NCBI GenBank assembly: GCA_041659785.1
Contig: JBAZXO010000001.1
Location: 19,795 to 83,794, forward strand
Length of the DNA: 64,000 nt
Reading direction: 5' to 3'
Source of the DNA: Minisyncoccota bacterium
GTDB taxonomy: Bacteria; Patescibacteriota; Minisyncoccia; Phycocordibacterales; UBA9973
Each line of letters begins with the position of its first letter. Positions within the stretch are counted from its first letter, which is position 1. A model generated the notes under the pieces. The model saw only the letters and a program-made list of their open reading frames with translations, had not been told where the DNA came from and did not search any database. This document shows, in pieces, positions 1-64,000 of the stretch. Position numbers and translations under genes: made by a program.

Positions 1-141
1 CATGCTAGAACCAAAGCGAAAGAAATTTTTACTAATGCCTTACTTGGGCTCATTTATGCCGTAGCCGCTTTTCTTATTATTAGGACGATATTGTCAATCT
101 TAGGTTACAGTGGAAGCTGGATTGGCTTTAATCCTTTATAG
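1..141 (+). CDS. C-terminal fragment of a TrbC/VirB2-like (T4SS-type) pilin paralog; the CDS starts upstream of the window
   Basis: Frame 1 reads ...AKEIFTNALLGLIYAVAAFLIIRTILS...* with stop at 139-141. This matches the C-terminal EAKK-hydrophobic helix pattern of the downstream paralogs. Confidence 0.5.
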   Translation, partial: HARTKAKEIFTNALLGLIYAVAAFLIIRTILSILGYSGSWIGFNPL

Positions 142-143
142 CT

Positions 144-548
144 ATGATTATTCTTAATATAAGATATAATATAATTATGAAATTTATTAATAAAAATTTG
201 CATAGATTAGTTCTATTATTTTATGTTTTTCTTGTGCCTATTGTTTCTTTTGCACAAGGTCAAAATCCTCCTGCCAGCGCAGGGGGAAGAATTGAAAATC
301 CAATACCAAGGATAACTTCAATTCCTGTTCTTATTCATGATATTTTAGTAGGCGCAATTAAAATTGGCATACCTGTTATAGCGCTTGCTGTTGTTTATTC
401 TGGTTTTCTCTTTGTTTTTGCTAGAGGTAATTCAGAAAAGCTCGGAAAGGCCAAAGAAGCACTTATGTATACTTTGATCGGTGCGGCAATATTATTAGGG
501 TCATATGCTATAGCAAATTTGATAAATGCTACTGTGCAAGCACTATAA
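144..548 (+). CDS. TrbC/VirB2-like conjugative-pilin family small membrane protein (alternative start at 177, MKFINK)
   Basis: Sec-type signal peptide (..VSFAQG) followed by two hydrophobic helices separated by a short charged loop (..RGNSEKLGKAKEALMY..). This is the architecture of the T4SS pilin-like family; the gene starts 2 nt after the upstream stop. Confidence 0.6.
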   Translation: MIILNIRYNIIMKFINKNLHRLVLLFYVFLVPIVSFAQGQNPPASAGGRIENPIPRITSIPVLIHDILVGAIKIGIPVIALAVVYSGFLFVFARGNSEKLGKAKEALMYTLIGAAILLGSYAIANLINATVQAL

Positions 549-594
549 GTTTATAAAGTTGAAAGTTATAAAGTTCATAAAGTAAACAAATAAT

Positions 595-1401
595 ATGAAA
601 AAAAAATTACTAAAATCTGTTTATAAGTTTTTATCAATATTTTCTTTTCTAGCTCTAATCCCAATTCTTACTTTTGCTGCAGGACCTTCATGTCCAGCTA
701 GTGGTATAGGTAAATTAATTTGCCAAATACAAAATATTCTTAATTCGATCATACCTGTCCTCGTATCACTTGGTGTAGTTTATTTTATATGGGGGGTGGT
801 TCAATATGTTATCGCTGACGGAGAAGAAGCAAAAAAGAAAGGCAAGGACATAATGATTTATGGAGTCATAGGTTTCACTGTCATTGTGGGCTTGTGGGGA
901 TTTGTGAATATACTTGTTAATACCTTTGGCCTTAGTGGAACAGTCGCTCCATCTCTTTCACCGGTAGCTGGTACGAGTTCTACTTGTACCATGGGAACCA
1001 ATTTTCAAGGTGTTTTGGGTTATGTAACTTGTATTATAAATAATTCTGTAATTCCTCTTATCTTTGCTTTGGCTACCGTGATGTTTATTTGGGGTGCTGT
1101 TAACTTTTTTATAATCAATGCTGACGAAGAAGCAAAGAGAGCTCAGGGCAAGCAGTTCATGATTTGGGGGATTATTGCTCTTGCTGTGATGCTTTCTGTT
1201 TGGGGGCTTGTGGGTATACTTAGTAGTACTTTTGGAGTAAATAGTTCAATTCTACCTCAAGTAAGACCTCCAGGCTCTAGCTCTTCGACGAGTGGAGGTC
1301 CTACAGATACAGGTGGAGGAAATACAGGGGGTGGTAATTTTTGCTATGATGAATTTGGGCAAATCACATCTACTATACCTATAAATGGAACTTGCCCCTA
1401 A
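595..1401 (+). CDS. tandem double-domain TrbC/VirB2-like pilin protein (two pilin modules fused, G/S/T-rich C-terminal tail)
   Basis: Signal peptide, then two internal repeats: IPVLVSLGVVYFIWGVVQYVIADGEEAKKKGKDIMIYGVIGFTVIVGLWGFVNILVNTFG and IPLIFALATVMFIWGAVNFFIINADEEAKRAQGKQFMIWGIIALAVMLSVWGLVGILSSTFG. Confidence 0.6.
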   Translation: MKKKLLKSVYKFLSIFSFLALIPILTFAAGPSCPASGIGKLICQIQNILNSIIPVLVSLGVVYFIWGVVQYVIADGEEAKKKGKDIMIYGVIGFTVIVGLWGFVNILVNTFGLSGTVAPSLSPVAGTSSTCTMGTNFQGVLGYVTCIINNSVIPLIFALATVMFIWGAVNFFIINADEEAKRAQGKQFMIWGIIALAVMLSVWGLVGILSSTFGVNSSILPQVRPPGSSSSTSGGPTDTGGGNTGGGNFCYDEFGQITSTIPINGTCP

Positions 1402-1452
1402 AATTTGTAAGATGTATAATTAAAAGATATTATTAGTATTATAAGGTCGCGT

Positions 1453-1515
1453 TTCCGCCAAAGGCGGATAAAATTATTAGAAGATTATTATTAGCTTGCC
1501 CGTCCTTTGGCGGGG
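1453..1515. repeat. two GC-rich mini-palindromes (ccgccaaaggcgg at 1456-1468; cttgcccgtcctttggcgggg at 1494-1515) immediately upstream of ATG 1523
   Basis: Both are read directly. The second is near-identical to copies in grpE (33126-33147) and pepN (55987-56008). The first resembles 30787-30808. Confidence 0.7.
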
Positions 1516-1522
1516 AAAAAAT

Positions 1523-1912
1523 ATGAAAAAGAAATTAATTGTGTTGTCAGGTTTTGCTTTGAGTTTAGCTCCGGTTGCTGCATTCGCACAAGTTAGTGCT
1601 GTAAGTGGGAACAGTTGCCCTCCTGGTTTAGCAGTTACAGATTTGCCAAGTTTGTTGTGTAAAATTGGCTCACTTCTTAATGCTGTCGTTCCTGTTTTAA
1701 TTGCTTTGGGTGTAGTTTATTTCGTATGGGGAGTTATCACTTATGTTATATCAAGTGATGAGGAAGCAAAGAAAGCTGGTAGAGATAGAATAATCTACGG
1801 TATCATTGGCTTGGCTGTCATTATTGCTATGTGGGGACTTGTAGGTATTTTGACTAAAACATTCAACGTAAGTAACTCTGGTACAATTACTCTACCAACA
1901 TTGAATCAATAG
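1523..1912 (+). CDS. TrbC/VirB2-like pilin paralog (the ORF track starts at TTG 1496; ATG 1523 is the likely true start)
   Basis: MKKKLIVLSGFALSLAPVAAFA signal peptide. Conserved VPVLIALGVVYFVWGVITYVISSDEEAKKAGRDRIIYGIIGLAVIIAMWGLVGIL block. Confidence 0.6.
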   Translation: MKKKLIVLSGFALSLAPVAAFAQVSAVSGNSCPPGLAVTDLPSLLCKIGSLLNAVVPVLIALGVVYFVWGVITYVISSDEEAKKAGRDRIIYGIIGLAVIIAMWGLVGILTKTFNVSNSGTITLPTLNQ

Positions 1913-1929
1913 ACTGTTAATTTTTTAAA

Positions 1930-2253
1930 ATGGATTTATTTTCTACAAAAATAGCTTTTGCTGCTTCGACTACCTTTGATGGATTCATCGGGAATGTTGA
2001 TACGATGATTGTAAATCCTCTTATTGATCTTTTGTTTGCTTTAGCAGTTGTGTATTTTCTTTATGGTGTATTTGAATTTCTTTCAAATCAAGAAAATGAA
2101 GAGAAAAAAACGACTGGTAAGCAACACATGATCTGGGGTATCGTCGGTATTACTATTATGTTAGGAGTCTGGACTATCCTAGGTATTGTTCTAAAAACTC
2201 TCAACATACAAGGTATAGATCCAGAAAATAGTAAAGTTCAACTTACTCCTTAA
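1930..2253 (+). CDS. TrbC/VirB2-like pilin paralog (shorter N-terminus)
   Basis: IDLLFALAVVYFLYGVFEFLSNQENEEKKTTGKQHMIWGIVGITIMLGVWTILGIV block homologous to the neighbours. Confidence 0.55.
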   Translation: MDLFSTKIAFAASTTFDGFIGNVDTMIVNPLIDLLFALAVVYFLYGVFEFLSNQENEEKKTTGKQHMIWGIVGITIMLGVWTILGIVLKTLNIQGIDPENSKVQLTP

Positions 2254-2290
2254 GTTTTATTTTGTAGATAAAAATAAATAGAAATAAAAA

Positions 2291-2336
2291 AGGCGACCCT
2301 GATGGGGTCGCCTTGTGTTTGGTGTGAACCAAACAC
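2291..2336. terminator. bidirectional intrinsic terminator pair between the convergent pilin array (+) and the SPFH operon (-)
   Basis: aggcgaccc-tgat-ggggtcgcct hairpin plus gtgtttgg-tgtgaa-ccaaacac hairpin, flanked by A- and T-runs. Confidence 0.55.
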
Positions 2337-2347
2337 GATTCTGATGT

Positions 2348-2863
2348 TTATTGCCACCAACGGAAATAGATCTTTTCTCCTCCAAGAGGGTAGACGAGAT
2401 AATTTCCCGCTGGCATTTTCCACCACACTTCCTTCTTCGCCCCGATGAAAGGGCCAGTGTCGTCAAAGTAGATTTTCTTGTTTTTAGCAAAAACGTATCG
2501 TGCTGGCTGTGGTGAATCGTTTGGATTTTCACCACTAGTTGGACGAAGGTACGTTTTCATTGGGTCGATCCACGCTTCCAGCCCCTTCTCTTTTGTTGCA
2601 TAGCCTTCTCCTGAGGTTGGGTATTCGGGTGCCACTCTTGCTGGTAGCGGTGGTATTCTGGGCGTCGTGGTCGCCTTATAACTTTTGTAGGCATAAGAGA
2701 CAAAACACGATGTCATTCCCAGAAGTAGTGCTACTACCGCAAGCTTCGTAACGATTTCCATCCAGTTGATGGAAGGGATGTTAGGTCGTGAGGGTCGCCA
2801 TCCAGTTTTCACCATGATGGCGATTCCAACAATAACGATGAAAGCGATTATGCTTAATGTCAT
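2348..2863 (-). CDS. hypothetical two-TM membrane protein with a C-terminal W/Y-rich soluble domain (possible partner of the SPFH protein)
   Basis: ORF with two N-terminal hydrophobic helices. It overlaps the upstream gene by 4 nt (ATGA), which suggests an operon. Local GC is about 48% against about 33% for the flanks. Confidence 0.4.
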   Translation of the reverse strand: MTLSIIAFIVIVGIAIMVKTGWRPSRPNIPSINWMEIVTKLAVVALLLGMTSCFVSYAYKSYKATTTPRIPPLPARVAPEYPTSGEGYATKEKGLEAWIDPMKTYLRPTSGENPNDSPQPARYVFAKNKKIYFDDTGPFIGAKKEVWWKMPAGNYLVYPLGGEKIYFRWWQ

Positions 2864-3912
2864 TTATCACCTCCAGTTTTCAGGCCGAGCATTGTGTTGG
2901 GGTTACCCAAGACTAGGGTGCCCTGTACTTTGGCAAGTTCTTTCACTGCTTCCGTTTGGACGCGAGTATTTGCATCTGGTACGAGCTCAGTAATGTTGCC
3001 TTGTTCATCAGCTTTCGCGAGACCTGTTTTTACTAGACGTTTTCTTTCAGCCTCTGCAGCGAGTTCTGTTACTTTTGCAGCACCTTCTGCGGTGTGTACA
3101 GTTGCCTTAGCTTGCTGTTCTGCCTCTTTGACTGAGGTAACGGCTTTATTAAGCTCATGAGAGAATACAATCTGTTTAATGTATGCTTCACTAAGCTTAA
3201 TACCTCCACCTCCTTCTCTTTTCTCTATCTCTTTCCTGAATTCTGTCTCGAGCGTTGCATTGGTGGTGTTGAGGTTTCGTAAAGCTTTGGCTGGAGTTAC
3301 TTTGGAGAAGTCCTCACTACAGACTCGAATTGCTCGATCGCTCATGACTTGTCTGACTTTATCGGTTGTTCCGAAAACTCTTCGGAATACCATCATGTCT
3401 TCGATTTGCCAGCTTATGACCGGCACAACCTCAGCGACCATTGGGATGTTATAAGGATCCTTCTTCTCTTCATCAGAATCTGAAGAGTCTACCGGTCCGA
3501 ATTTAATTCGAATCGGAGGGAACATGCCGTCTGGCACTTTTTCCTTGTCGTCATTGCGAAAGATTTTTTCAGGGTCGGCGGGAAGCTCGTCCTGAAAGAG
3601 ATTCGCTGTTTCTTTATAAACTTTTGAAATTCCCGCCGGGGCAAAATATAGCCCTGGTTTTAAATTGCTTACGGGTTTACCAAAAATCTCGATCATGGCA
3701 ACTTCATCAGTTTTGATTGTGCCAAAACTGAATACTAGATAGGCCGTAACTAATGCTAACAGAACTGCTCCCGTATTGACACCGTATAGATTTATCCCAC
3801 TGAGCATCAGAACGACGCTAACGATGAATAAAGCAATTAAAAGAGAACCTATAAAGAATCTCATGGTATTTCCTTTCTTGCGCACGACGGCGCGAAAAGT
3901 GCTAAAGAGCAC
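2860..3912 (-). CDS. SPFH/band-7 (stomatin/prohibitin/HflK-like) membrane protein
   Basis: N-terminal TM helix. The C-terminal region (GIKLSEAYIKQIVFSHELNKAVTSVKEAEQQAKATVHTAEGAAKVTELAAEAERKR) is typical of the SPFH domain end. GC-rich relative to the genome. Confidence 0.55.
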   Translation of the reverse strand: MLFSTFRAVVRKKGNTMRFFIGSLLIALFIVSVVLMLSGINLYGVNTGAVLLALVTAYLVFSFGTIKTDEVAMIEIFGKPVSNLKPGLYFAPAGISKVYKETANLFQDELPADPEKIFRNDDKEKVPDGMFPPIRIKFGPVDSSDSDEEKKDPYNIPMVAEVVPVISWQIEDMMVFRRVFGTTDKVRQVMSDRAIRVCSEDFSKVTPAKALRNLNTTNATLETEFRKEIEKREGGGGIKLSEAYIKQIVFSHELNKAVTSVKEAEQQAKATVHTAEGAAKVTELAAEAERKRLVKTGLAKADEQGNITELVPDANTRVQTEAVKELAKVQGTLVLGNPNTMLGLKTGGDK

Positions 3913-4060
3913 ATTTGGTTGGTTTTATTCAATTTGCAAAGAATGGAGTAGAGACTTTTAACCATACGAATTGTATCATAGAATAACAAAAAAGTCAACC
4001 CCGAACCAAAGCACAGCTTGGTACGGGGCAGGCCCCTTATGCGTTTTTAAACAATAAAAA

Positions 4061-4087
4061 ATCCCCTTAAAAGGGGATTTTTTATTT
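4061..4087. terminator. intrinsic terminator downstream of the minus-strand surface-protein gene
   Basis: aatcccctt-aa-aaggggatt hairpin flanked by an A6 run and tttttatt. Confidence 0.6.
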
Positions 4088-4094
4088 ACTTACG

Positions 4095-4865
4095 TTATGC
4101 GTGCTTCATTGGTGACTCGTCGTAGTTTTTCTTTGCACCAAAAAGTTTTCTAACCAAGATAACCAATAGCAAAATGATTATCGCAAACAAGATCCATTGT
4201 ATTAGACCAGAAGGCATAAAGCTGTTTGATCCGAAGATAGCATTGGATGCGAGGTTGCTGTAGTTTGAATTTGCATTAGTAGTTGTCGAATTTGTTGTGT
4301 TGGTTGTGTTCTTGGAAGTAGAGGTATTGGTATTTTTATTCGTATTACTTTTTGTTGCAGAAGAATTAGAGGTATTACTGTTTCCATTGCTATTAACATT
4401 ACCATTAGTGTTGTTGTTTCCTGTATTTGTATTTGCAGTAGCAACGACATTTCTTATAGTAAAGTAGGAAGCGTTAGAATATCCTCCACCTGGAGCCTCG
4501 TTGAAAACATTAACATAGAATCCATTACCATTAGAAAAATCATTTCCGTTTAATTGAACTTGGACATGAGAATAATCTATGAAAGTTGTATAACGATTGG
4601 AACCATTTACTCTAACGACGGAAGTAGGGATAAAACCACTTCCAGTAATAGTAATAGTGTTAGAAGTAATGTTTTCGTTTATAGAACTTGGACTAATTGA
4701 ATTAATTACTGGTGTTGGATTTTCAACAGAACTAGGTGTATACGCAAGCGTAGCAGAAGCCGTAGCTGGTATAACTAGTAAGCTGAATGCCAATATAGAC
4801 AATATTTTCAAGCCGAAAACTATTGAATTGTTGTTTGTTTTATTCATATGGGGATAGTATAGCAC
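4095..4865 (-). CDS. secreted/anchored surface protein with a long N/T/S-rich low-complexity region, a possible IPT/TIG-like segment and a C-terminal TM anchor
   Basis: Signal peptide (..PATASATLA). ITITGSGFIPTSVVRVNGSN motif. About 90 aa of N/T/S repeats. C-terminal IQWILFAIIILLLVILVRKLFG. Confidence 0.45.
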   Translation of the reverse strand: MLYYPHMNKTNNNSIVFGLKILSILAFSLLVIPATASATLAYTPSSVENPTPVINSISPSSINENITSNTITITGSGFIPTSVVRVNGSNRYTTFIDYSHVQVQLNGNDFSNGNGFYVNVFNEAPGGGYSNASYFTIRNVVATANTNTGNNNTNGNVNSNGNSNTSNSSATKSNTNKNTNTSTSKNTTNTTNSTTTNANSNYSNLASNAIFGSNSFMPSGLIQWILFAIIILLLVILVRKLFGAKKNYDESPMKHA

Positions 4866-4898
4866 TTATCCATATAAATGTCAAGTACCCTTATTGTT

Positions 4899-4917
4899 GT
4901 GCTGGAGGAGGGACTCG
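4899..4917. repeat. 19-nt direct repeat of the 3' end (T-arm/acceptor) of the adjacent tRNA-Leu(TAG); the second copy is at 5022-5040
   Basis: gtgctggaggagggactcg occurs at 4899-4917 and again at 5022-5040, inside and at the 3' end of the tRNA. Confidence 0.8.
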
Positions 4918-5022
4918 GTCACAAGTCATTGCTTGCTAGCAATGCTCGCGACCCCGCCTCGGCACGTCTGCCTCCGGCTTTCGAGTCCAAAAAATATACT
5001 TCGTATATTTTTGTATTTTTTG

Positions 5023-5104
5023 TGCTGGAGGAGGGACTCGAACCCTCAAGCCTTGCGGCACTAGTTCCTAAGACTAGCGCGTATACCAATTCCGCCACTC
5101 CAGC
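5023..5104 (-). tRNA. tRNA-Leu (anticodon TAG), long variable arm
   Basis: Reverse complement GCTGGAGTGGCGGAATTGGTATACGCGCTAGTCTTAGGAACTAGTGCCGCAAGGCTTGAGGGTTCGAGTCCCTCCTCCAGCA. Anticodon loop CTTAGGA. T-loop GTTCGAGTC. Confidence 0.85.
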
Positions 5105-5206
5105 AAAAAACGTTTTGTGGTCAGGCATAATTTTCTGCTGAAAATTTGCACGACCCTGGCTCGCGCCGTCGCGCTCCGCCTCGCAAAAAGTACATTAGTA
5201 CTTTTG

Positions 5207-5279
5207 TGCGCCCAGGAGGGATCGAACCTCCGACCTTATCCTTAAGAGGGATCTGCTCTACCAGCTGAGCTATGGGCGC
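5207..5279 (-). tRNA. tRNA-Lys (anticodon CTT)
   Basis: Reverse complement GCGCCCATAGCTCAGCTGGTAGAGCAGATCCCTCTTAAGGATAAGGTCGGAGGTTCGATCCCTCCTGGGCGCA. Anticodon loop CUCUUAA. Confidence 0.8.
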
Positions 5280-5401
5280 ATATATATTTACACTACTTCA
5301 ACATACCTTCATTACTTAATCTAACGACCTACCAAAACAGCTATCGGCGCATGTATATAATCTACAAAACATCTATTTAATTTACAAAAAAGAACTATCT
5401 G

Positions 5402-5483
5402 TGCCCGGAGTGGGAGTCGAACCCACATCCCTTACGAGACACGATTTTAAGTCGTGCGCGTATACCAATTCCGCCATCCGGGC
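5402..5483 (-). tRNA. tRNA-Leu (anticodon TAA), long variable arm
   Basis: Reverse complement GCCCGGATGGCGGAATTGGTATACGCGCACGACTTAAAATCGTGTCTCGTAAGGGATGTGGGTTCGACTCCCACTCCGGGCA. Confidence 0.85.
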
Positions 5484-5514
5484 AATTTCTAAAATATTCT
5501 AACATATTTTAGTG

Positions 5515-5586
5515 AGGCCTGGGGCGGAATCGAACCGCCGTATATTCCTTTTGCAGAGGAATGCCTTACCACTTGGCTACCAGGCC
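5515..5586 (-). tRNA. tRNA-Cys (anticodon GCA)
   Basis: Reverse complement GGCCTGGTAGCCAAGTGGTAAGGCATTCCTCTGCAAAAGGAATATACGGCGGTTCGATTCCGCCCCAGGCCT. Confidence 0.85.
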
Positions 5587-5608
5587 AACTATTGAAAGCA
5601 AAAGCTTT

Positions 5609-5668
5609 CCACCTAACCCTCTCCTTATGAAGGAGAGGGTGGCATCTTTAATAAGATGACGGGTGAGG
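5609..5668. repeat. GC-rich palindromic element, family C copy (ccctctcc-ttatgaa-ggagaggg stem plus gggtgagg tail), downstream of rbfA; possible terminator
   Basis: ccacctaaccctctccttatgaaggagagggtgg ... gacgggtgagg. Same architecture as the copies at 22171-22225, 24626-24664 and 25063-25099. Confidence 0.7.
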
Positions 5669-5678
5669 TGTATTAATC

Positions 5679-6011
5679 CTAACCATTTCGCAGCAGTTCG
5701 TCAATTTTTTGACGATTTTTTTCTCCTTTATCTATTTCTATATCAATAAACGGAATTACTTTTATTGGCATATTCTTTTTTAAGAAATCACGCAACTCAG
5801 CTCTTTTACGTTTTGCGAATTCTAATGCGTCATGTTCTTTTGCGGTAGGTAAGACTGTTATAAATATGGTTGCACGTTTTAGGTCAAGGGAGGCATTGGC
5901 ATACGTGACGGTTATTAGAGAAGTTCTATTGTTCTCACGTCCTAGAAACTGAGCAGAGAGCTCTTTTATTTGATTTGATACTTTTTCAATTCTGTTGCTG
6001 TTTTCAGACAT
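5679..6011 (-). CDS. rbfA: ribosome-binding factor A
   Basis: 110 aa. The ..LITVTYANASLDLKRATIFITVL.. core resembles the RbfA KH-like motif. Sits immediately downstream of infB. Confidence 0.75.
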   Translation of the reverse strand: MSENSNRIEKVSNQIKELSAQFLGRENNRTSLITVTYANASLDLKRATIFITVLPTAKEHDALEFAKRKRAELRDFLKKNMPIKVIPFIDIEIDKGEKNRQKIDELLRNG

Positions 6012-6012
6012 A

Positions 6013-7530
6013 TTACTTTTGTATTATTGAGAATGATTCGAGTACATCTCCAGCGACGACTTCTATTTTTGATTCAATCATCATTCCGAATTCAGATCCT
6101 TCTTCGACGGTGCTTGTTTTTATTTTATTTTTTTCTAAGTTAATGATTTTTGCACGACCAATTTCAAATTCTCTGCGCATTATTCTGACTGTACTGTTTA
6201 AGTTAATTTGTCCAACGGTAACTTTACCTCCCACTATTTGGCGTTCTTTTGTGCGGCTAAAAGCTCGAATAATCTTTGCGCTCCCTGTTGTCTCCATGGT
6301 TTCAATCTTGGGCCTTCTTATTTCCATTTGTTCTTCCAGCCATTCTGTCATTTTATAAATGATTTCAAAGTATGAAATAGTTATTCCTCTTTTTTCTGCT
6401 ATTTCTAGCGCGCTTTTATCTGTCTTTACATTAAATCCGATGACGAGCGCGTCTGCACCAGAAGATACTCCTTTTATATCAGATTCAGAAATGGGTCCGA
6501 TGCCTTTTACCACGATTTTAAATTCAGCATTATCGTTCTGTATTTTAGTGATTTCTTTTTCAATAGCCTCGATAGAACCTGAAACATCTGCTTTTAATAT
6601 TATAGGTATAATTTTTTTTTCTCCCCCTTGAGAAGGGGGAGTGCCCAAAGGGCGAGGGGGTAATTTTTCTTTCCAATTTTTCACACATTTTTCAGCATCG
6701 CTCTTTTTTTGAAAAGTTTTAAATTGTGCTCCAACTCTAGGCATTTTGTCGAAGCCCACAACACGCACCGGGGAAGAGAATGTAGCTTCATCGATTGATT
6801 TCCCCAGGAAATTTTCGATTATTCGAGTAGAGCACATAGTGTCTTCTACAACGACTGTCATACCTTTTTTAATTGAGCCATTTTTAATGACCAAGGTAGC
6901 CATTATTCCACGCCTAGAATCTAAATTTACTTCAATAACAAAACCAGAAGCGTCAGCGCTACTGTCACCGGTTAGATTTTCCATATCAGCTAGAATTAGA
7001 ATGAGTGATAGTAAATCATCCACGCCTGTGCCGACTTTTGCTGAAATTTCTGCAAATGGAACCTTGCCACCATAATTTTCTAGATAAATTTCATTTTCTG
7101 CTAATTCCATTTTTGTCTTTTCGACATTAGCACCTGGTTTATCTATTTTATTTATCGCGACGATATAAGGAATTTTAGATTCTGTAATAGTTTTCCAAGC
7201 TTCAATCGTCTGAGGCTTTACTCCATCTTCGGCTGACACTACTAAGATTGCGATATCAGCTATTTCTGCACCGCGTTCTCGCATTTTCGAGAAAGCTTCA
7301 TGCCCAGGTGTATCTAAGAAAGTTATCTTTCTATTTTGTCCATTTTCATCTTTATGAATAACTTCATAAGCAGAGATTCTCTGAGTTATTCCACCAGTTT
7401 CATTTTCAGTAATGTTTGTTTTTCTAATGTAGTCTAATAACGTAGACTTTCCATGGTCGATATGACCCATGACAGCCACTACTGGCGGATGTGCTATTAT
7501 TTGATTTTCTTTTTGTTTGTTTTTATCCAT
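6013..7530 (-). CDS. infB: translation initiation factor IF-2 (short form lacking N-terminal domains)
   Basis: G-domain [33 protein letters not shown], followed by the C-terminal beta-barrel domains. Confidence 0.9.
6621..6660. repeat. GC-rich palindromic element (family B) inserted in-frame inside infB; it encodes ..[18 protein letters not shown]..
   Basis: ctcccccttgagaagggggag is a perfect 7-bp-arm palindrome, followed by gcccaaagggc and gaggggg. Local GC far exceeds the rest of the gene. The reading frame is uninterrupted. Confidence 0.75.
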
Positions 7531-7534
7531 AAAT

Positions 7535-8011
7535 TTATACCCTTGCTTTCTCCAGAGCTTCTTTTTCTTCAGCGCTTAATTCGTATTCGGATTTTCCATT
7601 TTTGATAGGTTTTGCAAATATGCTCATCCTCTCGCGAGAATATAAACTCGAAATCACTAAACCATTACCTTCTTCATTTAGCATTCCGATAGCGAAGCTC
7701 TGGTTGCTGCCTTGATCTGGAAATGGGTTGAAGCGTATCGTTTCAAGTCCTCTGACACTTTTTCTTAATTTAGAATTTATTGAAACAATATTTTTTTCAA
7801 TTTCTTCTTTTGATTTATTTAATTTATTTATTTCAGTTTCTAGGAGAGCGATAGTTTCCTCTAAATCTTTTGCTTTTTTACCAAGGAAAAATTTTTTTAA
7901 GCGTTTTTCGGTAACGATTATCCAAATAGCACATAAAAGATTGCCAAGAAAAGCAATTCCACTTAAAACAAAAAAAGCCAAGAAAAACATATTGTCGAGC
8001 TTTATATTCAT
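7535..8011 (-). CDS. DUF4446-like membrane-anchored coiled-coil protein
   Basis: N-terminal TM, coiled coil, C-terminal RFNPFPDQGSNQSFAIGMLNEEGNGLVISSLYSRERMSIFAKPI motif typical of the family (recalled from memory). Confidence 0.5.
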   Translation of the reverse strand: MNIKLDNMFFLAFFVLSGIAFLGNLLCAIWIIVTEKRLKKFFLGKKAKDLEETIALLETEINKLNKSKEEIEKNIVSINSKLRKSVRGLETIRFNPFPDQGSNQSFAIGMLNEEGNGLVISSLYSRERMSIFAKPIKNGKSEYELSAEEKEALEKARV

Positions 8012-8035
8012 ATCGTTTCAATATATACTATTTTT

Positions 8036-9334
8036 ATGCTCAAATCAAACTTGTCCCGCCGTGGCGGGGTAAAAGGATCAAATAAAATATATCTAGATTA
8101 TGCTGCGAGTGTAGAAGCGAATCCTAGTTCGATACATTCATTTGGCGTAGATGCAAAAATAAAACTTCAAAATGCGCGAAAAGAAGTAGCGAGTGTTTTA
8201 GGCTCTAGACCTGAAGAAATAATTTTTACGAGCGGTGGCACAGAAAGCAACAACCTTGCGATACAAGGAGTTGTTTGGTCAATTATTGAAATGCACACAT
8301 ATTCGCCTGTTGGCGAATTGCTCTGCTCGGCTCGTCAGCCCGCGCAAGGCATTTCAAAAACTACCAAACAACTCCTTCCACACATTATAACCACAAACAT
8401 AGAACATCCCTCAGTACTTGAGACTTTTAAATTATTAGAAAAAAGAAAACTCGCACAAATTTCTATAGTAGAAGTTGAAGCAAATGGGATAGTGGATCCA
8501 AAGAAAATAAAAAAAGAAATAAAGGAAAACACAATACTTGTTTCGGTTATGTATGCAAATAATGAAATAGGCACGATTCAGCCAATTCGTGAGATAGCAA
8601 AAGAGATTAGGCATTTTAAGAAAATAAAGGAAATCAATTTTTTCTCAGGTCCTCGGAAAAAATCCCCAGACCGTTCAAAAAAATTATTCCCTTCATTTTC
8701 TTTCCCGTTATTCCACACTGATGCAGTGCAAGCAGTTAATTATTTAGACCTTAATGTAGAAAGGCTCGGTGTGGATTTGCTTTCATTATCTGGCTCAAAA
8801 ATTGAGGGAGGAGGCAAAGTAGGAGTTCTTTATAAAAGAAAAATAGTTAAACTTGCAAATGTATATGGTGGAGGGGATCAAGAAATGGGATTACGTCCAG
8901 GGACAGAAAATTTATCAGAAATTTTGAAATTTTCTAGCGCATTAAAATTAGCGCAAGATATTAAAGAAAAAGAAAGTAAACGATTAACAAAACTTCGTGA
9001 TTATTTTTTTAGAGCCGTAGCGGGTAAGGCAATAATTAACGGTGATCTAAAAAATAGATTACCAAATAATGTGAATATAACGTTTCCAAAAATTCCAAGC
9101 GACCTTTTGGTTATTGAACTTTCTGCGAAAGGTATCATGGCATCTTCGAAAAGCGCTTGCAAAAGTTCCAGCTCAGAAGGTTCATATGTCATAAAAGCAA
9201 TACACCCAGAGATAGATAGAGAGATAGGCGGACTTCGTTTTTCGATGGGCAGAAAGACTACAAAGAAAGATATCGACTATACAATTAAAGTTTTATCTCA
9301 TATTTTGACAAAACTAAAAAAATGGTATGATTAG
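8036..9334 (+). CDS. cysteine desulfurase / class-V aminotransferase (IscS/NifS-like) with lineage-specific insertions
   Basis: IYLDYAAS N-terminus, ..TTNIEHPSVLE.., the PLP-lysine motif SLSGSKI, GLRPGTEN. A GC-rich mini-palindrome sits at codons 5-12 (8049-8069). Confidence 0.8.
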   Translation: MLKSNLSRRGGVKGSNKIYLDYAASVEANPSSIHSFGVDAKIKLQNARKEVASVLGSRPEEIIFTSGGTESNNLAIQGVVWSIIEMHTYSPVGELLCSARQPAQGISKTTKQLLPHIITTNIEHPSVLETFKLLEKRKLAQISIVEVEANGIVDPKKIKKEIKENTILVSVMYANNEIGTIQPIREIAKEIRHFKKIKEINFFSGPRKKSPDRSKKLFPSFSFPLFHTDAVQAVNYLDLNVERLGVDLLSLSGSKIEGGGKVGVLYKRKIVKLANVYGGGDQEMGLRPGTENLSEILKFSSALKLAQDIKEKESKRLTKLRDYFFRAVAGKAIINGDLKNRLPNNVNITFPKIPSDLLVIELSAKGIMASSKSACKSSSSEGSYVIKAIHPEIDREIGGLRFSMGRKTTKKDIDYTIKVLSHILTKLKKWYD

Positions 9335-9339
9335 GGTAT

Positions 9340-10122
9340 ATGGATATTAAAGATTTAAATAAATCACAACTTATTCTGCTCGCAGTATTGCTTTCCTTCA
9401 TCACTTCTATTGCGACAGGAATTACGACTGTTACGTTGATGCAACAAGCGCCTGTATCTTTTACTGCGCCAATAAATCGTGTCGTTCAGCAAACAATTGA
9501 GAAAATTCAGCAAGTAGAAGGCAAGACTACGGTGCAGACAGTAGTCGTCAAAGAAGAAGACTTAGTCGTAGATGCAATTGCGAAAAATAAATCTGCTGTA
9601 TTTTCTGTAACAAAAGAAACACAAGACGTAGACGGGAAAACTATTGAAGTTTCTGCAGGACGAGGGTTTGCAGTTTCTACTGATGGAGTAATCGTTGTAG
9701 ACGCCACACTTGTACCAGATAAAGGAGTTTATTATGTAAAAAATGAAAGTGGAAAATTTAAAGCAGACTTTATGTCAGCCGATAAGAATGGATTTTCTTT
9801 TCTTAAAGTAGGAGCCTCTTTGAACGGAACAGACAAGCCAGCCTTTACTGTGCCAACTTTTGGAGATTTAAGTAAAATGAAAATAGGACAACAGGTTTTA
9901 GTTATTGGTAATTCCGTATCTTCTTTTATCTTTGAAGGATTAAATTCAAATAAAAATATAGATGTAAATGTATCAAAATCAAATGTTGGAAGTCTTGTAT
10001 TAAATCTAGACGGTGAAGCCTTAGGCATTGCACTATCTCCAGATACCTCATCATTTGCCTCAATTGAAAGCATCACAAACGCACTTAAGGGTTCTGATGC
10101 GCCAGCTCCTAAAGCTCTCTAA
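9340..10122 (+). CDS. membrane-anchored trypsin-like (HtrA/S1C-like) domain protein with apparently degenerate catalytic residues
   Basis: N-terminal TM. GRGFAVSTDGVIVVDATLV, VIGNSVSS and SNVGSLVLNLDGEALGIAL align to the HtrA TNxHV / GNSGGP regions, but the Ser/His positions are replaced. Confidence 0.4.
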   Translation: MDIKDLNKSQLILLAVLLSFITSIATGITTVTLMQQAPVSFTAPINRVVQQTIEKIQQVEGKTTVQTVVVKEEDLVVDAIAKNKSAVFSVTKETQDVDGKTIEVSAGRGFAVSTDGVIVVDATLVPDKGVYYVKNESGKFKADFMSADKNGFSFLKVGASLNGTDKPAFTVPTFGDLSKMKIGQQVLVIGNSVSSFIFEGLNSNKNIDVNVSKSNVGSLVLNLDGEALGIALSPDTSSFASIESITNALKGSDAPAPKAL

Positions 10123-10166
10123 AATTACTTTTTACTTTATAACTTTAAGAACTTTTAACTTATTTT

Positions 10167-12869
10167 ATGCCACCATTAAATAAATTTACAACTAAAGCTA
10201 AAGATGCCATTAAAAAAGCCCACGAGCTGGCTATTGAACGTGGGGTAAACCATGTTTCTTCACTGCATTTACTCGCAGCTCTTTTGCTTGCTGAAGAATC
10301 AATGGTGAATTCTATTTTAGATAAATTGGAAATCGATACAATGTTATTGACTGATTCTGTTTTAGAATTAATTGAATTACCAGAATCCCACAGTACTATC
10401 TCACCGTCTTATCAGATTTATCTCAATCCTGATTTAGCTCAAATCATCGAACAATCAGCAAAGTTAGCAGAATATATGAAAGATGATTTCGTTTCAACGG
10501 AGCACCTTTTTATTGCAATCCTCGAAGTTACGAGTGAGGCACGTGAATTGTTGGCTAAATTTAGAATTCATAAAGATCAAGTTGTAAAAGTTTTAGAAGA
10601 ACTTCGTAGCCAAAATATTACTGAAAATTCTGAACCAAAGAAATTTAAATTACTAATAAAATACACTCGCAATTTAACTAAATTGGCGAAAGAAGATAAA
10701 TTAGATCCAGTCATTGGACGTGATAATGAAATAACTCGCATCATGCAGATACTCTCACGCCGAACGAAGAACAATCCTATTTTAATAGGAGAAGCAGGCA
10801 CAGGTAAGACAGCTGTGGTGGAAGGACTCGCTCAGATGATTGCTAAAGGAAATGTTCCAGAATCATTAAAAGAAAAAGATCTCGTTTCTCTTGATTTAGG
10901 CATGCTCGTAGCCGGTACAAAGTATCGTGGAGAATTTGAAGAAAGGTTAAAAGGTATTATGAAAGAGATTGAGCGATCAGATGGTAAAATAATTCTTTTC
11001 ATTGATGAGATTCATACTATCGTCGGTGCGGGTGGTGCAGAAGGTACGATGGATGCTTCAAATATGTTGAAGCCAGCGCTTTCTCGTGGAGAATTGCGTG
11101 CTATAGGTGCGACGACTCTTCGAGAATATCAAAAACATATTGAAAAAGATCCAGCCCTTGCTCGTCGTTTCCAGCCAGTTTATATAGATGAACCTAGTAT
11201 TGAGGATGCCTTTGCAATTTTACGCGGACTCAAGGAGAGGTATGAACTTTTCCATGGCGTAAGAATTACTGACGATGCGATAATCGCAGCTGTTAACCTT
11301 TCTTCTCGTTATATCACAAATAGATTTTTGCCGGATAAAGCTGTGGACTTGATAGACGAAGCTTCTTCGTCGTTGAAAATAATGCTTGAAAACAAGCCAC
11401 CAGTTTTGGAAGACGCTCATAGGAAAATAATGCGTTTAGAAATTGAGAAAGAAGCACTCAAGAAAGAGATAACTTTTGCAAGTGGAGAGAAAAAACAAGA
11501 TAAACAAAAAATACAAGAAGATAAAAATAGAATAAAAGAAATTGATAAAGAAATAGGAAATTTGACTGAAAAAACAAAAGAACTTGAATTAAAATGGCAG
11601 AATGAAAAAAATATTGTCCTTGAAATTAGAGGTATTAAGAAAGATATGGAAAGTATCAGGTTGGAGGCAGAAGAAGCAGAGATGAAAGCGGATCTTTCTC
11701 TGGCTGCAGAAATACGTTATGGAAAGTTACCAGCATTAAAGAAAGAACTCGATACAAAACTCGCACGATTAAAGAAGTTACAGAAATCGCGCAGAATTTT
11801 AAAAGAAGAAATTACTGCTGAGGATATAGCAGAAGTAGTGGCTCGTTGGACAGGCATACCTCTCAACAAAATGCTTGAAGAAGAAAGAGAGAAGCTCGAG
11901 AAAATGGAAGATGAGTTGAGTAAGAGAGTAGTCGGTCAAGACGCTGCTATAAAAAGAGTAGCAGATGTCGTTCGTCGTTCTCGTGCAGGCATTGGAGACC
12001 CCAATAGACCCATCGGTTCATTTATTTTCCTTGGTCCGACTGGAGTAGGAAAAACAGAGCTTACTAAAGCCTTGGGCCAATTTATGTTCAATGACGACAA
12101 TGCCATCATCCGTGTAGATATGTCTGAGTACACAGAAAGGCATTCAATGTCTAAGCTTATTGGTTCTCCTCCAGGATATGTCGGCTATGATGAAGCAGGT
12201 CAATTGACTGAAGCTGTGCGTCATCGCCCATACTCAGTAATACTTTTTGATGAGATTGAGAAAGCTCATCCAGAAGTTTTTAATATGCTTCTTCAGCTTA
12301 TTGACGAGGGACGTCTTACTGATGGTAAAGGAAGGGTAGTTAACTTTAAAAATACTATTATTATCTTGACCTCGAATATCGGTTCACAATTTGTAGAAAA
12401 AATGGAATCGATTGGCTTTTCTAACAATTCAGAGAGACAGGATTATGGAAACATGAAAGAAAAAGTTATGAATGCATTGAAGGATAATTTCCGCCCAGAA
12501 TTTTTGAATCGCCTAGATGAGATAATTGTTTTCGATGTCTTGTCAGAAGAGGCCTTAAAAGAGATAGTTAATTTGCGAATAAAGGTTGTCGTTAATCGTT
12601 TAGCAAGTAAAGGAATAAAATTTGAAATTGAAAATGAGGCGCTTTCTTTGCTAGCCAAGGAGGGCTATGATCCGCATTTCGGAGCAAGGCCACTTAATCG
12701 CCTAATCCAGAACAAGATTTTGAATTCAGTTGCTTCTTATATTATTTCGAACAAAGTTTCAAAAGGGGACACAGTTTATGTTTCTGCGAAAAACAATGAA
12801 CTTGTTATCGAAACCAAAAAAGCGAAAATCAAAAGCTCGATTAGAGTAAGAAATCGTTCTTCAGTTTAG
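10167..12869 (+). CDS. clpB: ATP-dependent chaperone ClpB (two AAA+ modules with a coiled-coil middle domain)
   Basis: Clp-N repeats; [15 protein letters not shown] Walker A; long coiled coil; second [18 protein letters not shown]; sensor-2. Confidence 0.9.
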
Positions 12870-12878
12870 ATTTTATGG

Positions 12879-12961
12879 TGCGTCGGGAAGGATTCGAACC
12901 TTCGTAGCCCGAAGGCGACAGATTTACAGTCTGTTGTAATTGACCACTCTACCACCGACGC
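12879..12961 (-). tRNA. tRNA-Tyr (anticodon GTA), long variable arm
   Basis: Reverse complement GCGTCGGTGGTAGAGTGGTCAATTACAACAGACTGTAAATCTGTCGCCTTCGGGCTACGAAGGTTCGAATCCTTCCCGACGCA. Confidence 0.8.
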
Positions 12962-13133
12962 ATATATTTACTTTTCAACGTATTAGAATCTTACATCAAT
13001 ACTATAGTTTTTCCTGCACACCCTATACCGATGCATGCATATAAAATAACATAAAATTATATTTTTTGCATTCTTTTTAAGAAGAGATTTATACTTCATA
13101 AAGATTTCACCTTAAAAGTGGTATCATAAATGT

Positions 13134-13802
13134 ATGAAGATATTAGTCGTTGAGGACAATACAAAATTGGCAGAAAATTTAAAACAAGGCCTGATGCAAG
13201 AAGGTTATGCTGTTGATGTGATCGAAGATGGCTTGGTCGCAGAACGACGTATACTATTTAACCGCGACGAATATGACCTTGTGGTTTTAGATAGAATGCT
13301 CCCTGGGAAAGATGGTATCTTGGTTTGTGATAGCTGGCGAGAAAATGGTGTTATTGTTCCGATATTAATGCTTACGGCTCTTTCTACTACCGACGACAAA
13401 GTTATTGGGCTTGATGCAGGAGCAGACGATTATTTAGCTAAACCATTTGCCTTCAAGGAATTACTTGCTCGTATACATGCACTTTTGAGGCGTCCTAAAC
13501 AATCTTCGCCCGTTGTGCTTACTTCTGGTAATATTAATATGAACACAACGAGCAGGACAGTAAATTACAAGAATAAACCAGTTTCCCTTACTTTAAAAGA
13601 ATTTATGGTGCTTGAGTATTTAATGCGCAATCTAAACAAGGTGATTACCAGAGATGAACTTTATTCGCATGCATGGGATTTTGCAGACTCATCATTTAGT
13701 AATACTGTCGATGTACACATAAAAAATCTAAGAAAAAAAATTCATGATAATGGAAAAATTATACAAACAATTAGAGGAGTTGGTTACAAAATGGAAGGTT
13801 AA
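13134..13802 (+). CDS. OmpR-family response regulator (REC + winged helix)
   Basis: MKILVVEDN..DLVVLDRMLPGKDG..AKPF, and a C-terminal trans_reg_C-like domain. Confidence 0.85.
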   Translation: MKILVVEDNTKLAENLKQGLMQEGYAVDVIEDGLVAERRILFNRDEYDLVVLDRMLPGKDGILVCDSWRENGVIVPILMLTALSTTDDKVIGLDAGADDYLAKPFAFKELLARIHALLRRPKQSSPVVLTSGNINMNTTSRTVNYKNKPVSLTLKEFMVLEYLMRNLNKVITRDELYSHAWDFADSSFSNTVDVHIKNLRKKIHDNGKIIQTIRGVGYKMEG

Positions 13803-14778
13803 TCGTAAGAACGATGAATTTTTTGTAGCGCGACTCAGGCTCACTTTATATTATTCTGTTACAGCAATAGTAATTTTGGGTAGTTCAAGTATTGTGCTTT
13901 ACAACACAATTCTTTCTAATTTTACCCAATCAATTTTGGATAATATTTTTCTGGACCCTAGGACTGCCAGATTAATCATAGACAGAGCCCAAGATATATT
14001 ATTAAATCGTTTTATCACAATAGATTTGATCATAATATTTTTTGTTATTATTTTAGGATTTTTGCTTACTTATAAGACGCTGGAACCAATTAAATTTAAT
14101 ATGCAAAAGCAAAAGAGATTTATTGCTGATGCTTCTCATGAATTGCGTACCCCTATCGCAGTAGTCATCTCTGGGCTTGAGGTTAATCTTAGTAATAAGA
14201 ACTTGGATATTGTAGGAGCTAAAAAAACATTAGAAAATACCCTAGAAGAAATGAGAGAATTTTCTAAACTTAGCAATAATTTACTTGATTTGTCTAAATA
14301 CGATACGCCAAGACAGACGGAATATAAAAATGTGCATATAGATGAGCTAGTGAAATCTATTGTGGAAAAAAATAAAAATTTAGCTAAGATAAAAAATATA
14401 AATATTGAAATAAAAATAGAAATACCTGTAATCGTACGAGGTAGTGAGATCGAATTGAGTCGTGTGTTTTTTAATATCTTGGATAATGCAATCAAACATA
14501 CAAATGACGGGGGAGCCATAACCGTGTCAGAGAAAATTGTTTTAGGTAAATATATTGTAACGATTGGTGATAATGGTGTAGGAATCAGAGAGGATATTTT
14601 AAACAAAATATTCGATCCATTTTTCAGGGGAAATGAAGCACGAAATACAGAAGGTGCAGGCCTCGGGCTCACTTTATCAAAAAAGATTGTTGAGAATCAC
14701 AAAGGAACAATTTCTATAAAAAGCCAAGTAAATAAAGGCACGAACGTTATAATCTCCTTGCCAGTCTCTTCACAGTAA
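13744..14778 (+). CDS. sensor histidine kinase (TM + HisKA + HATPase_c); start uncertain, it overlaps the regulator's 3' end
   Basis: H-box ADASHELRTPI; N/G-boxes NILDNAIKHT..GDNGVGI..GAGLGL. Confidence 0.8.
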   Translation: MIMEKLYKQLEELVTKWKVNRKNDEFFVARLRLTLYYSVTAIVILGSSSIVLYNTILSNFTQSILDNIFLDPRTARLIIDRAQDILLNRFITIDLIIIFFVIILGFLLTYKTLEPIKFNMQKQKRFIADASHELRTPIAVVISGLEVNLSNKNLDIVGAKKTLENTLEEMREFSKLSNNLLDLSKYDTPRQTEYKNVHIDELVKSIVEKNKNLAKIKNINIEIKIEIPVIVRGSEIELSRVFFNILDNAIKHTNDGGAITVSEKIVLGKYIVTIGDNGVGIREDILNKIFDPFFRGNEARNTEGAGLGLTLSKKIVENHKGTISIKSQVNKGTNVIISLPVSSQ

Positions 14779-14859
14779 CTTCATTTAATAAAGATAATAT
14801 AAATATACACTATAGTCGTAGTGTAGACGATTATTAATTTATTCATTTAACTTAAATAC

Positions 14860-15288
14860 ATGAAATACAAAAAACAAATAGCCACAGGTGCACTTGCAAT
14901 ATCATTATTAGTATCAGGTTCTAGCGTTTTTGCTGCGAGCCCTCAAGATCTAGGGATCAAAAATGTACACTCAACTTATCAAAAGCAAAACAAAAATAAT
15001 AAAAATTTAAAAAACAGAAAGATGGGTAAGAATAATATTGTTGGAACCATCGGAGCATTGACTGCTACAGGCTTTACGGTAGATGTAAGGAATATGAAAA
15101 CTAAAATCGCCTCTTCAGTAGATGTTAAAACAGATACTTCTACTATTTATAAGAAAGATGGAATTAGTGCTACATCACTCGATCTTGCCGTAGGACAAAA
15201 GGTAATTGTTGCTGGTACTTTAGATAAAACGATAAATATTTTAACAGCTAAAACAGTAAAGATAGTTACTAACAAGAAAAACTTGTAG
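14860..15288 (+). CDS. hypothetical secreted protein (signal peptide, K/N-rich)
   Basis: ORF with an ..SSVFAASPQ signal peptide; no recognisable domain. Confidence 0.35.
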   Translation: MKYKKQIATGALAISLLVSGSSVFAASPQDLGIKNVHSTYQKQNKNNKNLKNRKMGKNNIVGTIGALTATGFTVDVRNMKTKIASSVDVKTDTSTIYKKDGISATSLDLAVGQKVIVAGTLDKTINILTAKTVKIVTNKKNL

Positions 15289-15346
15289 TTTTTTAAAAAG
15301 AATGTTATTATAAAGAGAAGCTCATATATTTTTTGGGCTTTTTTTT

Positions 15347-17146
15347 ATGGAAATTAGAAATATAGCAATAATAGCTCACGTGGACCACGGCAAGACGACC
15401 TTGACTGATGCTTTAATGAAGCAAAATGGTGGATTGCAAGATGAGGGAGTATCAATGGATTCAAACGATCTTGAAAAAGAGCGTGGTATTACCATTTATT
15501 CTAAAAACACCTCGATTAATTATAAAGATACAAAGATAAACATTGTAGATACTCCTGGTCACGCAGACTTCGGTTCTGAGGTGGAACGTGTTTTGCGCGC
15601 AATTGATTCAGTTCTGTTGCTCGTGGATGCAGCTGAAGGCCCAATGCCACAGACTAGATTCGTTCTAAAGAAATCTCTAGAATTAGGATTGAAGCCAATC
15701 GTGGTTATAAACAAAATAGATAAACCAGCAGCTGATGCACACAGGGTGCATGAAGAAGTTTTAGATTTATTTTTCGAACTAGGCGCTAATGAAGAGCAAG
15801 CAAATTTCGAAACTATTTATGCAATAGGACGTGAAGGTAAAGCATTTAGACATTTAGATGATAAGTCTGAAGACCTTTCTCCTTTACTTGATTTAATATT
15901 AGAAAAAGTTGCACCAGCTTCTCTCGACGAAGAAGGAAAAATGTCTGCACAAGTTTTTAACCTAGGTTATGATAATTTCTTAGGAAGAATGGCTATCGCA
16001 CGTATTTATTCTGGAAAAATGTTATCTGGAAGTCAGGTATTCGTTAAAGGTGAAAATGGAACACGAAAAGGTAAAATCACAAAGCTTTTTTCTTTTGAAG
16101 GGATAAACAGAAAAGAGATAGAGTATGCAACTTCTGGTGACATAGTCTTACTATCTGGAATTCCAGATATTTATATTGGAGAAACATTATGTGAAGATGA
16201 GAGCATCACACCATTACCGCACATCGCTATCGATGAGCCAACCCTTTCCCTTAATTTTTTAGTTAACGATTCTCCTTTTGCTGGGAAAGAAGGTAAATTC
16301 CTTACCTCAAGACAAATTAAAGAAAGACTAGAAAAAGAATTAGAAATAAACGTTGGACTTAAGGTTGATTTTTCTCCGGACCAGGGCGACAAAATGGGTC
16401 CTTCCTTTTTTAAAGTATACGGCCGAGGTGAACTTCATATTGCAATCTTGCTTGAAAATATGCGCAGAGAAGGTTTCGAGATGCAAGTTTCTCAACCAGA
16501 AGTTATTATCAAAGAAGAAAATGGGGTAAAAACAGAGCCATATGAAGAGCTCGTGATTGATGTTCCGATGGAATCAAGCGGATCTGTAATAGAAAAAATT
16601 GGGAAAAGGCGTGGTCTCATGAGAGACATGGTAGAGAAAGAAGGTATAGCTAGAATTATTTTTGATATACCTACACGTGGTCTCTTGGGTTACCGTAGTG
16701 AATTTATTATAGACACAAAAGGAGAGGGAATAATGTCTTCTCGGGTTACTGGCTTCAGAGAATACGCTGGAGAAATCAAAAAAAGGGAGTACGGCTCTAT
16801 GGCTTCTATGGTATCTGGTAAGGCAGTAGCCTTTTCACTTGCAAATTTACAGGAACGTGGTATATTGTATGTAGATCACGGTACTGAGGTTTATGAAGGA
16901 ATGGTTGTCGGTAACGTTTTGAAAGGAGACGACATGTCTGTTAACCCCACAAAAGGTAAACAGCTCACAAACATGCGAGCTTCTGGTACAGACGAAGCTA
17001 TCACCCTTAACCCTGTTTTTACCTTGAGTATCGAACGTGGTCTTGAGGTTATGAATGGAGATGAATATTTAGAAATCACACCAAAATCTGTTCGACTTCG
17101 TAAAAAATATCTTACAGAGATTGACCGAATTAAAGCAAAGAGATAA
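15347..17146 (+). CDS. typA: translational GTPase TypA/BipA
   Basis: IAIIAHVDHGKTTLTDAL..DTPGHADF..NKIDK, then EF-G-like domains and the BipA C-terminal domain. Confidence 0.9.
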   Translation: MEIRNIAIIAHVDHGKTTLTDALMKQNGGLQDEGVSMDSNDLEKERGITIYSKNTSINYKDTKINIVDTPGHADFGSEVERVLRAIDSVLLLVDAAEGPMPQTRFVLKKSLELGLKPIVVINKIDKPAADAHRVHEEVLDLFFELGANEEQANFETIYAIGREGKAFRHLDDKSEDLSPLLDLILEKVAPASLDEEGKMSAQVFNLGYDNFLGRMAIARIYSGKMLSGSQVFVKGENGTRKGKITKLFSFEGINRKEIEYATSGDIVLLSGIPDIYIGETLCEDESITPLPHIAIDEPTLSLNFLVNDSPFAGKEGKFLTSRQIKERLEKELEINVGLKVDFSPDQGDKMGPSFFKVYGRGELHIAILLENMRREGFEMQVSQPEVIIKEENGVKTEPYEELVIDVPMESSGSVIEKIGKRRGLMRDMVEKEGIARIIFDIPTRGLLGYRSEFIIDTKGEGIMSSRVTGFREYAGEIKKREYGSMASMVSGKAVAFSLANLQERGILYVDHGTEVYEGMVVGNVLKGDDMSVNPTKGKQLTNMRASGTDEAITLNPVFTLSIERGLEVMNGDEYLEITPKSVRLRKKYLTEIDRIKAKR

Positions 17147-17167
17147 CCCACGCCACGGCGGGGCAAG
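17147..17167. repeat. family A mini-palindrome (reverse orientation) between the typA stop and the next start codon
   Basis: cccacgccacggcggggcaag, then aaaattt, then ATG at 17175. Confidence 0.7.
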
Positions 17168-17174
17168 AAAATTT

Positions 17175-18206
17175 ATGGCAACAATATCTTTTAAACCACA
17201 AAAAATAACTAAAAAAATAACCTCACATCTTCAAGATCGCGCTCTAGATGTAATCATGAATCGTTTCGGTTTGACAGCCGACGGTAAGAAGAAAACCCTT
17301 GAAGAAATTGGTAAAAAATACAACATTACACGAGAACGTGTTCGTCAGGTTGAAGAGGCAGCTCTTAGTCTTGTAAAAAAGTCCGATGCTTATAAAAACG
17401 AGCAAGCAATTTTTGATGAATTAAAACAAATAGTACATAACCTCGGATCTATCGTCGCTGAACACGAATTCTTACCTTATATTTCTAAAGATAAAAATAC
17501 TCAAAATCATATTAACTTTTTCTTAGTATTAGCTGATGTTTTCAAGAAGCATCGTGAAGATGATCATTTTCATACTCGTTACAGCGTAGATGATTCTATG
17601 GCTGATAAGGTTCATGAAACTCTTCGAAAACTTTATTCTAGTCTAAAAGATGAAGACCTCATTCCTGAGACTGAAATGATTAAAAAGTTTTTTGATCAAA
17701 TGAAAGATGTTGCTGAGGAATACAGAGATGCAGAAATGGCCAAGAGATGGCTCTCTATGTCTAAGACTATTGCAAAAAATGAACTAGGAGAATGGGGTAA
17801 AGCTTCTTCTCCCAATATTCGTACTCGTGGTGTTAAAGATTATGCTTTCCTCGTTATGAGACGTCATGGTTCTCCAATGCATTTCAAGGAAGTGGCAGAT
17901 TCTATTTCTAAAACTTTTGGTAAAAAAATACATTATGCAACATGCCACAATGAACTTATTAAAGACTCTCGTTTCGTCTTAGTGGGCCGTGGAATGTATG
18001 CTCTTGCTGAATGGGGTTATAAAGCAGGTATTGCTCGTGAGGTCATTCAAGATATACTAAAGAGGGAAGGAGCTCCATTATCTAAAGAGGATATTGTCAC
18101 GAAAGTAATGAAAGAAAGATATTTCAAGAAAAATACTATTTTAGTCAATCTTGCTAACTCAAAATATTTCAAGAAAAACTCAAAAGGGCTTTATACCCTA
18201 GCTTAA
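17175..18206 (+). CDS. DNA-binding protein with an N-terminal sigma-70 region-4-like HTH and a C-terminal HARE-HTH-like winged helix
   Basis: TLEEIGKKYNITRERVRQVEEAAL (sigma70_r4-like). ..MHFKEVADSI..DSRFVLVGRGMYALAEWGY resembles the HARE-HTH motif. The true start is probably ATG 17175 rather than 17121. Confidence 0.45.
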   Translation: MATISFKPQKITKKITSHLQDRALDVIMNRFGLTADGKKKTLEEIGKKYNITRERVRQVEEAALSLVKKSDAYKNEQAIFDELKQIVHNLGSIVAEHEFLPYISKDKNTQNHINFFLVLADVFKKHREDDHFHTRYSVDDSMADKVHETLRKLYSSLKDEDLIPETEMIKKFFDQMKDVAEEYRDAEMAKRWLSMSKTIAKNELGEWGKASSPNIRTRGVKDYAFLVMRRHGSPMHFKEVADSISKTFGKKIHYATCHNELIKDSRFVLVGRGMYALAEWGYKAGIAREVIQDILKREGAPLSKEDIVTKVMKERYFKKNTILVNLANSKYFKKNSKGLYTLA

Positions 18207-18221
18207 ACTTAACTCCCTAAA

Positions 18222-18279
18222 TCCCCCTTATCAGGGGGACTTCTAATACCACGTATTTTCTCTCCCCTGACAAGGGGAG
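18222..18279. repeat. two family B GC palindromes (tcccccttatcaggggga; ctcccctgacaaggggag) in the intergenic spacer
   Basis: Read directly; each has 6-7 bp GC arms. Confidence 0.7.
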
Positions 18280-18338
18280 GATCAGGGAGGGGTTGTGTTC
18301 TGCTTTGTTTATTTTGCTTTTTATACTAAAATAAGAGC

Positions 18339-19748
18339 ATGGCTGGTGCAGAAAAAAAATCAGGTGGATTCATAGATTCTATTGAAGAAGGAATAAAAGA
18401 ATATTGGCCTTGGATCTTGGTCATAGTTGTTGTCTATTTTATTTTTCACTTTGATTTTCAATATACTCTAATAAGAAATTTACTGCCTTTAATAGGTACG
18501 ATATTTTTGGGCTGGATAGCTTGGAAAATGTGGGTTCATTATGTACAACAAGATTTTATTTCTGGAATAGATTTTGTTTTGCTTGAGATAGTTCCTCCAC
18601 GTGAAGTGTTACGTAGCCCTAAAGCTATGGAACTTTTTTTTACTAATGCCCTTTATCATTGGAGTCAGAAAGGAGGTCGTGAGGAGTATTGGCAAGGAGC
18701 TGTGTGGTTTTGGTTCTCTTTAGAAATTGCATCTATTGATGGGCAAGTACATTTTTATATACGAACACCGACGCGTGTAAGGGGTCTAATAGAGACACAA
18801 ATATACGCACAATATCCACAAGCACAAGTGAAAGCTGTGGAAGATTATACCCTCGCAGTAGATAAAATTTCTCCTGAGGGTGAATGGAACGCTTGGGGTT
18901 GTGAGTTTGCCCTAAAAAGACCAGAAGCGTTTCCAATTAAGACATATGTGGACTTTGGTTTAGATAAAGATCCTAAAGAAGAATTTAAAGTTGACCCCAT
19001 TTCTCCTGTTATTGAGCTTTTTGGCTCACTTCAGAAAGGAGAACAAATGTGGATGCAGATTGTTGTTAGGCCTTCTAAAAAATCATATCATACTAAGGGT
19101 ACATGGTTTGGACATCATGATTGGGTACAAGAAGCCAAGAATGAATTTTTTGTATTCATGAAGGATTACATGACTATAAAGGGTGAAGGTCATACACTTG
19201 GTAAAGATGCAAGAATTGAAATTCGTTCTCAGCCACACTTAGATACAACAATTAAAGCAATGAATGCAAAAATTACTAAGATTGGCTTTGATACTGGAAT
19301 TCGAGTTTGTTATGTGGCAAAAAAAGAAGTATATGATATGAGTAATAGAAGAAATATTCGTCTTATCTTTCGTCAATATGCAAATCCGGAAAATAATGAA
19401 CTTGAACGCGTAAATTCTACTCAAGCAGATGCTTTCAATACTTCTTTTTTCCCGCTTTCTAACGAAAAAGTTATGATATTAGCTGATAGAATGGTTCACG
19501 AATTTCGTGAACGAGGTTTCTTTCATCTTCCTATGAGGCATAATCTTTTTAATAATCATACGATTACAGGATTTACTTCTTTAGTCGTTAAACAATTTTG
19601 GCTTCCATATTTTCACCCCCCAACATTTGTTTTAAATGTAGAGGAGCTTGCTACATTGTGGCATTTCCCTGGTCAGATATTGAAAGTTCCTACGCTTGAA
19701 CGTATTGAGTCTAAGGAAGCTTCTCCTCCTACAAACTTGCCTATATAA
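18339..19748 (+). CDS. hypothetical membrane protein (two N-terminal TM helices, large W/Y-rich soluble domain)
   Basis: 469-aa ORF; no domain recognised. Confidence 0.4.
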   Translation: MAGAEKKSGGFIDSIEEGIKEYWPWILVIVVVYFIFHFDFQYTLIRNLLPLIGTIFLGWIAWKMWVHYVQQDFISGIDFVLLEIVPPREVLRSPKAMELFFTNALYHWSQKGGREEYWQGAVWFWFSLEIASIDGQVHFYIRTPTRVRGLIETQIYAQYPQAQVKAVEDYTLAVDKISPEGEWNAWGCEFALKRPEAFPIKTYVDFGLDKDPKEEFKVDPISPVIELFGSLQKGEQMWMQIVVRPSKKSYHTKGTWFGHHDWVQEAKNEFFVFMKDYMTIKGEGHTLGKDARIEIRSQPHLDTTIKAMNAKITKIGFDTGIRVCYVAKKEVYDMSNRRNIRLIFRQYANPENNELERVNSTQADAFNTSFFPLSNEKVMILADRMVHEFRERGFFHLPMRHNLFNNHTITGFTSLVVKQFWLPYFHPPTFVLNVEELATLWHFPGQILKVPTLERIESKEASPPTNLPI

Positions 19749-19754
19749 TTTCTT

Positions 19755-20687
19755 ATGGAAAATATCTTAAATGAATCTGAAAAAGAACCCGAGCGTTCAA
19801 TGCTTAAGTTTAATAATAAAAATGTTTGCTTTTTAATTGGTGCAATTATCTTTTTAATTTTTTTATATTTTTTCTTTTTAAGCGCACCAAGAAATTTTCA
19901 ATCTCCCACTACAGTGAGAATAGATGCAGGCATGAGTTTACGTGGGGCATCTCTTAGACTAAAAAATGAACATATCATACGCTCTAGAGTGGCATTTGAA
20001 TCTTTTGTAATAATTCTAGGGGGAGAGAAGCACATAGTATCTGCTGATTATTTATTTGATAAAAAGTTACCGGTTTGGGAAGTTGCTTTCCGTATTGTAG
20101 GAGGTTTGCATCATACGGCACCAGTATCAGTGACGATTCCTGAAGGTTTTGATGTAAATCAAATAGCAGATGTTTTTGATGTAAAACTAAAGAATTTTGA
20201 TAAAGTTCAGTTTTTGTTATCAGCAAAAGATATGGAGGGTTACCTTTTCCCCGATACTTATTTTTTCTTGATTGATGCTAATGAGAAGAATGTATTGAAA
20301 TCAATGAATGATAATTTTGAGAAGAAAATTGCTCCCCTTAATAAAGATATCGTTTCTTCTGGGAAAAGTGAAAAAGACATTATAGTAATGGCATCAATTA
20401 TTGAAAGAGAGTCAAAAGGAGACATAGACAGAGCAATTATTTCTGGAATTTTATGGAAGAGAATTAAAATTGGTATGCCACTTCAGGTGGATGCCGCTCC
20501 AGAAACTTATCAAACAAAAGGTTTACCCAAGAGCCCCATTAGTAATCCTGGCCTTTTGGCAATTACAGCAGCATTGTATCCACAAAGCTCAACATACCTT
20601 TATTATCTTCATGATAAAAATGGAGGTATCCATTATGCAAAGACCTTCGCTGAGCATGTGCAAAATAAATTAAAATATTTAAAATAA
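19755..20687 (+). CDS. mltG: endolytic murein transglycosylase MltG/YceG
   Basis: MASIIERESKGDIDRAIISGILWKRIKIGMPLQVDAA..YQTKGLPKSPISNPG matches the YceG signature. Confidence 0.8.
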   Translation: MENILNESEKEPERSMLKFNNKNVCFLIGAIIFLIFLYFFFLSAPRNFQSPTTVRIDAGMSLRGASLRLKNEHIIRSRVAFESFVIILGGEKHIVSADYLFDKKLPVWEVAFRIVGGLHHTAPVSVTIPEGFDVNQIADVFDVKLKNFDKVQFLLSAKDMEGYLFPDTYFFLIDANEKNVLKSMNDNFEKKIAPLNKDIVSSGKSEKDIIVMASIIERESKGDIDRAIISGILWKRIKIGMPLQVDAAPETYQTKGLPKSPISNPGLLAITAALYPQSSTYLYYLHDKNGGIHYAKTFAEHVQNKLKYLK

Positions 20688-20688
20688 A

Positions 20689-21216
20689 ATGAGAAAACAT
20701 AATTTTGCTTTTATTGATATAGAAACTACGGGACTCAATTTGCTCAAACATGAGATTATTGAGATTGGTTGTGTTTTAACAACTTCAACACTTGAAGTTA
20801 TAGAAGAGTTTGAGTTAAAAATAAAACCAGAACATATAGAAGATGCAGATCCTGTCGCCTTAAAAGTAAATCATTATAATTCTGATGATTGGGAGAAAGC
20901 TTATGATTTAGAAGAAGCCATGAATATATTTTCTTCAAAAGTGACAGATTGTATTATGGTTGGGCACAATGTTGCTTTTGATGCAGGATTTCTAGAACAC
21001 ACTTTAAATAAAATGCAGATAACGAACACTATGCATTATCATAAATTGGACACTATATCTATCGCTTGGGCCAAGCTCCATAATGATCCAAACCTAGAAC
21101 ACTTTTCTTTACGTGAATTATGTATGCGTTTTGATATAAAAAACGAACGAGCACACAGTGCTTTGCCAGATGCACGTGCAACCTTTGAGCTTTACAAAAA
21201 GCTGATGAATCTGTAA
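20689..21216 (+). CDS. DEDDh 3'-5' exonuclease (DnaQ/epsilon-like)
   Basis: FAFIDIETTGL (Exo I), VGHNVAFDAGFL (Exo II), HSALPDARATFELY (Exo III). Confidence 0.8.
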   Translation: MRKHNFAFIDIETTGLNLLKHEIIEIGCVLTTSTLEVIEEFELKIKPEHIEDADPVALKVNHYNSDDWEKAYDLEEAMNIFSSKVTDCIMVGHNVAFDAGFLEHTLNKMQITNTMHYHKLDTISIAWAKLHNDPNLEHFSLRELCMRFDIKNERAHSALPDARATFELYKKLMNL

Positions 21217-21225
21217 GTTTAAATT

Positions 21226-22470
21226 ATGAAGAAGAAAGTTGTTTTTGTCGGTATATCAGGAGGCGTAGATAGCGCTGTTTCAGCCGCAATGCTTAAAAAG
21301 CAGGGTTTTGACGTGGTGGGAGTTTTTATTAAAACTTGGCATCCAGATTTTCTAGAGTGTAATGAAGAAGATGAGCGTCGTGATGCTATGCGTGTGGCAG
21401 CTTTTTTAGATATTCCTTTTCTTACTTTTGATTTTGAAGATGTTTATAAAAAAGAAGTAGCTGACTATATGATAAGTGAATATAAGCTGGGGCGAACACC
21501 AAATCCAGATGTGATGTGCAACAAGGAAGTGAAGTTCGGCGCATTTCTTAAAAAAGCTCTTTCAATGGGTGCAGACTTTGTGGCGACTGGACATTATGCG
21601 GAGAATGGCGAGGTAAAAGTTGATTTTTTGAGTGGTGACGTTGCGAAGCAGGATATTCCTGAAAAAAAACAATTTTTACATCGCCAGCAAGACAAAACAA
21701 ATCATGCTTTTCTCAACCTGCCTGCTAAAGCAACGTCGGTATTCGAAAAACATAATTTGTTTTGTCTTAAAAAAGGTGTAGATTCATCCAAAGATCAAAG
21801 TTATTTTTTATGGACACTTAGACAAGAACAATTGAAGAAAATTTTATTTCCAATAGGGCATCTCAAAAAGACAGAAGTAAGAAAACTTGCTAAGAAATTT
21901 AGTCTTCCTGTAGCAGAGAAAAAGGATAGTCAAGGTATATGTTTTTTAGGAGCAGTAGATTTGAAAGATTTTTTGAAGCACTATATTAAAGTAAAAAAAG
22001 GAAAAGTTGAGAATGAAAAAGGGGAAGTAATTGGGCATCATGATGGGGCAGTTTTTTATACTTTAGGGGAAAGGCATGGTTTTACAATCACACAAAAAAC
22101 ACCGAAAGATGGTGCATATTACATAGTGGGTAAAGATATAAATAAAAATATTTTATATGTGTCACAAAATCCTCTCCCCAACCCCTCTCCATTAGTAACT
22201 AATGGAGAGGGGCGAAGGGGTGAGGCAATTAAAATTATTAATACAAATTGGATTTCAGAAGTTCCAGAAATTCACCCCGCCGATGGCGGGGCAAGTAAAA
22301 ACTATACTGCGCAGATTCGTTACCATAGTGAATTTTTGCCTTGCAAAATTAAAGTTCTTTCTAAGAATAAAGCTGAAATAATTTTTACAAAAACAATCTT
22401 GGTTGCTTCTGGCCAATCCATCGTGGTCTACGATGGTGATATTTGCTTGGGTGGTGGAGTAGTTGTATAA
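21226..22470 (+). CDS. mnmA: tRNA-specific 2-thiouridylase MnmA, carrying lineage-specific in-frame insertions
   Basis: VFVGISGGVDSAVSAAML PP-loop; ..ATGHYA..; KDQSYFLW. 414 aa against a typical ~360. Confidence 0.85.
   Translation: MKKKVVFVGISGGVDSAVSAAMLKKQGFDVVGVFIKTWHPDFLECNEEDERRDAMRVAAFLDIPFLTFDFEDVYKKEVADYMISEYKLGRTPNPDVMCNKEVKFGAFLKKALSMGADFVATGHYAENGEVKVDFLSGDVAKQDIPEKKQFLHRQQDKTNHAFLNLPAKATSVFEKHNLFCLKKGVDSSKDQSYFLWTLRQEQLKKILFPIGHLKKTEVRKLAKKFSLPVAEKKDSQGICFLGAVDLKDFLKHYIKVKKGKVENEKGEVIGHHDGAVFYTLGERHGFTITQKTPKDGAYYIVGKDINKNILYVSQNPLPNPSPLVTNGEGRRGEAIKIINTNWISEVPEIHPADGGASKNYTAQIRYHSEFLPCKIKVLSKNKAEIIFTKTILVASGQSIVVYDGDICLGGGVVV
22171..22295. repeat. two different GC palindromic elements inserted in-frame in mnmA: family C at 22171-22225 and family A at 22275-22295
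   Basis: cccctctccattagt-a-actaatggagagggg is a perfect 15-bp inverted repeat, followed by gaaggggtgagg. Then ccccgccgatggcggggcaag. They encode NPSPLVTNGEGRRGEA and HPADGGASK. Confidence 0.8.
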
Positions 22471-22948
22471 TTATCAAATGCAACAATTTTTAACACAAAA
22501 TAGTGAACTTATTCTAAGATTATCAGTGGCAGTAGTTCTGGGTATGATTATTGGTGCCGAACGTATTTTTGTTCACAAAGAGGCTGGAATGAAGACCCAT
22601 GCACTAGTTGCGATGGGCTCAGCTGTTTTTGTATTAGTATCTGAATCAATGGCAATTAAATATATGAACTATCCAGGCTTTAACCCCACAATGATGGCTT
22701 CTCAAATCATTGTTGGTATTGGATTTTTGGGAGCAGGGTCAATTATGCTTCAAGGTTTCCACACAAGAGGCCTAACGACAGCTAGTGGTCTCTGGGTGAC
22801 AGCTGGCATCGGCATGGCATCTGGTTTTGGGCTTTACTCTTTGGCTATTGTTTCTACTCTTCTTATACTTATTGTTTTTCTTTCAATGAATATTATTGAA
22901 AAACCTATTAGAAAAATTTCTGGTGAAATAGACAATGGAATCAAATGA
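22463..22948 (+). CDS. MgtC/SapB-family membrane protein
   Basis: LRLSVAVVLGMIIGAERIFVHKEAGMKTHALVAMGSAVFVLVSE is the MgtC signature. Start possibly at 22478. Confidence 0.75.
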   Translation: MYNYQMQQFLTQNSELILRLSVAVVLGMIIGAERIFVHKEAGMKTHALVAMGSAVFVLVSESMAIKYMNYPGFNPTMMASQIIVGIGFLGAGSIMLQGFHTRGLTTASGLWVTAGIGMASGFGLYSLAIVSTLLILIVFLSMNIIEKPIRKISGEIDNGIK

Positions 22949-24596
22949 AATTAGATCAAAATTTCTAAAATTTTTTGAAAATCGAGGACATAAAATAATT
23001 CCTTCTTCTTCGTTGATACCCAATGACCCTTCAGTGCTTTTCACAACAGCTGGAATGCAGCAGTTTAAACCTTATTATACCAATCCACAAAATGCTGATA
23101 AAGATTTTGGTAATAGAAATATTACAACAGCTCAGAAATGTATTCGTACCGGTGACATAGAAGAAGTCGGTGATGCTACGCATCTGACTTTTTTTGAAAT
23201 GCTTGGGAACTTTTCTTTTGGTGGCTATGGTAGACGTGAGGCTATTACTTATGCATATGATTTTATTGTTAAAGAATTAGGTTTGGAAATTTCTTATGTA
23301 ACTGTTTATAAAGGTGAGGGGATAGTTCCCAAGGATGATGAATCGCGCGCTGTTTGGGAAGAGTTAGGAGTGAAGGATATTCGTTTAGATGGTCATGATG
23401 TTTTTTGGGGGCCGACAGGAGACTCTGGGCCATGCGGACCAACAACAGAGATTTATTGCAAAAATGCAGATGGGGTTGATGTAGAAATTTGGAATATTGT
23501 TTTTAATGAATATTTTTGTGACAATTCTCGTGAAAAATTAGATAAAGGACAAGCTAATCTAAAAAAATTAGATGTTTTAGGCATAGATACAGGTATGGGG
23601 TTAGAACGCTTGCTTGCAACTGTTCAGAAAAGGAAAAATGTTTACGAAACAGATGTTTTTAATAATGAACAAACAAAAGAAGAAAGAATAGTTGCAGATC
23701 ATATAAAAGCGTCCCTTTTCATGATTTCAGATGGAGTAGTTCCATCAAATACTGGAGCTGGATATGTATTACGAAGATTAATAAGACGAGCAGTTAGATT
23801 TTCTAAACAGCCTCTGTCACAAGAAATAGAAAAAATAAAAAAAATTTACGAAGGAGTTTATGTTCTTGATGATAAGGGAGAAATAGAAAATGAAGAAAAA
23901 AAGTTTAGACATACGCTTGAGCATGGATTAAAAGAATTTGAAAAGGGGATAGATCCATTCGTTTTGGCTACTACTTATGGTTTTCCAATAGAACTTACTC
24001 TTGAGTTAGCAAAAGAAAAAGGACAGACGATTGACCTAGAAGAATTTCATAAAAAGATGGCAGAACATCAGAAATTATCGCAGACTTCATCCGCCGGTAT
24101 GTTTAAGGGTGGGCTTGCAAATCATAATGAAAAAACAATCAGACTTCACACTGCACACCATTTATTGCTTGCTGGACTTCAGGCAGTTGTAGATAAAAAT
24201 ATAAAACAACGAGGAAGTAACATCACCGAAGAGCGTTTACGTATGGATTTCTTGTGTGATCATAAATTAACTGATGAAGAAAAACAAAAAGTGGAAATCT
24301 GGGTCAATGAAAAAATTTCTGAAGGTTTAAATGTTGTTCGCAAAGAGATGCCCTTGGTTGAGGCAGAAAAGCTCGGCGCAGAAATGGAATTTGGTGCTAA
24401 ATATCCAGATATCGTATCTTTATATTTTATAGAAGAACCCGCCAAGGACGGGTCAGGTAAAAATGTTAATGTAATATCTAAAGAATTTTGTGGTGGACCA
24501 CATGTAAATAACACTAAAGAATTGGGTAAATTTAAAATTCAAAAAGAAGAAGCTGTAGCTGCTGGCATTAGACGCATCAAGGCAGTACTGGAATAA
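22935..24596 (+). CDS. alaS: alanyl-tRNA synthetase, compact form (catalytic + editing HxxxH/CxxxH motifs; no long C-terminal extension)
   Basis: FTTAGMQQFKPYY, HLTFFEMLGNFSFGGY, GPCGPTTEIY, editing-site HTAHHLL and CGGPHV. Only 553 aa. Confidence 0.8.
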   Translation: MESNEIRSKFLKFFENRGHKIIPSSSLIPNDPSVLFTTAGMQQFKPYYTNPQNADKDFGNRNITTAQKCIRTGDIEEVGDATHLTFFEMLGNFSFGGYGRREAITYAYDFIVKELGLEISYVTVYKGEGIVPKDDESRAVWEELGVKDIRLDGHDVFWGPTGDSGPCGPTTEIYCKNADGVDVEIWNIVFNEYFCDNSREKLDKGQANLKKLDVLGIDTGMGLERLLATVQKRKNVYETDVFNNEQTKEERIVADHIKASLFMISDGVVPSNTGAGYVLRRLIRRAVRFSKQPLSQEIEKIKKIYEGVYVLDDKGEIENEEKKFRHTLEHGLKEFEKGIDPFVLATTYGFPIELTLELAKEKGQTIDLEEFHKKMAEHQKLSQTSSAGMFKGGLANHNEKTIRLHTAHHLLLAGLQAVVDKNIKQRGSNITEERLRMDFLCDHKLTDEEKQKVEIWVNEKISEGLNVVRKEMPLVEAEKLGAEMEFGAKYPDIVSLYFIEEPAKDGSGKNVNVISKEFCGGPHVNNTKELGKFKIQKEEAVAAGIRRIKAVLE

Positions 24597-24625
24597 ATTT
24601 GGAAGATAAATTATTAAATTAAAAA

Positions 24626-25099
24626 CCTCACCCCTGCCCCCTCTCCAGAATACTGGCGAGGGGTAAATGCAACATACTAAGTGTGCTATATTTTAAGTAA
24701 TGGTTATATTAAAAACAATAATTAAAGCAAGATATTTAAGGAAAGAAGAAACTAAAACAGAACAAATACTTTGGGAGAAACTTAGAAATAATAATCTTGG
24801 TATGAAATGGAGAAGACAGCATCCTTTGGATATGTTTATCCTTGATTTTTACGCACCTAAAATAAAACTCGCGATAGAATTAGACGGTTCTATTCATAAT
24901 ATAAAAGAAAATAAAGAATATGATAAAGATAGAACAGATTATTTGAAATCTAAAGATATACAAGTTCTGAGATTTTGGAATTCTGAAGTAGAAAAAGATT
25001 TAGAAAACGTTTTAAATAAAATAAAAGAAAAAACAAAAGAACTTTTATAAGTTTGTATTTTTCCCCTCTCTGGTACTCCGGAGAGGGGAAGGGGTGAGG
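24626..25099. mobile_element. candidate miniature cassette: a DUF559 gene bracketed by inverted copies of the family C GC palindromic element, with 10-bp terminal inverted repeats CCTCACCCCT / AGGGGTGAGG
   Basis: Left element 24626-24664 (cctcacccctgccccctctcc..gcgaggggt). Right element 25063-25099 (cccctctctggtactccggagaggggaaggggtgagg). The two ends are exact reverse complements. Confidence 0.5.
24700..25050 (+). CDS. DUF559 (Vsr-like PD-(D/E)xK endonuclease-fold) domain protein
   Basis: ARYLRKEETKTEQILWEKLRNNNLGMKWRRQHPLDMFILDFYAPKIKLAIELDGSIH..VLRFWNSEV matches the DUF559 consensus. Confidence 0.7.
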   Translation: MVILKTIIKARYLRKEETKTEQILWEKLRNNNLGMKWRRQHPLDMFILDFYAPKIKLAIELDGSIHNIKENKEYDKDRTDYLKSKDIQVLRFWNSEVEKDLENVLNKIKEKTKELL

Positions 25100-25145
25100 A
25101 GTATTTGGCTCAAATAGTTATCCCCATTTCACTTTCCAAAACTTC

Positions 25146-25161
25146 TGGGGGGGGGTTATAA
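25146..25161. promoter_or_regulatory. G9 homopolymer abutting a TATAAT -10 box upstream of a surface-protein gene (candidate slipped-strand phase-variation site)
   Basis: ctggggggggg ttataat at 25146-25161; ATG at 25197. Confidence 0.5.
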
Positions 25162-25196
25162 TTAAAAGAGTAATTTATTAATTTAATTTTTTACAT

Positions 25197-26282
25197 ATGA
25201 ATAAAAAAATATTAAGTGTTTTAGTTTTTTCTTTGTTCGTTTTAGGTGCCACAAAAGCTTTCGCTTCTTTAACCTTCAGCTCAGCTGCTATTACAGGAGA
25301 TGCTGCTTCTACGATAGATGTAGGTGCAGGGAATGCTTTGTCATTACAGACTACGAACAACGGAGCGATAACCACAGGAACAGGTTTAGTTACATTAGGA
25401 GGAAGTTTAAATGCTGCAGGTATTATTACTTTACCCATGACTACAAGTTCAACGACTGGTGTCATCTATAAAGGAGCAACACCTTTTATTCATAATTTTA
25501 ATTTTGGAAATAATGGAACAGTTACAACTGATGGTAAAAATACCTTCGTTGGAATAAATGCTGGTAATTTTACAATGGGGAGTACTGCGACATTAACATA
25601 TGAAAGCAGTAGTAATGTTGGTATAGGTCAAGATGTCTTAACAATTAATACTAAGGGATATGGTAATACTGCAACAGGTTGGTCTGATTTAAAACTTAAC
25701 ACTACTGGTAGTTGGAACACTGCATATGGGGTAACGGCACTTTATAATAATACAACGGGTAGTAATAATGTAGCAATTGGTGGAGAGGCATTAGGTTTTA
25801 ACACCATAGGTGGAGAAAACACTGCAGTTGGTGTTTATGCTCTTGATTTCAATACTACAGGAAGTCTTAATACCGCTAATGGTATGTACTCTCTTAGCTC
25901 TAATAGCACTGGTTCTCGCAACGTTGCATTGGGATACGCCGCGGGAGCGTACGAATTAGGGTCTAGTTCATTTTACGTAGATGCTTATGACCGAGCAAAC
26001 ACTGCAGGGGATAAAGCAGGGGCTTTGCTATACGGAACATTTAATGCGACGCCAAGTCTTCAGACTTTAACTATCAATGGAAAGATTACTGCAAGTAATG
26101 CTATGAATAAAGGCACAGTAGCTCTCTCTGCTGGCACAGCCACAGTCACAGTTGTCTCTGGTGCTGTCTGCGTAGTTAGCGAAACGACAACTGCTACAAA
26201 TGGAGTTAAGGGTGCAGTCGTCGGCACAACGCTTACAATCACGGGTACTGGTACAGATACTATTGCTTATATTTGTTTGTAA
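25197..26282 (+). CDS. secreted G/T/N-rich repeat surface protein (paralog A)
   Basis: Signal peptide MNKKILSVLVFSLFVLGATKAFA. Degenerate NTxxG..AL repeats. The N-terminal 55 aa and the promoter are duplicated at 36875. Confidence 0.5.
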   Translation: MNKKILSVLVFSLFVLGATKAFASLTFSSAAITGDAASTIDVGAGNALSLQTTNNGAITTGTGLVTLGGSLNAAGIITLPMTTSSTTGVIYKGATPFIHNFNFGNNGTVTTDGKNTFVGINAGNFTMGSTATLTYESSSNVGIGQDVLTINTKGYGNTATGWSDLKLNTTGSWNTAYGVTALYNNTTGSNNVAIGGEALGFNTIGGENTAVGVYALDFNTTGSLNTANGMYSLSSNSTGSRNVALGYAAGAYELGSSSFYVDAYDRANTAGDKAGALLYGTFNATPSLQTLTINGKITASNAMNKGTVALSAGTATVTVVSGAVCVVSETTTATNGVKGAVVGTTLTITGTGTDTIAYICL

Positions 26283-26330
26283 ATTTTTCCTTCAATTTAT
26301 TTGCGTTCATGTTTATGTTATAATTAATGC

Positions 26331-27530
26331 ATGGGTATTTTTTCTGGACACAAAAAAGAGAATGAATTGATATTAGTTTTTAATATTGGCTCGTCTTCTG
26401 TGGGCGGAGCACTTTTTGAAACACAAAGCTCCGGTATCCCTAAGATAATCTTATCTGTTCGTGAACCGATACAGCTCGAGAAGACTATAGATGTAGATCA
26501 TTTTTTACTGTTAACGATAAAATCTTTAGAAATTGTTTCTAAAAAAATTTTTAAGAAGGGGCTAGGTGCTCCAGAGCAAGTATTCTGTGTTCTTTCTTCG
26601 GCTTGGTATGCTTCACAAACAAGGATAATTAATTTTAAAAAAAATACCCCTTTTGTTTTTACTGAAAAATTAGCTGATGAGTTAGTAAAAAAAGAAATAA
26701 AAATATTTGAAGAAGAACATTTGTTGAAATATAACACCGTTGACAATAGGGTCCGCACTATCGAACTTAAAAATATCAAAACGATGTTGAATGGTTATGA
26801 GACATCCAAGCCATTAAACCAAAAGACAAAAGAATTAGAAATGACTATTTTTGTATCTATCAGTGGAGAACAAATATTAAAAAAAATAGAAGATACGATA
26901 GGGAAATATTTTCATTTCAAACAAATAAAGTTCTCTTCTTTCGTATTGTCTTTTTTTACAGTGGTACGAGACATGTTCGTAAAACAAGAGAATTTCCTTT
27001 TATTAGATATTGGAGGGGAAGTAACAGATATATCTATGATAAAGAAGAATACTCTACGAAATTCAATATCTTTTCCTCTTGGTCGTAATTTCTTAATACG
27101 AGGAGTTGCAGAAGATCTAGATTGTACTTTAGATGAAGCTTATTCCTTCATTTCTCTTTTTAAAGATGGGCACGCAGAAGAATCTATTGCAAAAAAACTT
27201 TCATTAATCCTAAATAAATTAAGAGCACAATGGCTAAAAGAGTTTCAGGATTCTTTAGCAAATTTATCAAATGATATTTCTATACCCTCGACTATTTATA
27301 TAGCTATCGACAAAGACTTGGTGGACTTTTTTACTGAAACAATTAAAACTGAACAGTTTAGTCAGTACACATTAACAGAATCAAAATTCGAAGTTATCTT
27401 TTTAAGCACTGAGTTGCTTCATGGTACTGCAGTATTTAAAGAAGATGTAATACGCGAGCAGTTTCTGATTATTGACTCTATTTATATTAATCGTTTTCTT
27501 TCTAATCCCGCTATAGCGGAGCGAGCATAA
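26331..27530 (+). CDS. actin-fold ATPase of the FtsA/PilM family
   Basis: LVFNIGSSSVGGALFE (phosphate-1-like) and LLDIGGEVTDISMI (phosphate-2-like). Confidence 0.45.
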   Translation: MGIFSGHKKENELILVFNIGSSSVGGALFETQSSGIPKIILSVREPIQLEKTIDVDHFLLLTIKSLEIVSKKIFKKGLGAPEQVFCVLSSAWYASQTRIINFKKNTPFVFTEKLADELVKKEIKIFEEEHLLKYNTVDNRVRTIELKNIKTMLNGYETSKPLNQKTKELEMTIFVSISGEQILKKIEDTIGKYFHFKQIKFSSFVLSFFTVVRDMFVKQENFLLLDIGGEVTDISMIKKNTLRNSISFPLGRNFLIRGVAEDLDCTLDEAYSFISLFKDGHAEESIAKKLSLILNKLRAQWLKEFQDSLANLSNDISIPSTIYIAIDKDLVDFFTETIKTEQFSQYTLTESKFEVIFLSTELLHGTAVFKEDVIREQFLIIDSIYINRFLSNPAIAERA

Positions 27531-27531
27531 T

Positions 27532-28782
27532 ATGGCAAAACACTTATTAGAAGACATGGTGAGGGTAAAAAATATCAAAAAAACTCCCATCAAAATAGAA
27601 CCCCCAAAGATAGAGCCTTTTAAAAATGAGCGTATACCTGAGATAGAAGTAAAATATTCTAAAAATAAATCCAGATACATGCTTTGGTTCGTAGCATTAA
27701 TTTCTGTCGTATTTTGTTTTTTTGCCATTTCTTTTTTATTTGCAAAAGCAGAAATCTCGGTAAATCTAAAAACAAAAGATGTTGTTTTAAATGAAAACTT
27801 ATCTGCTCTTATAAATTCTAATACAGACGTATTGCCTTTCGAGCTCACTCATCTTTCAGGTGATACATCGAAGACAATCGTTTTGGAAGAGAGGGATTTA
27901 AAAGAAAATGCTAAAGGCAAGATTGTTGTTTATAATAAATTTAGTTCTAGTCCTCAAACTCTCGCTATTGATACACGCTTAGAAGGATCCAATAATAAAA
28001 TTTATAAAACAAAAACAAAGGTAATCATTCCAGGAATGAGTAAAGCTGGAATTCCGGGTCAAATTGGCGTGGACATATATGCCTTAGAACAAGGAGCAGC
28101 GTATAATAGTGCTCCACTTGATTTTAAGATAGCAGCCTTTAAGGGAACGAGTAAATATGCAAAATTTTATGGCAGATCAGTGGGGGATATTACAGGTGGT
28201 ATTGTTGGTAAATCTCGCCAAATTAGTGATTTACAAAAAACTCAAACAACAGATGAGCTCAAGCCAATTTTACAAGACAAGCTTTACAATAAAATTGCGA
28301 GTCAGATTCCAGGATTTTTGTTATATAAGGATGCTATGTTTTTAAATGTTGAAGATATTACCACTGGGGCCGTAGCTCCCGATGGTTCAGCTGTTCTAAC
28401 TTTAAAAGGCACTCTTTACGGTATCATTTTTAATGAAAAAAAATTAACTGATAAAATAGCTAAAGACAATATTGAAAAATATGATAATAGTGAAGTTTAT
28501 ATACCAAACATTAAGAGTTTAAACTTTTCTCTTTCCGACAAAGGAAATATCGTATTTGATAGTGTAAAAAATATAAATTTCACTTTGTCGGGCCCTACGA
28601 AGATTGTCTGGAAACTTGATATAAATAAATTTACTACAGATTTACTTGGTAAACCTAAAAAAGACTTTAATCAACTTCTTTCAGAATATCCCAGTATTAG
28701 TTCTGCTCTTGTGAAGTTGAGCCCACCCTGGATACAATCTATTCCCAATAAAGCTAAAGATATAAAAATAACAGTAAATTAG
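27532..28782 (+). CDS. hypothetical bitopic membrane protein (cytoplasmic K/P-rich N-terminus, one TM, large extracytoplasmic domain)
   Basis: ORF directly downstream of the PilM/FtsA-like gene (1-nt gap); no domain recognised. Confidence 0.35.
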   Translation: MAKHLLEDMVRVKNIKKTPIKIEPPKIEPFKNERIPEIEVKYSKNKSRYMLWFVALISVVFCFFAISFLFAKAEISVNLKTKDVVLNENLSALINSNTDVLPFELTHLSGDTSKTIVLEERDLKENAKGKIVVYNKFSSSPQTLAIDTRLEGSNNKIYKTKTKVIIPGMSKAGIPGQIGVDIYALEQGAAYNSAPLDFKIAAFKGTSKYAKFYGRSVGDITGGIVGKSRQISDLQKTQTTDELKPILQDKLYNKIASQIPGFLLYKDAMFLNVEDITTGAVAPDGSAVLTLKGTLYGIIFNEKKLTDKIAKDNIEKYDNSEVYIPNIKSLNFSLSDKGNIVFDSVKNINFTLSGPTKIVWKLDINKFTTDLLGKPKKDFNQLLSEYPSISSALVKLSPPWIQSIPNKAKDIKITVN

Positions 28783-28793
28783 ATAATGTTTAT

Positions 28794-28822
28794 TTGACTT
28801 AATTTACTAATTTTACTATAAT
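28794..28822 (+). promoter_or_regulatory. consensus sigma-70-type promoter (TTGACT-17 nt-TATAAT) for the infA-rpmJ-rpsM-rpsK-rpsD-rpoA-rplQ cluster
   Basis: ttgact (28794-28799), 17-nt spacer, tataat (28817-28822). ATG at 28836 implies a very short leader. Confidence 0.6.
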
Positions 28823-28835
28823 ATACAATATATTC

Positions 28836-29069
28836 ATGAGTGACCTAAGAAAAGAAAAAATAGTAACAGCGAGGGGAGTTGTCACTGAGGCACTACCTTC
28901 TACTTTATTTAGAGTCAAAATGGAAGATAAGGAAGACGAAGGAAAAGAAATTCTTGCATACTTGGGAGGAAAAATGCGGATGCACAGAATTAAAGTTTTG
29001 ATAGGTGATTCAGTCGAAATAGTGCTCGATCCTTATGGCGGAAAGGGAAGAATCGTTAAAAGGTTGTAA
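28836..29069 (+). CDS. infA: translation initiation factor IF-1
   Basis: S1-like 77-aa protein ..ALPSTLFRVKMEDKEDEGKEILAYLGGKMRMHRIKVLIGDSVEIVLDPYGGKGRIVKRL. Confidence 0.9.
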   Translation: MSDLRKEKIVTARGVVTEALPSTLFRVKMEDKEDEGKEILAYLGGKMRMHRIKVLIGDSVEIVLDPYGGKGRIVKRL

Positions 29070-29180
29070 TTTTTTTAATAATAGTGTATTATACTAATTA
29101 CGGTTTTTAAAAAGTTAGAGCATTGAAAAATAAGGGTCTTTTCCTTGTTTTTCTCTTGTTTTGTTTTGAAAAAAATTTTT

Positions 29181-29291
29181 ATGAAAATAAAATCAGCAGT
29201 AAAAAAAATTTGTGATAATTGTAAAATGGTTAAAAGAGCCAGGCATTTAAGAATAATTTGTACTAACCCTAAACACAAACAAAAACAATAA
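29181..29291 (+). CDS. rpmJ: 50S ribosomal protein L36 (not in the supplied ORF track)
   Basis: Translation [36 protein letters not shown] with the CxxC..C..H zinc ribbon. Confidence 0.9.
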
Positions 29292-29294
29292 TTT

Positions 29295-29675
29295 ATGAGA
29301 ATTTTAGGAATTACAGTACCAAATGAAAAAAGACTCGAAATTGGCTTAACCTGCCTATATGGTATTGGTGTTTCATCTGCTCGTAAAATTCTAAAGCAAG
29401 TTAATATTGACTATGGTAAAAAAGCTAAAGATTTAACCCTGGACGAAGAAAATAGCATCCGTGCTATTGTCGAGAAAATATCAATTGAAGGAAACCTAAA
29501 AAGGGAAGTGGCTGCAAATATAAAGAGATTGAAAGATATAAAAAGTTACCGAGGTGTTCGCCACATGAAGAGATTACCAGTTCGCGGACAACGCACTAAA
29601 ACAAATTCCCGAACAGTTCGAGGCAACGTCAGAAAGACAATGGCTTCAGGTAAGAGAAAAGAAAGTAAAACATAG
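29295..29675 (+). CDS. rpsM: 30S ribosomal protein S13
   Basis: MRILGITVPNEKRLEIGLTCLYGIGVSSARKIL.. Confidence 0.9.
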   Translation: MRILGITVPNEKRLEIGLTCLYGIGVSSARKILKQVNIDYGKKAKDLTLDEENSIRAIVEKISIEGNLKREVAANIKRLKDIKSYRGVRHMKRLPVRGQRTKTNSRTVRGNVRKTMASGKRKESKT

Positions 29676-29693
29676 TATTAAATAAAATTTTAA

Positions 29694-30128
29694 ATGCCAA
29701 AGACAAAAACAACAACAGAAGAAGAAATAAAGCCTGAAGGAGAAGAAGTAAAAAAAGCTCCATCAAAAACAGCAAAGAAGAAAGTTAATTCTGGTGTTTT
29801 GCATGTTGAGGCCACCTTCAACAATACGAAAGTTCTTTTTTCAGATAAATTAGGCAATACATTATTTTGGTCAAGTGCTGGAAGCTTAGGCTTCAGAGGA
29901 GCAAAGAAGGGAACTCCCTTCGCAGCTTCCAAGGTTGGAGATATTATCGGTGGTAAGGCAGAAATCCTTGGAGTAAAGGATGCTGATGTTGTTATCTTGG
30001 GGGTTGGATCCGGACGTGAACCAGCAGTGAGAGCATTTATGGCTCATGGTATAGAGATCACTTCTATTCTAGACGCTACACCAGTACCTCACAATGGACC
30101 AAAAGCTAAGAAGCCCAGAAGAGTATAA
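29694..30128 (+). CDS. rpsK: 30S ribosomal protein S11
   Basis: GVLHVEATFNNTKVLFSDKLGNTLFWSSAGSLGFRGAKKGTPFAA. Confidence 0.9.
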   Translation: MPKTKTTTEEEIKPEGEEVKKAPSKTAKKKVNSGVLHVEATFNNTKVLFSDKLGNTLFWSSAGSLGFRGAKKGTPFAASKVGDIIGGKAEILGVKDADVVILGVGSGREPAVRAFMAHGIEITSILDATPVPHNGPKAKKPRRV

Positions 30129-30153
30129 GAGAGTTTAATTTTTAAAAAGATTT

Positions 30154-30756
30154 ATGATATCAAAACCAAAATTTAAAATTTGTAGAAGACTTGGTCCAGG
30201 AGTTTATGACAAATGTCAGACTGCTAAATTTTCTGCGTCTTCTACTAAAACTTTACCAGGAGGTAAACGACCCAAGGCTCCCACTGAATATGGAGTACAG
30301 CTTATCGAAAAGCAAAAAATTCGTTTTTCATATGGAATCTCAGAACGTCAGCTTTCTAATTATGTTAAAAAAGTTTCTGCCGTTAAGGGTGCTGGAACAG
30401 CAGAGAAGCTTTATGAAGGACTTGAATCTCGCCTCGATAATGTAATTTACAGAATGGGACTCGGAGCATCACGCCGTGCCACTAGACAAATGGTTTCCCA
30501 TGGACATTTCATTGTAAATAATCATAGAGTTACCATTCCGTCATATGAAGTAAAAGTTGGAGATGTAATAAAGATTCGTGAGGGAAGTAAGGTTAAGAAA
30601 ATTTTTGCAAACCTTGCAGACAGACTAAAAGATTATACCGCACCCACTTGGGTTAGTTTTGATATAAATAGTATGGAGGGACGTATTTTAGCTAAACCTA
30701 AAAATATCGAAACCTTCCTTGATATTAATGCCGTCCTTGAGTTCTATAGTCGTTAA
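30154..30756 (+). CDS. rpsD: 30S ribosomal protein S4
   Basis: N-terminal CRRLG.., S4 domain ..RLDNVIYRMGLGASRRATRQMVSHGHFIVNNHRV. Confidence 0.9.
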   Translation: MISKPKFKICRRLGPGVYDKCQTAKFSASSTKTLPGGKRPKAPTEYGVQLIEKQKIRFSYGISERQLSNYVKKVSAVKGAGTAEKLYEGLESRLDNVIYRMGLGASRRATRQMVSHGHFIVNNHRVTIPSYEVKVGDVIKIREGSKVKKIFANLADRLKDYTAPTWVSFDINSMEGRILAKPKNIETFLDINAVLEFYSR

Positions 30757-30786
30757 ATTTTTTAAATATTATTAGAGTTTAATTAA

Positions 30787-30808
30787 CTTTTCCCGCCAGG
30801 GGCGGATA
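30787..30808. repeat. GC mini-palindrome (tcccgcc-aggg-gcgga, then taaata) 13 nt upstream of the rpoA ATG
   Basis: cttttcccgccaggggcggata resembles 1453-1470 (tttccgccaaaggcggata). Confidence 0.65.
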
Positions 30809-30820
30809 AATATAAAAATT

Positions 30821-31792
30821 ATGCCTGAATATAAAATAATTATGCCTTCAAAGCCTCGTGTTGTCCTAGAAGAAGGTAATAAAGGAGTATTTGAAATAGA
30901 TGGTTTATATCCTGGATACGGCCATACATTAGGTAATAGCTTAAGAAGGATAATCCTTTCTTCTCTTCCTGGCGCCAGTGTTACTTCTGTGAAGATTGAT
31001 GGTGTTAGTCATGAATTTCAGACAATGGATGGAATCAAAGAAGATGTCATTGTGATGATTTTGAACTTAAAGAAGACTCGTTTCAAAATGCTTTCTGATG
31101 AGCCTCAGACAGTAACACTATCTATAAAAGGACCTAAAGAAGTTTTAGCTTCTGACATTAAAACTGGCGGACAAGTAGAAATATTAAATCCTGATCTACA
31201 CATCGTGGAAGTTACTGGTAAAGTAAATTTAAATATAGAAATGAAAATTGAAAAAGGCTTAGGCTTTATTTCAAAAGAAACTTTCCAAAAAGAAAAAGTT
31301 GATGTCGGTACTATTGCCGTAGATGCTATATTCTCTCCTATTCGTAGAGTTGCTTATGAAGTTGAAAACATGCGTGTCGGCGACAAGACGAACCACAATC
31401 GTCTAAGAATCTCCATCGAGACAGATGGAACCTTGACTCCTCGTGAAGCCCTATCTCGTTCTATTGAGATTATGATAAATCAATTGAAAGCCATTATTGA
31501 TTTCAAGGAGCCTGAGGAAGAAGTAAAAGTCAGTAAGAAGGCTTCAAAAGAAGAAGAAGCTGAAGGAGAAGATAAAAAAGGTGATTTTGCTGATGTTCTA
31601 AAGACTCGTACAGACAGTCTCGACCTTTCTACCAGAACATTAAATGCTCTTACTTCTGCAAATATCCGAACTCTCGGTGGTCTCGCTCGAAAGAAAAGAG
31701 AAGATTTACTTGAGATCGAAGGTATTGGAGAAAAAGGTATTACCGAGATTAAAAAGGTTTTAAACAAATTTGGCCTTAATTTAAAAGAATAA
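30821..31792 (+). CDS. rpoA: DNA-directed RNA polymerase alpha subunit
   Basis: N-terminal dimerisation domain and a C-terminal alpha-CTD HhH (..LNALTSANIRTLGGL..). Confidence 0.9.
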   Translation: MPEYKIIMPSKPRVVLEEGNKGVFEIDGLYPGYGHTLGNSLRRIILSSLPGASVTSVKIDGVSHEFQTMDGIKEDVIVMILNLKKTRFKMLSDEPQTVTLSIKGPKEVLASDIKTGGQVEILNPDLHIVEVTGKVNLNIEMKIEKGLGFISKETFQKEKVDVGTIAVDAIFSPIRRVAYEVENMRVGDKTNHNRLRISIETDGTLTPREALSRSIEIMINQLKAIIDFKEPEEEVKVSKKASKEEEAEGEDKKGDFADVLKTRTDSLDLSTRTLNALTSANIRTLGGLARKKREDLLEIEGIGEKGITEIKKVLNKFGLNLKE

Positions 31793-31817
31793 CTACGAGC
31801 TTAACGCCACTAATTAT

Positions 31818-32174
31818 ATGAGACATGGAAATAATGTAAGAAAATTTGGGAGAGATAAAACACAAAAGAGAGCGCTTTTGAATTCTTTAGCACTCAATTT
31901 AATCGTACGTGAAAAAATAAAAACGACTGAACCTAAAGCAAAAGAACTTCGACCATTTATCGAGAAGCTTGTAACTCGTGCCAAGGGAGGAAGTTTAGCA
32001 ACACGCAGACTCATCATCGCGAAGCTTTCAAACCGCAGTGCTGAAGTTAAAAAGCTTTTTGATGTAATTGCACCAAGATATACAGATAAAAAAGGTGGGT
32101 ATACGAGAGTATTAAAATTAGGAGCCCGAAAATCAGATGGTGCCAAGATGGCGATTATAGAGTTTGTAAAATAA
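31818..32174 (+). CDS. rplQ: 50S ribosomal protein L17
   Basis: MRHGNNVRKFGRDKTQKRALLNSLALNLIVREKIKTTEPKAKELRPFIEKLVT.. Confidence 0.9.
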   Translation: MRHGNNVRKFGRDKTQKRALLNSLALNLIVREKIKTTEPKAKELRPFIEKLVTRAKGGSLATRRLIIAKLSNRSAEVKKLFDVIAPRYTDKKGGYTRVLKLGARKSDGAKMAIIEFVK

Positions 32175-32208
32175 AGTTTTCTTGTGTTATTGATAAAAAT
32201 AAATTAGT

Positions 32209-32586
32209 ATGAAAAATGTAATGAAAAAAACAGACAATAGAGAAATAAAGACCATAGATGCATCAGGTAGAACACTTGGCAGAGTAGCTAGTGAAGTGGC
32301 GATGTCTTTGATGGGTAAGACCAAGGCGACTTTCGAACGCAATGTTTATTCTGGTTTTCCCGTAAAAGTAATTAATGCAAGTAAGCTACGCATTACACCA
32401 AAGAAATTAGATGAAATTTATCATACTAGATATTCAGGTATTCCAGGTGGACTACGTATTTTAAAAGGTAGTTATACTGCTTCCAATCAGGGGTTAAAGG
32501 AATTAATCAAGCTCGCAACATTTCAAATGCTTCCAGGAAATAAATTACGCCGAATTATGATGAAACATTTAACAATTGTAGATTAA
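32209..32586 (+). CDS. rplM: 50S ribosomal protein L13
   Basis: IDASGRTLGRVASEVAMSLMGK.. Confidence 0.85.
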   Translation: MKNVMKKTDNREIKTIDASGRTLGRVASEVAMSLMGKTKATFERNVYSGFPVKVINASKLRITPKKLDEIYHTRYSGIPGGLRILKGSYTASNQGLKELIKLATFQMLPGNKLRRIMMKHLTIVD

Positions 32587-32625
32587 TAATACTTGCCCCG
32601 CCATGGCGGAGTGAAGATAAAGAAA

Positions 32626-33051
32626 ATGACAACAGAAACAAAAGGAAAATACATCGAAGCCATCGGAAGAAGAAAAACTTCTACTGCTAGAGTACGTATC
32701 ACCGAAGGCTCAAAAGCTCATTTTACTGTAAATGGTATTGATGCTAAGGATTATTTTAAGACAGAAGAAGAGCGACGTTTGATATTAGATCCTATAATCA
32801 AAGGTATACCAACGGGTGGAGCTAAGTCTGATGTTAAGTGGGTTGTAGATGTTCATGTATCAGGTGGTGGAACTCATTCTCAATCAGAAGCTATTCGTCA
32901 TGGTCTTGCACGAGCTCTTACTGAATCAGATGTAACCTTACGTGGAGGTTTGAAAACATTAGGCTTCTTAAAGCGTGATCCTAGAGCAAAAGAACGCAGA
33001 AAATTCGGTCTCAAGAAAGCTCGCAAAGCTCCTCAGTGGTCCAAACGTTAA
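32626..33051 (+). CDS. rpsI: 30S ribosomal protein S9 (the ORF track's alternative start 32593 would translate the upstream palindrome)
   Basis: ..GGGTHSQSEAIRHGLARAL..LKRDPRAKERRKFGLKKARKAPQWSKR. The family A palindrome cttgccccgccatggcgg lies at 32592-32609. Confidence 0.85.
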   Translation: MTTETKGKYIEAIGRRKTSTARVRITEGSKAHFTVNGIDAKDYFKTEEERRLILDPIIKGIPTGGAKSDVKWVVDVHVSGGGTHSQSEAIRHGLARALTESDVTLRGGLKTLGFLKRDPRAKERRKFGLKKARKAPQWSKR

Positions 33052-33101
33052 TTCTAAAATACCCCTTTCTTATAGGGGTATTTTTATGTTAAGATAAATA
33101 T

Positions 33102-33740
33102 ATGGTAGATAAAGAAGAAAAGAAACTTGCCCCGTCCAAAGGCGGGGATAATGAAATTCCTACAGAGGGAGATACTTCCGAGGTTCTTGAATTTGAGTTC
33201 AACGAAGACGGGGAAGAAGATTTAAAGAAAACTCTAAAGAAATTTAGAGCGGACATAAAAGAACTCAAGAAAGAAAACTACGAGCTTAACGCCACAAGTA
33301 TTGAGTATCTTACTGGCTGGCAGAAAGAGCGAGCAGAATTCGCAAATTATAGAAAACAAGAAGATGAAAGAAAAGCAATCTTTTCCGAAGCGATGCGTGA
33401 GAGAATACTTACTCGTTTTTTGACCGTCTCTGATAGCTTCAACATGGCTTTCGCAAACAAAGAGGCTTGGGAAAAAGTCGATGATAATTGGCGTAAAGGT
33501 GTGGAATATATTTATGCTCAGATGAATGGAATATTTGAAGAATATGGAGTGAAACCCGTAGGTGAAGTAGGTGAGAGTTTTGACCCCAATATTCATCAAT
33601 CTGTCGATGTTGTAGAAACAGACAAAAAAGAACTAGAACACAAGGTGGCAACTGTGATACAAAAAGGCTATAAATTAGGCGAGCGCGTCATGCGTCCAGC
33701 TAGGGTAAATGTGTACGAGTTCAAAGAAAAAGTAGTATAA
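33102..33740 (+). CDS. grpE: nucleotide exchange factor GrpE (the N-terminal tail contains an in-frame family A palindrome)
   Basis: C-terminal ..KVATVIQKGYKLGERVMRPARVNV..; the element at 33126-33147 encodes KKLAPSKGGDNE. Confidence 0.85.
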   Translation: MVDKEEKKLAPSKGGDNEIPTEGDTSEVLEFEFNEDGEEDLKKTLKKFRADIKELKKENYELNATSIEYLTGWQKERAEFANYRKQEDERKAIFSEAMRERILTRFLTVSDSFNMAFANKEAWEKVDDNWRKGVEYIYAQMNGIFEEYGVKPVGEVGESFDPNIHQSVDVVETDKKELEHKVATVIQKGYKLGERVMRPARVNVYEFKEKVV

Positions 33741-33749
33741 TAAGATAAA

Positions 33750-33818
33750 CCCCCACACCTATTTCAAGTGCACATCAAATATATACTAAGCTTAATATTT
33801 TAAAAATAGGTGTGGGGG
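33750..33818. repeat. perfect 15-bp inverted repeat (cccccacacctattt / aaataggtgtggggg) with a 39-nt AT-rich loop downstream of grpE
   Basis: Read directly. Candidate terminator or small structured RNA. Confidence 0.6.
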
Positions 33819-33853
33819 TAAAGGTCGTTTGTTGGTTATAATATCTTATTTTT

Positions 33854-34159
33854 ATGGTATTTATTTACACAACTTGCGCGGATTCTATTGAGGCACAACT
33901 TTTAGGTAAATTAATTATCGAAAAAAAGCTCGGTGTCTCTATAGACTATTGGCCAATAGACTCTATCTATAATTGGGAGGGTAATATAAAAGAAGTGTCA
34001 CAAATGATGCTAATGATTACTACTCTTGAATCTAAGCTCGAAGAAGTGAATGATTTAGTTTCTAAACATCACAGCTACTCCACACCAATAATTGCTGGTG
34101 TCGATGTTCGTAGAATTAACAGAGCTTATAAAGAGTGGATGACCAAAAATATTACCTAA
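33854..34159 (+). CDS. cutA: CutA1-like divalent-cation tolerance protein
   Basis: About 100 aa. ..IDSIYNWEGNIKEVSQMMLMITTLE..HSYSTPIIAGVDV resembles the CutA1 family. Confidence 0.55.
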   Translation: MVFIYTTCADSIEAQLLGKLIIEKKLGVSIDYWPIDSIYNWEGNIKEVSQMMLMITTLESKLEEVNDLVSKHHSYSTPIIAGVDVRRINRAYKEWMTKNIT

Positions 34160-34236
34160 ATGCATATTTACGCCATGGCGTATATATAAAATATTTCTTA
34201 AACTATCATATATGATATATTAAGAAATTAAATGTT

Positions 34237-34770
34237 TTATTTTCCGAAAGTTTTAAATAAAACTTTCTTACTCTCTTCGTCTATAAATTCGGTGACAATG
34301 ATCATCATTTCTGTAGTTAGTCCTAAATCTTTTTTAATATTCGTAAATAAATGTTCGTATGGGAAAGGGGAGATCCATGCAGAATTTTTTAAACATATGA
34401 AGCCCGCTTTTTTTAAAAGGTAGCGCAAGCTCTCGCGTTCAGATTTTCTATCTTCAGGAAGATCTAGGAGAATAATTCTCCATAAACCATCCCAAGAAGT
34501 ATTTACCAGAGTCGTATCATTGTCTAACTTTAAGCTATTCATTTTCTTTCTTCCTTCTTTTGTCAGCCTAGCATATTCGTTTTGTGGGGATGGTATTTGC
34601 TCTATGAGTCCAGCTTCCTTTAAGCCCTTTAAAGAGCGTGTAAGGGCATATTTGTCCGCCTGAGAGCAGTCCTTTTGGTTTATCCTTTCTGTTAGTTCTG
34701 ATAGTGAAATAGCTGATTTTTCCCCTAAAATCTTGAGTATTTTCTTGGAATATTTTGATTTGCTTGACAT
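34237..34770 (-). CDS. PaaX-family-like winged-helix transcriptional regulator, divergently transcribed from dnaK
   Basis: N-terminal wHTH (..SLSELTERINQ..ALTRSLKGLKEAGLIEQ). C-terminal DGLWRIILLDLPE..RESLRYLLKKAGFICLKNSAWISP resembles the PaaX C-terminal domain. Confidence 0.4.
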   Translation of the reverse strand: MSSKSKYSKKILKILGEKSAISLSELTERINQKDCSQADKYALTRSLKGLKEAGLIEQIPSPQNEYARLTKEGRKKMNSLKLDNDTTLVNTSWDGLWRIILLDLPEDRKSERESLRYLLKKAGFICLKNSAWISPFPYEHLFTNIKKDLGLTTEMMIIVTEFIDEESKKVLFKTFGK

Positions 34771-34857
34771 AGATATATACTATCATATATACTACTTTTA
34801 TACAAATAATTAGTGGTCGCGAAATATAAGTTAAATTATAAAATAATCATATAACAT

Positions 34858-36750
34858 ATGAGTAAAATAATAGGTATAGATTTGGGTACAACAAATTCGG
34901 CTGTCGCTATCATTGAAGGAGGCGCACCAAAGATTATTGAAAATGTCGAAGGAAACAGAACGACACCTTCTGTGGTTGCCACAGCAAAAAATGGTGACCG
35001 CATCGTCGGCTTACTTGCTAAGAGGCAAGCAGTTACAAATCCAGAAAATACAATTGCTGAAATCAAGCGCTTCATGGGGCATCGTTTTGATGATCCAGAA
35101 GTTCAGAAAGATCATCAGACTGCAGCATTTAAAATTGAAGCCGGAGATGGTGGTGGAGTAAAAGTAAAAATGACAGATAAGTTTTACCGACCAGAAGAAA
35201 TTTCTGCGATGATCTTACAGAAAATTAAAGCAGATGTGGAAGCAAAGTTGGGTGAAAAGATTACTGAAGCTGTCATCACTGTGCCAGCATATTTCAACGA
35301 TGCTCAAAGAAAGGCTACCAAGGATGCAGGAGCTATCGCAGGACTTGATGTGAAGCGTATCATCAATGAACCTACAGCTGCAGCACTTGCTTATGGTTTC
35401 GATAAAAAGAAAAATGAAAAAGTTGTCGTCTACGATTTCGGTGGAGGAACTTTCGATGTGTCCGTCCTTGAAATAGGTGATGATGTCATAGAAGTAAAAT
35501 CAACCGATGGAGACAGTCACATGGGTGGAGGTGATATTGATAGAAAAATAATTGCATGGATTGCTGACGAATATAAAAAGGAATCAGGTATTGATGTAAC
35601 GAAAGATCCACTTGCACACCAGAGACTAAAAGAAGCAGCAGAAAAAGCTAAACATGAACTTTCTACAACAATAGAAACTGAAATAAATATCCCATTTATA
35701 ACTTCCGATGCATCTGGACCAAAACACTTACTCTTGAAGATGACTCGTGCCATGCTCGAATCTCTTGCGAAAGAATACATTGATCGCTCTATCGAAATCA
35801 CGAAGAGAGCCCTCGCTGCTTCTCCATTTAAAATGAATGAGATAAATGAAATCATCATGGTGGGTGGTCAGACCAGAATGCCAGCTATCGTCTCTGCTGT
35901 TAAAAATCTCTTCGGCAAAGAGCCAAATATGTCTATAAATCCTGACGAAGTCGTAGCCCTCGGTGCTGCAGTGCAGGCTGGAGTCCTAGCCGGTGATGTG
36001 CGAGACGTGCTTCTTCTTGATGTTATACCTCTATCTTTAGGTATTGAGACATTGGGTGGAGTGTCTACAAAGTTAATTGAAAGAAATACAACTATTCCAT
36101 CTTCTAAATCTCAAGTATTCTCTACCGCTGCTGACAATCAGACTTCTGTAGAAATACATATCGTTCAAGGTGAACGTCCAATGGCTTCCGACAACAAATC
36201 TCTCGGACGATTTATCTTGGACGGAGTTCCACCAGCACCTCGTGGCATGCCACAAATCGAAGTCGCTTTCGACGTCGATGCGAACGGAATCTTGAATGTC
36301 ACCGCGAAGGATAAAGCTTCAGGAAAGAGCCAATCAATAAAAATTGAAGCAAGTTCTGGACTTAAAGACGAAGATATTAAAAAGATGCAAGCCGATGCTG
36401 AGCTTCATGCCGAAGAAGATAAAAAGAAGAAAGAAAATGCAGAAGTGAAAAATACTGCAGAGATGATTATCTACACTGCAGAGAAAGCATTGAAAGATAA
36501 TGAAGCAAAAATTCCTGCAGAATTAAAGGATGAAGTAAATGCTAAAATTACTGCACTCCGTGGAGTAAAAGATGGCACTGATGGTGAAGCGATAAAGAAA
36601 GCTACTGAAGAACTTTCAACAGAGATGTCTAAAATCGGTGAAGCTGTATCTAAGGCCGGCGCCGAGACTCCGGGAGCAAGTGCTCCAGAAGAGCAACCCG
36701 CAGAAGTAAAAGAAAAGACAGAAGGTGAAGAAGAAACACCAAAAGCGTAA
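34858..36750 (+). CDS. dnaK: molecular chaperone DnaK (Hsp70)
   Basis: [23 protein letters not shown], and the full Hsp70 architecture with an acidic C-terminal tail. Confidence 0.95.
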
Positions 36751-36782
36751 TTGTTCAACACTCGGTGTTAAACATTCAAAAA

Positions 36783-36809
36783 CCGCTAGGTAAGACCTAG
36801 CGGTTTTTG
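36783..36809 (+). terminator. intrinsic terminator downstream of dnaK
   Basis: ccgctagg-taaga-cctagcgg hairpin followed by ttttt. Confidence 0.65.
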
Positions 36810-36874
36810 TTGCTTTTGTCTACGGGGAGGGGTTATAATTAAAAGGTTAATTTATCAGTTTAATTTTTTAATGT

Positions 36875-37861
36875 ATGAATAAAAAAATATTAAGTTTGTT
36901 TGTTTTATTGGTATTGGTTTCGGGGGCAACTAAAACTTTTGCATCTTTAACATTTAGCTCTGCTGCCATTACAGGAGACACAGCTTCTACGATAGACGTA
37001 GGTGCAGGAAATGCGTTATCGTTACAGACTACAAATAATGGGAATATTATTACAGGAAGTGGAAATTTTGGAGTTGGTATTGGTATACCTACACAAAAAC
37101 TTGATGTTGTCGGTTTTGTTAATACTGATCTTGGTTATAAACAAGCAGGAAATACAATTCTTTTTACCAAAACTTCTAATCATTCTACTGCTGTGGGTGC
37201 TTCTTCTGCAGCTTCATGGATGGCTACTACGCCTCTTGATTATTCTGCAACTGCTGTAGGCTATGGCGCTCTTGCAACAACTCCTGTAGATGTTGGAGGT
37301 TTAGCATGGGATAATTCTGCTTTCGGAGTTAATTCTCTTGCAAGTACTACAACAGGTGGATATAACGTTGCAGTTGGTGGTTATTCTCTTTTTTCTAACA
37401 CTACAGGTTGGTTTAACACTACAATAGGTGATTCATCTCTTGGTTCAACCACTACAGGATGGGGTAATAGTGCTAATGGGAATGGGGCTCTTTTATCTAA
37501 CACCACAGGCTCATACAATACAGCACTCGGCATGAGTGCTCTTTATTATAATTCAGTGGGTTCCAATAATATTGCCTTGGGGCATAATGCTGGTAGTTAC
37601 GAAACAGGTTCAAATTCTTTTTATGTAGACAATCAAGATCGTTTAAATACTGCAGGAGATAAAGCGAATGCTATTCTTTATGGAATAATGGCACCAGCGG
37701 CAGTTAATCAGACATTGCATATCAATGCAGTAGTGATGCCAATCCAGGCTACGACAGCTGCTGCACCAGCTTATGTAAAGGGAGGAATGTATTTTGATAC
37801 AACTTTAAATAAGTTAAGAGTAGGGGGAGCGACTGGTTGGGAAACAGTTACTTCATCATAA
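36875..37861 (+). CDS. secreted G/T/N-rich repeat surface protein (paralog B of 25197)
   Basis: Upstream region plus the first ~55 aa are about 80% identical at nucleotide level to 25120-25370; the remainder is divergent. The -10 TATAAT lies at 36834-36839, preceded by GGGGAGGGG. Confidence 0.5.
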   Translation: MNKKILSLFVLLVLVSGATKTFASLTFSSAAITGDTASTIDVGAGNALSLQTTNNGNIITGSGNFGVGIGIPTQKLDVVGFVNTDLGYKQAGNTILFTKTSNHSTAVGASSAASWMATTPLDYSATAVGYGALATTPVDVGGLAWDNSAFGVNSLASTTTGGYNVAVGGYSLFSNTTGWFNTTIGDSSLGSTTTGWGNSANGNGALLSNTTGSYNTALGMSALYYNSVGSNNIALGHNAGSYETGSNSFYVDNQDRLNTAGDKANAILYGIMAPAAVNQTLHINAVVMPIQATTAAAPAYVKGGMYFDTTLNKLRVGGATGWETVTSS

Positions 37862-37930
37862 AAAGTAATTTATAAAAAGCCCCCATTGGGGGCTTTTGGT
37901 TTTAGAAGATAAATTGTATAATAGTATTAT

Positions 37931-40072
37931 ATGGACTTGCCAGAAATACCTATAAATAAAGATGTTACCTATCTGGGTCTTACTACTTTTCGTGACAAAA
38001 ATCAGCTCTTCGGCATAAAGCGCAAGGACAGACGCCAGCATGTTTATATTCTCGGAAAGTCAGGTACGGGTAAATCTGTGCTCATGTTCAACATGATTAT
38101 TCAGAACATCCAGAATGGCGAAGGTGTCTGCGTAGTTGACCCGCACGGAGAGCTCGTAGAAGGAGTCTTGTCGGCTATTCCACCGGAACGTATTAAAGAT
38201 GTAGTTTATTTCAACCCTGCTGATGCCGATCACCATATTGGTTTCAACGTTTTAGAATTAATTGATCCTCAATACAAACATCTCGTGGCTTCAGGGCTCA
38301 TGGGTATTTTCACTAAAATTTGGGCGAATGCATGGAGTGCCCGAATGGAATATATTTTAAACAATTGTATTTTAGCTTTGCTCGATACTCCAGGTACGAC
38401 ACTGCTCGGCATTCCTAGAATGCTCGTCGATAAAGATTATCGCCAGAAAATAATTGCGAATTTAAAAGACCCAGTTATTAAGGCTTTCTGGATTCACGAG
38501 TATGAAGCTTGGCAAGATAAATTTAGAAATGAAGCGATCGCTCCGATTCAAAACAAAGTCGGGCAATTTCTCTCTACATCCATCATCCGCAATGTCGTCG
38601 GTCAATCTTTAAGTACTATAAATATTTTCGACATCATGAATGATGGGAAGATTTTCCTCGTAAACGTTTCGAAAGGGCGCATCGGTGAAGATAACTCTGG
38701 CCTCCTAGGAGGAATGATCATTACCAAAATTCAGCTCGCTGCGATGGAGCGTGTTCGTATTCCGGAAGATCATCGTAAAGACTTTTACCTATATGTCGAC
38801 GAATTCCAGAATTTCGTGACGGACGCTTTTGCAGGTATTTTGTCTGAGGCTAGAAAATACAGATTGAACCTTACTGTTGCCCACCAATACACTGCCCAGC
38901 TCGTCGTGGACAAGAGTTCTGCCGTGCGAGATGCTGTCTTTGGAAACGTGGGTACGATGATTGTCTTTCGTGTTGGCTCTGATGATGCAGACTTCTTGGA
39001 AAAAGAATTTGATCCAGAATTTACTCCTTCGGACATTGTTAATTTGCCGAATTATAAAATTTATTTGAAATTAATGATAGATGGAGTTACGTCTAGACCT
39101 TTTTCTGCGAAGACACTTCCACCTATGGTTAAGTCCGGTGATAAAAAAGTAGAAGAAGCAGTTATCAAATCTTCTCGTGAACTTTATTGTAGACCCAAGG
39201 AATTAGTAGAAAGAGAAATTAATGACTGGAGCGGAATGTCACTTGGGAATTATAGTGAATCAGGAGGGGGAGCGGGTATGGAGAAATTCCCAGTTATCTG
39301 TTCACTTTGTAAACTAGAAAAGACTGTACCTTTCAAGCCAGAGCCAGGCAGAGCTGTTTATTGTAAGGAATGTATTGCAAAAATAAAATCCGGAGAGGTA
39401 AAGGTAGAGAAAAAAGGACAAGATCAAATAAATTACGATGAATCTAAATTTTTTAAACCGTTAGCTGATTTAGGTATAGAATTTCAACCAAAGAATGTAA
39501 AAGTTGAAGAAGAAAACAGATATCCTGAGAGAGTAGAGAAACATACTTCAGCACCAACAAAACCTTCTTCTGTGCCAAAACCATATATTTCTGCAAATAA
39601 ACCCTCCTCTTCGGCGGGCAGGCCAGGAATTATGGGGGCAATTAAAAAAGTTTTTGTTCCCACTCCAAAGGTAAACCAAAATAAAGCTGAGGCTCCTAAA
39701 AAAATAGATAATTCAGCACTTAGGGAAGTTTTAAATAAAACTTTACATAGTGAACAGGCGAGCCCGGTGATTCCAACTCCAGCACCAGTCAAGACTCCTG
39801 TGCCAGAGCCTGTTTCTCTTGATTCCTTAAAAGATAAAATAAAAGAAGAAGATAAAAAACTTGCCCGTCCATCTGGTGGAAATTTTTCATCATACAATGA
39901 TCGTTCTGCTGGCGCAGATGAGATGAATAAATTGAAAAATTTGATTTCAGAAAAAATTGAAACTAAAAAAGAAGAAGTAGCTCCAGCTCCAGCTCCAACA
40001 CCAATTCCGATACCTCAAAAACCAGCAACAAAAGAAGTACCTGAAGATGTTTTAAGAAAAGTTTTAGAATAA
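37931..40072 (+). CDS. VirD4/TraD/TraG-family type IV coupling-protein-like P-loop ATPase with a C-terminal CxxC..CxxC zinc ribbon and a P/K/A-rich low-complexity tail
   Basis: Walker A YILGKSGTGKS, VVDPHGE, Walker B FYLYVDEFQNF, ARKYRLNLTVAHQYTAQL and FGNVGTMIVFRVG (TraG-D_C-like). CSLCKLEK...CKECI ribbon. Confidence 0.6.
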   Translation: MDLPEIPINKDVTYLGLTTFRDKNQLFGIKRKDRRQHVYILGKSGTGKSVLMFNMIIQNIQNGEGVCVVDPHGELVEGVLSAIPPERIKDVVYFNPADADHHIGFNVLELIDPQYKHLVASGLMGIFTKIWANAWSARMEYILNNCILALLDTPGTTLLGIPRMLVDKDYRQKIIANLKDPVIKAFWIHEYEAWQDKFRNEAIAPIQNKVGQFLSTSIIRNVVGQSLSTINIFDIMNDGKIFLVNVSKGRIGEDNSGLLGGMIITKIQLAAMERVRIPEDHRKDFYLYVDEFQNFVTDAFAGILSEARKYRLNLTVAHQYTAQLVVDKSSAVRDAVFGNVGTMIVFRVGSDDADFLEKEFDPEFTPSDIVNLPNYKIYLKLMIDGVTSRPFSAKTLPPMVKSGDKKVEEAVIKSSRELYCRPKELVEREINDWSGMSLGNYSESGGGAGMEKFPVICSLCKLEKTVPFKPEPGRAVYCKECIAKIKSGEVKVEKKGQDQINYDESKFFKPLADLGIEFQPKNVKVEEENRYPERVEKHTSAPTKPSSVPKPYISANKPSSSAGRPGIMGAIKKVFVPTPKVNQNKAEAPKKIDNSALREVLNKTLHSEQASPVIPTPAPVKTPVPEPVSLDSLKDKIKEEDKKLARPSGGNFSSYNDRSAGADEMNKLKNLISEKIETKKEEVAPAPAPTPIPIPQKPATKEVPEDVLRKVLE

Positions 40073-40075
40073 TAT

Positions 40076-41539
40076 ATGGCAAAGTCTAATAGAGTACAGA
40101 TAATAAAATATGCTCCGCCACCACCAGAATTACCAGTCTTCGGAAAGGTAAAGCCAGAAGATGTGTCTTTTATTGGGCGGACAAATTATGTAGCTTCTCT
40201 AGAAGAAAAGAAGTTTGTTTTCGGCATCAAGAGAGTAGACCGCCGAAGACATCTTTATATTATCGGAAAGTCCGGAGTCGGTAAGACGAAATTGCTCGAG
40301 CTTTTTATACGTCAAGATGTTTCTTATAATCATGGATTGTGTTTGATCGATCCACACGGAGACGTCATAGATTCCATGCTTGATTATATTCCTAAAGATC
40401 GTATCGAAGATGTTTGCATTATAGATCCTTCTGATATTGATTTTCCGGCTTCTTTCAACCCACTAGCGAACGTGGACCCAATGTTTAAGTTTCAGCTCAC
40501 TCAAGGCCTCATTGAAGTTTTCCAGAAACAATTCGGAGCAAATTGGACGCCTCGTCTAGAACACGTTTTTCGTTTTACTTGTTTAGCACTCCTAGATTAT
40601 CCTCATGCCACGATGCGTGGAATGATTTCAATGCTTACTGACAGAAATTACAGACAGAAAGTCGTGGAATACATTACAGACGACATGGTGAAGAGATTCT
40701 TCGCTATTGAGTTCGCAGACTGGTCTGAGAAATTCGATACAGACGCTATCATTCCACTTGTAAACAAACTCGGTCAATTCCTCTCAGACCCACTTCTCCG
40801 AAATATTTTCGGACAGAAGCAAAACAAAATAGATATCACTAAATTAATGAATGAAGGGAAAATAATCCTTATCAATCTTTCTAAAGGGCGCCTTGGTGAA
40901 GAAAATTCTTCTTTTCTTGGTTCTATATTTTTAACAAAAATAAAACAAGCTGGTATGGAGCGTGCTGCTATTCCTGAACAAGATCGTAACGACTTTTATC
41001 TCTATGTGGATGAGTTCCAAAACGTCGTGACACAGACCTTCGAAAATATTTTATCAGAAGCTAGAAAATATGGCTTGAATTTAACAATTGCCCATCAGTA
41101 TGTGGGACAGATTTTACCTAAAGTGCATCAGGCCGTGCTCGGAAATGTCGGAAGTGTAATTTGTTTCCGTGTCGGCGGTGAAGATGCTGTAAAACTAAAG
41201 CCAGAATTCGCACCCGTTTTCGACGTAAAGGATATGATCAACCTTGCTGTAGCAGAATTTTATATAAAAATGACGATTGATGGGGAGTCTTATGACCCAT
41301 TTTCTGCAGAGACTCTACGTGTATTACCACCAACTCATCCTTCATACAGGCAAGAGATTATAGACGCATCTCGCAGAAAATATTCGATACCCAAGGATGA
41401 TGCAGCGACGCTTATAGCTGAAGAAGAAGCTACAATTATTCGAAGTGTAGAAGAAAAAGCGATAATTGAAGGTAAGACAAAAAGAAAAGATAGAGAAGAT
41501 AATTCAGAAACTTCCCAAGAAGGGGAGCCTATGATATAG
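40076..41539 (+). CDS. second VirD4/TraD-family coupling-protein-like ATPase (shorter tandem paralog)
   Basis: YIIGKSGVGKT, LIDPHGD, FYLYVDEFQNV, ARKYGLNLTIAHQYVGQI. Roughly 40% identical to the upstream paralog. Confidence 0.6.
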   Translation: MAKSNRVQIIKYAPPPPELPVFGKVKPEDVSFIGRTNYVASLEEKKFVFGIKRVDRRRHLYIIGKSGVGKTKLLELFIRQDVSYNHGLCLIDPHGDVIDSMLDYIPKDRIEDVCIIDPSDIDFPASFNPLANVDPMFKFQLTQGLIEVFQKQFGANWTPRLEHVFRFTCLALLDYPHATMRGMISMLTDRNYRQKVVEYITDDMVKRFFAIEFADWSEKFDTDAIIPLVNKLGQFLSDPLLRNIFGQKQNKIDITKLMNEGKIILINLSKGRLGEENSSFLGSIFLTKIKQAGMERAAIPEQDRNDFYLYVDEFQNVVTQTFENILSEARKYGLNLTIAHQYVGQILPKVHQAVLGNVGSVICFRVGGEDAVKLKPEFAPVFDVKDMINLAVAEFYIKMTIDGESYDPFSAETLRVLPPTHPSYRQEIIDASRRKYSIPKDDAATLIAEEEATIIRSVEEKAIIEGKTKRKDREDNSETSQEGEPMI

Positions 41540-41554
41540 TTTTCAAACGTAATT

Positions 41555-42424
41555 ATGTCAAAAGATTATTATGAAATTTTAGGCGTTAATAAAGGTGCGT
41601 CAAAGGACGAAATTAAAAAGGCTTTTTATAAGTTGGCGCACAAATATCATCCTGATAAAAAGGGTGGGAATGAAGAGCAGTTTAAAAAGGTAAACGAAGC
41701 CTATCAAGTTCTCTCTGATGATGCGAAACGCGCAAAATATGATCAATATGGCTCAGGCTTTGAGAGTGCGGGAGCGGGAGGGTATGGAGGAGGTCAGGGC
41801 TTTGGAGGGTTTGATTTCAATGGAGGTTTTCAAGGAAGTGGTGCCGATTTTGATTTCGGAAACCTAAATGACATATTTAGTGATTTTTTTGGTGGCGGGG
41901 GTGGAATGGGTGGAGGTAGACCTCAGTCTCGTCGTGGACGCGATATTTCTACTGAGATACAGATTTCTCTCACTGACTCTATGTTGGGTTTAAATAAAAA
42001 GATTTTACTCACAAAGATGTCGACTTGTCTTACTTGTAATGGTTCTGGCGCGAAGGCTGGATCAAAGATGGAAACCTGTAAGCATTGTAATGGCCAAGGT
42101 AAAATTCACGAACAAAAGAGAACAATCTTTGGGAACATTGGGAGCACAAGAGCTTGTGAAGTTTGTTTCGGTACAGGAGAAGTTCCAAAAGAAAAATGCG
42201 AAACATGTAAAGGTAAAGGTGTACTCCGTCGTGAAGAAGAAGTCTCAATCAATATTCCTGTCGGCATACGTGATGGGCAGACATTAAAAATGTCAGGTTA
42301 TGGAGAAGCAGTTTCGAGAGGTACTACAGGAGATCTCCTCATACAAATAAAAGTAAAAATACCTAATAAAATTTCTAAAAAAGCCCGTGAGCTTTTAGAA
42401 GAGCTTAAAAAAGAAGGAATTTAG
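41555..42424 (+). CDS. dnaJ: chaperone DnaJ, short form (J domain, G/F region, four CxxCxGxG zinc-finger repeats, truncated C-terminal domain)
   Basis: [13 protein letters not shown] domain; G/F-rich linker; [32 protein letters not shown]. Confidence 0.85.
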
Positions 42425-42429
42425 TGTTT

Positions 42430-42450
42430 CCCGGACACCAGGTGTCCGGG
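42430..42450. repeat. perfect palindrome cccggacacc-a-ggtgtccggg, followed by tggggaaaaattt and ATG 42464
   Basis: Read directly. Same layout (GC hairpin, then G-run, A-run, ATG) as 1494-1522. Confidence 0.7.
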
Positions 42451-42463
42451 TGGGGAAAAATTT

Positions 42464-43054
42464 ATGATTCCAGAAAATATAATTTATATTACGATTCTTA
42501 TAAGCCTACTCGGATACTTTTTTTATTTAAAGGATATGCTTTTTGGGCAGACTAGACCTAATTTAGTCTCCTGGTTTATTTGGATGCTGGCTCCATTTAT
42601 TGGAGTTTTCTTTCAGTTAAAAGCTGGGGCAGGACTTTCGGTGTTACCTATATTTATGGCAGGGTTTGGCCCTCTTGTGGTAATAATCGTTTCCTTTTGG
42701 AAAAAAAATGCTTATTTTAAAATTAATAACTTAGATATAGTTTGTGGAATATTTGCGTTGCTAGCTTTAGTACTTTATGTACTCACTCACAATTTAGGTA
42801 TATCTATTCTTTTTGCGATTTTGAGTGATGGTTTAGCAGCAATACCAACAATTATAAAATCTTGGAAGTTTCCAGAGACCGAAACAGTGTCGGTTTATTT
42901 ACCGGGTGTTATAAATAATGTTTTAGCCTTGTTTATAATTAAAGATTGGAGTTTTACTATTTATAGTTTTAGTCTTTATTTGGTTATAGTAAATGTAATT
43001 ATAATTTTTATCTTATATCGTAAAAAGATTTTTAGAACACAGACTATTTCTTAA
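42464..43054 (+). CDS. hypothetical polytopic membrane protein (about 6 TM)
   Basis: Hydrophobic 196-aa ORF; no domain recognised. Confidence 0.4.
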   Translation: MIPENIIYITILISLLGYFFYLKDMLFGQTRPNLVSWFIWMLAPFIGVFFQLKAGAGLSVLPIFMAGFGPLVVIIVSFWKKNAYFKINNLDIVCGIFALLALVLYVLTHNLGISILFAILSDGLAAIPTIIKSWKFPETETVSVYLPGVINNVLALFIIKDWSFTIYSFSLYLVIVNVIIIFILYRKKIFRTQTIS

Positions 43055-43934
43055 ATCTCTTTTGAAATTTATTTGCGATGATAGTGTAGGCTAGTTGCGC
43101 TGCTCCATATTCAGTGAGTACAGAATCAGGTATGGGGGAGACTTCTACGATGTCTGCGCCAATTAGCTCGGATTTCTTTATAGCTTTTTCAATAAGATCT
43201 ATTCCATACCACCACTCGAGTCCTCCTTGGACAGACGTACCAGTACCTGGCATATGTGCAGGGTCGAAACCATCTACGTCTATAGTGATATAAAGATATT
43301 TTGTTTTTATTGCTTTTAGGATTTCAGCTACGGTCGGAATTTTTTTATTTCCCCATTCGAAAACAGTAACTTTATTTTTTTTATTACTGAAATATTCGTA
43401 TTCATCTTTTGAATAAGTTCTTATCCCGACTTGTACGAGGGGGTAGCCGAGGGAGCTCGCATGGCGCATAACAGTAGAGTGTGCGAGAGGTGAAGGGTTA
43501 TCACTATAATCACTATCATCTTTCCTTAAATCACAATGCGCATCTATTTGCATAATTGTGACATCCTTGGGATTATATTTTTTAGCTAAAGCTTGGAATA
43601 CACCAATAGAGACAGAGTGTTCACCACCTAAAAGGAAAATAAATTTATTCTTTTCTACGAGTTTCTGAGCATTACTTCTTATCTTCTCTAATGTTTGAGT
43701 GGGGGATAGATTTTCCAAGTTGTCGAGATATAAATGTGAGATTTTTACAAAATCCCGTACTTCTACCTTAAATTTTCTATCAAAAAATTCAATTTGAGAA
43801 TCCAAGCATTCGATTACCTTTTCTGGACCGTAGACAGTTCCCTTGTGTGATGAAGCTGTTTTTTCATATCCTGCAGACATTAATACTACATCTGCTTTAT
43901 CTAAATTTTTCTCATTTATTATTGTTTTTACCAT
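43044..43934 (-). CDS. arginase/agmatinase/formiminoglutamase-family ureohydrolase
   Basis: LGGEHSVSIG, DAHCDL, ITIDVDGFDPAHMPGTGT metal-binding motifs. Confidence 0.75.
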   Translation of the reverse strand: MVKTIINEKNLDKADVVLMSAGYEKTASSHKGTVYGPEKVIECLDSQIEFFDRKFKVEVRDFVKISHLYLDNLENLSPTQTLEKIRSNAQKLVEKNKFIFLLGGEHSVSIGVFQALAKKYNPKDVTIMQIDAHCDLRKDDSDYSDNPSPLAHSTVMRHASSLGYPLVQVGIRTYSKDEYEYFSNKKNKVTVFEWGNKKIPTVAEILKAIKTKYLYITIDVDGFDPAHMPGTGTSVQGGLEWWYGIDLIEKAIKKSELIGADIVEVSPIPDSVLTEYGAAQLAYTIIANKFQKRFKK

Positions 43935-43972
43935 ATATATTTAACCTAACATTCTATACTTATAATGCAAAT

Positions 43973-45409
43973 TTAAATCTTAGAAATCTTTTGCCCCATG
44001 TTTGTATCCTTAACTTCATAACCCAGAGAATTTATTTTTTCTCGAAGCTCATCGGACTTTTTAAAATCTTTATCCTTGCGAGCTTGTTCGCGTTCTTCGG
44101 CTAGCTTTTTTACTTCTTCAGGAATTACGTCTTCCTTTAAGTGTTCGAAGCCTAACCCTAACACTTTATCGAAGTCTAAAATTGTAGCTTTCTTGTCGGC
44201 GTCTGACATGTTTTCATCTTTAAAAACATCCCACAATAATGCTAAAGCCCTAGGGGTGTCTAGGTCGTCTTCTATGTATTCTTTAAACTTATTTTGGTAT
44301 TCCTTATGTACATGGCCCACTTGCCCCGTCCTTGGCGGGGACTCATTTGCCCCCGCCTCAGGCGGGACAAGAAGCCCTAAATAAAGGCCATAAAGGCGTT
44401 TTAAGGCTGTTTCAGCGCCCTCGAGTGCTTCCCATACAAAGTTGACTTTAGTACGATAGCTAGCCATTAAAAGCCAAAAACGATAGGTTATAGGGTTTAT
44501 GTTTTTTTCAATTAAACTTTCCAATCTTAAAAAATTATTTGCTGATTTAGACATTTTCTCGTTACCTGTATCAACAAATTCACTATGCATCCAGAATTTA
44601 ACAAAAGGCTTTTTACCAGTAGCGCATTCTGATTGAGCTATTTCATTTGTGTGATGTGTAGGTATAAGATCAATGCCCCCTGTGTGAATATCAAATTGTT
44701 CACCAAGAAATTTTAGACCCATAGCAGAACATTCAATGTGCCATCCCGGAAAACCAATTCCGAAAGGGGATTCAAAACCAATTTTATTATCAGTCTTCCA
44801 CAATGCGAAATCTTCAGGATTTATTTTTTCAGAATTTTCTGTTACCCTAGCTCCTTCTTTGTTCCAGTCCCTTTTACCACTCCAAAGTGCTCCATAGTCA
44901 GGCATTTTAGAAACATTGAAATATATTCCATCACTTGTTTTATATGTGTATCCTTTTTCTGTTAGTTTTTGGATTAATTCAATGTCTTCTTTAACATAAT
45001 CGCTTGCAAAATATAAACCTGAAGGCATTTCGATATTAAGGGCTTGTAAATCTTTTTTAAAACTTTCAGTATAAAATTCTGCAAGCTCACGCATGTTTTT
45101 TAGCGTTAATTCTTTTCCTTCTCGCAAAAGTCCCTTGGTCATTTTATCTTCACCAGAATCAGCATCACTTGAAAGATGCCCGATGTCAGTGATGTTCATG
45201 ACTTGCTTTACTATAAATCCTTCATATTGAAGAGTGCGATGTACCAAGTCGGCAAAAAAGAAAGAACGCAAATTACCTATATGGGTATAGTTATAAACTG
45301 TTGGGCCACAGGTATACATTCGTACCTCCTTCGGATCTATGGGGGTAAAAATGTCTTTTTCTTTAGTTAGAGTGTTGTAAAATTTTAAAGCCATTTTATT
45401 TAAATTCAC
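43973..45409 (-). CDS. cysS: cysteinyl-tRNA synthetase carrying an in-frame double GC-palindrome insertion
   Basis: MYTCGPTVYNYTHIGNLR (HIGH), KMSKS, zinc-binding Cys/His residues. The insertion encodes ..VPPEAGANESPPRTGQVGH. Confidence 0.9.
   Translation of the reverse strand: MNLNKMALKFYNTLTKEKDIFTPIDPKEVRMYTCGPTVYNYTHIGNLRSFFFADLVHRTLQYEGFIVKQVMNITDIGHLSSDADSGEDKMTKGLLREGKELTLKNMRELAEFYTESFKKDLQALNIEMPSGLYFASDYVKEDIELIQKLTEKGYTYKTSDGIYFNVSKMPDYGALWSGKRDWNKEGARVTENSEKINPEDFALWKTDNKIGFESPFGIGFPGWHIECSAMGLKFLGEQFDIHTGGIDLIPTHHTNEIAQSECATGKKPFVKFWMHSEFVDTGNEKMSKSANNFLRLESLIEKNINPITYRFWLLMASYRTKVNFVWEALEGAETALKRLYGLYLGLLVPPEAGANESPPRTGQVGHVHKEYQNKFKEYIEDDLDTPRALALLWDVFKDENMSDADKKATILDFDKVLGLGFEHLKEDVIPEEVKKLAEEREQARKDKDFKKSDELREKINSLGYEVKDTNMGQKISKI
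44320..44371. repeat. composite of two adjacent family A palindromes inside cysS
   Basis: cttgccccgtccttggcgggg + actcatttg + cccccgcctcaggcgggacaag. The outer ends cttgcccc.../...gggacaag are themselves inverted. Confidence 0.75.
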
Positions 45410-46403
45410 TCTGGTATATATCAGTAAGGGTGTAGAGCAAAGAGACTGTTAGGGGACCAATTAAAATACCGACAGGGCCAAGTAGAGCGATACCTCCTAA
45501 TACAGAAAAGAGAATCAAGAATGGAGGGATGTTTATTTTATGTCCCACGATATACGGATTTAATAGATTGTCACCCATTCCTACGATAAGTATTGCCCAT
45601 GTAAGGAGACCTACAGCGAAACCCGTGTGTCCAGTAGCAAAAAGGAAAATAACTGCAGGTACGGATACGACGGCTGTGCCAAGTGGCGGCACGATAGAAG
45701 CAAGACCTGCAATCACTGCCCAGATGGCAGGATTTGGAACATGAAAGATAGTAAGACCGATGCCCATAAGTGTACCTTGAATTAAAGCAATTAAAAGATA
45801 ACCCTTTATCACACCATTTATCGTTTGGCTAAATCTATTGATTATTTTTTCGTCAGCAGTTTTTGAGAGAGGGCTCAATTGAAGAATAGTTTCTCTCCAT
45901 TTTTCTCCATCTTTTAAGAAATAGAAAATAGTTAAAAGTAATAATATGAATGAGAACAGTGTGGTGACAGTACTACTAAATATGTCTGCGATATTGTTTG
46001 TCAAAAAAGAAATGAGGATAGAAACCTTTTCATTTATGTCGAAAGATACACCATTTGGTAATATTTGAGTGATTTTATTTCCGATAGAGTCAATAAAAGG
46101 GATAGCATTTCCACTGCTAACGACAGAATGATAAAGATTTTGAGATTGATTGAAAACGATAGATCCAATCCCTAAAAGGGGGATACACAATACAATAATA
46201 AAGAAAAATAAAGTTAAAAATGAAGCAAACCAATTTGGCAGGCCTTTTTTATTGAGCCATGTATATACCGGGTAGAGTATTACAGAGATAGAAATCCCGA
46301 GCACGAGTACAATCCAAAAAGGACGAAAAATCAAAAAAGCGAAGATAAAAGTGGCAAATAAGAGCCCAAAGAAAAAGTACTTTTCTATAATTTTTGGTTG
46401 CAT
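45396..46403 (-). CDS. AI-2E family (PerM/YhhT, UPF0118) transporter; start taken at ATG 46403 rather than the longer ORF
   Basis: Eight TM helices. ..FYFLKDGEKWRE.. and the C-terminal ..LLGPVGILIGPLTVSLL motif. Confidence 0.7.
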   Translation of the reverse strand: MQPKIIEKYFFFGLLFATFIFAFLIFRPFWIVLVLGISISVILYPVYTWLNKKGLPNWFASFLTLFFFIIVLCIPLLGIGSIVFNQSQNLYHSVVSSGNAIPFIDSIGNKITQILPNGVSFDINEKVSILISFLTNNIADIFSSTVTTLFSFILLLLTIFYFLKDGEKWRETILQLSPLSKTADEKIINRFSQTINGVIKGYLLIALIQGTLMGIGLTIFHVPNPAIWAVIAGLASIVPPLGTAVVSVPAVIFLFATGHTGFAVGLLTWAILIVGMGDNLLNPYIVGHKINIPPFLILFSVLGGIALLGPVGILIGPLTVSLLYTLTDIYQSEFK

Positions 46404-46417
46404 CTGTATATTATAGC

Positions 46418-46495
46418 TTGCCCGCACACTTACATGCAAGATATTGAGTACAATGCGCAAGGCGCGTCTTACAAGTAAGTGTGCGGACTTGCCTT
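46418..46495 (+). promoter_or_regulatory. inverted repeat (cttgcccgcacacttac ... gtaagtgtgcggacttgcc) in the rplU leader; candidate ribosomal-protein leader structure
   Basis: Arms of about 17 bp enclose about 35 nt. A TATAAT-like hexamer lies at 46509-46514, just upstream of the ATG. Confidence 0.4.
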
Positions 46496-46515
46496 TTTGT
46501 GAAATATCGTATAAT

Positions 46516-46842
46516 ATGAAACTTATGGAATTCGCAGTTATAACAACAGGTGGTAAGCAATATAAAGTCTCTGAAGGAGGCCTTGTTTCTATCGAAAAAA
46601 TAAAGGGAGAGTACAAGAAAGGGGACAAGTTGTCTTTCGATAAAGTCATGCTTGTAGATGATGGTAAAGATACCACTATCGGTACGCCTTATATTAAGGG
46701 TGCGAAAGTTGATGCTGAAATCGTAGAAATCGGCCGTTCTCGAAAAGTTATGGTTATAAAATATAAACAAAAGTCTCGTTATTTAAAGAGAAACGGTCAT
46801 CGTCAGCCATTCTTTAAAGTAAAGATTACCTCAATAAAATAA
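46516..46842 (+). CDS. rplU: 50S ribosomal protein L21
   Basis: MKLMEFAVITTGGKQYKVSEGGLVSIEKI...; the ORF track's longer N-terminus is unlikely. Confidence 0.85.
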   Translation: MKLMEFAVITTGGKQYKVSEGGLVSIEKIKGEYKKGDKLSFDKVMLVDDGKDTTIGTPYIKGAKVDAEIVEIGRSRKVMVIKYKQKSRYLKRNGHRQPFFKVKITSIK

Positions 46843-46846
46843 AAAA

Positions 46847-46871
46847 ACGAAGGACAGACCTTCGTTTTTTT
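46847..46871. terminator. bidirectional intrinsic terminator between rplU (+) and recR (-)
   Basis: A7, then cgaagg-acaga-ccttcg, then T8. Confidence 0.7.
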
Positions 46872-47478
46872 ATTGTCTATTTTTTAGGGCGTTTTTGAGT
46901 GTGTCGTTGTCAGAATATTCTAGTTCTGTGCCAGTAGAGAGGCCTTTGCCTAGAGAGGATATTTTTATATTATTTTTTTCAGCTATGTCTTTAATTTGTT
47001 CGCGGACATATTGATCAGTGTGGTCACCCTGGGGGCTTATTGAAAATGCTAAAATTATTTCTTTTATATCATTACTGGATGAAATTTTCTTTTTTAATTC
47101 TTCAATGCGAACGCGGCTCTTGGTAGTTTTCTCGACGATAGGCACGAGTCCACCTAGGATAAAATATTTTCCATGATAGATGCCACTTTTCCTAATGCTT
47201 TCAAAATCAGAATCTTTTTCTACGATCATGAGGGTGGACGGGTCAGTATTTACCCCAGAACAAATCTCACAAATCTTCTCATCCTTTTTCAATATGAAAA
47301 ATCTAAAGCATTCTTTACATTGAGCCACATCCTTTTTTAATTCTAAAATAAATTTAGATAAATTTTCACTATAAGCAGGATTTCGAGACATTAAGAAATA
47401 AACAAAGCGCCTTGCTTGGCGTTCACCAATACCAGGGAATTCTTTAAAAACTTCAGTTAATTTTTCTATGATGTCCAT
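46870..47478 (-). CDS. recR: recombination protein RecR
   Basis: HhH N-terminus, CxxC...CxxC zinc finger, Toprim domain. Confidence 0.85.
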   Translation of the reverse strand: MDIIEKLTEVFKEFPGIGERQARRFVYFLMSRNPAYSENLSKFILELKKDVAQCKECFRFFILKKDEKICEICSGVNTDPSTLMIVEKDSDFESIRKSGIYHGKYFILGGLVPIVEKTTKSRVRIEELKKKISSSNDIKEIILAFSISPQGDHTDQYVREQIKDIAEKNNIKISSLGKGLSTGTELEYSDNDTLKNALKNRQ

Positions 47479-47495
47479 GTTTGGTTATTATATAC

Positions 47496-47545
47496 CCCCT
47501 CCGCCTTTGGCACCTCCCCCTTATTAAGGGGGAGGAAGGGTGGGG
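47496..47545. repeat. perfect 23-nt palindrome cctcccccttattaagggggagg (family B), flanked by ccgcctttgg and an aagggtgggggtga tail, between recR and dnaB
   Basis: Read directly. Confidence 0.75.
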
Positions 47546-47550
47546 GTGAC

Positions 47551-48945
47551 TTAGAACTCATCTAAGTCACCACTAATCTTCGAAGGGGCAAATTCACTCA
47601 AGCTGCTCTTTTCGAGGTTTAAGAAGGTTGTAGTTTTTTCATCGAAGTAGAGGTCTACTTTTCCAGTTGGTCCATTTCTATGTTTCTCGATTAATATTTC
47701 TGCAATGTTTGTCTTTTCGGATTCATCTTTTCCTTTATCTTCTCGGTGAATAAACATCACGACGTCCGCGTCTTGTTCGATAGATCCTGAATCTCGAAGG
47801 TCGGAGAGTCTAGGTTTGCCACCACGAGACTCCACAGCACGAGAGAGCTGAGAAAGCGCAAGGACGGGGACATCTAATTCTTTTGCTAAAGACTTAAGAG
47901 ATCTAGAAATTTCTGTGACTTGGTTTACCATTGAGTCATAATTTTTCGAAGTAGTCATGAGCTGTAAGTAGTCGACGACGATAAGATCAAGCCCTTTTTC
48001 AGCCTTTAGTCTGCGAGAGAGAGCTTTCATTTTAACGATTGAGTTTCCAGGTTGATCGTCGATAAAGATTTGAGCTTTTGCGAGTTTGTCCAATGAATCT
48101 CGAAGTTGTGAAAATTCATGGTCTGATGATAAGCGTCCGGTACGTAAGTTCCATGCATTCACGCGTGACTCAGCAGAGAGCATTCTGTCTACGAGTTGCT
48201 GTGAAGACATTTCTAGAGAAAATATTAATATGGATTTCTCATGAAGTACTCCAGACATGCGGGCGATGTCTAGGGCGAGAGTAGTCTTACCCATACTTGG
48301 CCTTGCCGCTAAGATAATTAAGTCGGACTTTTGCAGACCAGAGAGCATCGTGTCTAATTCTTTGAAGCCAGTAGCGAGTCCGCGAAGCATGCCTTTCGTC
48401 TCGTGTAATTTTTCTAGACGTTCATAGGCTTCAGGCAGAGCATCTTTCAAGTTTACGTATTTTTGATTTTTAGGACTGGAGACCACACTAAAAATTTTCT
48501 TTTCTGCCATGTCTAAAATATCGTCCATGTGATCATCACCTTCTTCGAAAGCGAGTTCTGAGACATAGTCCGCTGCTTCGATCAAACTTCTGAGGACATA
48601 TTTTTTCTGTACTATATCTGCATAGTGTTTTATGTTTGTGGAAGAGGGGACGACGTTTACAATCTCCGCCAAATATTGATTCCCACCGACAGCTTCGAGG
48701 AGCTTCTGTTCACTTAATTTTGTAGAGAGTGAAAGCATATCTATCGGTTCATTCTTTACGGAGAGGTCAAGCATCGCTTGGAAAATTTTCTTGTGTTTTT
48801 CTACATAGAAAGAGTCTGAAGTTATCATGTCTTCAACTTCATGCATTGCATCTTTACGAAGCATGATAGAACCTAGGACAGCTTGTTCGGAGGGAATACT
48901 TTGTGGAGGGATACGTAAATTACTATTTTTTATAACTTTTACCAT
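47551..48945 (-). CDS. dnaB: replicative DNA helicase DnaB
   Basis: N-terminal DnaB domain; Walker A ARPSMGKTTLALD; H2-H4 motifs; no intein. Confidence 0.9.
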   Translation of the reverse strand: MVKVIKNSNLRIPPQSIPSEQAVLGSIMLRKDAMHEVEDMITSDSFYVEKHKKIFQAMLDLSVKNEPIDMLSLSTKLSEQKLLEAVGGNQYLAEIVNVVPSSTNIKHYADIVQKKYVLRSLIEAADYVSELAFEEGDDHMDDILDMAEKKIFSVVSSPKNQKYVNLKDALPEAYERLEKLHETKGMLRGLATGFKELDTMLSGLQKSDLIILAARPSMGKTTLALDIARMSGVLHEKSILIFSLEMSSQQLVDRMLSAESRVNAWNLRTGRLSSDHEFSQLRDSLDKLAKAQIFIDDQPGNSIVKMKALSRRLKAEKGLDLIVVDYLQLMTTSKNYDSMVNQVTEISRSLKSLAKELDVPVLALSQLSRAVESRGGKPRLSDLRDSGSIEQDADVVMFIHREDKGKDESEKTNIAEILIEKHRNGPTGKVDLYFDEKTTTFLNLEKSSLSEFAPSKISGDLDEF

Positions 48946-49036
48946 GAAGCCATTCTAGCACGGCAGAATAATTGTCAAAGTCGAAAAGTGGGCAAAGATG
49001 TTACTAAAATGTGGACAATTATGATAATATATAAAT

Positions 49037-49987
49037 ATGTCTAAAAAAGTCTTTTTGTCGGGTGTTCAGCCATCTGGAAAACCCCATATTGGTAATTATT
49101 TTGGAGCAATGAAGCAGTTTGTCGATTTGCAAAATGAGCATGAAGGTTATGTTTTTATTGCAGATTATCATGCTATGCATTCGTTGCGGAATCCAAAGGA
49201 GATGAATGAAAATATAAAAAGCGTTTTGCTTGATTATTTAGCTATTGGACTCGATCCTGAAAAAGTAACATTTTTTAAACAAAGTGATATTTCTGAACAC
49301 ACTGAACTCGCTTGGATTTTCGATACTATTACAACTATGCCATTTTTAATGCGAGCTCACGCTTTCAAAGATGCGCAAGCAAAAAATAAAGAAATTGATG
49401 TGGGTACTTTCAATTATCCAGTATTAATGGCTGCGGATATTTTGATGTATGGTCCAGACATGGTGCCAGTAGGAGCCGATCAAAAACAACACGTAGAAAT
49501 TGCTCGTGACATAGCAGAAAAATTTAACAATGTTTATGGAGATACCTTCAAGCTTCCTGAGCCAATGATATTGAAAGATGTCGCAATTGTGCCAGGTACT
49601 GATGGACGAAAGATGAGTAAGAGCTACAACAACACTATTCCACTCTTTGCAGAATATGAAGAAATAAAAAAGTGTGTGATGAGTATTGTCACAGACTCTA
49701 GTGGGGAGCTTCCAGTGAATGTATATGCTATCCACAAGCTTGTCCGTCCTGAAAGTGAATTAAAGAAAATTTATGAAGAGAAGGCTGGTAAGTACAAAGA
49801 GCTTAAAGAAATTTTAATAGAAGATTTAGAGAAATTTATCGCACCACTCCGCGAAAAAAGAAAAGAATTTGAAAAAGATATTCCTAAAGCACTTGCAATC
49901 CTAAAAGCTGGTGGTGAAAAAGCAAAAAAAGTCGCCTCCACAAAGATGGAAGAAGTCCGTGAAAAGGTTGGAGTAAACGTTTACTAA
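49037..49987 (+). CDS. trpS: tryptophanyl-tRNA synthetase
   Basis: GVQPSGKPHIGNYFGA (HIGH-like), KMSKS, 316 aa. Confidence 0.9.
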   Translation: MSKKVFLSGVQPSGKPHIGNYFGAMKQFVDLQNEHEGYVFIADYHAMHSLRNPKEMNENIKSVLLDYLAIGLDPEKVTFFKQSDISEHTELAWIFDTITTMPFLMRAHAFKDAQAKNKEIDVGTFNYPVLMAADILMYGPDMVPVGADQKQHVEIARDIAEKFNNVYGDTFKLPEPMILKDVAIVPGTDGRKMSKSYNNTIPLFAEYEEIKKCVMSIVTDSSGELPVNVYAIHKLVRPESELKKIYEEKAGKYKELKEILIEDLEKFIAPLREKRKEFEKDIPKALAILKAGGEKAKKVASTKMEEVREKVGVNVY

Positions 49988-50111
49988 GGCTTGTTTTTTC
50001 TTGAATATATGACATAATAATGTATTCCTAGATGGAATGATTTTTGCCCTTCGTCAACTAAATATTAACTGATCCGGCAGCCCCGGAAACACATAAAAAA
50101 GGAGAAGTCCT

Positions 50112-50300
50112 ATGAATCAGCAACCTTGGCAAACCTGTAAAGTTTTAATAGTGCCCTCTGGAATGGCCTTATTTGATCTTCCTTTGTGTATCATTGAGCC
50201 TTTCGGTCACGAAGAACTTAATGATAAAGGACCCCCTATTCTTATTAAAGAAAGTTGTGATGGGTTGTGGCATTATTATCCACCCCCAAATTTCGTTTAA
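50112..50300 (+). CDS. small hypothetical protein (62 aa) in a GC-richer islet, preceded by an SD and a conserved leader motif
   Basis: aaggag, 7 nt, ATG. The upstream tccggcagccccggaaacac motif is repeated before the next ORF. Confidence 0.4.
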   Translation: MNQQPWQTCKVLIVPSGMALFDLPLCIIEPFGHEELNDKGPPILIKESCDGLWHYYPPPNFV

Positions 50301-50345
50301 TAAAACTGCTCCGGCAGTCCCCGGACACAAGAAAGAAGGTGTGTC

Positions 50346-50693
50346 ATGAAGGTAAATCCAAAGAAAAGACAAAAAAATATATTGGATTTTTGGTGGTGGA
50401 TAAGCATGTGGTTAAATACGGCAGATTGTGTACCCAACATGGGTGAGCTAACTGTACCCTCTCGTATTTTTTATCTCCCATGCGGATGCATGAGGAGGTA
50501 CAGGAGCGATCCAAGCTTCCGCCTTTTCTACCAGAATGGGCAATGGGTACATTATTGCCCTCACAATAATGAGATTCCCAACAAGGGTCGCGGAACTCCA
50601 ATGATTCCACCAGAGAAGGCTCCTCAAGCAGAGATCAGGAATCCCTATCCTCGTATCCTTGATCATCTCGATCTTCCCATCGATGACATCTAA
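50346..50693 (+). CDS. small hypothetical Cys/His-containing protein (115 aa)
   Basis: gaaggtg SD, then ATG. Upstream motif tccggcagtccccggacacaag. Cys residues in CVP, CGC and HYCPH contexts. Confidence 0.4.
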   Translation: MKVNPKKRQKNILDFWWWISMWLNTADCVPNMGELTVPSRIFYLPCGCMRRYRSDPSFRLFYQNGQWVHYCPHNNEIPNKGRGTPMIPPEKAPQAEIRNPYPRILDHLDLPIDDI

Positions 50694-50695
50694 AC

Positions 50696-51088
50696 GTGTT
50701 CGGCGTTTTCCGAATAATGGGAAGAGAGCCCAGCAACTCTCACGAACAAGAGGTTCCAATGCAAGAGAAACCTTTTACTCCTTTAACCCCAGTTGAATCC
50801 GAGAATTGGCTCAAAGAACATGCCGGTTCATGGAGGAGATTCCTGACAGTACCGCGAGGATTCGTTTTCTCGTGTTGTGGAGAGGTAAAGGGGGTTGGCA
50901 ACAACCACGAAGAGGACATCATCAAAGCCAAAGATGGATGGGTTCACAAAACTTCCAAATGTCGGGAAATTATCCTAATGGGATATCCGGCAGTGATGGA
51001 CAAAGAGTCCAATTTCCGTCGTTGGCAGATTGAAGAAGTAAGAAAAAAAATTCGTCGAGAAGAAAGGCGCCCTTATTTTGGCGGATAA
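50696..51088 (+). CDS. small hypothetical protein (130 aa), basic C-terminus; the start could be GTG 50696 or ATG 50717
   Basis: Directly follows the previous stop and is followed by a strong terminator; about 47% GC. Confidence 0.35.
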   Translation: MFGVFRIMGREPSNSHEQEVPMQEKPFTPLTPVESENWLKEHAGSWRRFLTVPRGFVFSCCGEVKGVGNNHEEDIIKAKDGWVHKTSKCREIILMGYPAVMDKESNFRRWQIEEVRKKIRREERRPYFGG

Positions 51089-51108
51089 CCTTCTAGAAAT
51101 TGATCACA

Positions 51109-51143
51109 AGCGGACGTTCCCAGGAACGCCCGCTTATTTTTTT
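51109..51143 (+). terminator. strong rho-independent terminator closing the three-ORF islet
   Basis: aagcggacgttcc-cagg-aacgcccgctt hairpin, then a T7 run. Confidence 0.75.
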
Positions 51144-51186
51144 CTCTATTTTTATTTTTTGTTTTATGTTAAAATATTTCAGTACT

Positions 51187-51252
51187 TGTCCCGTTAGAAA
51201 TTCAACGGACATGTCATAATAAATGGGTTTATTAGTTTAAATTTCTAATGGG
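51187..51252 (+). promoter_or_regulatory. structured leader: cccgttagaaatt (51190-51202) pairs with aatttctaatggg (51240-51252) right up to the aspS ATG; a competing local hairpin is gtcccgtt/aacggac
   Basis: Read directly. The same cccgttagaa / ttctaacggg-ATG arrangement occurs before murG (63558-63672). Confidence 0.55.
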
Positions 51253-52593
51253 ATGAAAAATCGTATTTATATTAAGGACTTGAAGGACAATGTCGGCAAG
51301 GAAATCATCATAGCTGGATGGGTAGACGTCAGGCGTGATCAGGGTAAAATGGTATTTTTTGATATGCGAGACATGACGGGTAGGGTTCAGTGTGTTGTAT
51401 TACCTAGCCATATAGAAGCTATTGAAAAAGCAAAAGAAGTAAGGCTCGAATGGGTTCTCAAAATGACAGGAGTAGTAAACAAACGCCCAGAGAAAAATAT
51501 TAAACAAGGTGTATTAAATGGCGACATTGAACTCGAAGTTTTAAATATAGAAATTCTAGGAGAAGCTGCACCACTTCCTTTTGATATGTCTTTAGATGGA
51601 TACAATCTGGACTTGGTCACAGAGTTAGATAATCGCGCGCTCGTTTTACGTCATCCGAAAGTTCAAGCAGTTTTCAAGGTTCAAGAAACGATTATAGATT
51701 CTTTTAGAGAATTTATGAAACAAAATTTATTTTTTGAATTTCAAGCTCCATCCATTACGCCCGCAGTGGCCGAAGGTGGAAGTGAAGTTTTCCAAATTGA
51801 TTATTTTGATAAAAAGGCATATTTGACTCAATCTCCTCAGCTTTACAAGCAAATCGTGATGACTGCTTTTGAGAGAGTTTTTTCTGTTAATAAAATTTTC
51901 CGCGCTGAACCAAGCGCTACTACGAGACATTTGACGGAAGTTGTCTCTCTAGATGCCGAGATGGCATTTATCGATGGATGGGAAGATGTTCGCGATATGG
52001 CAGAAGGAACTGTGAGGTTTATTTTAGAAAAAGTAAAAGAGAAAAATTCTGAACACTTAAAACTCTTAAAAGCAGAACTTCCAGTGATGATAGAAAAGAC
52101 ACCGACACTTTCTTTAGTGGAGGCACAACAAAAAATATTTGAGAACTTTAATCGTGATGTAAGGGGAGAAAAAGACCTAAATGCACAAGATGAGAGGGAA
52201 ATCTGTGAAATTATAAAAAAAGAAACAGGTTCTGATTTTGTTTTCGTTTACGGTTATCCAACAATGAAAAAGCCTTTTTATGTTTATCCAAATCCAGAAA
52301 ATCCAGAATTCAACGAAGGAGTGGACTTACTCTGTCGTGGACTAGAATGGCTCTCTGGTGGACGCAGAATAAATAAATATGATCAGCTGATGGAACATGT
52401 GAAGTTATGGAAGATGGATCCAAATAAAATTAAAATGTTTTTAGAAGCATTTAAATACGGTGTTCCACCTGAAGGTGGTTTTGCTTTTGGATCTGAGCGT
52501 ATTACTATGCAGCTTTTAGGACTTAAAAACGTTCGCGAAGCTTCAATGTTCCCCAGAGACATGGAGAGAATAGATGAAAGATTTTCAATTTAA
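51253..52593 (+). CDS. aspS: class IIb aspartyl-tRNA synthetase (archaeal/eukaryal-type; possibly non-discriminating)
   Basis: N-terminal OB fold; motif-2 FRAEPSATTRHLTEVVSLDAEMAF; QSPQLYKQ; motif-3 GFAFGSERITMQLLGL..FPRD; 446 aa. Confidence 0.75.
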   Translation: MKNRIYIKDLKDNVGKEIIIAGWVDVRRDQGKMVFFDMRDMTGRVQCVVLPSHIEAIEKAKEVRLEWVLKMTGVVNKRPEKNIKQGVLNGDIELEVLNIEILGEAAPLPFDMSLDGYNLDLVTELDNRALVLRHPKVQAVFKVQETIIDSFREFMKQNLFFEFQAPSITPAVAEGGSEVFQIDYFDKKAYLTQSPQLYKQIVMTAFERVFSVNKIFRAEPSATTRHLTEVVSLDAEMAFIDGWEDVRDMAEGTVRFILEKVKEKNSEHLKLLKAELPVMIEKTPTLSLVEAQQKIFENFNRDVRGEKDLNAQDEREICEIIKKETGSDFVFVYGYPTMKKPFYVYPNPENPEFNEGVDLLCRGLEWLSGGRRINKYDQLMEHVKLWKMDPNKIKMFLEAFKYGVPPEGGFAFGSERITMQLLGLKNVREASMFPRDMERIDERFSI

Positions 52594-52923
52594 ATGAACT
52601 ATATAATTAGGGGTATCGTTGTGCACGGAGATGGATATGGTAAAAAGATTGGTTTTCCAACGACGAATTTAGAAGTAAAAGATCAAGTAATTCCTAAGTC
52701 TGGAGTGTACGCAGGCGAGGCCATTTTAGAGGATAAGAAATATCGAGCTGGGATTGTAATAGGACCAGGAGATAAAGTTGAAGCTCATTTGATAGGTTAT
52801 GCTGGGGATGCATATGGAAAATCTGTAACTCTAGAGATTGAAAAATTTATTAGAGAATTCAAAAAGTTTGAAACAGAAGAGGAGTTAATATTACAAATTA
52901 AAAAAGATATAGATTTATGTTAA
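52594..52923 (+). CDS. stand-alone riboflavin kinase (flavokinase) domain protein
   Basis: GIVVHGDGYGKKIGFPTTNLE matches the RFK signature G.V..G.g.Gr.lGfPTaN. Confidence 0.65.
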   Translation: MNYIIRGIVVHGDGYGKKIGFPTTNLEVKDQVIPKSGVYAGEAILEDKKYRAGIVIGPGDKVEAHLIGYAGDAYGKSVTLEIEKFIREFKKFETEEELILQIKKDIDLC

Positions 52924-53837
52924 AAAATTATTCAGGACCAATGTTTATTATTATCGCAGCGTTACTCTGGGCCTTCGATGGGCTTATACGCCAGCATTTG
53001 TACACACTTCCACCAATTACCATAATTTTCTTTGAGCATTTGATTGGTTTGATTGTTTTGTCTCCATTTGTTTTTAAATATGTTTTAAGTACAAAGCTTA
53101 CCAAGAGAGATTGGTGGCTCGCTATACTCATAGCTATCTTGAGTGGGCTTTTCGGGACATTATGGTTTACAACGGCGCTTGGCAAGGTTCATTTTATTTC
53201 TATATCAGTAGTATTTCTCTTACAAAAACTTCAGCCAATATTTGCCATAACTACTGCCAGAATATTTTTGAAAGAAAAGTTCGACAAGAGATATATCAAA
53301 TGGGCGCTCCTCGCAATACTCTCAGCATATTTCGTAACTTTTCCAAATGGTGTAGTAAATTTAAAAACAGGTGAGGGGACTATCGTGGCAGCATTGTATG
53401 CTCTCGGTGCAGCATTTGCTTGGGGATCTTCGACTACATTTTCTAAAATGCTTCTAGGGAAAGTAGATTTTAAAGTCGGTACTTTTTATAGATTCTTGTT
53501 TACCGTAATCATCGCTTTACCTCTTTTACTTTTATTCGGGGGCTCTGTCGGAGCAGGTGTAGCAATGCCCTCCATGTCTCAATTTGGCTTCTTGTTACTT
53601 ATTGCTGTTTCTACTGGTATGCTGGCGCTTCTTATTTATTACAAAGGTCTTTCAAAAACACCCGTACATATCTCAACCATCTTGGAGCTCACATTTCCTT
53701 TCGTAGCTATTTTGTTAGACTTCATTGTAAACCATACAATACTTTCGACTTCTCAATGGATAGCTGCCTTAGTTCTCGTATTTAGTATTTACAAGATTGC
53801 ACAGTTACGAGAAGACCAAAATAATTTAGTAGATTAA
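52917..53837 (+). CDS. EamA/DMT-family transporter (10 TM)
   Basis: Two internally repeated 5-TM halves, and hydrophobicity. Confidence 0.65.
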   Translation: MLKNYSGPMFIIIAALLWAFDGLIRQHLYTLPPITIIFFEHLIGLIVLSPFVFKYVLSTKLTKRDWWLAILIAILSGLFGTLWFTTALGKVHFISISVVFLLQKLQPIFAITTARIFLKEKFDKRYIKWALLAILSAYFVTFPNGVVNLKTGEGTIVAALYALGAAFAWGSSTTFSKMLLGKVDFKVGTFYRFLFTVIIALPLLLLFGGSVGAGVAMPSMSQFGFLLLIAVSTGMLALLIYYKGLSKTPVHISTILELTFPFVAILLDFIVNHTILSTSQWIAALVLVFSIYKIAQLREDQNNLVD

Positions 53838-53839
53838 TT

Positions 53840-54169
53840 ATGTCAGATTTATTAAAGAAAAAATGTGTACCATGCGAAGGAGGAATGATGCCTTTAAGTC
53901 GTGCTGATATGCAAGATTACTTAGATGAAGTTTCTGGATGGACCTTGGACGGTGATGCTAAAAAAATTTTTAAAGAATTTAAATTTCAGGACTTTATTGG
54001 AGCAATAAATTTTGTAGAGCGCGTGGCTGATGTGGCAGAAATGGAAGAACACCATCCAGATATACAAATACACTACAATAAAGTATTACTTGAGCTCACT
54101 ACCCATGCGATAGGTGGTCTTTCTGAGAATGACTTTATCCTCGCAGCTAAAATCGACGCACATAATTAA
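53840..54169 (+). CDS. pterin-4a-carbinolamine dehydratase (PCD/DCoH)
   Basis: ..CVPCEGG..GW.. and EEHHPDIQIHYNKVLLELTTHAIGGLSENDFILAAKID. Confidence 0.75.
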   Translation: MSDLLKKKCVPCEGGMMPLSRADMQDYLDEVSGWTLDGDAKKIFKEFKFQDFIGAINFVERVADVAEMEEHHPDIQIHYNKVLLELTTHAIGGLSENDFILAAKIDAHN

Positions 54170-54253
54170 AATAAAAATGGCGAGCCGTATAACGACCCAC
54201 CATTTTTTTTGCGCTTACTAGACGCGATGTTAGTAACCGTACTCTAGGTATCT

Positions 54254-54574
54254 TTAGTGTTCGTAAGGAATCCCAATAACAAACCATGCTACTCCCTCAG
54301 ATAAAAATTGGAGTTGGCATTTTGTTCGGTCTTCCTCATCAAACCATGAAGAATTACATTGCTGGATTTGGTTGATGTTGGTGAAAATCCATAATTCTTC
54401 ATAATCAGCTAGCCATTGAATATATTCTTCGAAGCGAGAGAAAACTTCATTTCCAAGTATTTCTCTTAAATCATTGAATATCTGCATGTTGACAATTTCT
54501 CCCGTTTTTTTCCACATACTTAGTGTTTGTTCTTTTGTGAGTTCCATCGAACTTCTCCCATTTTTAAAAAACAA
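54254..54574 (-). CDS. hypothetical protein
   Basis: ORF only. Confidence 0.3.
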   Translation of the reverse strand: MFFKNGRSSMELTKEQTLSMWKKTGEIVNMQIFNDLREILGNEVFSRFEEYIQWLADYEELWIFTNINQIQQCNSSWFDEEDRTKCQLQFLSEGVAWFVIGIPYEH

Positions 54575-54660
54575 TTAAACACTACATTAAAATGGTAAGT
54601 GTATTACCATAGCGTTTCAAAGGTAGAACGCAAAACCTTTATTTATCCCACAGATGTATT

Positions 54661-54861
54661 TTAGTGTCCATCGACTGGCCAATCACCATACGGTCCCAGT
54701 TTTTTATTTTCTTTTATTAGAGCCCTTCTTGATATTTCGTCCATGATAATTTTTTGAATGATTGCTCTCCAATAGTGTTCCCAACCATTAATTAGTTTAA
54801 AAAGTTCTGCAACTTTTTCTTTCGTTAGACACACATCATTATTTTTTGGATTTAGCATCAT
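54661..54861 (-). CDS. hypothetical small protein
   Basis: ORF only. Confidence 0.25.
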   Translation of the reverse strand: MMLNPKNNDVCLTKEKVAELFKLINGWEHYWRAIIQKIIMDEISRRALIKENKKLGPYGDWPVDGH

Positions 54862-54990
54862 GGACTCCTTTTTTAAAGAACAATTTTACTCTGATGACGA
54901 GTAGTCATGTGTTGTGGGGGACAACACAAAACCCCTTCCAGCTTAGGAAGGGGTTAGTTTCAAAAAATAATTTTCAAAATAATTATCGAC

Positions 54991-55317
54991 TCAAAGTAAC
55001 CCTTTCCTAAGTTGGGAAGAGCTATGGTGCTTTGATAATTTATTTAAGATTAAACGATATCCGCCGATTGGACCTTTTAGCCATTTTGCTATACGAGCAA
55101 TCGTAGTAGAAGATAATCCAGTTTTCTCAATAATTGCATTATATTGCACATCTTTGGAAAGAAGTGTTGCCGCTTCTAGCCTGTTAGAAAGTTCCTTGAT
55201 TTCTTTTTCAGTCATAATATCACGAAGAAATCGTTTAGTTTCATCGATGTTTTCTAGGATCAAAAATGCTTGAATTAGTCTTTTGTTTTCATTTGTACCC
55301 CAATCAATTTCTTTCAT
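54991..55317 (-). CDS. TrpR-family (YerC/YecD-like) DNA-binding protein
   Basis: ..EIKELSNRLEAATLLSKDVQYNAIIEKTGLSSTTIARIAKWLKGPIGGY resembles Trp_repressor-family YerC. Confidence 0.55.
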   Translation of the reverse strand: MKEIDWGTNENKRLIQAFLILENIDETKRFLRDIMTEKEIKELSNRLEAATLLSKDVQYNAIIEKTGLSSTTIARIAKWLKGPIGGYRLILNKLSKHHSSSQLRKGLL

Positions 55318-55344
55318 ATATCAACTTTAGCAAAGTAAAGTTCT

Positions 55345-57867
55345 TTAGTCAAGTAAAGTGGAAAGGAAACTGTGGATAACTTTTTTATCTCTTTTGAGCC
55401 AAGCGATATTGCCCTCTAGTCGTTCAATAATTTGTTCAATTGCGCGCTTGGCACCTGGGGCTTCGTGGTTGGCGAAGAATTTCTTGAAATTTTTTAGATG
55501 TTTTTCCTCGCTACTGCCAGAAATTGCTTTTACGGCTCTACCCAATGTGAGCCCTCCTTCACCATATCGTGATACAAGAGTCTTCCAATTCTTTTGAATA
55601 AAATTCCACCATATATCACGGCCATGTGGGTTAGCTCCGACACCTGAAAGAATGCCCACAGTGTCTTGGATGCGGACATTTTTAGACAATGCAAATTCAC
55701 AAGCCATTTTTAGAATCTTTGGATTAGAAAAATCTCCCAGGGCATTGCCTATGCGATTTTTCTCTTCATGCAGTGTTTCTTTTTTGTATTGTTTTATTAA
55801 TATGTTGTATTCTTTTATTCCACCATGAGTGGCTACTATCGAATATACAGCACCACGGATATCTGGAGATACTTGGTGGTTTTTTTGTATTTGTGAGAAT
55901 TTCTTTCTAGCTTCAGAAATTATTTTCTTGTCTCCAGAGACACCAGCGCGAGAAAGTGCAAGTGAACGAAGAAGTGTGTCTGCATGGGTTTCATTTTCCC
56001 CGCCTTTGGACGGGGCAAGCTTTTTATCCCAGCCGAGACGCAGAGCAACAGGGGAGAATAAATCTAATACAAGTTTATCCAAATTTTCTTTTGCGGGAGT
56101 TTTTGCTATAATCTGTCCTAGTCTAGAGAGGCCTGAAGCAATTTCAACCCAGACGGTATAATTATCTTCATTTTTAAAAGCCTTTAAAAATTCTAATGCA
56201 TCTGTGGTAGGTATTGTACCAGCTTCCGCTAAAGCGAAAAGATCTCGAACGATACCAAGCCTATCTCGAGGGGAGAGTAATTTTTTAGATACTGGTTCTA
56301 TGAGTTTTTCTAAAAGCTCTTTACTATATGCTGTTCTATAAAATCCTGTTTCACAAAAATTAATTTTTAGGTAGGCTTCGCTTGAAACTACTTTTATTGG
56401 CACCTGCCAAATAGTTTTATCTTTTGCTAGAGCTTTAGACTTTGGACTTGCAAAAAACCTTTCTTGAGTTAAGGAAAGTTTATTTTTTACCATACTTGCT
56501 TTGATAACAGGGTAGCCTGGTTTAGATGTCCAATTATGCATCATTTTGGCGACTGATTTTTTAGAAACTTTTTCAAAAGCTCTCCAGAGGTCTAGTGTCT
56601 CTGTATTTTTATAGCTGTGTTTTTTTAAATAATAACGAAGTCCATCACGAAAATCTTTTTCTCCTAGGTAGTCTGCGAGCATTCGGATTATCGATGCTCC
56701 TTTTGAATAAGATACTTCGTCGAATATTTCTCCTATCTCATCTGGATGATGAACTTCCACTTCTATTGGGTGAGTACTCTTGAGTGCGTCGAGCCGCAGA
56801 GCTACACCAAGATCGCTCGTAGAGAATTGTGTCCAAATATCCCATTTTGGGAAAAGTTTATCTACTGCTAGATATTCTATATATGAAGCAAAACCTTCGT
56901 TCAGCCATAAATGTGTCCACCATTCCATCGTTACTAAATTACCGAACCATTGATGCGCTAGTTCATGTGCTACGACGAGTGCTACCCATTGTTTATTTGA
57001 TGAAGAAGAATAATTTTCATCTACCAAGAGTGCACTTTCTCTATAAGTTACGGCACCCCAATTCTCCATTGCACCTGAGGCAAAGTCTGGAATAGCTATC
57101 ATGTCTAGTCCTGGTAATGGGTAAACAATATCAAAATATTTTTCATAAAATTCGAGAGTTTTAACTGCGCATTCGAGAGCAAATTTTGCTTGATGTTTTT
57201 TACCAGGAGTTGTATACACCCGAACTTGTACACCTCTTTTTGTTTTAGATTCTAGGTATTCAAAATCACCAATAATGAATGCTAAAAGGTAAGTGGACAT
57301 TTTAGGCGTAGGGGAAAATTTAACAATTTCATATTGAGCTTCATGTTCCAATACAGATATGGGCAATGTGTTAGAAATAGCAGTTTTTCCTTTTGGAATG
57401 ACGAGAGACACATGGAAAACTGCTTTGTGTGCAGGCTCGTCGAAGCAGGGGAAAGCACGTCGTGCGTCCGTAGCTTCGAATTGTGTTGTCGCCATATGAT
57501 GCGTCTTACCATTTACTTGATATTGACTGCGATAAAAACCACGCATTTTATCATTTAATATTCCCTTAAAAACAAGGTTTAACCTTGTTTTTCTTACAGT
57601 GATTAATTGGGGAAATAAAAAAGTAGCTGTTTCTTGTTTTTTATTGTAAGTAATTTTTGCAAAAATTTTCTCTCCTCCCATCAATACATCTGCCGTATCT
57701 ATCTCAATTTCCTTTGAGTGTAGAGTTAGTGTTTTTGTATTTTTTAAAATTAAGAGATTTATTGTTTCAACACCACTAAAAGTAAAGTTCTCTAAATCTG
57801 GTTTCAGTTGGATATCATATTTTATGGGAGTAACATTTTTTGAAAGACGAACCTCTTTTTTTATCAT
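55345..57867 (-). CDS. pepN: M1-family aminopeptidase N carrying an in-frame family A palindrome
   Basis: GAMENWG; HELAHQWFGNLVTMEWWTHLWLNEGFASY (HExxH...E). The insertion encodes KKLAPSKGGENE. Confidence 0.9.
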   Translation of the reverse strand: MIKKEVRLSKNVTPIKYDIQLKPDLENFTFSGVETINLLILKNTKTLTLHSKEIEIDTADVLMGGEKIFAKITYNKKQETATFLFPQLITVRKTRLNLVFKGILNDKMRGFYRSQYQVNGKTHHMATTQFEATDARRAFPCFDEPAHKAVFHVSLVIPKGKTAISNTLPISVLEHEAQYEIVKFSPTPKMSTYLLAFIIGDFEYLESKTKRGVQVRVYTTPGKKHQAKFALECAVKTLEFYEKYFDIVYPLPGLDMIAIPDFASGAMENWGAVTYRESALLVDENYSSSSNKQWVALVVAHELAHQWFGNLVTMEWWTHLWLNEGFASYIEYLAVDKLFPKWDIWTQFSTSDLGVALRLDALKSTHPIEVEVHHPDEIGEIFDEVSYSKGASIIRMLADYLGEKDFRDGLRYYLKKHSYKNTETLDLWRAFEKVSKKSVAKMMHNWTSKPGYPVIKASMVKNKLSLTQERFFASPKSKALAKDKTIWQVPIKVVSSEAYLKINFCETGFYRTAYSKELLEKLIEPVSKKLLSPRDRLGIVRDLFALAEAGTIPTTDALEFLKAFKNEDNYTVWVEIASGLSRLGQIIAKTPAKENLDKLVLDLFSPVALRLGWDKKLAPSKGGENETHADTLLRSLALSRAGVSGDKKIISEARKKFSQIQKNHQVSPDIRGAVYSIVATHGGIKEYNILIKQYKKETLHEEKNRIGNALGDFSNPKILKMACEFALSKNVRIQDTVGILSGVGANPHGRDIWWNFIQKNWKTLVSRYGEGGLTLGRAVKAISGSSEEKHLKNFKKFFANHEAPGAKRAIEQIIERLEGNIAWLKRDKKVIHSFLSTLLD
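55987..56008. repeat. family A palindrome (reverse orientation) inside pepN, near-identical (with flanks, about 33 nt) to the grpE copy
   Basis: Reverse complement aagcttgccccgtccaaaggcggggaaaatgaa, against grpE aaacttgccccgtccaaaggcggggataatgaa. Confidence 0.8.
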
Positions 57868-57886
57868 TTTAATTAATTAAATTTTA

Positions 57887-59107
57887 TTAAACTACTTCTA
57901 CAGGTTCAATGTCTATATGCTCTTTTGGTTTTATATGTTTGTAAGTATTAAATATAAAAATGAAAGTAATAAATAAAATTATTCCCGCTAGTAGAAAAGG
58001 AAAATTATTGCCAATAACATAAACAGTACCTCCTATAATTGGCCCTAGAATCATAGAGAGAGACATCAATGAAGATAGAATACCCATCATTTCGCCTTGC
58101 TCTTTTTTATCTGAGAATCCAATTATTTGGCTATTCATAATAACTCTGAGTGTAGATTGACCAAAGGCAGTGATAATTAATCCAAATAGGAAAGCAAGCT
58201 TAAATGGTATAGCCATTATAAAATAACCCAGAGCAAAAGGAATTAACATCCAGATCATCAAATATGATTCTTTGAAATAATGTAGCCAGACTTTTCGGAT
58301 CATAAAAGCTTGGTTGAATGAAATGATTATCCCAACCAATGCCATGACGAATCCAGAGGCTACTACTGTCCAAGAGAATACCTTCGCGATATATAAAGCA
58401 AAGATTGATTGATTGAGTGATATTGCTATGCCGAAGAATAACCAAGCGAGATAAAGTGGTAGAATATTTTTATTTTTATAAGCTTTGATTATTGGAGAAA
58501 AAGGGTTTAAAGAAATTTTATTTGGGTTTCTGTCATGATGCGTCTCTGGTAAAAAGTAAAAAGCTAATATTGTATTTATCGTAGCCATAACTCCAACAAC
58601 AATGAAAGGCAATTTCATGCTAACACTCGATAGAACTCCTCCGACTAGGGGGCCGATGATGAAAGCTATACCAAAGATTGCACCGATTAATCCTAGATTT
58701 TTTGTTCGTTCTTTTTGATCCTTCGCTATGTCTATAAGATAATTTTGAGCAGTTGAAATATTTCCTGCAGCTGAACCGTCTATTATTCTTCCTAAAAATA
58801 GACCGAAAAGTGTTTTTGAAAAAGTAAAAATTAACCAACCAACAGCTGATGATGCCAAACTTAAGAGCAATACTGGCCTTCTACCTTTTCGGTCAGAAAT
58901 TGCTCCGAGTATTGGTGCACTAAAAAAAGCGCAAAGAGAAAAAACAGCAAAAAGCAGAGTCACTACAATATCTGGAACATTGAATGATTCTACGTAATAC
59001 GGAAGAATAGGCACGATAAGCCCTATCCCTAGTACATCTAAAAATACAGTAGAGAGTATTATGATTTTGGGTGAGAATTTAAACTTATTTTGGATTTTTT
59101 CTTGCAT
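57887..59107 (-). CDS. MFS transporter
   Basis: 12 TM; GAISDRKGRRPVLL signature loop. Confidence 0.8.
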   Translation of the reverse strand: MQEKIQNKFKFSPKIIILSTVFLDVLGIGLIVPILPYYVESFNVPDIVVTLLFAVFSLCAFFSAPILGAISDRKGRRPVLLLSLASSAVGWLIFTFSKTLFGLFLGRIIDGSAAGNISTAQNYLIDIAKDQKERTKNLGLIGAIFGIAFIIGPLVGGVLSSVSMKLPFIVVGVMATINTILAFYFLPETHHDRNPNKISLNPFSPIIKAYKNKNILPLYLAWLFFGIAISLNQSIFALYIAKVFSWTVVASGFVMALVGIIISFNQAFMIRKVWLHYFKESYLMIWMLIPFALGYFIMAIPFKLAFLFGLIITAFGQSTLRVIMNSQIIGFSDKKEQGEMMGILSSLMSLSMILGPIIGGTVYVIGNNFPFLLAGIILFITFIFIFNTYKHIKPKEHIDIEPVEVV

Positions 59108-59149
59108 CTATTCAATCTATCATAAAATATCAAAAAGGTATATAATCCA

Positions 59150-59938
59150 ATGATGGAAAGAGATATTTTCCAAATAAAGACTGCTAGTTTCGAAGGGCCC
59201 TTTGGGCTACTTCTTAGTTTAGTGGAAAAAAGAAAGCTTTTTATAAATGATGTATCTCTCGCTCAGGTTACAGAGGATTATTTAGCATACATAAATAAAT
59301 TAGGCGGGCTACCTCCAGCTGAAATTTCTAGCTTTATCCTAGTAGCCTCTACATTACTTCTCATTAAATCGAAATCATTACTACCCAACCTAGACCTTAC
59401 AAATGAAGAAGAAGGAGATATTCGTAATCTGGAAGAAAGGTTACGTCTATATGAGATGTTTACAAAATTATCTGTAAATATTAAAAGTAATTTTGGAAAG
59501 AAAATAATCTTTGCACCTTTGGAGCGTAAGGGTAGTGTTTTAGTATTTTTGCCAGACGATCAGATTACAAAAGAATCCATGATGACTTTTGCGCAGAATG
59601 TCCTCGGAGCGATGCCGAAAAAAGTATTTTTACCTAAAGTAGAGGTGAAAGTCGTCATCAGTATCGAGGAAATGATAGACAAGTTAACTGAGAGGATAAA
59701 AAATTCACTCAAAATAAATTTTAAAGATTTTCATGGACAAGGTGGTACGACCGCCACACGCGAAGAAAAGATAGTTGTAATTGTGGGATTTCTTGCTATG
59801 CTAGAGCTTGTCAGACAAGGAATGATTGATGCTACGCAGGAGGCTGATTCTGCTGATATTTTTATTGAAAAGACTGAAATTCTAGACGTCGGACATCAAG
59901 ATTCCCAGATGTCCGACGTCTCAGAGATTATAAATTAA
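59150..59938 (+). CDS. scpA: segregation and condensation protein A
   Basis: ..FEGPFGLLLSLVEKRKLFINDVSLAQVTEDYLAYI.. Confidence 0.8.
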   Translation: MMERDIFQIKTASFEGPFGLLLSLVEKRKLFINDVSLAQVTEDYLAYINKLGGLPPAEISSFILVASTLLLIKSKSLLPNLDLTNEEEGDIRNLEERLRLYEMFTKLSVNIKSNFGKKIIFAPLERKGSVLVFLPDDQITKESMMTFAQNVLGAMPKKVFLPKVEVKVVISIEEMIDKLTERIKNSLKINFKDFHGQGGTTATREEKIVVIVGFLAMLELVRQGMIDATQEADSADIFIEKTEILDVGHQDSQMSDVSEIIN

Positions 59939-59944
59939 AAAATT

Positions 59945-60502
59945 ATGAATTTAGAAAATAAAATTGAAGCGATACTTTTCTTTAAAGGTGAACCAGTTTC
60001 TTTCAAAAAATTGGAAGATGTTTTAAAAGTTTCAAAAGATGAAATAGTAGAAGCAGTTTCAAGTTTGAAAAATAATCTTGCAAATAGGGGAGTAGTGCTA
60101 CTCCAAAATAATAACGAGCTTACACTCGGCACTGCCCCAGAATTAAGTAAACTCATTGAAGATTTACAAAAAGAAGAATTAAATAAAGACCTCTCAAAAG
60201 CAGCCCTCGAGACACTATCTATCGTACTTTATAAAAATGGTGTGAGCCGTGCAGAGATTGATTATATTCGTGGAGTTAACTCCAGCTTTACCTTGAGAGC
60301 CTTATCTATCCGCGGACTCGTAGAAAAGACTGTGGACCCCAAGGACAATAGACGTTTTATCTATAAACCAAGTTTTGACATGATGTCTTATCTAGGAATA
60401 TCTTCGATAGAAGAATTGCCAGAATATAATGAAATAAATAATTCTATTCAAGTCGCAGCACAGAATCTAGTAGATGAAAATAAAGAGACAGAAGAAAATT
60501 AA
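59945..60502 (+). CDS. scpB: segregation and condensation protein B
   Basis: IEAILFFKGEPVSFKKL..; winged-helix pair ..VSRAEIDYIRGVNSSFTLRALSIRGLVEK. Confidence 0.8.
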   Translation: MNLENKIEAILFFKGEPVSFKKLEDVLKVSKDEIVEAVSSLKNNLANRGVVLLQNNNELTLGTAPELSKLIEDLQKEELNKDLSKAALETLSIVLYKNGVSRAEIDYIRGVNSSFTLRALSIRGLVEKTVDPKDNRRFIYKPSFDMMSYLGISSIEELPEYNEINNSIQVAAQNLVDENKETEEN

Positions 60503-61344
60503 ATACAATCTGGATTTATGCCGAGCACGTAGTCGTTGATTAAATCTTCGCCAGATACATTTTCATCTCCTAGAAAATTATTTATATCTTTTTCTACAAT
60601 TAAATCTTTATATTGTTCAGTAAAAGTTTTTGCAAGTGGCAAATAAGACCAGTGCCATTTTTCTTCATTGTAACCTTTTGGTCGTGCTGTACCCCTTAGG
60701 GTGTAAGGCTGGCAAAATCCGTATGATGGAGCATTTTTATTTAACCACTCATACACATCTTTACCTTTTGGAGTTTTGAAATATTCTGGAGTTGAGTCAT
60801 TTATATCTATATCTCCGCCCCAATGGTGCCTAGACGTTCCAGGCACAGCGCTGTATTCTAATATTTTCTTAAATCTTTCTAACTCGTCGGGAGTATTTTT
60901 AAATAAACTTTTTCCATCAACAAATGTAACTCCAGACCATTTGTTGTTCCAAATGTCTTTTTGATATTCAAAATTTCTAGTTGCTGAAGCTATTTTTAAA
61001 TTTATTTTATCTTTATTTGCGGCTTCTGCCATCTTGATAAAAGCAGAGAGGGCTTCTTTCCTTAAATACATATCACTCAGAGGAACAGTGGAGTATTGTT
61101 TAGGAATTAAGACGAAATCTGCTCTTTGTGTTTGATCAAACTTACCCATTAAGTAATCCTTTTCTTTCTGTATGCCGAGTTCTTTTATCCTTTTAAGTAT
61201 CAAATCTTTTTGTAGTAATCCCTGTGAGCTTGCGTCATAATAAATCGTCTCTTCGAAGTTCAAGATAAATGATGCTATTATTAATATTAATGCAAAAAAG
61301 ATTACGAATATAGGGAATTTATATTTAGAGATTGTCCTATTCAT
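60499..61344 (-). CDS. membrane-anchored D-Ala-D-Ala carboxypeptidase (VanY / peptidase M15B-like)
   Basis: SATRNFEYQ, GTSRHHWGGDIDIND metal-binding motifs; N-terminal TM. Confidence 0.65.
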   Translation of the reverse strand: MNRTISKYKFPIFVIFFALILIIASFILNFEETIYYDASSQGLLQKDLILKRIKELGIQKEKDYLMGKFDQTQRADFVLIPKQYSTVPLSDMYLRKEALSAFIKMAEAANKDKINLKIASATRNFEYQKDIWNNKWSGVTFVDGKSLFKNTPDELERFKKILEYSAVPGTSRHHWGGDIDINDSTPEYFKTPKGKDVYEWLNKNAPSYGFCQPYTLRGTARPKGYNEEKWHWSYLPLAKTFTEQYKDLIVEKDINNFLGDENVSGEDLINDYVLGINPDCI

Positions 61345-61403
61345 ATATAAATAATAACATTTTGGGGTGTTTTAATCAAAAAAATTAAGTGCTATAATCT
61401 AGT

Positions 61404-62456
61404 ATGCTTTTAAATTTAGTTAAAATTTCTATACCGACAGCATTTGCCTTTTTTTTGGCTCTTTTGCTCACTCCAGTCGCTACACATTTCTTTTATAAAT
61501 ATAAAATGTGGAAAAAATACTCCAGAAATGAAGATAAAATTACTGAATTTAAAAAGATTCATAATGAACAAGAAGAATTAAGGACTCCGCGCGTGGGAGG
61601 GATAATAGTTTGGTTTTCAATTCTTTTAACGACTTTAATTTTTTATTTAGTTGCAATATTGTTTCCTTCTATCAACACAGAAAAAATAAATTTTTTAAGT
61701 CATAACCAAACTTTGATTCCATTACTGACTCTTCTCCTTGGTTCACTTATTGGGCTCTCGGATGACCTTATTCAAATTTATGGTACCGGTAAAATTGCAC
61801 GCGATGATAAATCTTGGCGTAAGTGGAAAGCATTGCTAGTTACTCTGGTCGCTTTTTTGATTGGTCTTTGGTTTTTCTATAAATTAGGAATGACCGGAAT
61901 TCATATTCCGTTTGGAGGAGAAATCTATGTAGGGATTTTTATTATCCCTATTTTCATGATAGTGGCCTTGGCGACATTTTCTGGGGGAGTAATAGATGGC
62001 ATTGATGGTCTTTCTGGGGGAGTTCTCGCTTCAATATTTGCAGCATATTCTGTCATAGCTCTTGCAAATAATCAGATAGACATAGCTACTTTTTGTGGAG
62101 TTACGACTGGTGCAATTCTTGCTTTTCTCTGGTTCAATATTCCGCCTGCTAGATTTTATATGGGAGAGACTGGCATCATGGGCCTTACTATTATGCTCGC
62201 GACGATTGCTTTCTTAACGGATTCTGTTTTTATTCTGCCAATCGTTGCATTTCCACTCGTCATTTCTTCAGGTTCAGTTATTTTACAACTTCTTTCTAAA
62301 AAGTTTAGAAATGGTAAAAGATTGTTTAAGCTCGCACCTATACATCATCACTTCGAAGCCATAGGTTGGTCATCTTATAAAGTCACGATGCGTTACTGGG
62401 TTCTTTCAATTATCTTTGCAATTATTGGTATTATTTTAGCAATCATTAGTCGGTAA
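61404..62456 (+). CDS. mraY: phospho-N-acetylmuramoyl-pentapeptide transferase
   Basis: ..GLSDDLIQI.., PARFYMGETGIMGL, APIHHHFE. Confidence 0.85.
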   Translation: MLLNLVKISIPTAFAFFLALLLTPVATHFFYKYKMWKKYSRNEDKITEFKKIHNEQEELRTPRVGGIIVWFSILLTTLIFYLVAILFPSINTEKINFLSHNQTLIPLLTLLLGSLIGLSDDLIQIYGTGKIARDDKSWRKWKALLVTLVAFLIGLWFFYKLGMTGIHIPFGGEIYVGIFIIPIFMIVALATFSGGVIDGIDGLSGGVLASIFAAYSVIALANNQIDIATFCGVTTGAILAFLWFNIPPARFYMGETGIMGLTIMLATIAFLTDSVFILPIVAFPLVISSGSVILQLLSKKFRNGKRLFKLAPIHHHFEAIGWSSYKVTMRYWVLSIIFAIIGIILAIISR

Positions 62457-62457
62457 T

Positions 62458-63555
62458 ATGAAGGAAAAAAAAGTAGATAGATTTTTTCTAATAATTGTAC
62501 TTATATTACTTTTTTTTGGTGTTGCTATGTTTGTCTCAGCATCACTTGGGGTCTTGGCGAAGAATCCAGCCATTTTTTATCAAGTGATTTTTAGCCAGTT
62601 AGTCCTCGGCCTCGGCCTCGGCCTCGTTGGTATGTATTTTTGTTTTAAAATTGATTACAAACTTTTACGTAATTATTCCTTTTTAATTTTTGTGGGTTCG
62701 ATACTTTTGACTGCGGCAGTTTTCATACCATTTTTAGGATGGAGTCATGGGGGAGCGGAGAGATGGATACAAATAGGGAGATTCAATTTTCAGCCGGTAG
62801 AATTTTTAAAATTTGGTTTTGTTATTTATTTTGCAGCATGGCTGTCTTGGACAAGAAATAAAGTGCAAGATTTTAGATTTAAAATTTTGCCATTTATGGT
62901 GATGATTGTGGTCATCGCTGTTGTCTTACTCAAACAGCCAGACACAAAAAGTTTTATTTTAATTACAGTCACTGGTGTATCGATGCTTTTTTTATCGAGT
63001 GTTCCTGTTAAATATATTCTAGGCACACTATTGGGAGTGATAATATTACTCGGAACTCTCGTATTTGTTACTCCTTATTTACAACAACGTGTGAAAACTT
63101 TTATTAATCCGAGCGGGGATGCACAAGGCTCTTCTTATCAAATTCAGCAATCACTCATCGCTCTCGGATCTGGCGGAATGTTTGGTAGAGGTTTCGGCCA
63201 AAGTGTACAGAAATTTAGTTATTTGCCAGAACCACAAGGCGACTCTATTTTCGCTGTTTTAGGTGAAGAATTAGGTTTTATCGGTTCAACATTAACGATA
63301 TTTCTTTATATTCTTTTTATCTTACGCGGGTTTCGTATTGCTAGTCGTTCACCGGATTCTTTTAGTGGACTTTTGGTATATGGAATTGTTATACTTATTA
63401 CAGCACAGTCTTTTATGCACATTGCTTCTGTTACTGGAGTCTTTCCGTTGACCGGAGTTCCGCTTGTTTTTATGAGTCAGGGAGGTACTTCACTTATGGT
63501 GTATCTTATGGCAATAGGTATTGTGCTTAATATATCGAGATTTCAGCGGATATGA
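62458..63555 (+). CDS. ftsW: SEDS-family peptidoglycan glycosyltransferase FtsW/RodA
   Basis: ..GGAERWIQIGRFNFQPVEFLKFG.., 10 TM; gene order mraY-ftsW-murG. Confidence 0.8.
   Translation: MKEKKVDRFFLIIVLILLFFGVAMFVSASLGVLAKNPAIFYQVIFSQLVLGLGLGLVGMYFCFKIDYKLLRNYSFLIFVGSILLTAAVFIPFLGWSHGGAERWIQIGRFNFQPVEFLKFGFVIYFAAWLSWTRNKVQDFRFKILPFMVMIVVIAVVLLKQPDTKSFILITVTGVSMLFLSSVPVKYILGTLLGVIILLGTLVFVTPYLQQRVKTFINPSGDAQGSSYQIQQSLIALGSGGMFGRGFGQSVQKFSYLPEPQGDSIFAVLGEELGFIGSTLTIFLYILFILRGFRIASRSPDSFSGLLVYGIVILITAQSFMHIASVTGVFPLTGVPLVFMSQGGTSLMVYLMAIGIVLNISRFQRI
62604..62626. repeat. hexanucleotide SSR (cctcgg) x about 3.8 inside ftsW (encodes GLGLGLG)
   Basis: gtcctcggcctcggcctcggcctcg read directly. Confidence 0.8.
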
Positions 63556-63557
63556 AT

Positions 63558-63672
63558 CCCGTTAGAAGCCGCGGTCGCAAAATTACATTTTTATATAATA
63601 TAAATATGCAAAAAATAAATTATAAAATAATTTTAAGTAGTAACGGTCTGACCGCGACCTGCTTCTAACGGG
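63558..63672 (+). promoter_or_regulatory. long-range inverted repeat between ftsW and murG: cccgttagaagc-cgcggtcgc ... gaccgcg-acct-gcttctaacggg, with its 3' arm abutting the murG ATG
   Basis: Perfect 12-bp outer and 7-bp inner arms around a 70-nt AT-rich loop. Outer arm identical to the aspS leader (51190/51240). Confidence 0.6.
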
Positions 63673-64000
63673 ATGAAAATAGTCTTTACAGGTGGTGGAA
63701 CAGGGGGGCATTTTTATCCAATCATAGCTGTCGCCCAAAAAGTTAATCAAATAATAGATCATGAGCACATAATAGGAGCGCAACTCTATTATCTTTCTGA
63801 TAGTCCTTATGATAAAGAATTGCTCGTAGAAAATGGGCTTTTGTATGAGGAGATAGGCGCTGGGAAAATGCGCACACATTTTTCTGTAAATAGTTTTTTC
63901 TTAAATTTTTTAGATATCTTTAAAATTTTTTTTGGTACGATAAATGCAATTTACAAATTGTTTTCAATTTATCCAGATGTTGTTTTTGGTAAAGGAGGCT
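63673..64000 (+). CDS. murG: MurG (N-terminal part; the gene continues past the window end; not in the ORF track)
   Basis: MKIVFTGGGTGGHFYPIIAVAQKV.. is the MurG G-loop N-terminus. Confidence 0.8.
   Translation, partial: MKIVFTGGGTGGHFYPIIAVAQKVNQIIDHEHIIGAQLYYLSDSPYDKELLVENGLLYEEIGAGKMRTHFSVNSFFLNFLDIFKIFFGTINAIYKLFSIYPDVVFGKGG

Follow-up and report, generated by a model that had tools for sequence, protein, structure and literature searches.

REPs are short (20–40 nt) GC-rich imperfect palindromes that carry an unpaired tetranucleotide at one end, occur in many copies and in two orientations, and at times stand as inverted pairs. They are mainly extragenic. The HUH Y1 enzymes of the IS200/IS605 and RAYT groups recognise subterminal hairpins together with an adjacent tetranucleotide, and insert without duplication of the target. 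Among the palindromic elements of Rickettsia, RPE-1 is ~100–150 bp in length and encodes 30–50 amino acids. In the mitochondria of yeast and other organisms the GC clusters, which are short GC-rich hairpins, have spread in AT-rich compact genomes, occasionally inside coding sequence. Uptake sequences (DUS and USS) are linear motifs of 9–12 nt that arise by substitution, at ~1 per kb. The genomes of CPR bacteria (Patescibacteria) are usually described as streamlined and repeat-poor. Tagged REPs of the GTAG and CGTC superfamilies have been described, and uvrA is among the known genes in which some of them lie in frame (Di Nocera et al., 2013; PMC3733652).

We have analyzed a 64 kb stretch of DNA from a Candidatus Paceibacterota MAG (36.5% GC), referred to below as the window. 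It contains 11 copies of a 21 nt hairpin, plus one related hairpin, where ~1 copy would be expected by chance. Our preferred reading, to which we give a probability of about 0.6, is that these belong to a REP/RPE-like family of hairpin repeats, very small and non-autonomous, whose insertion took place at the DNA level across the genome.

The unit shares with REPs its short GC-rich palindrome with a four-nucleotide unpaired end, its many copies in two orientations and an occasional inverted pair; a REP lies within uvrA, and the CPR unit is likewise found in a UvrA gene. The differences are that its tag is CTTG, not GTAG or CGTC, that 21 nt is at the bottom of the REP size range, that its copies are mostly intragenic (7–9 of 11) whereas REPs are mainly extragenic, and that its host genome is reduced, with a GC content of 36.5%. 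None of the 11 copies in the window takes the typical REP position downstream of a gene, and neither the window nor two related loci that carry RAYT-like genes yielded a cognate RAYT gene with this hairpin on its flanks.

The RPEs (Ogata et al., 2000, 2002; cited in PMC3733652) are also in-frame palindromes in many unrelated, often essential, genes of a reduced AT-rich genome, tolerated in surface and linker regions and patchy among relatives. In MnmA, AlaRS, GrpE, CysRS (twice) and PepN the CPR unit is present in frame and is absent from orthologs. However, it encodes only 7 amino acids, compared with the 30–50 of RPE-1, and common descent with the RPEs is unlikely given the Paceibacterota host. 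The mitochondrial GC clusters belong to another genetic system and to other sequence families, and are mostly intergenic. Like the DUS of Neisseria and the USS of Pasteurellaceae, the unit is over-represented on both strands, occupies permissive intragenic positions and is common to related species; unlike them it is an indel, a hairpin of 21 nt, with a density of about one per 6 kb, and one close relative lacks it. MITEs have terminal inverted repeats that match an IS element, and a target duplication, whereas the unit has only its hairpin and 4 nt tag, and its junctions in AlaRS and MnmA are clean.

Nor does the unit resemble an intrinsic terminator, for in no copy is the stem followed by a T-run in the sense direction. 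A terminator scan picked out just three, the grpE and pepN copies when read antisense and the copy at 17148, each with a 4 nt spacer; genuine terminators with T-runs occur elsewhere in the window, for example at 33063 and 51110. With the Rfam 15 models at their gathering scores, the window gave only tRNAs and one tmRNA, and nothing at any copy.

Results

A 21 nt hairpin is repeated in the window

The unit consists of CTTG, CCCCGYC, a loop of 2–4 nt and GGCGGGG, with a canonical length of 21 nt and a range of 20–22 nt. On folding as DNA, the CCCCGYC and GGCGGGG arms form a stem of 7 bp closed by the short loop, leaving the CTTG tag unpaired, with energies across the copies of −3.5 to −8.9 kcal mol-1. 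The consensus of the tag is C(T/C)TG, and the junctions in AlaRS and MnmA place the tag itself within the inserted 21 nt. The GC content of the units is 62–81%, in genes with 22–35% GC at the third codon position, and in all copies five or six of the six reading frames are open. The T in CCCCGTCC was considered as a bulged base, and this was rejected; the folding gives a G·T wobble in a 7 bp stem with a 4 nt loop. A hairpin at 51185, upstream of an aaRS gene, shares CTTGTCCCG with the unit; it is a different structure and was excluded from the copy count.

Allowing two mismatches, CCCCGYCCNNNGGCGGGG has five strand matches at three loci, compared with 0.02 expected from shuffled sequence. The 5′ half of the unit (CTTGYCCCGYC, up to one mismatch) is matched ten times compared with 1.03 expected, and none of 100 shuffles reached ten. 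Six of the 11 copies lie on the plus strand and five on the minus strand. Seven are clearly intragenic, two lie at the 5′ ends of genes and only two are clearly intergenic. The reading frame is kept by every intragenic copy, each adding seven residues to its host, these hosts being MnmA, AlaRS, GrpE, a TrwB-like ATPase, CysRS (two copies) and PepN.

Four or five copies are found 5–30 nt 5′ of start codons (at 1495, 8050, 17148 and 32592, plus the related hairpin at 30787). Copy 1 (1495–1515, plus strand; CTTGCCCGTCCTTTGGCGGGG, 21 nt, −4.6 kcal mol-1) is intergenic; 7 nt separate its end from the ATG (1523) of an ORF with a Pfam match to T4SS_pilin (E = 3e-10). An initial annotation of this DNA had already noticed this copy before a pilin gene, as gcttgcccgtcctttggcgggg, which starts at 1494. 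Copy 2 (8050–8069, plus strand; CTTGTCCCGCCGTGGCGGGG, 20 nt) is at the 5′ end of a cysteine-desulfurase-like ORF (8036–9334), either as codons 5–12 or in the 5′ UTR. Copy 3 (17148–17167, minus strand; CTTGCCCCGCCGTGGCGTGG) occupies the 28 nt spacer between the stop codon of BipA (17146) and the ATG (17175) of a sigma-70-r4/HARE-HTH gene. Copy 6 (32592–32611, plus strand; CTTGCCCCGCCATGGCGGAG, 20 nt) lies in the spacer that separates the stop codon of rplM from the ATG of rpsI or, if a TTG start is used, encodes a seven-codon N-terminal extension MPRHGGV. The related hairpin (30787–30807, plus strand; CTTTTCCCGCCAGGGGCGGAT) is in the rpsD-rpoA spacer; it has three mismatches to the consensus and its membership of the family is uncertain.

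Within genes, copy 4 (22275–22295, minus strand; CTTGCCCCGCCATCGGCGGGG, 21 nt) has a perfect 7 bp stem and the energy of −8.9 kcal mol-1, and is antisense and in frame in MnmA. Copy 5 (24437–24457, minus strand; CCTGACCCGTCCTTGGCGGGT, 21 nt) is slightly decayed, and is antisense and in frame in AlaRS, to which it adds PAKDGSG. Copy 7 (33126–33146, plus strand; CTTGCCCCGTCCAAAGGCGGG, 21 nt) adds LAPSKGG in frame at the N-terminus of GrpE, the next G belonging to a native GAT codon. Copy 8 (39860–39880, plus strand; CTTGCCCGTCCATCTGGTGGA) is a decayed copy in the C-terminal tail of the TrwB/VirD4-like ATPase, where it reads KLARPSGG. Two copies occur in CysRS, a minus-strand gene: copy 9 (44320–44340, plus strand; CTTGCCCCGTCCTTGGCGGGG, 21 nt) is antisense and adds SPPRTGQ, and copy 10 (44351–44371, minus strand; CTTGTCCCGCCTGAGGCGGGG, 21 nt) is sense and adds LVPPEAG. 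They form an inverted pair with a gap of 10 nt and the CTTG tags on the outer sides. Copy 11 (55999–56019, minus strand; 21 nt) is identical to copy 7 at 21 of 21 positions and adds LAPSKGG in frame to PepN, an M1 aminopeptidase, as residues 617–623.

The unit is therefore read as LAPSKGG, LVPPEAG, SPPRTGQ, PAKDGSG, IHPADGG and (M)PRHGGV, and is also found between genes. Since a single unit is read in several frames and orientations and has intergenic copies, the signal resides in the DNA and not in the peptide.

The copies in GrpE and PepN

The initial annotation had described in-frame copies in grpE and pepN that encode KKLAPSKGG(D/E)NE. Both are present in intact ORFs, that of GrpE at 33102–33740 (plus strand, 212 amino acids) and that of the aminopeptidase at 55345–57867 (minus strand, 840 amino acids), and translate as KKLAPSKGGDNE and KKLAPSKGGENE. 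The positions require small corrections. The grpE 33-mer aaacttgccccgtccaaaggcggggataatgaa occupies 33123–33155 on the plus strand rather than 33121–33153, and its pepN counterpart, which reads aagcttgccccgtccaaaggcggggaaaatgaa on the minus strand, occupies 55990–56022 rather than 55981–56013; of the 33 positions, 2 differ between them. A unit of ~33 nt, as first proposed, is not what is repeated. The repeated unit is 21 nt, or seven codons, and the additional identity comes from the native flanking codons AAR AAR/GAW AAT GAA (the slash marks the insertion point) at two similar target sites. We also considered a 22 nt unit combined with a 1 nt deletion (one G lost from A(T/A)AGATGAA at both filled sites) or with co-conversion of the flanks. 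This was rejected because removal of seven codons restores KK-DNE and KK-ENE, and KK-ENE is a frequent native variant of PepN. The unit is thus 21 nt, with the final G native. A sortase-like LAxTG reading of LAPSKGG was rejected by reasoning only, as the motif does not match and the host proteins are cytoplasmic.

Is the peptide an ancient part of these proteins? No insert of any kind is present at this site in 112 of 120 PepN orthologs, and most GrpE orthologs lack the peptide, so it is not universal. The empty PepN site (L008/P0123 and 111 other orthologs) differs from the filled one by a clean 7 amino acids (21 nt). Fitch parsimony on a neighbor-joining tree of the 120 orthologs gives absence as the ancestral state, with at least five changes. 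The site has accordingly been filled separately in several lineages, at least five times among the 120. The PepN orthologs range from 812 to 904 amino acids in length, and in the ortholog alignments dozens of hairpin-encoded inserts of 6–13 amino acids are seen at a few hot spots, together with palindromic inserts of 31–54 amino acids; the 31–54 amino acid, RPE-like inserts in the PepN of relatives belong to other families.

In the AlphaFold model of PepN (mean pLDDT 81.6) residues 617–623 lie in a loop between helices 592–611 and 628–643, and pLDDT is below 50 at residues 618–623. In GrpE the insert is in the disordered N-terminus, a region that has been filled repeatedly among orthologs. GrpE orthologs without the insert include that of L002, a contig with 94.9% DNA identity to the window, and others present a decay series from LAPSKGG through LTSSKGG to PVRPEGG. 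Comparing the window with L004, the grpE hairpin differs at 1 of 22 positions while the flanking gene is only ~73% identical (P ~0.009 under neutral decay).

Filled and empty sites in relatives

Clean ortholog differences of 21 nt (seven codons) were found for MnmA, AlaRS, GrpE, PepN and CysRS, with no duplicated flank at any clean junction. These pairs uphold the earlier view of a miniature GC-rich palindrome that is inserted at the DNA level and tolerated in reading frames, in the manner of the Rickettsia elements. In MnmA, copy 4 adds seven residues within EIHPADGGAS that are missing from the L001 and L005 orthologs. The empty AlaRS site of the same two relatives reads GAAGAT/AAAAAT, with no duplicated bases. 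CysRS has two separate seven-residue inserts relative to its orthologs, and its linker has been filled repeatedly among them. In the rplM-rpsI spacer L002 has copy 6, whereas L001, L004 and L005 lack it.

Some copies are decayed. The tail of the TrwB-like ATPase has homologous decayed copies in L001 (KLASPSGG) and L005 (KPASTRQGG), and the PepN copy of L009 has become LAHHGG (CTTGCCCACCATGGCGGGG); the copies at these two places are read as old and decaying. The rpsD-rpoA hairpin is identical in L001, from a relative at ~83% nucleotide identity. In ~35 kb of syntenic DNA of that relative (L001 and L009, 82–83% nucleotide identity) this hairpin and decayed remnants are all that is found, with no intact copy. 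The expansion in the lineage of the window is, on this comparison, lineage-specific.

Occurrence in other Patescibacteria

The motif recurs beyond the window, and in other Patescibacteria its hosts include GyrB, UvrA, PurL, a Mur ligase, riboflavin synthase, YebC and a DUF192 protein. All intragenic copies found of a subfamily with a 4 nt loop in other CPR genomes are sense and are read as LAPSxGG; they occur in ~12 independent host genes, usually after KK. A metagenome scan gave 29 stretches, one of which (L047) is the same as L004, the source of the grpE ortholog above. Matches in high-GC genomes and metagenomes were set aside as chance matches or terminators, and a scan of viral contigs gave nothing beyond the ordinary terminators of GC-rich phages.

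A Pfam scan of ~60 ORFs of the window revealed no transposase of any type, nor did tblastn with a RAYT-like protein reveal one. RAYT-like Y1 genes flanked by hairpins do occur at two related Paceibacterota loci, L061 and L090, where they score 34.8 bits compared with an NCBIfam cutoff of 80. The flanking hairpin there is CAYAGGNGTTNCCTRTG, different from the CTTG hairpin, and it was not found in the window. The clade has, in these, a candidate enzyme class. The clean junctions match those of IS200/IS605 and RAYT enzymes, but with none in the window and a different hairpin at the genes of relatives the comparison is a mechanistic analogy only.

Discussion

How might such a repeat have spread? 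We suggest that new copies would come from a reaction on single-stranded DNA, of the cut-or-copy-and-insert type and catalyzed in trans by an HUH Y1 (RAYT/IS200-like) transposase or comparable enzyme encoded elsewhere. Insertion would favor A/T homopolymer runs, often directly after Lys-Lys codons, and conversion between copies may add to their similarity. Selection would then remove copies that break the frame and those in structured regions. Because the unit is GC-rich, with five or six of its six frames open, and has a length of 3n, the survivors would gather in housekeeping proteins, at disordered termini, in linkers and in surface loops. On this reading the repeat need not have any function for the cell. 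Recent mobility, which had been claimed from the identity of the copies, may be inferred from their patchiness among orthologs and from two identical copies in one genome, but the window encodes no mobilizing enzyme and some copies are old.

The spread of selfish repeats that are blind to frame leaves two observations unexplained, namely the constant LAPSxGG frame of the subfamily and the conservation of the hairpin above that of its host genes. The latter raises the possibility of selection on the hairpin or of conversion between copies, rather than simple selfish spread.

It is unlikely, in our estimation, that gene conversion or recombination between copies or short similar flanks, possibly with DNA taken up from relatives, is the main source of copy likeness and refilling in place of a dedicated transposition. 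Within the window the PepN and grpE copies agree at all 21 positions, whereas the copy that L009, a close relative, carries at this PepN site is different, a pattern characteristic of concerted evolution. The target sites in grpE and pepN are two 15-mers that are almost the same, and the window has only 11 sites within two mismatches of this sequence. Exchange of genetic material among Patescibacteria is reported (PMC12455944). Yet homology of flanks cannot explain MnmA and AlaRS, since their insertion flanks (TTTTTA/T...) differ from those of grpE and pepN. An AT-rich homology of 9–15 nt is short for exchange of the RecA type, and conversion accounts for copies remaining alike, not for the first arrival of a copy at a new site.

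We are slightly more doubtful of a functional cis element kept by selection, whether a site for a DNA- or RNA-binding protein, a recognition sequence for T4SS or competence uptake in these nucleotide-scavenging bacteria, or an RNA hairpin acting at translation starts or in antisense termination. Such a role would fit the greater conservation of the hairpin than of the host gene at shared sites, the copies close upstream of start codons, and the rpsD-rpoA hairpin that is unchanged in a relative as divergent as L001. The antisense grpE and pepN copies do consist of the hairpin, CAAG and a T-rich tail, as the terminator scan detected, and the window also encodes T4SS pilins and TrwB-like ATPases. 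Against this, the orthologs differ by 21 nt indels and not by substitutions, and the unit is patchy even between contigs of 95% DNA identity and has no intact copy in the ~35 kb of the close relative. The copies decay freely and use both orientations. Their density is well under the ~1 per kb of uptake sequences, and they have neither an Rfam match nor a T-run after any stem on the sense strand.

Less probable again is a 'coding REP' that is site-directed to positions after in-phase Lys-Lys codons (AAR AAR/G) and kept by conversion or by selection for a hairpin role, as a T4SS or uptake mark or an intragenic stop to antisense transcription. If true, this would explain the constancy of LAPSxGG, the repeated filling of loop sites in separate lineages and the persistence of the hairpin beyond the divergence of the host gene.

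It is improbable that KKLAPSKGG(D/E) is a selected short linear motif, as a signal for modification, binding or degradation gained by several proteins, with the DNA identity secondary. The subfamily is constantly LAPSxGG, usually after KK, in ~12 unrelated proteins, and the inserts are placed in exposed or disordered segments. But the synonymous positions are fixed as GC-rich (CTT GCC CCG TCC .. GGC GGG) in genes with such low third-position GC, the same genome reads the unit in other frames and orientations and carries it between genes, and most orthologs lack the insert, which also decays at the level of the peptide (LTSSKGG, LAHHGG). Chance resemblance, low complexity or an assembly artefact can be dismissed, for while stems of the GCCCCGCC/GGCGGGGC type are frequent in the ordinary terminators of GC-rich bacteria and phages, shuffles predict ~1 match compared with the ten seen, and the same insertions are found at the same sites in independent JGI, ENA, NCBI and Logan assemblies.

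We return to the preferred reading, a family of REP/RPE-like hairpin repeats inserted at the DNA level. Its kind is already known, as intragenic REPs have been described (PMC3733652), but in the literature found, neither this hairpin family nor its occurrence in CPR bacteria appears to have been described before. The genes entered by the 21 nt hairpin are essential ones, namely those of three tRNA-related enzymes, a chaperone co-factor, a peptidase and a secretion ATPase. With its seven codons, the hairpin ranks to our knowledge among the smallest units of insertion.

Judged by the ortholog alignments, the habit of hairpin insertion is general in Paceibacterota. This matters for annotation, in that start codons are called inside copies and inserts give a spurious appearance of divergence, and for phylogenetics, where the inserts are homoplastic indels unsuitable as shared characters. 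The numerous pairs of filled and empty sites in public metagenomes make the rules of insertion directly testable. For the evolution of the proteins themselves, the inserts represent a steady supply of new loops.

The 21-nt Unit in grpE and pepN

We have studied a GC-rich palindrome shared by the grpE and pepN genes of the window, which the initial annotation described as an in-frame element of 33 nt with a third copy before a pilin gene. All three quoted sequences are present, at positions differing by 2 nt in grpE and by 9 nt in pepN from those first assigned. The 33-mers, at 33123-33155 (+) and 55990-56022 (-), differ at two positions. Both are in frame within intact ORFs, that of GrpE at 33102-33740 (insert-bearing segment KKLAPSKGGDNE) and that of PepN, an M1 aminopeptidase of 840 aa, at 55345-57867 (-) (insert-bearing segment KKLAPSKGGENE). 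The third copy begins at 1494, and the gene 3′ of it matches Pfam T4SS_pilin. The core motif gave five strand matches in the window compared with 0.02 expected from shuffles of it, and the 5′ half gave ten compared with 1.0.

Removal of seven codons leaves KK|DNE in GrpE and KK|ENE in PepN, and KK-ENE is a common native variant among PepN orthologs; the unit is therefore the 21-nt CTTGCCCCGTCCAAAGGCGGG. The AAR AAR codons before it and the G plus AWAATGAA after it are native flanks. The two targets are near-identical 15-mers, and only 11 places in the window lie within two mismatches of that 15-mer. The supposed 33-nt element is thus a 21-nt unit set in two similar targets. The original observation is confirmed and its interpretation supported, but the size of the unit and the description of it as recently mobile need correction.

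Filled and Empty Sites

GrpE and PepN of the window have identical counterparts in a Candidatus Paceibacterota MAG, on a 318-kb contig. Their close homologs belong without exception to Paceibacterota, Nomurabacteria or other Patescibacteria. We compared the window with syntenic loci of relatives at the following nucleotide identities: L001 and L009, which are one and the same 85-kb contig, 82-83%; L002, 94.9%; L008, 80%; L005, 76%; and L004, 73%. The AlaRS gene of the window reads GAAGAA[CCCGCCAAGGACGGGTCAGGT]AAAAAT, and the empty site in L001 and L005 reads GAAGAT|AAAAAT, a difference of exactly 21 nt that adds PAKDGSG. The MnmA difference is also 21 nt, with the extra residues lying within IHPADGGAS. 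At these two unambiguous junctions the inserted 21 nt contain the CTTG tag, and the flanking bases are not duplicated. PepN reads KK[LAPSKGG]ENE in the window, and 112 of 120 orthologs lack any insert there; most GrpE orthologs also lack theirs. CysRS carries two separate 7-aa inserts, LYLGL[LVPPEAG]ANE[SPPRTGQ]VGH, encoded by an inverted hairpin pair at 44351 and 44320; neither is found in most orthologs. A/T homopolymer runs often adjoin the unit (TTTTTA| in MnmA and AlaRS, AARAAR| in GrpE, PepN and TrwB). These comparisons show a fixed hairpin-plus-tag unit of 21 nt, inserted in either orientation without target duplication.

The GrpE copy lies within the hypervariable N-terminal tail, the TrwB-like copy within a Pro/Lys-rich C-terminal tail, and the CysRS copies between the catalytic and anticodon-binding domains by Pfam coordinates. 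For PepN of the window, an AlphaFold2 model built on 52 aligned sequences (mean pLDDT 81.6, pTM 0.83) places residues 617-623 in a loop between helices 592-611 and 628-643, with pLDDT <50 at residues 618-623.

The Hairpin Family in the Window

The motif recurs beyond the three sites of the initial annotation. Repeat finding and motif scans gave 11 copies in the window, with the consensus CTTG-CCCCGYC-(2-4 nt)-GGCGGGG and host genes assigned from Pfam. On the plus strand they lie at 1495 (5′ of the T4SS pilin gene), 8050 (5′ end of a cysteine-desulfurase-like gene), 32592 (rplM/rpsI junction), 33126 (GrpE), 39860 (a decayed copy in the tail of a TrwB/VirD4-like ATPase) and 44320 (CysRS); those on the minus strand are at 17148 (spacer between BipA and a sigma-like gene), 22275 (MnmA), 24437 (AlaRS), 44351 (CysRS) and 55999 (PepN). 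As DNA the copies fold into a 7-bp stem with the CTTG tag unpaired, at −3.5 to −8.9 kcal/mol. The units have 62-81% GC, compared with 22-35% at third positions of the host genes and 36.5% in the window overall, and each is free of stops in five or six of its six frames.

In all three 5′-proximal copies the TTG of the tag (32593, 1496 and 8051) shares its frame with the gene that follows, and ORF callers set the rpsI start of L002 at this TTG; the tag is a likely cause of mis-annotated N-termini. Read antisense, the grpE (33130-33147, -) and pepN (55998-56015, +) copies present a hairpin, CAAG and a T-rich tail, and were flagged by a simple terminator scan. A related hairpin, CTTTTCCCGCCAGGGGCGGAT, lies in the rpsD-rpoA spacer (30787-30807) and is identical in L001 (7675-7695, about 83% nucleotide identity). 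This may be a relative of the repeat family that is conserved as a regulatory or processing hairpin. A similar hairpin, TCCGCCAAAGGCGGA, occurs at 1454-1468.

Other features were noted in the window. Four T4SS-pilin-like genes stand in tandem at 144-2253, and four tRNA genes are clustered at 5023-5586. A 1.7-kb segment between AlaRS and an FtsA-like gene (24597-26311), missing from L001, holds a DUF559 (Vsr-like endonuclease) gene and a 361-aa ORF; the latter, its G-run and the promoter-like region upstream of it are together paralogous to the region 36824-37861 (25147-25380 compared with 36824-37058). Two adjacent TrwB/VirD4-like ATPase paralogs occupy 37931-41539, with an internal repeat (38636-38889 and 40847-41100).

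Gain and Decay among Lineages

The window, a 97%-identical homolog and L004 carry the grpE copy; it is decayed in L005 and in the orthologs P0003 and P0064, and absent from L001, L002 and most others. L002 lacks the 21 nt in GrpE, yet like the window it has the copy between rplM and rpsI. All three lineages compared have a degenerate TrwB-like copy, and the PepN copy of L009 has decayed to CTTGCCCACCATGGCGGGG. There are no intact copies in ~35 kb of L001 and L009, compared with several in the corresponding DNA of the window. Fitch parsimony on a neighbour-joining tree of 120 orthologs gave 'absent' as the ancestral state of the PepN site, with at least five changes. In the locus L090 (74% PepN protein identity) the same site holds CCTGCCCCGTCCAAAGGCGGGG, with different flanks. 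The window PepN copy matches the window grpE copy at 21/21 positions, unlike the L009 copy at the same PepN site. This within-genome identity indicates either re-insertion or conversion among the copies.

Exact scans for the T variant, which has a 4-nt loop, found 28 stretches in genome contigs and 29 in metagenome contigs. Those of low GC are from Patescibacteria; high-GC hits and all viral hits were rejected as ordinary terminators or chance matches. The T is not a bulge, since the fold shows a G·T wobble. The patescibacterial hosts are GyrB (N-terminus), UvrA, PurL, Mur ligase, riboflavin synthase, YebC, DUF192 (in seven lineages), GrpE and PepN. In all ~12 independent host genes the variant is in sense orientation and in the LAPSxGG frame, in most of them preceded by Lys-Lys codons; other variants in the window use other frames and orientations. 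AAAAR precedes the unit at 12 of 16 listed sites, not all of them independent, compared with a background of 1.2% per position. A preference for A-runs in phase, together with selection, may account for the LAPSxGG bias.

How Copies Might Move

HUH Y1 enzymes recognize a hairpin and an adjacent tetranucleotide, and leave no duplication. We infer that the unit is mobilized in trans by such an enzyme (RAYT/IS200-like) acting on single-stranded DNA. No transposase genes were found among the window ORFs by Pfam or by a RAYT-like protein search. The related loci L061 (9489-10200) and L090 (22018-22577) contain RAYT-like Y1 genes, mutually 76% identical, that match NF047646 at E = 1.3e-8, under the curated cutoff. 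The hairpins that flank the two genes have the form CAYAGGNGTTNCCTRTG and differ in sequence from the CTTG hairpin; a search of the window for them found none. A dimer of the RAYT-type hairpin in L090 (2890-2925) lies ~40 nt from a CTTG-type copy (2966-2986).

Conversion between copies is a serious, if partial, alternative to mobilization by an enzyme. The LAPSxGG frame bias, the repeated filling of identical sites and the conservation of the hairpin compared with the host genes are not accounted for by this picture, and they leave a small chance that the hairpin is site-directed and functional. With neither TIRs nor target duplication, the unit is not a MITE; nor is it an intrinsic terminator, as the stem lacks a following T-run in sense orientation.

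Relation to Known Repeats

The copies correspond to no Rfam family, and the family does not look like a DNA uptake sequence. The closest described elements are tagged REPs, followed by the larger RPEs. Tagged REPs that lie within genes include RPE-4 and RPE-6 of Rickettsia as well as copies in uvrA (PMC3733652). The CPR hairpin shares with these elements the architecture of tag and GC stem-loop, multi-copy dispersal and in-frame tolerance. It differs from REPs in two criteria, as its tag is neither GTAG nor CGTC and its location is not mainly extragenic. In the literature searched, of which coverage was incomplete, no paper described elements of this sort from CPR/Patescibacteria. We class the family with a kind already known, as a REP/RPE-like repeat of CPR bacteria that is 7 codons long, tagged with CTTG and mostly intragenic.

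The hairpin core also occurs within longer repeats. In Chitinophagaceae MAGs (L010, L019, L021, L024, L025, L026 and L032) it lies inside a multi-copy repeat, ..GTTGTAG CTTGCCCCGTCCgnaGGCGGGG TCACTCACTTGTAC.... GTAG is directly 5′ of the hairpin there, which suggests a GTAG-tagged REP-like family in Bacteroidota. One 360-kb contig of the patescibacterium UBA4787 (L012, L035, L037) has three copies of a ~65-nt repeat, TTTTGTCTGATTCCGGA[hairpin]GTGAGCCAATCTCACAAGCGAAG, one of which (L012 6435-6456) is ~35 nt upstream of a tmRNA gene (6490-6867).

PepN orthologs are 812-904 aa long and carry many other inserts of 6-13 aa. One, PRHGGAS in six lineages, is the same hairpin unit read antisense; others are LGHSPTGEA, PSAIGLRAR and KLARRG. 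At one PepN site (alignment position 496), 25 of 120 orthologs, P0122 among them, have in-frame insertions of 31-54 aa that belong to several sequence families. In L009 (2979-3119) the insert, of 111 nt, folds into a long hairpin (−42.9 kcal/mol) and is RPE-like in this respect. The GrpE N-terminus is likewise a hot spot, with other insert families in other lineages (orthologs P0010-P0117), the short ones including PLEAARDDS(A/T)ES, LPPRQSAEEAEKE and SADAQSLGETKEKE. In L091 two small GC-rich hairpins, side by side, encode the GrpE insert PLEAARDDSAES (10039-10080); infA of the same locus has a further hairpin insert near 3989. Acquiring inserts of these sorts is general in the clade.

Follow-up and report, generated by a model that had tools for sequence, protein, structure and literature searches.

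The window considered here, a stretch of 64 kb of DNA, carries two open reading frames, A1 and A2, which lie in tandem on the forward strand between dnaK and dnaJ with a gap of only 3 bp and encode, as the original prediction had proposed, paralogous ATPases, which share 45% identity over 433 amino acids (E 1e-132) (Table 1). The intrinsic terminator located 3' of dnaK, an equivalent of which also follows dnaK in a relative (locus L001), sets dnaK apart from the A1-A2-dnaJ unit, and a second, terminator-like hairpin lies 34 nt 5' of the A1 start. Downstream, A2 and dnaJ run in the same direction, separated by 15 bp without a strong terminator, and dnaJ is probably cotranscribed with A1 and A2.

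Table 1. Genes and sequence features of the window that are discussed in the text
Feature	Position	Strand	Description
c0a	17121-18206	+	361 aa, with Sigma70_r4 and HARE-HTH domains; partner conserved 5' of c0b and ATPase
c0b	18339-19748	+	469 aa; N-terminal part of the split coupling protein
grpE	33102-33740		Gene order: grpE, CutA1, PaaX-like regulator (minus strand), dnaK
dnaK	34858-36750		5' of the terminator hairpin
Intrinsic terminator 3' of dnaK	36777-36809	+	15-bp stem, then T-run; -23.1 kcal/mol, z -5.7
Strain-specific surface-protein gene	36875-37861		Signal-peptide protein, 328 aa; between the two hairpins
Terminator-like hairpin 3' of the surface-protein gene	37875-37897	+	-16.6 kcal/mol, z -2.6, then UUUUGGUUUU
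A1	37931-40072	+	T4CP-type ATPase, 713 aa; NBD and all-alpha domain (aa ~30-430), then a Zn ribbon and a disordered tail with a conserved end peptide
Treble-clef zinc ribbon of A1, CxxC-x17-CxxC	39281-39385	+	aa 451-485; Pfam zf_Tbcl_2, TIGR04272
Low-complexity K/P/E/S-rich tail of A1	39389-40069	+	aa 487-713, from composition; ends with near-invariant EVPEDVLRKVLE (40034-40069)
A2	40076-41539	+	T4CP-type ATPase, 487 aa; NBD and all-alpha domain, short charged tail ending ...SQEGEPMI (conserved peptide)
dnaJ, short form	41555-42424	+	289 aa; Pfam DnaJ, DnaJ_CXXCXGXG, half of DnaJ_C

The P-loop NBD typical of TrwB/VirD4, Walker A and Walker B included, was recognized above the curated family thresholds. 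In particular, A1 exceeded the cut-offs of all three Pfam models against which the prediction was to be checked, namely, TrwB_AAD_bind (42.3 bits), T4SS-DNA_transf (29.0 bits), and TraG-D_C (24.4 bits). The Walker A motif reads GKSGTGKS in A1 (aa 42) and GKSGVGKT in A2 (aa 64), the final serine predicted for both being replaced by a threonine in the latter, while the other predicted motifs, i.e., DPHG, Walker B (FYLYVDEFQN), and AHQY (aa 317 in A1 and aa 339 in A2), occur in both proteins. Furthermore, the AF2 model of A2 presents seven helices (aa 135 to 245) between the core strands, which correspond to an inserted all-alpha domain, the models being only moderate (pLDDT 64 and 66, the former for A2), and the TrwB_AAD_bind alignment covers profile positions 14 to 309 of 387. 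An NBD with an inserted all-alpha domain is shared with TrwB of R388, TraD of F, and VirD4, and TrwB is the best match in both sequence and fold. It is very unlikely that A1 and A2 are HerA/FtsK-type motors of DNA repair or chromosome segregation, unrelated to the T4SS coupling proteins (T4CPs): in agreement with the predicted assignment, T4CP models and structures outscored those of HerA/FtsK in every comparison, no match to FtsK_SpoIIIE, FtsK-gamma, or HAS-barrel was obtained in A1 or A2, and a NurA-like nuclease was not seen among the neighbors. Moreover, Southlakia epibionticum possesses a separate, canonical, and essential FtsK (SEML1_0096), on the basis of which a role as FtsK replacement was also discarded. 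VirB4 models barely score on the two proteins (15 bits for TIGR00929 and about 14 bits for the VirB4-like protein of Embleya), and T4CPs are the nearer relatives of A1 and A2 when VirB4, HerA, and FtsK are compared.

Different from TrwB, TraD, and VirD4, A1 features an extra zinc ribbon, which had been correctly predicted from its CxxC-X17-CxxC spacing: the CSLC-x17-CKEC segment (aa 457 to 481) matches zf_Tbcl_2 (39.4 bits) and TIGR04272 (41.3 bits), and all 120 A1 orthologues, but none of 120 A2 orthologues, possess the ribbon. The long low-complexity tail expected for A1 is there (227 amino acids), although its composition (K 32, P 28, E 23, S 19, V 18, and A 17) makes it K/P/E/S rich instead of rich in proline, lysine, and alanine. 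The length of the A1 orthologues ranges from 647 to 760 amino acids, the tail being the variable part, yet the last 12 residues are kept in approximately 113 to 117 out of 120. In TraD of F, a disordered C-terminal tail terminates in a short acidic peptide, through which the DNA-binding protein TraM is bound. A1 and A2 resemble this arrangement, with variable tails, invariant end peptides, and a gene for a DNA-binding partner (c0a) conserved nearby, and the conserved C-terminal peptides may act as docking peptides.

No transmembrane (TM) helix was found in A1 or A2, the best 19-residue Kyte-Doolittle window reaching 1.1 to 1.2, and both open reading frames already use the earliest start codon available downstream of a stop, so that no upstream extension is possible. 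The absence of N-terminal TM helices had thus been correctly read, but the notion of two soluble coupling ATPases derived from it is a gene-split artifact, as the membrane hairpin and the N-terminal domain are encoded by a separate gene, c0b. Its product presents a TM hairpin (aa ~22 to 40 and 46 to 68), followed by a cytoplasmic domain of about 400 amino acids that ends with LNVEELATLWHFPG...PPTNLP, and is homologous to the N-terminal 30 to 400 residues of the long members of the family. The N-terminal domain of TrwB, TraD, and VirD4 spans instead about 70 amino acids and is part of the same polypeptide as the ATPase, whereas here the anchor is provided in trans; in Saccharibacteria the N-terminal domain is fused to the ATPase. 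The existence of an entry for c0b homologues among the precomputed families (PF26449) was also noticed.

The correspondence with a single coupling protein is best illustrated by the T4CP of the Embleya sp. plasmid NZ_CP108778 (WP_331738717, 812 aa), which belongs to a monoderm MPF-FATA system and shares 30% identity with the ATPases (181 to 208 bits over the ATPase region). Its N-terminal part of about 390 residues is homologous to c0b and carries an L(S/N)xxELAxLxHxP...PPxxxP linker just before the ATPase. This collinear homology (44.7 bits) required a diverse HMM of 94 sequences, and hhalign with a shallow c0b alignment (Neff 1.9) returned only a nonsignificant match to the linker motif of the Embleya protein. 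Since the Embleya protein is homologous to both parts, c0b together with A1/A2 is equivalent to that single protein. However, the Embleya T4CP is one polypeptide encoded in a conjugation cluster (PrgI, VirB4-like protein, T4CP, relaxase-like protein, and NlpC-P60 protein), while in the window it corresponds to two separate parts encoded 18 kb from each other, with duplication and no link to T4SS genes. Both parts are also covered by phrog_5156, a single profile of 824 positions, where c0b matches positions 51 to 314 and the ATPases match positions 386 to 805. These phage proteins, like Bacillus phage G gp156 and SPO1 gp27.4, are distant relatives, and a phage origin of A1 and A2 was dismissed in view of the low identity of the ATPase (22 to 28%). 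The fold match between c0b and VirB4/TrwK is only suggestive, with a TM-score of 0.26 to 0.31.

The gene immediately upstream of c0b, c0a, encodes a protein with Sigma70_r4 (43.8 bits, aa 36 to 86) and HARE-HTH (46.1 bits, aa 238 to 298) domains, and a literature search on HARE-HTH plus sigma proteins gave nothing relevant to it. As c0a and c0b lie 18 kb upstream of A1 and A2 in the window, their coupling with the ATPases rests on other genomes and on gene fusions. In 64 of 82 related loci, c0b is either fused to an ATPase (24 loci) or located at most two open reading frames upstream of it (40 loci), and c0a adjoins the open reading frame containing c0b in 40 of the 82. In one locus (L082), c0a, c0b, and the ATPase form one open reading frame of 1,344 amino acids, a single case that could be due to a sequencing error, and double-ATPase fusions also occur (P0271, P0323, and P0373). 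From these arrangements, A1 and A2 of the window are predicted to pair with c0b or c0a. Clustering of the neighbors in the 82 loci revealed no universal partner besides c0a and c0b. SecD-SecF is found upstream in 22 loci and DprA-TopA in 11, both reflecting lineage-level synteny. The split anchor, the c0a-c0b-ATPase cassette, the two clades described below, and the C-terminal peptides were not found in the literature searched, as far as it could be reached.

The chaperone neighborhood, to which the original prediction had attached meaning, turned out to be confined to close relatives. The dnaK/A1-A2-dnaJ order is kept in six related genomes and A1...A2-dnaJ in two more (L001, L003 to L006, and L009; L002 is a short contig with the same A2 as L001), and dnaK-dnaJ lies directly upstream of a c0a-c0b-A1 cassette in L023 and L060. 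Together with the short gaps between the codirectional A1, A2, and dnaJ and the lack of a terminator between the last two, this could suggest that the ATPases work with DnaK/DnaJ, for example, in unfolding or passing on protein substrates. We regard this as highly improbable, as dnaK or dnaJ occurs within 7 kb in only 2 of 75 loci beyond the close relatives, which is about the chance expectation, A2 adjoins CutA or c0b in slightly more distant Paceibacteria (L007, L008, L010, and L019), a strong terminator stands between dnaK and A1 both here and in L001, and neither ATPase contains a domain known to bind Hsp70 or J proteins. A heat shock regulon link was likewise rejected, since no CIRCE element was found within the window with up to three mismatches allowed and dnaK is terminated before A1. 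The dnaK-dnaJ placement is a lineage-specific rearrangement within a conserved housekeeping neighborhood, carrying no evidence of a chaperone-linked function and no detectable functional signal; dnaJ is context for A1-A2, with a functional partnership that stays putative. To speak of genes inserted into a chaperone operon was an interpretation at odds with the order kept in relatives, the ordinary GC content, and the high identity of the orthologues. The case shows that a neighborhood can mislead if one genome alone is read.

The orthologues of A2 (85 to 94% identical) and A1 (70 to 86%) are distributed across many Nomurabacteria/Paceibacteria. Each ATPase search saturated, with more than 8,000 matches, and the family comprises 21,650 clusters at 50% identity (E < 1e-3). 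Two ancient paralog clades could be distinguished in a neighbor-joining tree, which is distance based, coarse, and free of support values, and in which A1 was placed in the A1 clade. The VirD4-type homologues described by Quinonero-Coronel et al. (2025; PMC12102498) belong to this family: they number about two per genome, are mostly far from virB4, and were considered "possibly exapted," with 5,713 homologues in 2,918 of 3,035 Patescibacteria genomes, only 148 of which are near virB4. The same holds for SEML1_0293 and SEML1_0142 of S. epibionticum, and the families are flagged as "core" and "Patescibacteria-enriched" in Table S1 of Wang et al. (2023; PMC10633639). In both studies, the family appears just as HMM matches or annotations. 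That A1 and A2 are mobile-element cargo or anti-phage defense ATPases (mad8, DndH/DptH, or HerA-Sir2-like) is barely credible in the light of this near-universal presence in the phylum (PMC12102498), the syntenic position in relatives, the very high conservation, and the ordinary base composition; moreover, the window contains housekeeping genes only, and neither an integrase, a transposase, nor an effector partner was found. PADLOC gave weak scores (mad8, 47 to 49 bits; HerA, at most 32 bits), and a defense ATPase was rejected, no partner genes of such a system being present in the window.

Useful indications come from S. epibionticum. The A1-type SEML1_0293 (921 aa) adjoins a gene annotated as RpoS and TopA (Wang et al., 2023; PMC10633639), a setting that matches the loci in which TopA and c0a precede a c0b-ATPase fusion (L025 to L027, L075, and L077). 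This syntenic gene is nonessential, while the T4SS genes are essential, as are SEML1_0294, syntenic with c0a, and the second T4CP-like paralogue, SEML1_0142 (PMC10633639). Since the c0a counterpart is essential and the adjacent fused ATPase is not, c0a may have a function of its own, e.g., in transcription, and be a mere neighbor of the ATPase.

One may ask whether either or both of the ATPases, once docked on c0b, serve in trans to recruit substrates for a VirB4-type T4SS encoded elsewhere in the genome, as classical coupling proteins do. The nearest characterized relatives of A1 and A2 are real conjugative T4CPs, T4CP genes often lie away from virB4 (PMC12102498), VirB4 occurs in 80% of the Patescibacteria genomes, and the T4SS cluster of S. 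epibionticum has no recognizable coupling protein, with SEML1_0142 being essential like the T4SS. However, the genomes with T4CP-like genes (2,918) exceed those with VirB4 (2,417), relaxases are nearly absent (109 across the 3,035 genomes; PMC12102498), and conservation among the neighbors extends to an HTH protein and to housekeeping genes instead of Mpf genes. The synteny check that had been proposed also went against a T4SS-like system at this locus, as neither VirB4, relaxase, nor VirB6 was found in the 64-kb window and no VirB4-like open reading frame within 7 kb in the 82 related loci. Different from TrwB, TraD, and VirD4, A1 and A2 are core genes of the chromosome, present as two paralogues, with no linkage to relaxase or Mpf genes. 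On balance, classical coupling in trans seems to us an unlikely, though not negligible, explanation for the pair. For one paralogue it may apply, because T4CPs are often far from virB4 and SEML1_0142 is essential. The A1 type, in our view, is more likely to act apart from the essential VirB4 T4SS than as a classical coupling protein, because SEML1_0293 is nonessential while the T4SS is essential and no VirB4-like open reading frame was found in the window or in the 82 loci.

The explanation that we favor, and consider rather probable, is that A1 and A2 are split descendants of a coupling protein that work as a membrane-docked, HTH-adaptor-guided hexameric translocase. In this genome, they represent the two anciently diverged paralogous ATPases of Patescibacteria, which would derive from the coupling protein (T4CP of the VirD4/TrwB type) of conjugation systems of monoderms and are now fixed as chromosomal core genes. 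A1 and/or A2 would assemble into TrwB-like hexameric rings and dock onto c0b at the cytoplasmic membrane, so that a complete coupling protein is restored; a substrate, most likely DNA or nucleoprotein, would be delivered by c0a, the A1 zinc ribbon, and the peptides at the tail ends, and ATP hydrolysis would push it toward a membrane conduit. The link with DNA is suggested because of the Sigma70_r4 and HARE-HTH domains of c0a, the zinc ribbon of A1, and the occurrence of DprA-TopA upstream in some loci. SecD-SecF, upstream in twice as many, fits a protein substrate equally well.

It is possible to hypothesize, more tentatively, a previously undescribed phylum-wide machine, independent of the VirB4 T4SS and part of core epibiont biology, composed of two motor paralogues, a detachable membrane/N-terminal domain subunit, and an HTH adaptor, to which arrays of cysteine-rich proteins of about 570 amino acids, with the CxxC-x17-CxxC ribbon of A1, may be added in many lineages. 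Such a machine would traffic DNA or protein, and one of its paralogues is apparently essential in S. epibionticum, the sole member amenable to genetics. The ATPase family is core and phylum enriched, being present in about 96% of Patescibacteria genomes, above the T4SS itself, and Patescibacteria represent a large share of bacterial diversity, while most of the genes that are conserved and enriched in the phylum lack an assigned function. The vague annotation of "T4SS DNA-binding domain protein" can now be replaced by a module of four defined genes whose interactions can be tested, and, if this module moves DNA or proteins without a T4SS, it would bear directly on the exchange of material between these reduced epibionts and their hosts.

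In both A1 and A2, the tandem ATPase genes of coupling-protein (T4CP) type between dnaK and dnaJ, the Pfam models TrwB_AAD_bind, T4SS-DNA_transf and TraG-D_C exceeded their curated cut-offs. The DUF87/HerA model of Pfam passes too, with 31.7 bits versus 42.3 bits of the best T4CP model for A1 and, slightly above the best T4CP model, 26.8 versus 24.7 bits for A2, and the best NCBIfam matches are TraD and VirD4-like models, far under their equivalog cut-offs. The figures listed in the family comparison are 23.1 for TrwB, 21.6 for the DptH/DndH C-domain, 20.9 for VirB4, 20.6 for DotL, 18.1 for Cagbeta, 17.4 for HerA and 12.4 for FtsK. The closest annotated relative in functional context outside the CPR (Patescibacteria) is an 812-aa T4CP of an Embleya plasmid, whose gene is surrounded by PrgI, a VirB4-like ATPase, a relaxase-like protein and NlpC/P60; it scores 208 bits versus A1 and 181 bits versus A2, and the adjoining VirB4-like ATPase only about 14 bits. 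Thus, the Pfam models and the Embleya matches place the ATPase domains of A1 and A2 in the T4CP family, as the original prediction had it, and not among HerA/FtsK or unrelated AAA proteins.

The window, with a low GC content of about 36%, is filled by housekeeping genes (ClpB, IF-2, BipA, AlaRS, MnmA, a ribosomal protein/rpoA block, GrpE, DnaK, DnaJ, CysRS, RecR, DnaB, MraY and FtsW), and the top matches of its proteins come from Nomurabacteria/Paceibacteria (Patescibacteria/CPR); A1 is matched at 100% identity by a protein encoded on a 318-kb contig of a public Paceibacterota MAG. The two predicted paralogs are indeed present as ORFs separated by 3 bp and 45% identical across 433 aa, neither of which can be extended upstream, and neither contains a hydrophobic segment, in agreement with the predicted absence of N-terminal TM helices. 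The ATPase motifs listed for the pair were found in both, with the correction that the Walker A of A2 ends in T (GKSGVGKT).

Features of the window considered in this analysis
Feature	Position	Strand	Description
c0a	17121-18206		Sigma70_r4 at aa 36-86; HARE-HTH at aa 238-298
c0b	18339-19748		N-terminal TM hairpin, then about 400 aa
Three consecutive ORFs	25197-26282, 26331-27530, 27532-28782		361-416 aa; between AlaRS and S13/S11 ribosomal block
PaaX-like winged-helix regulator	34237-34793		Cas2-like middle domain; divergent from dnaK
Near-consensus promoter	34764-34793		TTGACA-18-TATACT
Terminator after dnaK	36777-36809		-23.1 kcal/mol, strong
Signal-peptide protein	36875-37861	+	328 aa; repeats like phage tail fibre/virion proteins (phrog_23837, 6002, 4636)
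Second hairpin	37875-37897		3' of the signal-peptide gene
A1	37931-40072	+	ORF, 713 aa
A2	40076-41539	+	ORF, 487 aa
dnaJ	41555-42424	+	289 aa, short

Many relatives of these ATPases carry an N-terminal extension of 250 to 440 aa. Neighbour clustering across 82 loci revealed a recurrent cassette in which SecD-SecF or DprA-TopA is followed by c0a (about 370 aa), c0b (about 460 aa) and the ATPase, and both c0a, the Sigma70_r4/HARE-HTH gene, and c0b, the gene with a TM hairpin and N-domain, are encoded 18 kb upstream of A1. The region of about 400 aa in c0b matched no family in the Pfam copy searched, and c0b homologues carry the precomputed annotation PF26449; towards its C-terminus c0b has the segment LNxEELAxLWHFP. 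That c0b is the N-terminal module of the coupling protein, detached from it, follows from three independent lines of evidence. Its residues from about 50 to 469 align to the first 30 to 400 residues of family members of 830 to 1100 aa (for example, with an E value of 4.6e-43 for the database protein P0370). Furthermore, an HMM of 94 diverse c0b domains gives a collinear match of 44.7 bits to the conjugative T4CP of Embleya, in its N-terminal part, the alignment including the motif L(N/S)xxELAxLxHxP...PPxxxP directly N-terminal of the ATPase. Finally, positions 51 to 314 of the curated phrog_5156 profile match c0b, and positions 386 to 805 match A1/A2. In 24 of the 82 loci c0b is fused to the ATPase, and in 40 it is encoded at most two ORFs upstream; c0a is its direct neighbour in 40, and at one locus (L082) a single 1344-aa ORF joins c0a, c0b and the ATPase. 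Hence c0a, c0b and the ATPase form a conserved cassette, and this genome encodes the ancestral N-domain/TM module as a gene of its own; the reading of A1 and A2 as soluble ATPases inserted in a chaperone neighbourhood is replaced by that of a split gene.

Other arrangements of these domains could also be noticed. The phrog_5156 profile spans both the c0b-like and the ATPase parts, and phage G gp156, SPO1 gp27.4 and their kin in large Bacillus phages are distant homologues (22 to 28% identity). In the database proteins P0271, P0323 and P0373, of about 1200 aa, two complete T4CP-type ATPase domains stand in tandem in one chain, which suggests that a single assembly can employ two ATPase units. 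A Sulfitobacter mediterraneus plasmid (NZ_CP081110, 99994-101181), which is alphaproteobacterial, encodes an orphan 395-aa homologue without N-domain, between a recombinase and transposases, 38% identical to A2 (>285 bits).

Protein searches with A1 and A2 returned at least 8000 matches each, and the search without word index gave 21,650 clusters (50% identity) at E<1e-3 and 5,623 at E<1e-30; a scan of species-representative genomes yielded 80 loci in many Patescibacteria classes. Identity to the best orthologues is 70 to 86% for A1 and 82 to 94% for A2 (best 120). In a neighbour-joining distance tree of ATPase domains, built without support values and rooted on the Embleya T4CP, the CPR sequences fall into an A1 clade and an A2 clade, with the Sulfitobacter homologue outside both. 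Since each clade spans several classes, the duplication is old, and A1 and A2 represent two old paralogue clades. Nine loci (L016, L022, L023, L038, L052, L057, L061, L069 and L081) carry a Patescibacteria-type ATPase or cassette on contigs titled as Gammaproteobacteria, Alphaproteobacteria, Chlamydiae or Bdellovibrionales MAGs, and are probably mis-binned or mislabelled records.

The order dnaK / A1-A2-dnaJ or A1...A2-dnaJ was found in six related genomes (L001, L003-L006 and L009; L002 is a short contig with the same A2 as L001). This recurrence, together with the strong conservation of A1 and A2, speaks against an insertion into a chaperone operon. Somewhat more distant Paceibacteria present A2-CutA-A1, c0b-c36-A2-A1, or A1-A2 at other sites, and dnaK or dnaJ lies within 7 kb in 2 of the 75 other loci (L023 and L060), about the chance level. 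The dnaK/dnaJ context is therefore local, and the significance attributed to it is not upheld.

Given the hairpins upstream of A1 and the lack of a terminator in the 15-bp gap between A2 and dnaJ, the transcription unit is likely A1-A2-dnaJ, possibly with the following gene for a 196-aa membrane protein, insulated from dnaK. An equivalent hairpin follows dnaK in the relative L001, where the surface-protein gene is absent. The signal-peptide gene, flanked on both sides by terminator hairpins, has no Pfam match and no homologue among the 82 related loci, and seems to be a strain-specific gene that landed between dnaK and A1. The short DnaJ has the J domain, the G/F region, the zinc finger and no more than the first half of DnaJ_C, so that its second C-terminal subdomain and its dimerisation end appear to be missing; relatives have versions of 221 to 224 or 364 to 373 aa. 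The whole window contains no CIRCE element, so control by heat shock is here probably of a type other than HrcA/CIRCE. No Pfam family reaches threshold in any of the three consecutive ORFs near AlaRS; a weak FtsA/actin-like match (23 bits) occurs in the middle one.

The predicted zinc ribbon of A1 (CSLC-x17-CKEC) matches zf_Tbcl_2 and TIGR04272 and is kept in 120 of 120 A1 orthologues and in none of 120 A2 orthologues. The long tail downstream of it was also recovered, being 227 aa in length and rich in K/P/E/S rather than a 200-aa proline/lysine/alanine-rich segment. Across 120 orthologues of each, the A1 tails vary in length and end in ...EVPEDVLRK(I/V)LE, and the A2 tails end in ...SQE(A/G)EPMI. 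A disordered tail with an invariant peptide at its end is typical of docking motifs, and TraD of the F plasmid uses its tail in this way to bind TraM, a DNA-binding protein; by analogy, the terminal peptides of A1 and A2 may serve for docking. A ribbon of the A1 type also closes a family of about 570 aa outside the window (23 to 48 cysteines, with a zinc ribbon at the N-terminus and, at the C-terminus, a CxxC-x17-CxxC that ends in ...YCExCYxxExY), which has no Pfam match and 51 copies in 18 of the 82 loci (L004-L007, L009, L011-L018, L020-L022, L048 and L080). In close relatives its genes lie interspersed with A1, A2 and dnaJ, and in other classes they stand in arrays adjoining A2-clade genes; these proteins could be partners or cargo.

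That the family exists and is encoded apart from virB4 has been published: a survey of 3,035 Patescibacteria genomes, with which the present conservation data agree, counted 5,713 VirD4-type homologues in 2,918 of them, just 148 of these homologues lying close to virB4, along with VirB4 in 2,417 genomes and just 109 relaxases, and its authors remarked that the t4cp "may have been exapted" (PMC12102498). The literature searched appears to contain no description of the split gene layout, of the conserved HTH partner, of the two clades or of the terminal peptides. In Southlakia epibionticum, Tn-seq (Table S1 of Wang et al. 2023, PMC10633639) classes SEML1_0293 (921 aa, TrwB_AAD_bind) as non-essential and the adjoining 349-aa SEML1_0294, annotated "RpoS", as essential; SEML1_0293 also has TopA close by, a layout that matches the TopA-c0a-[c0b::ATPase] loci. 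A second paralogue, SEML1_0142 (1019 aa), is essential, as is the small ORF preceding it (SEML1_0141); in L008, L010 and L019 the gene directly 5' of A2 likewise encodes a small protein, a membrane protein of about 175 aa without Pfam match. SEML1_0142, 0293 and 0294 all belong to families marked as core and Patescibacteria-enriched, and the organism has a separate canonical FtsK (SEML1_0096) and RpoD (SEML1_0063) (PMC10633639).

The essential T4SS cluster of S. epibionticum has no recognisable coupling protein (PMC10633639). A classical coupling role in trans for one of the paralogues seems a rather unlikely alternative; since the orthologue of A1 is dispensable and the T4SS essential, the A1 type is more likely independent of the T4SS. 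We suggest that A1 and/or A2 would form hexamers docking on the membrane protein c0b, that c0a, the zinc ribbon of A1 and the terminal peptides would recruit a nucleic-acid or nucleoprotein substrate and, as SecDF is a frequent neighbour, that the substrate may instead be a protein; in the former case, the nucleic acid or nucleoprotein would be translocated by ATP hydrolysis.

Follow-up and report, generated by a model that had tools for sequence, protein, structure and literature searches.

The window, i.e. the whole 64-kb stretch of DNA analyzed here, derives from a genome of 36.5% GC and carries on its minus strand, at 43973..45409, the cysS gene for cysteinyl-tRNA synthetase (CysRS), a 478-aa ORF with the PF01406 and CysS_C domains, in which translation probably begins at the ATG at 45394. 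In Pfam searches, the PF01406 catalytic domain covers residues 21-332 (E = 1.4e-87) and CysS_C matches residues 429-473; the best CysRS homolog, from Candidatus Paceibacterota, is 93% identical, and the PDB CysRS structure 3sp1 matches the cysS product with E = 1.9e-93. Positions 44320-44371, located in frame within this ORF, read cttgccccgtccttggcgggg-actcatttg-cccccgcctcaggcgggacaag, exactly as given in an initial annotation of this DNA. The two arms (44320-44340 and 44351-44371) are 21 nt each, 76% complementary and separated by 10 nt. They form the two hairpins that had been described, each folding singly as DNA with -6.2 to -7.2 kcal/mol. When the region is folded as RNA, a check proposed in the same annotation, the arms pair with each other in one 92-nt hairpin of -52.1 kcal/mol (z = -5.4), a value equalled by none of 200 shuffles.

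A comparison with 120 CysRS orthologs delineates the inserted residues. Most of them have the baseline loop L-G-N-E-V-G-H (459 aa protein) without insert, this short 4-residue loop being found also in orthologs 80-83% identical, and about 20 of the 120 have some insertion at this place. The window protein reads GL[LVPPEAG]ANE[SPPRTGQ]VGH versus GL-GNE-VGH in the ortholog baseline, within the predicted peptide stretch ...LGLLVPPEAGANESPPR... The first insert, unit A (44351..44371, minus strand, sense to cysS), is CTTGTCCCGCCTGAGGCGGGG, read as LVPPEAG (residues 347-353) in the context ggg ctt/CTT GTC CCG CCT GAG GCG GGG/gca aat. It is followed by a host spacer outside both elements (44342..44350, minus strand; gca aat gag, A-N-E, residues 354-356), which aligns with gga aac gag (G-N-E) of the insert-free orthologs; VGH is likewise host sequence. 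The second insert, unit B (44320..44340, plus strand, antisense to cysS), is CTTGCCCCGTCCTTGGCGGGG, and its codon-aligned block, 44321-44341, is read as SPPRTGQ (residues 357-363). The initial annotation was thus right in proposing an in-frame insertion in CysRS, but the extra sequence amounts to 14 aa in two 7-aa blocks instead of about 17, ANE belonging to the host.

Furthermore, each unit also occurs alone. Unit A is the only one in L003/P0072; L128/P0024 has a 24-nt variant at the same site, and L002 (ggc ctt gga aat) and L129 have no insert there. Unit B stands alone in P0028 and P0065, the L004/P0028 sequence being gag/acc ccg cca agg acg ggg cag/gtt; in P0002, 91% identical, the first site is empty and the second insert decayed, and unit B is decayed in L002 too. 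Judged from these sequences, the cysS feature is not a nested or duplicated composite, as first described, but two independent, oppositely oriented 21-nt insertions in one permissive CysRS loop, on either side of three host codons.

Since PF01406 ends at residue 332, the insert region lies downstream of the catalytic core, in agreement with its first description. In the AF2 model, a helix (326-345) is followed by a loop and by a second helix (369-379), which would place both inserts in a low-confidence inter-helix loop 3' of the catalytic domain. As to whether the insertion maps to a surface loop, a check proposed in the initial annotation, the model gives this inter-helix position, with pLDDT < 50 at residues 350-362. 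The Borrelia CysRS 3sp1 has a longer loop at this place.

A family of CTTG-tagged 21-nt repeats

In the repeat unit, a CTTG tag that stays unpaired precedes a GC-rich stem of 7 bp (in most cases CCCCG[C/T]C...GGCGGGG) with a loop of 2-4 nt. The tag is invariant or nearly so in the repeat-unit alignment A1, and 91% of the stem cells are paired across 19 copies, a comparison in which little covariation is seen because the stems are conserved in sequence. In the T-variant, the stem contains a G.T pair on the tag strand (-6.2 kcal/mol) and an A.C on the complementary strand (-4.6 kcal/mol), a difference in keeping with folding of the tag strand. As 21 nt make seven codons and the GC-rich stems are free of stops, each copy is predicted to be read as a Pro/Gly/Ala-rich heptapeptide. 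An Rfam gathering scan of the window returned five tRNAs alone and no family for the repeat. Intrinsic terminators were rejected as an identity for the family, whose copies lack a downstream T-run, and the hairpin at 30790-30808, without tag and conserved in the relative, was excluded from it. Repeat-like matches with a T-run in viral contigs and in high-GC genomes look like chance or terminator hairpins.

Ten copies are present in the window, where about none would be expected by chance: two in cysS, one each in pepN, grpE, mnmA, alaS and the cysteine desulfurase gene, and three in intergenic DNA; the kinship of the cysS units with the grpE and pepN copies, already proposed from the sequence, holds, all being members of one family. 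A strict motif pattern matches four times and a loose one eight times, against 0.00 expected from 100 dinucleotide-preserving shuffles. Five copies are on the plus and five on the minus strand, with no strand bias, and seven of the ten lie in ORFs, the coding fraction of the window being 0.91. The copy in pepN (M1 aminopeptidase; 55999..56019, minus, sense) is CTTGCCCCGTCCAAAGGCGGG, read as LAPSKGG; L130 has no insert there (aag aaa^aaa gat), and the closest relative, L131, has a decayed 18-nt copy. The same 21-mer encodes residues 9-15 of grpE (33126..33146, plus, sense), where exactly 21 nt are missing from L133 (aaaaaa^gaagataat). The mnmA copy (22275..22295, minus, antisense), CTTGCCCCGCCATCGGCGGGG, is read as HPADGGA/S and its 21 nt are missing from both L132 and L133. 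That of alaS (24437..24457, minus, antisense), CCTGACCCGTCCTTGGCGGGT, is older and decayed and is read as PAKDGSG; 21 nt are missing from L133/P0145, and the insert is common to about 12 AlaRS orthologs.

The intergenic copy directly after the bipA stop codon (17147..17167, minus) is CTTGCCCCGCCGTGGCGTGGG; the window has gagataa[21 nt]aaaattt where L133 has gagataa^aaaaaat, i.e. a difference of exactly 21 nt without target duplication. Another, between rplM and rpsI (32592..32612, plus), is CTTGCCCCGCCATGGCGGAGT, with about 20-21 nt missing from L133, the exact boundary being ambiguous. The two remaining copies are CTTGTCCCGCCGTGGCGGGGT, at the 5' end of an ORF for a class-V aminotransferase (cysteine desulfurase-like; 8050..8070, plus), and CTTGCCCGTCCTTTGGCGGG, upstream of a type IV secretion pilin gene (1495..1514, plus).

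Beyond the window, where copy numbers on contigs and in metagenomes are minimum counts and exact matches are over-represented among the loci sampled, the exact 21-mer CTTGCCCCGTCCTTGGCGGGG was found in at least 30 differing flank contexts on AT-rich metagenome contigs. It is in frame in at least 30 genes of AT-rich Patescibacteria-like contigs, mostly as D-PAKDGAS-K or KK-LAPSKGG-D/E, its hosts including IleRS, PheRS-beta, AlaRS, GatB, RecG, an ATP synthase subunit, class II aaRSs, RNase R and RF-1/2, and 28 of 30 sites are read as PAKDGAS. Among the matches listed, ORFs of at least 100 codons contain 58 of the 77 non-redundant sites. The same 21-mer is kept across very divergent Patescibacteria, and this identity at the DNA level, with GC-rich codons in genomes of 27-45% GC, indicates that the conserved thing is the DNA and not the peptide. 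The flanks follow the consensus TTTT[A/G]^unit^TC in the TT-loop subtype (n = 33) and AAAA[A/G]^...^GA in the loop-3 subtype. Together with the near-exclusive frame, this could reflect target specificity or, equally, selection for Lys/Asp-rich surface loops.

Probable mobility of the repeat and alternative explanations

Of the eight window copies that have a syntenic counterpart, six are missing from the closest relative (93% identity in CysRS), a comparison in which gain and precise loss look alike; this relative carries about one decayed copy in some 47 kb. The filled and empty sites of copies c3 (intergenic), c5, c8 and c11 differ by exact 21-nt gaps with no repeated flank, and none of the filled/empty pairs compared has a target-site duplication. 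Insertion is precise (+21 nt), without target-site duplication, in both orientations and in genic as well as intergenic DNA. Old copies decay, as seen in alaS, in pepN of L131 and in cysS of L002. The reading that best accounts for these sequences, and which as a whole we regard as very probable, is that of a miniature mobile hairpin akin to REPs and Rickettsia palindromic elements (RPEs), which moves as a singlet, is widespread in Patescibacteria, has been mobile in this Paceibacteria genome until recently or still is, and entered the CysRS loop in two independent insertions.

Four other explanations were weighed against it. The 52-nt cysS block could be a single composite, i.e. a REPIN-like doublet or a nested pair transposed as one; indeed, its units are inverted, 9 nt apart and share one long RNA hairpin (-52.1 kcal/mol), as in REPINs (PMC3116915), and when 10 sites are placed at random in 64 kb, two of them come this close in just ~4.5% of trials. 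However, other lineages carry a lone unit at the corresponding codons (unit A in P0072 and P0024; unit B in P0028, P0065 and P0002), the 9 nt between the units encode the host residues ANE, which correspond to GNE of the baseline, and all other fresh insertions are 21-nt singlets. The cysS units are, moreover, of differing subtypes (CCCGCC-TGA versus CCCCGTCC-TT). Among the approximately 154 family units listed from AT-rich loci, five have a neighbour within 100 nt, and cysS is the only tight inverted pair, so that we consider a joint transposition very unlikely. An ordinary, vertically inherited and lineage-specific loop extension, selected as protein, is more improbable still: the loop does vary in length, as 3sp1 of Borrelia and the roughly one-sixth of orthologs with some insertion (~20/120) attest, but most orthologs, including those 80-83% identical, keep the short 4-residue loop, and the inserted DNA is a GC-rich 21-mer that recurs in unrelated genes and intergenic DNA, with codons atypical for a genome of 36.5% GC.

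A role beneficial to the host, the hairpins being motifs under selection (a site for nucleoid proteins, gyrase or another protein, an mRNA stability or pausing structure, or a DNA-uptake/self-recognition signal), is the least improbable of the four, and still unlikely. The retention of one 21-mer across very divergent Patescibacteria is unusual for decaying junk, host roles of REPs are documented (PMC3733652), and the cysS doublet yields a very stable RNA stem. This is opposed by the placement of copies, which face either way with respect to transcription, lie within as well as outside genes and take non-homologous positions in unrelated genes, by the decay of the old copies, by the closest relative, which keeps the same genes without most of the copies, and by the absence of an Rfam family match. 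A host-beneficial role and mobility are compatible with each other. As for an artefact of assembly or sequencing, the source is a contig of a metagenome-assembled genome, and GC-rich hairpins can trouble sequencing; yet orthologous copies occur in independent JGI, ENA, NCBI and Logan assemblies (P0028 alone on at least 24 contigs), reading frames are kept and decayed versions exist, which leaves an artefact hardly credible.

Relation to known repeats and possible mechanism

The mobile-hairpin reading brings the repeat close to several known families. Tagged REPs (GTAG/CGTC) are imperfect palindromes of 20-40 bp, some of which are intragenic, for instance in genes for tRNA synthetases (Di Nocera et al. 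2013, PMC3733652), and RPE-4/RPE-6 of R. conorii have been equated with the CGTC class (PMC3733652). The repeat shares with tagged REPs a short GC-rich stem-loop, a conserved unpaired end tetranucleotide, dispersed copies (ten in the 64 kb of the window), G.T stem pairs, occasional inverted dimers and in-frame intragenic copies, some of them in tRNA synthetase genes; CGTC-class REPs are, like it, without known transposase. It differs by its tag, CTTG instead of GTAG or CGTC (the text of PMC3733652 does not contain CTTG), by its size at the small extreme (21 nt), by its Patescibacteria hosts and by its newly inserted form, which is the singlet and not the dimer. Whereas REPs are mostly extragenic and downstream of ORFs, it is mostly inside ORFs (58/77 of the sites listed; 7/10 in the window), and no RAYT, the gene associated with GTAG-class REPs, was found in the window, in the fetched loci or among recurrent neighbour ORFs. 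In REPINs, it is the inverted doublet that replicates, singlets being remnants in decay (Bertels & Rainey 2011, PMC3116915). The cysS pair resembles them as two inverted REP-like units forming one long hairpin, but here the fresh insertions are singlets, doublets are rare and the pair arises from two separate events. We found no paper on REP, REPIN or RAYT in Patescibacteria or Parcubacteria, and none that reports the repeat.

The RPEs, which Ogata and colleagues reportedly described in 2000, are said to be selfish, to lie in frame in essential genes, in a genome both reduced and AT-rich, and to be tolerated in surface loops. RPE-1 is ~100-150 bp long, encodes ~30-50 aa and is confined to Rickettsia. 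The likeness lies in a palindromic repeat that is in frame at ortholog-empty sites (7-aa gaps) in cysS, pepN, grpE, mnmA and alaS; the repeat differs from RPE-1 in its length of 21 nt (7 aa), its apparently unrelated sequence and its phylum, and a Paceibacteria host together with 21 nt versus ~100-150 bp makes RPE membership implausible. The small dispersed repeats of cyanobacteria, reportedly described by Elhai and colleagues in 2008, are said to be ~21-27 nt long, palindromic, mobile and able to nest and to occur in genes. The repeat differs from them in sequence and host phylum, and the cyanobacterial ones are not known to us to carry a CTTG tag. Altogether, the repeat appears to be an undescribed, unusually small variant resembling known selfish palindromic repeats.

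The ends of IS200/IS605 and IS91 offer a further parallel, namely a tetranucleotide next to a subterminal hairpin and no target-site duplication, and in IS91 the tetranucleotide is literally 5'-CTTG (or GTTC) beside subterminal palindromes (PMC13181058). Those elements are, however, kilobase-sized; their two ends differ, they encode a transposase themselves, and the tetranucleotide is a flanking target site, whereas the CTTG of the repeat lies within the inserted 21 nt. In parallel with REP/RAYT, IS200/IS605 and IS91, which all combine a conserved tetranucleotide, an adjacent hairpin and no target duplication, we tentatively suggest, while thinking it rather doubtful, that a trans-acting HUH-type nuclease moves the tag-strand hairpin as single-stranded DNA. 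The hairpin would be recognised in this form and cut and pasted (or copied). Whatever the enzyme, on the mobile-hairpin reading copies survive where the protein tolerates a heptapeptide, as in inter-helix loops and at N-termini. In cysS, a side effect would be the pairing of the two inverted units into one RNA or DNA stem of ~21 bp, a putative structure that might affect mRNA stability or translation. As to a mobilising enzyme, the window ORFs of at least 90 aa yielded no transposase, relaxase or Y1/Y2 HUH protein (Pfam, ~66 ORFs, unknowns to E 1; 64 kb of a 318-kb contig). A tblastn search of all fetched loci with RAYT and IS200 TnpA, a weak test made with approximate query sequences, gave a single weak match, in an Akkermansia locus, and the ORFs that recur next to copies in 92 AT-rich loci all belong to housekeeping genes of the host, with no transposase/HUH candidate.

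A wider proposal, which we hold to be plausible while short of probable, is that of a phylum-wide mobile hairpin of Patescibacteria (CPR), with 21 nt, seven codons and stop-free stems, which would insert singly and without target duplication, prefer GA^T-AAAA-like sites and seed PAKDGAS, LAPSKGG and PPRTGQ in loops of essential proteins such as aminoacyl-tRNA synthetases. Driven by a putative single-strand DNA nuclease, it would be the smallest known transposable class, fitted to genomes of >90% coding density. If this is true, the ultra-small, gene-dense CPR genomes carry selfish DNA that is small and codon-neutral enough for essential genes. For annotation and phylogenomics, 7-aa indels recurring at one loop across lineages would then be homoplasies and not signs of shared ancestry, and for protein evolution the copies would amount to a natural scan of loop insertions, pointing out where aaRSs, PepN, GrpE, RecG and others are permissive. 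Filled and empty sites could likewise serve for strain typing of uncultivated bacteria, and the CTTG-tagged 21-nt singlet would be a sharp substrate for finding a new HUH-like or other CPR nuclease. Finally, nesting seems to occur elsewhere in the family, at the protein level alone, in the AlaRS orthologs P0173 and P0235, which read PAKD[ARLPDGQ]GSSK.

Two insertions in an inter-helix loop of cysteinyl-tRNA synthetase

The sequence at 44320-44371 (cttgccccgtccttggcgggg actcatttg cccccgcctcaggcgggacaag) lies in frame in a minus-strand ORF of 478 aa (43973-45409), whose product is a cysteinyl-tRNA synthetase (CysRS) with a PF01406 catalytic domain at residues 21-332, a CysS C-terminal domain at residues 429-473 and matches to CysRS structures in the PDB reaching E = 1.9e-93. 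The palindromic sequence described there by the initial annotation is present as stated: in a window of 36.5% GC, a repeat finder returned two arms of 21 nt (44320-44340 and 44351-44371), 76% complementary and 10 nt apart. Each arm as DNA folds into its own hairpin (-6.2 to -7.2 kcal/mol) and the paired-arm region reaches -20.3 kcal/mol (z = -3.5); the RNA fold, which had been suggested as a check, pairs both arms of the 92-nt region into one long stem of -52.1 kcal/mol (z = -5.4).

Alignment with 120 CysRS homologs, all from Patescibacteria, Paceibacteria or Nomurabacteria and 70-93% identical, confirmed the proposed in-frame insertion, since the baseline protein of 459 aa has a shorter loop devoid of the inserts (...LYL-x-L-G-N-E-V-G-H...) where the window protein reads GL[LVPPEAG]ANE[SPPRTGQ]VGH. 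At the DNA level, the window carries ggg ctt/CTT GTC CCG CCT GAG GCG GGG/gca aat gag/TCC CCG CCA AGG ACG GGG CAA/gtg ggc cat, and an ortholog without insert carries gaa ctc gga aac gag gtc gga cac over the same stretch. The first block occurs alone, at the identical codon position, in one ortholog (P0072, locus L003) and the second alone in two others (P0028 and P0065, locus L004); in P0002 (locus L002, 91% identical) the first site is empty and the second block decayed. Furthermore, P0024, P0027 and P0014 carry 24-nt relatives of the hairpin at three positions within the loop, in either orientation. The single-block orthologs and the insert-free baseline argue that 21 nt (7 codons) entered cysS twice and independently, the two inserts being oppositely oriented on either side of three host codons; they add 14 residues rather than the roughly 17 first estimated and do not form the composite or nested unit initially proposed at this locus.

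The position downstream of the catalytic core holds: in an AlphaFold2 model built from 46 sequences (mean pLDDT 76), residues 346-368 lie between helices 326-345 and 369-379, with pLDDT < 50 at 350-362, and the insert region is thus predicted to be a flexible inter-helix loop, the outcome of the suggested check on loop placement. The cysS gene of the closest relative (L001, 10001-11398) has another insert of 18-21 nt in this loop (gtt ggc cag cct gcg cag tca, VGQPAQS), which may be a decayed family copy or another element.

A dispersed family of 21-nt hairpins

In each unit, CTTG precedes a 7-bp stem, CCCCG(C/T)C ... GGCGGGG, closed by a loop of 2-4 nt (alignment A1), the stem being paired at 91% of positions across 19 copies. 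The window holds 10 copies, five on each strand, with four matches to a strict pattern and eight to a loose one (0.00 expected in shuffles). They are found in cysS (two copies), pepN, grpE, mnmA, alaS and at the 5' end of a class-V aminotransferase gene, which bears out the kinship first noticed with the grpE and pepN elements, as well as outside genes at three places (downstream of bipA, in the rplM-rpsI spacer and 5' of a pilin gene); 7 of the 10 are within ORFs, and the coding fraction of the window is ~0.91. A hairpin between rpsD and rpoA (30790-30808, CCCGCCAGGGGCGG), 100% conserved in the relative sampled as L133, was rejected as a member owing to this full conservation and the missing CTTG tag.

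Scanning 185,579 species genomes gave, among the matches listed, many chance matches in high-GC genomes, and AT-rich matches in Nomurabacteria, Paceibacterota, Minisyncoccia, Saccharibacteria, Berkelbacteria, Jacksonbacteria and Curtissbacteria. The T-variant occurs at at least 120 loci in JGI metagenomes, at least 71 of them AT-rich. Once similar flanks were removed, 77 non-redundant sites remained among the matches listed: 43 antisense and 15 sense to ORFs of at least 100 codons, and 19 outside a long ORF, several of these on short contigs. The exact 21-mer of the second cysS block, CTTGCCCCGTCCTTGGCGGGG, is present in at least 30 different contexts, in frame in IleRS, PheRS-beta, AlaRS, GatB, RecG, an ATP synthase subunit, class II aminoacyl-tRNA synthetases, RNase R, RF-1/2, transketolase and others. 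Among the 30 exact copies of this type listed, 28 read x-D-PAKDGAS-K, and the cysS block is one of the two in a rare frame (PPRTGQ); in the loop-3 subtype, each of the 11 sense copies listed encodes (K)K-LAPSxGG-D/E.

A sharp logo emerges from the flanks, TTTT[A/G]^unit^TC (n = 33; GA^...^TAAAA on the coding strand), which may reflect either target specificity or selection for Lys/Asp-rich loops. The L004 site of the second cysS block matches GA^T as well, though out of phase (gaG A^TT), and hints at DNA-level targeting; the other copy in a rare frame (L272) has no such match.

Of ~154 units in AT-rich DNA, pairs less than 100 nt apart number only 5, and none but that of cysS is tight and inverted. 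Two of 10 sites would fall this close within 64 kb in ~4.5% of chance trials, a coincidence that is explained by a permissive loop hit repeatedly in many lineages. In some metagenome contigs, GTA-loop units stand as direct repeats 60 nt apart within a longer repeated block (tctctatttg...gtcattgcgag; L197, 965-1068, and L188), which points to larger composite repeats in other lineages.

Gain, loss and possible mechanism

The closest relative (CysRS 93% identical; an 85-kb JGI/NCBI contig sampled as L001, L131 and L133) is syntenic with ~45 kb of the window. The copy downstream of bipA corresponds to an exact 21-nt gap, gagataa[CCCACGCCACGGCGGGGCAAG]aaaattt in the window against gagataa^aaaaaat in the relative; pairwise DNA alignments likewise give exact 21-nt gaps for mnmA, alaS and grpE, and the gap upstream of rpsI is ~20-21 nt. 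At pepN, the relative keeps a decayed 18-nt copy and a third genome (L130) has an empty site. The proteins concur, with K[LAPSKGG]ENE against a baseline of K-KNE in PepN, FIEE[PAKDGSG]KN against FIED-KN in AlaRS and, for MnmA, a 7-aa gap in P0130. No duplicated flank was found at any site compared in these pairwise alignments; gain or loss of the 21 nt is precise, in both orientations and without target duplication. Since the copy downstream of bipA has this exact length too, 21 nt appears to be intrinsic to the element and not the outcome of frame selection alone, on one clean intergenic case. Identity lies at the DNA rather than the peptide level, and older copies decay: the alaS copy, common to ~12 orthologs, now reads CCTGACCCGTCCTTGGCGGGT. 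In the protein sequences of two AlaRS orthologs outside the window (P0173 and P0235), a second heptapeptide appears nested in the first, PAKD[ARLPDGQ]GSSK; its back-translation would end like a family member, in ...GACGGGCAAG.

Like REPs and RPEs, the family is a tagged GC hairpin, dispersed and tolerated in frame in loops. It differs from REPs by its tag and location, which in REPs is extragenic, from REPINs by the absence of doublet organisation and from RPEs by size and host; the closest in size are reportedly cyanobacterial small dispersed repeats. Full-text searches returned no paper that connects Patescibacteria or Parcubacteria with REP, REPIN or RAYT, nor one on such inserts. The family is best described as REP/RPE-like miniature palindromic elements, set apart by the 21-nt singlet, the CTTG tag, the mostly intragenic location and a phylum-wide identical sequence.

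Mobility might involve a trans-acting enzyme that would recognise a single-stranded hairpin plus tetranucleotide. Two known systems support this by analogy. In REPs, RAYTs cleave the palindrome at its tag; these repeats also occur inside genes, tRNA synthetase genes included, and comprise a CGTC class without known transposase (PMC3733652). IS91, whose subterminal palindromes lie next to 5'-CTTG or GTTC, leaves no duplicated target (PMC13181058). The stem of the T-variant contains a G.T pair when formed by the tag strand (-6.2 kcal/mol) and an A.C mismatch when formed by the complement (-4.6 kcal/mol), consistent with the tag strand as the folded one. What counts against a trans-acting HUH-type enzyme is that no HUH or other transposase was found in the window ORFs, near other copies or among recurrent neighbours. 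The sole mobile-looking nuclease gene in the window, a DUF559 ORF (Vsr-like endonuclease fold; 24700-25050) just after alaS, is missing at the syntenic position in L133, and its adjoining repeat differs from the family; we treat it as not connected with the latter. This repeat, which precedes the ORF (24626-24651, CCTCACCCCTGCCCCCTCTCC), resembles one arm of a palindrome in mnmA, and may form with the ORF a separate small mobile unit.

Other features of the window

The mnmA palindrome in question (22171-22227, plus strand), a second, unrelated in-frame one of ~57 nt (CCTCTCCCCAACCCCTCTCC-ATTAGTAACTAAT-GGAGAGGGGCGAAGGGGTGAGG), has an RNA MFE of ~-39 kcal/mol and is translated as NPLPNPSPLVTNGEGRRGEA; it is common to L132/P0130, and L133 has a different GC-rich insert there. 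A GC-rich hairpin (47495-47551, -37.7 kcal/mol), possibly a terminator or regulatory structure, separates the stop codon of dnaB from the start of recR; L004 and L126 keep its core CACCTCCCCCT...AGGGGGAGG at the corresponding intergenic position. Four tandem genes encode type IV secretion pilin-like proteins (144-2253) and two encode VirD4/TrwB-like coupling ATPases (37931-41539), no relaxase being recognised near either group. The tRNA genes are all on the minus strand, four clustered at 5023-5586 and one at 12879-12961, and a tandem hexamer, (CCTCGG)x4, lies at 62601-62633 inside a FtsW/RodA-like ORF (62458-63555).
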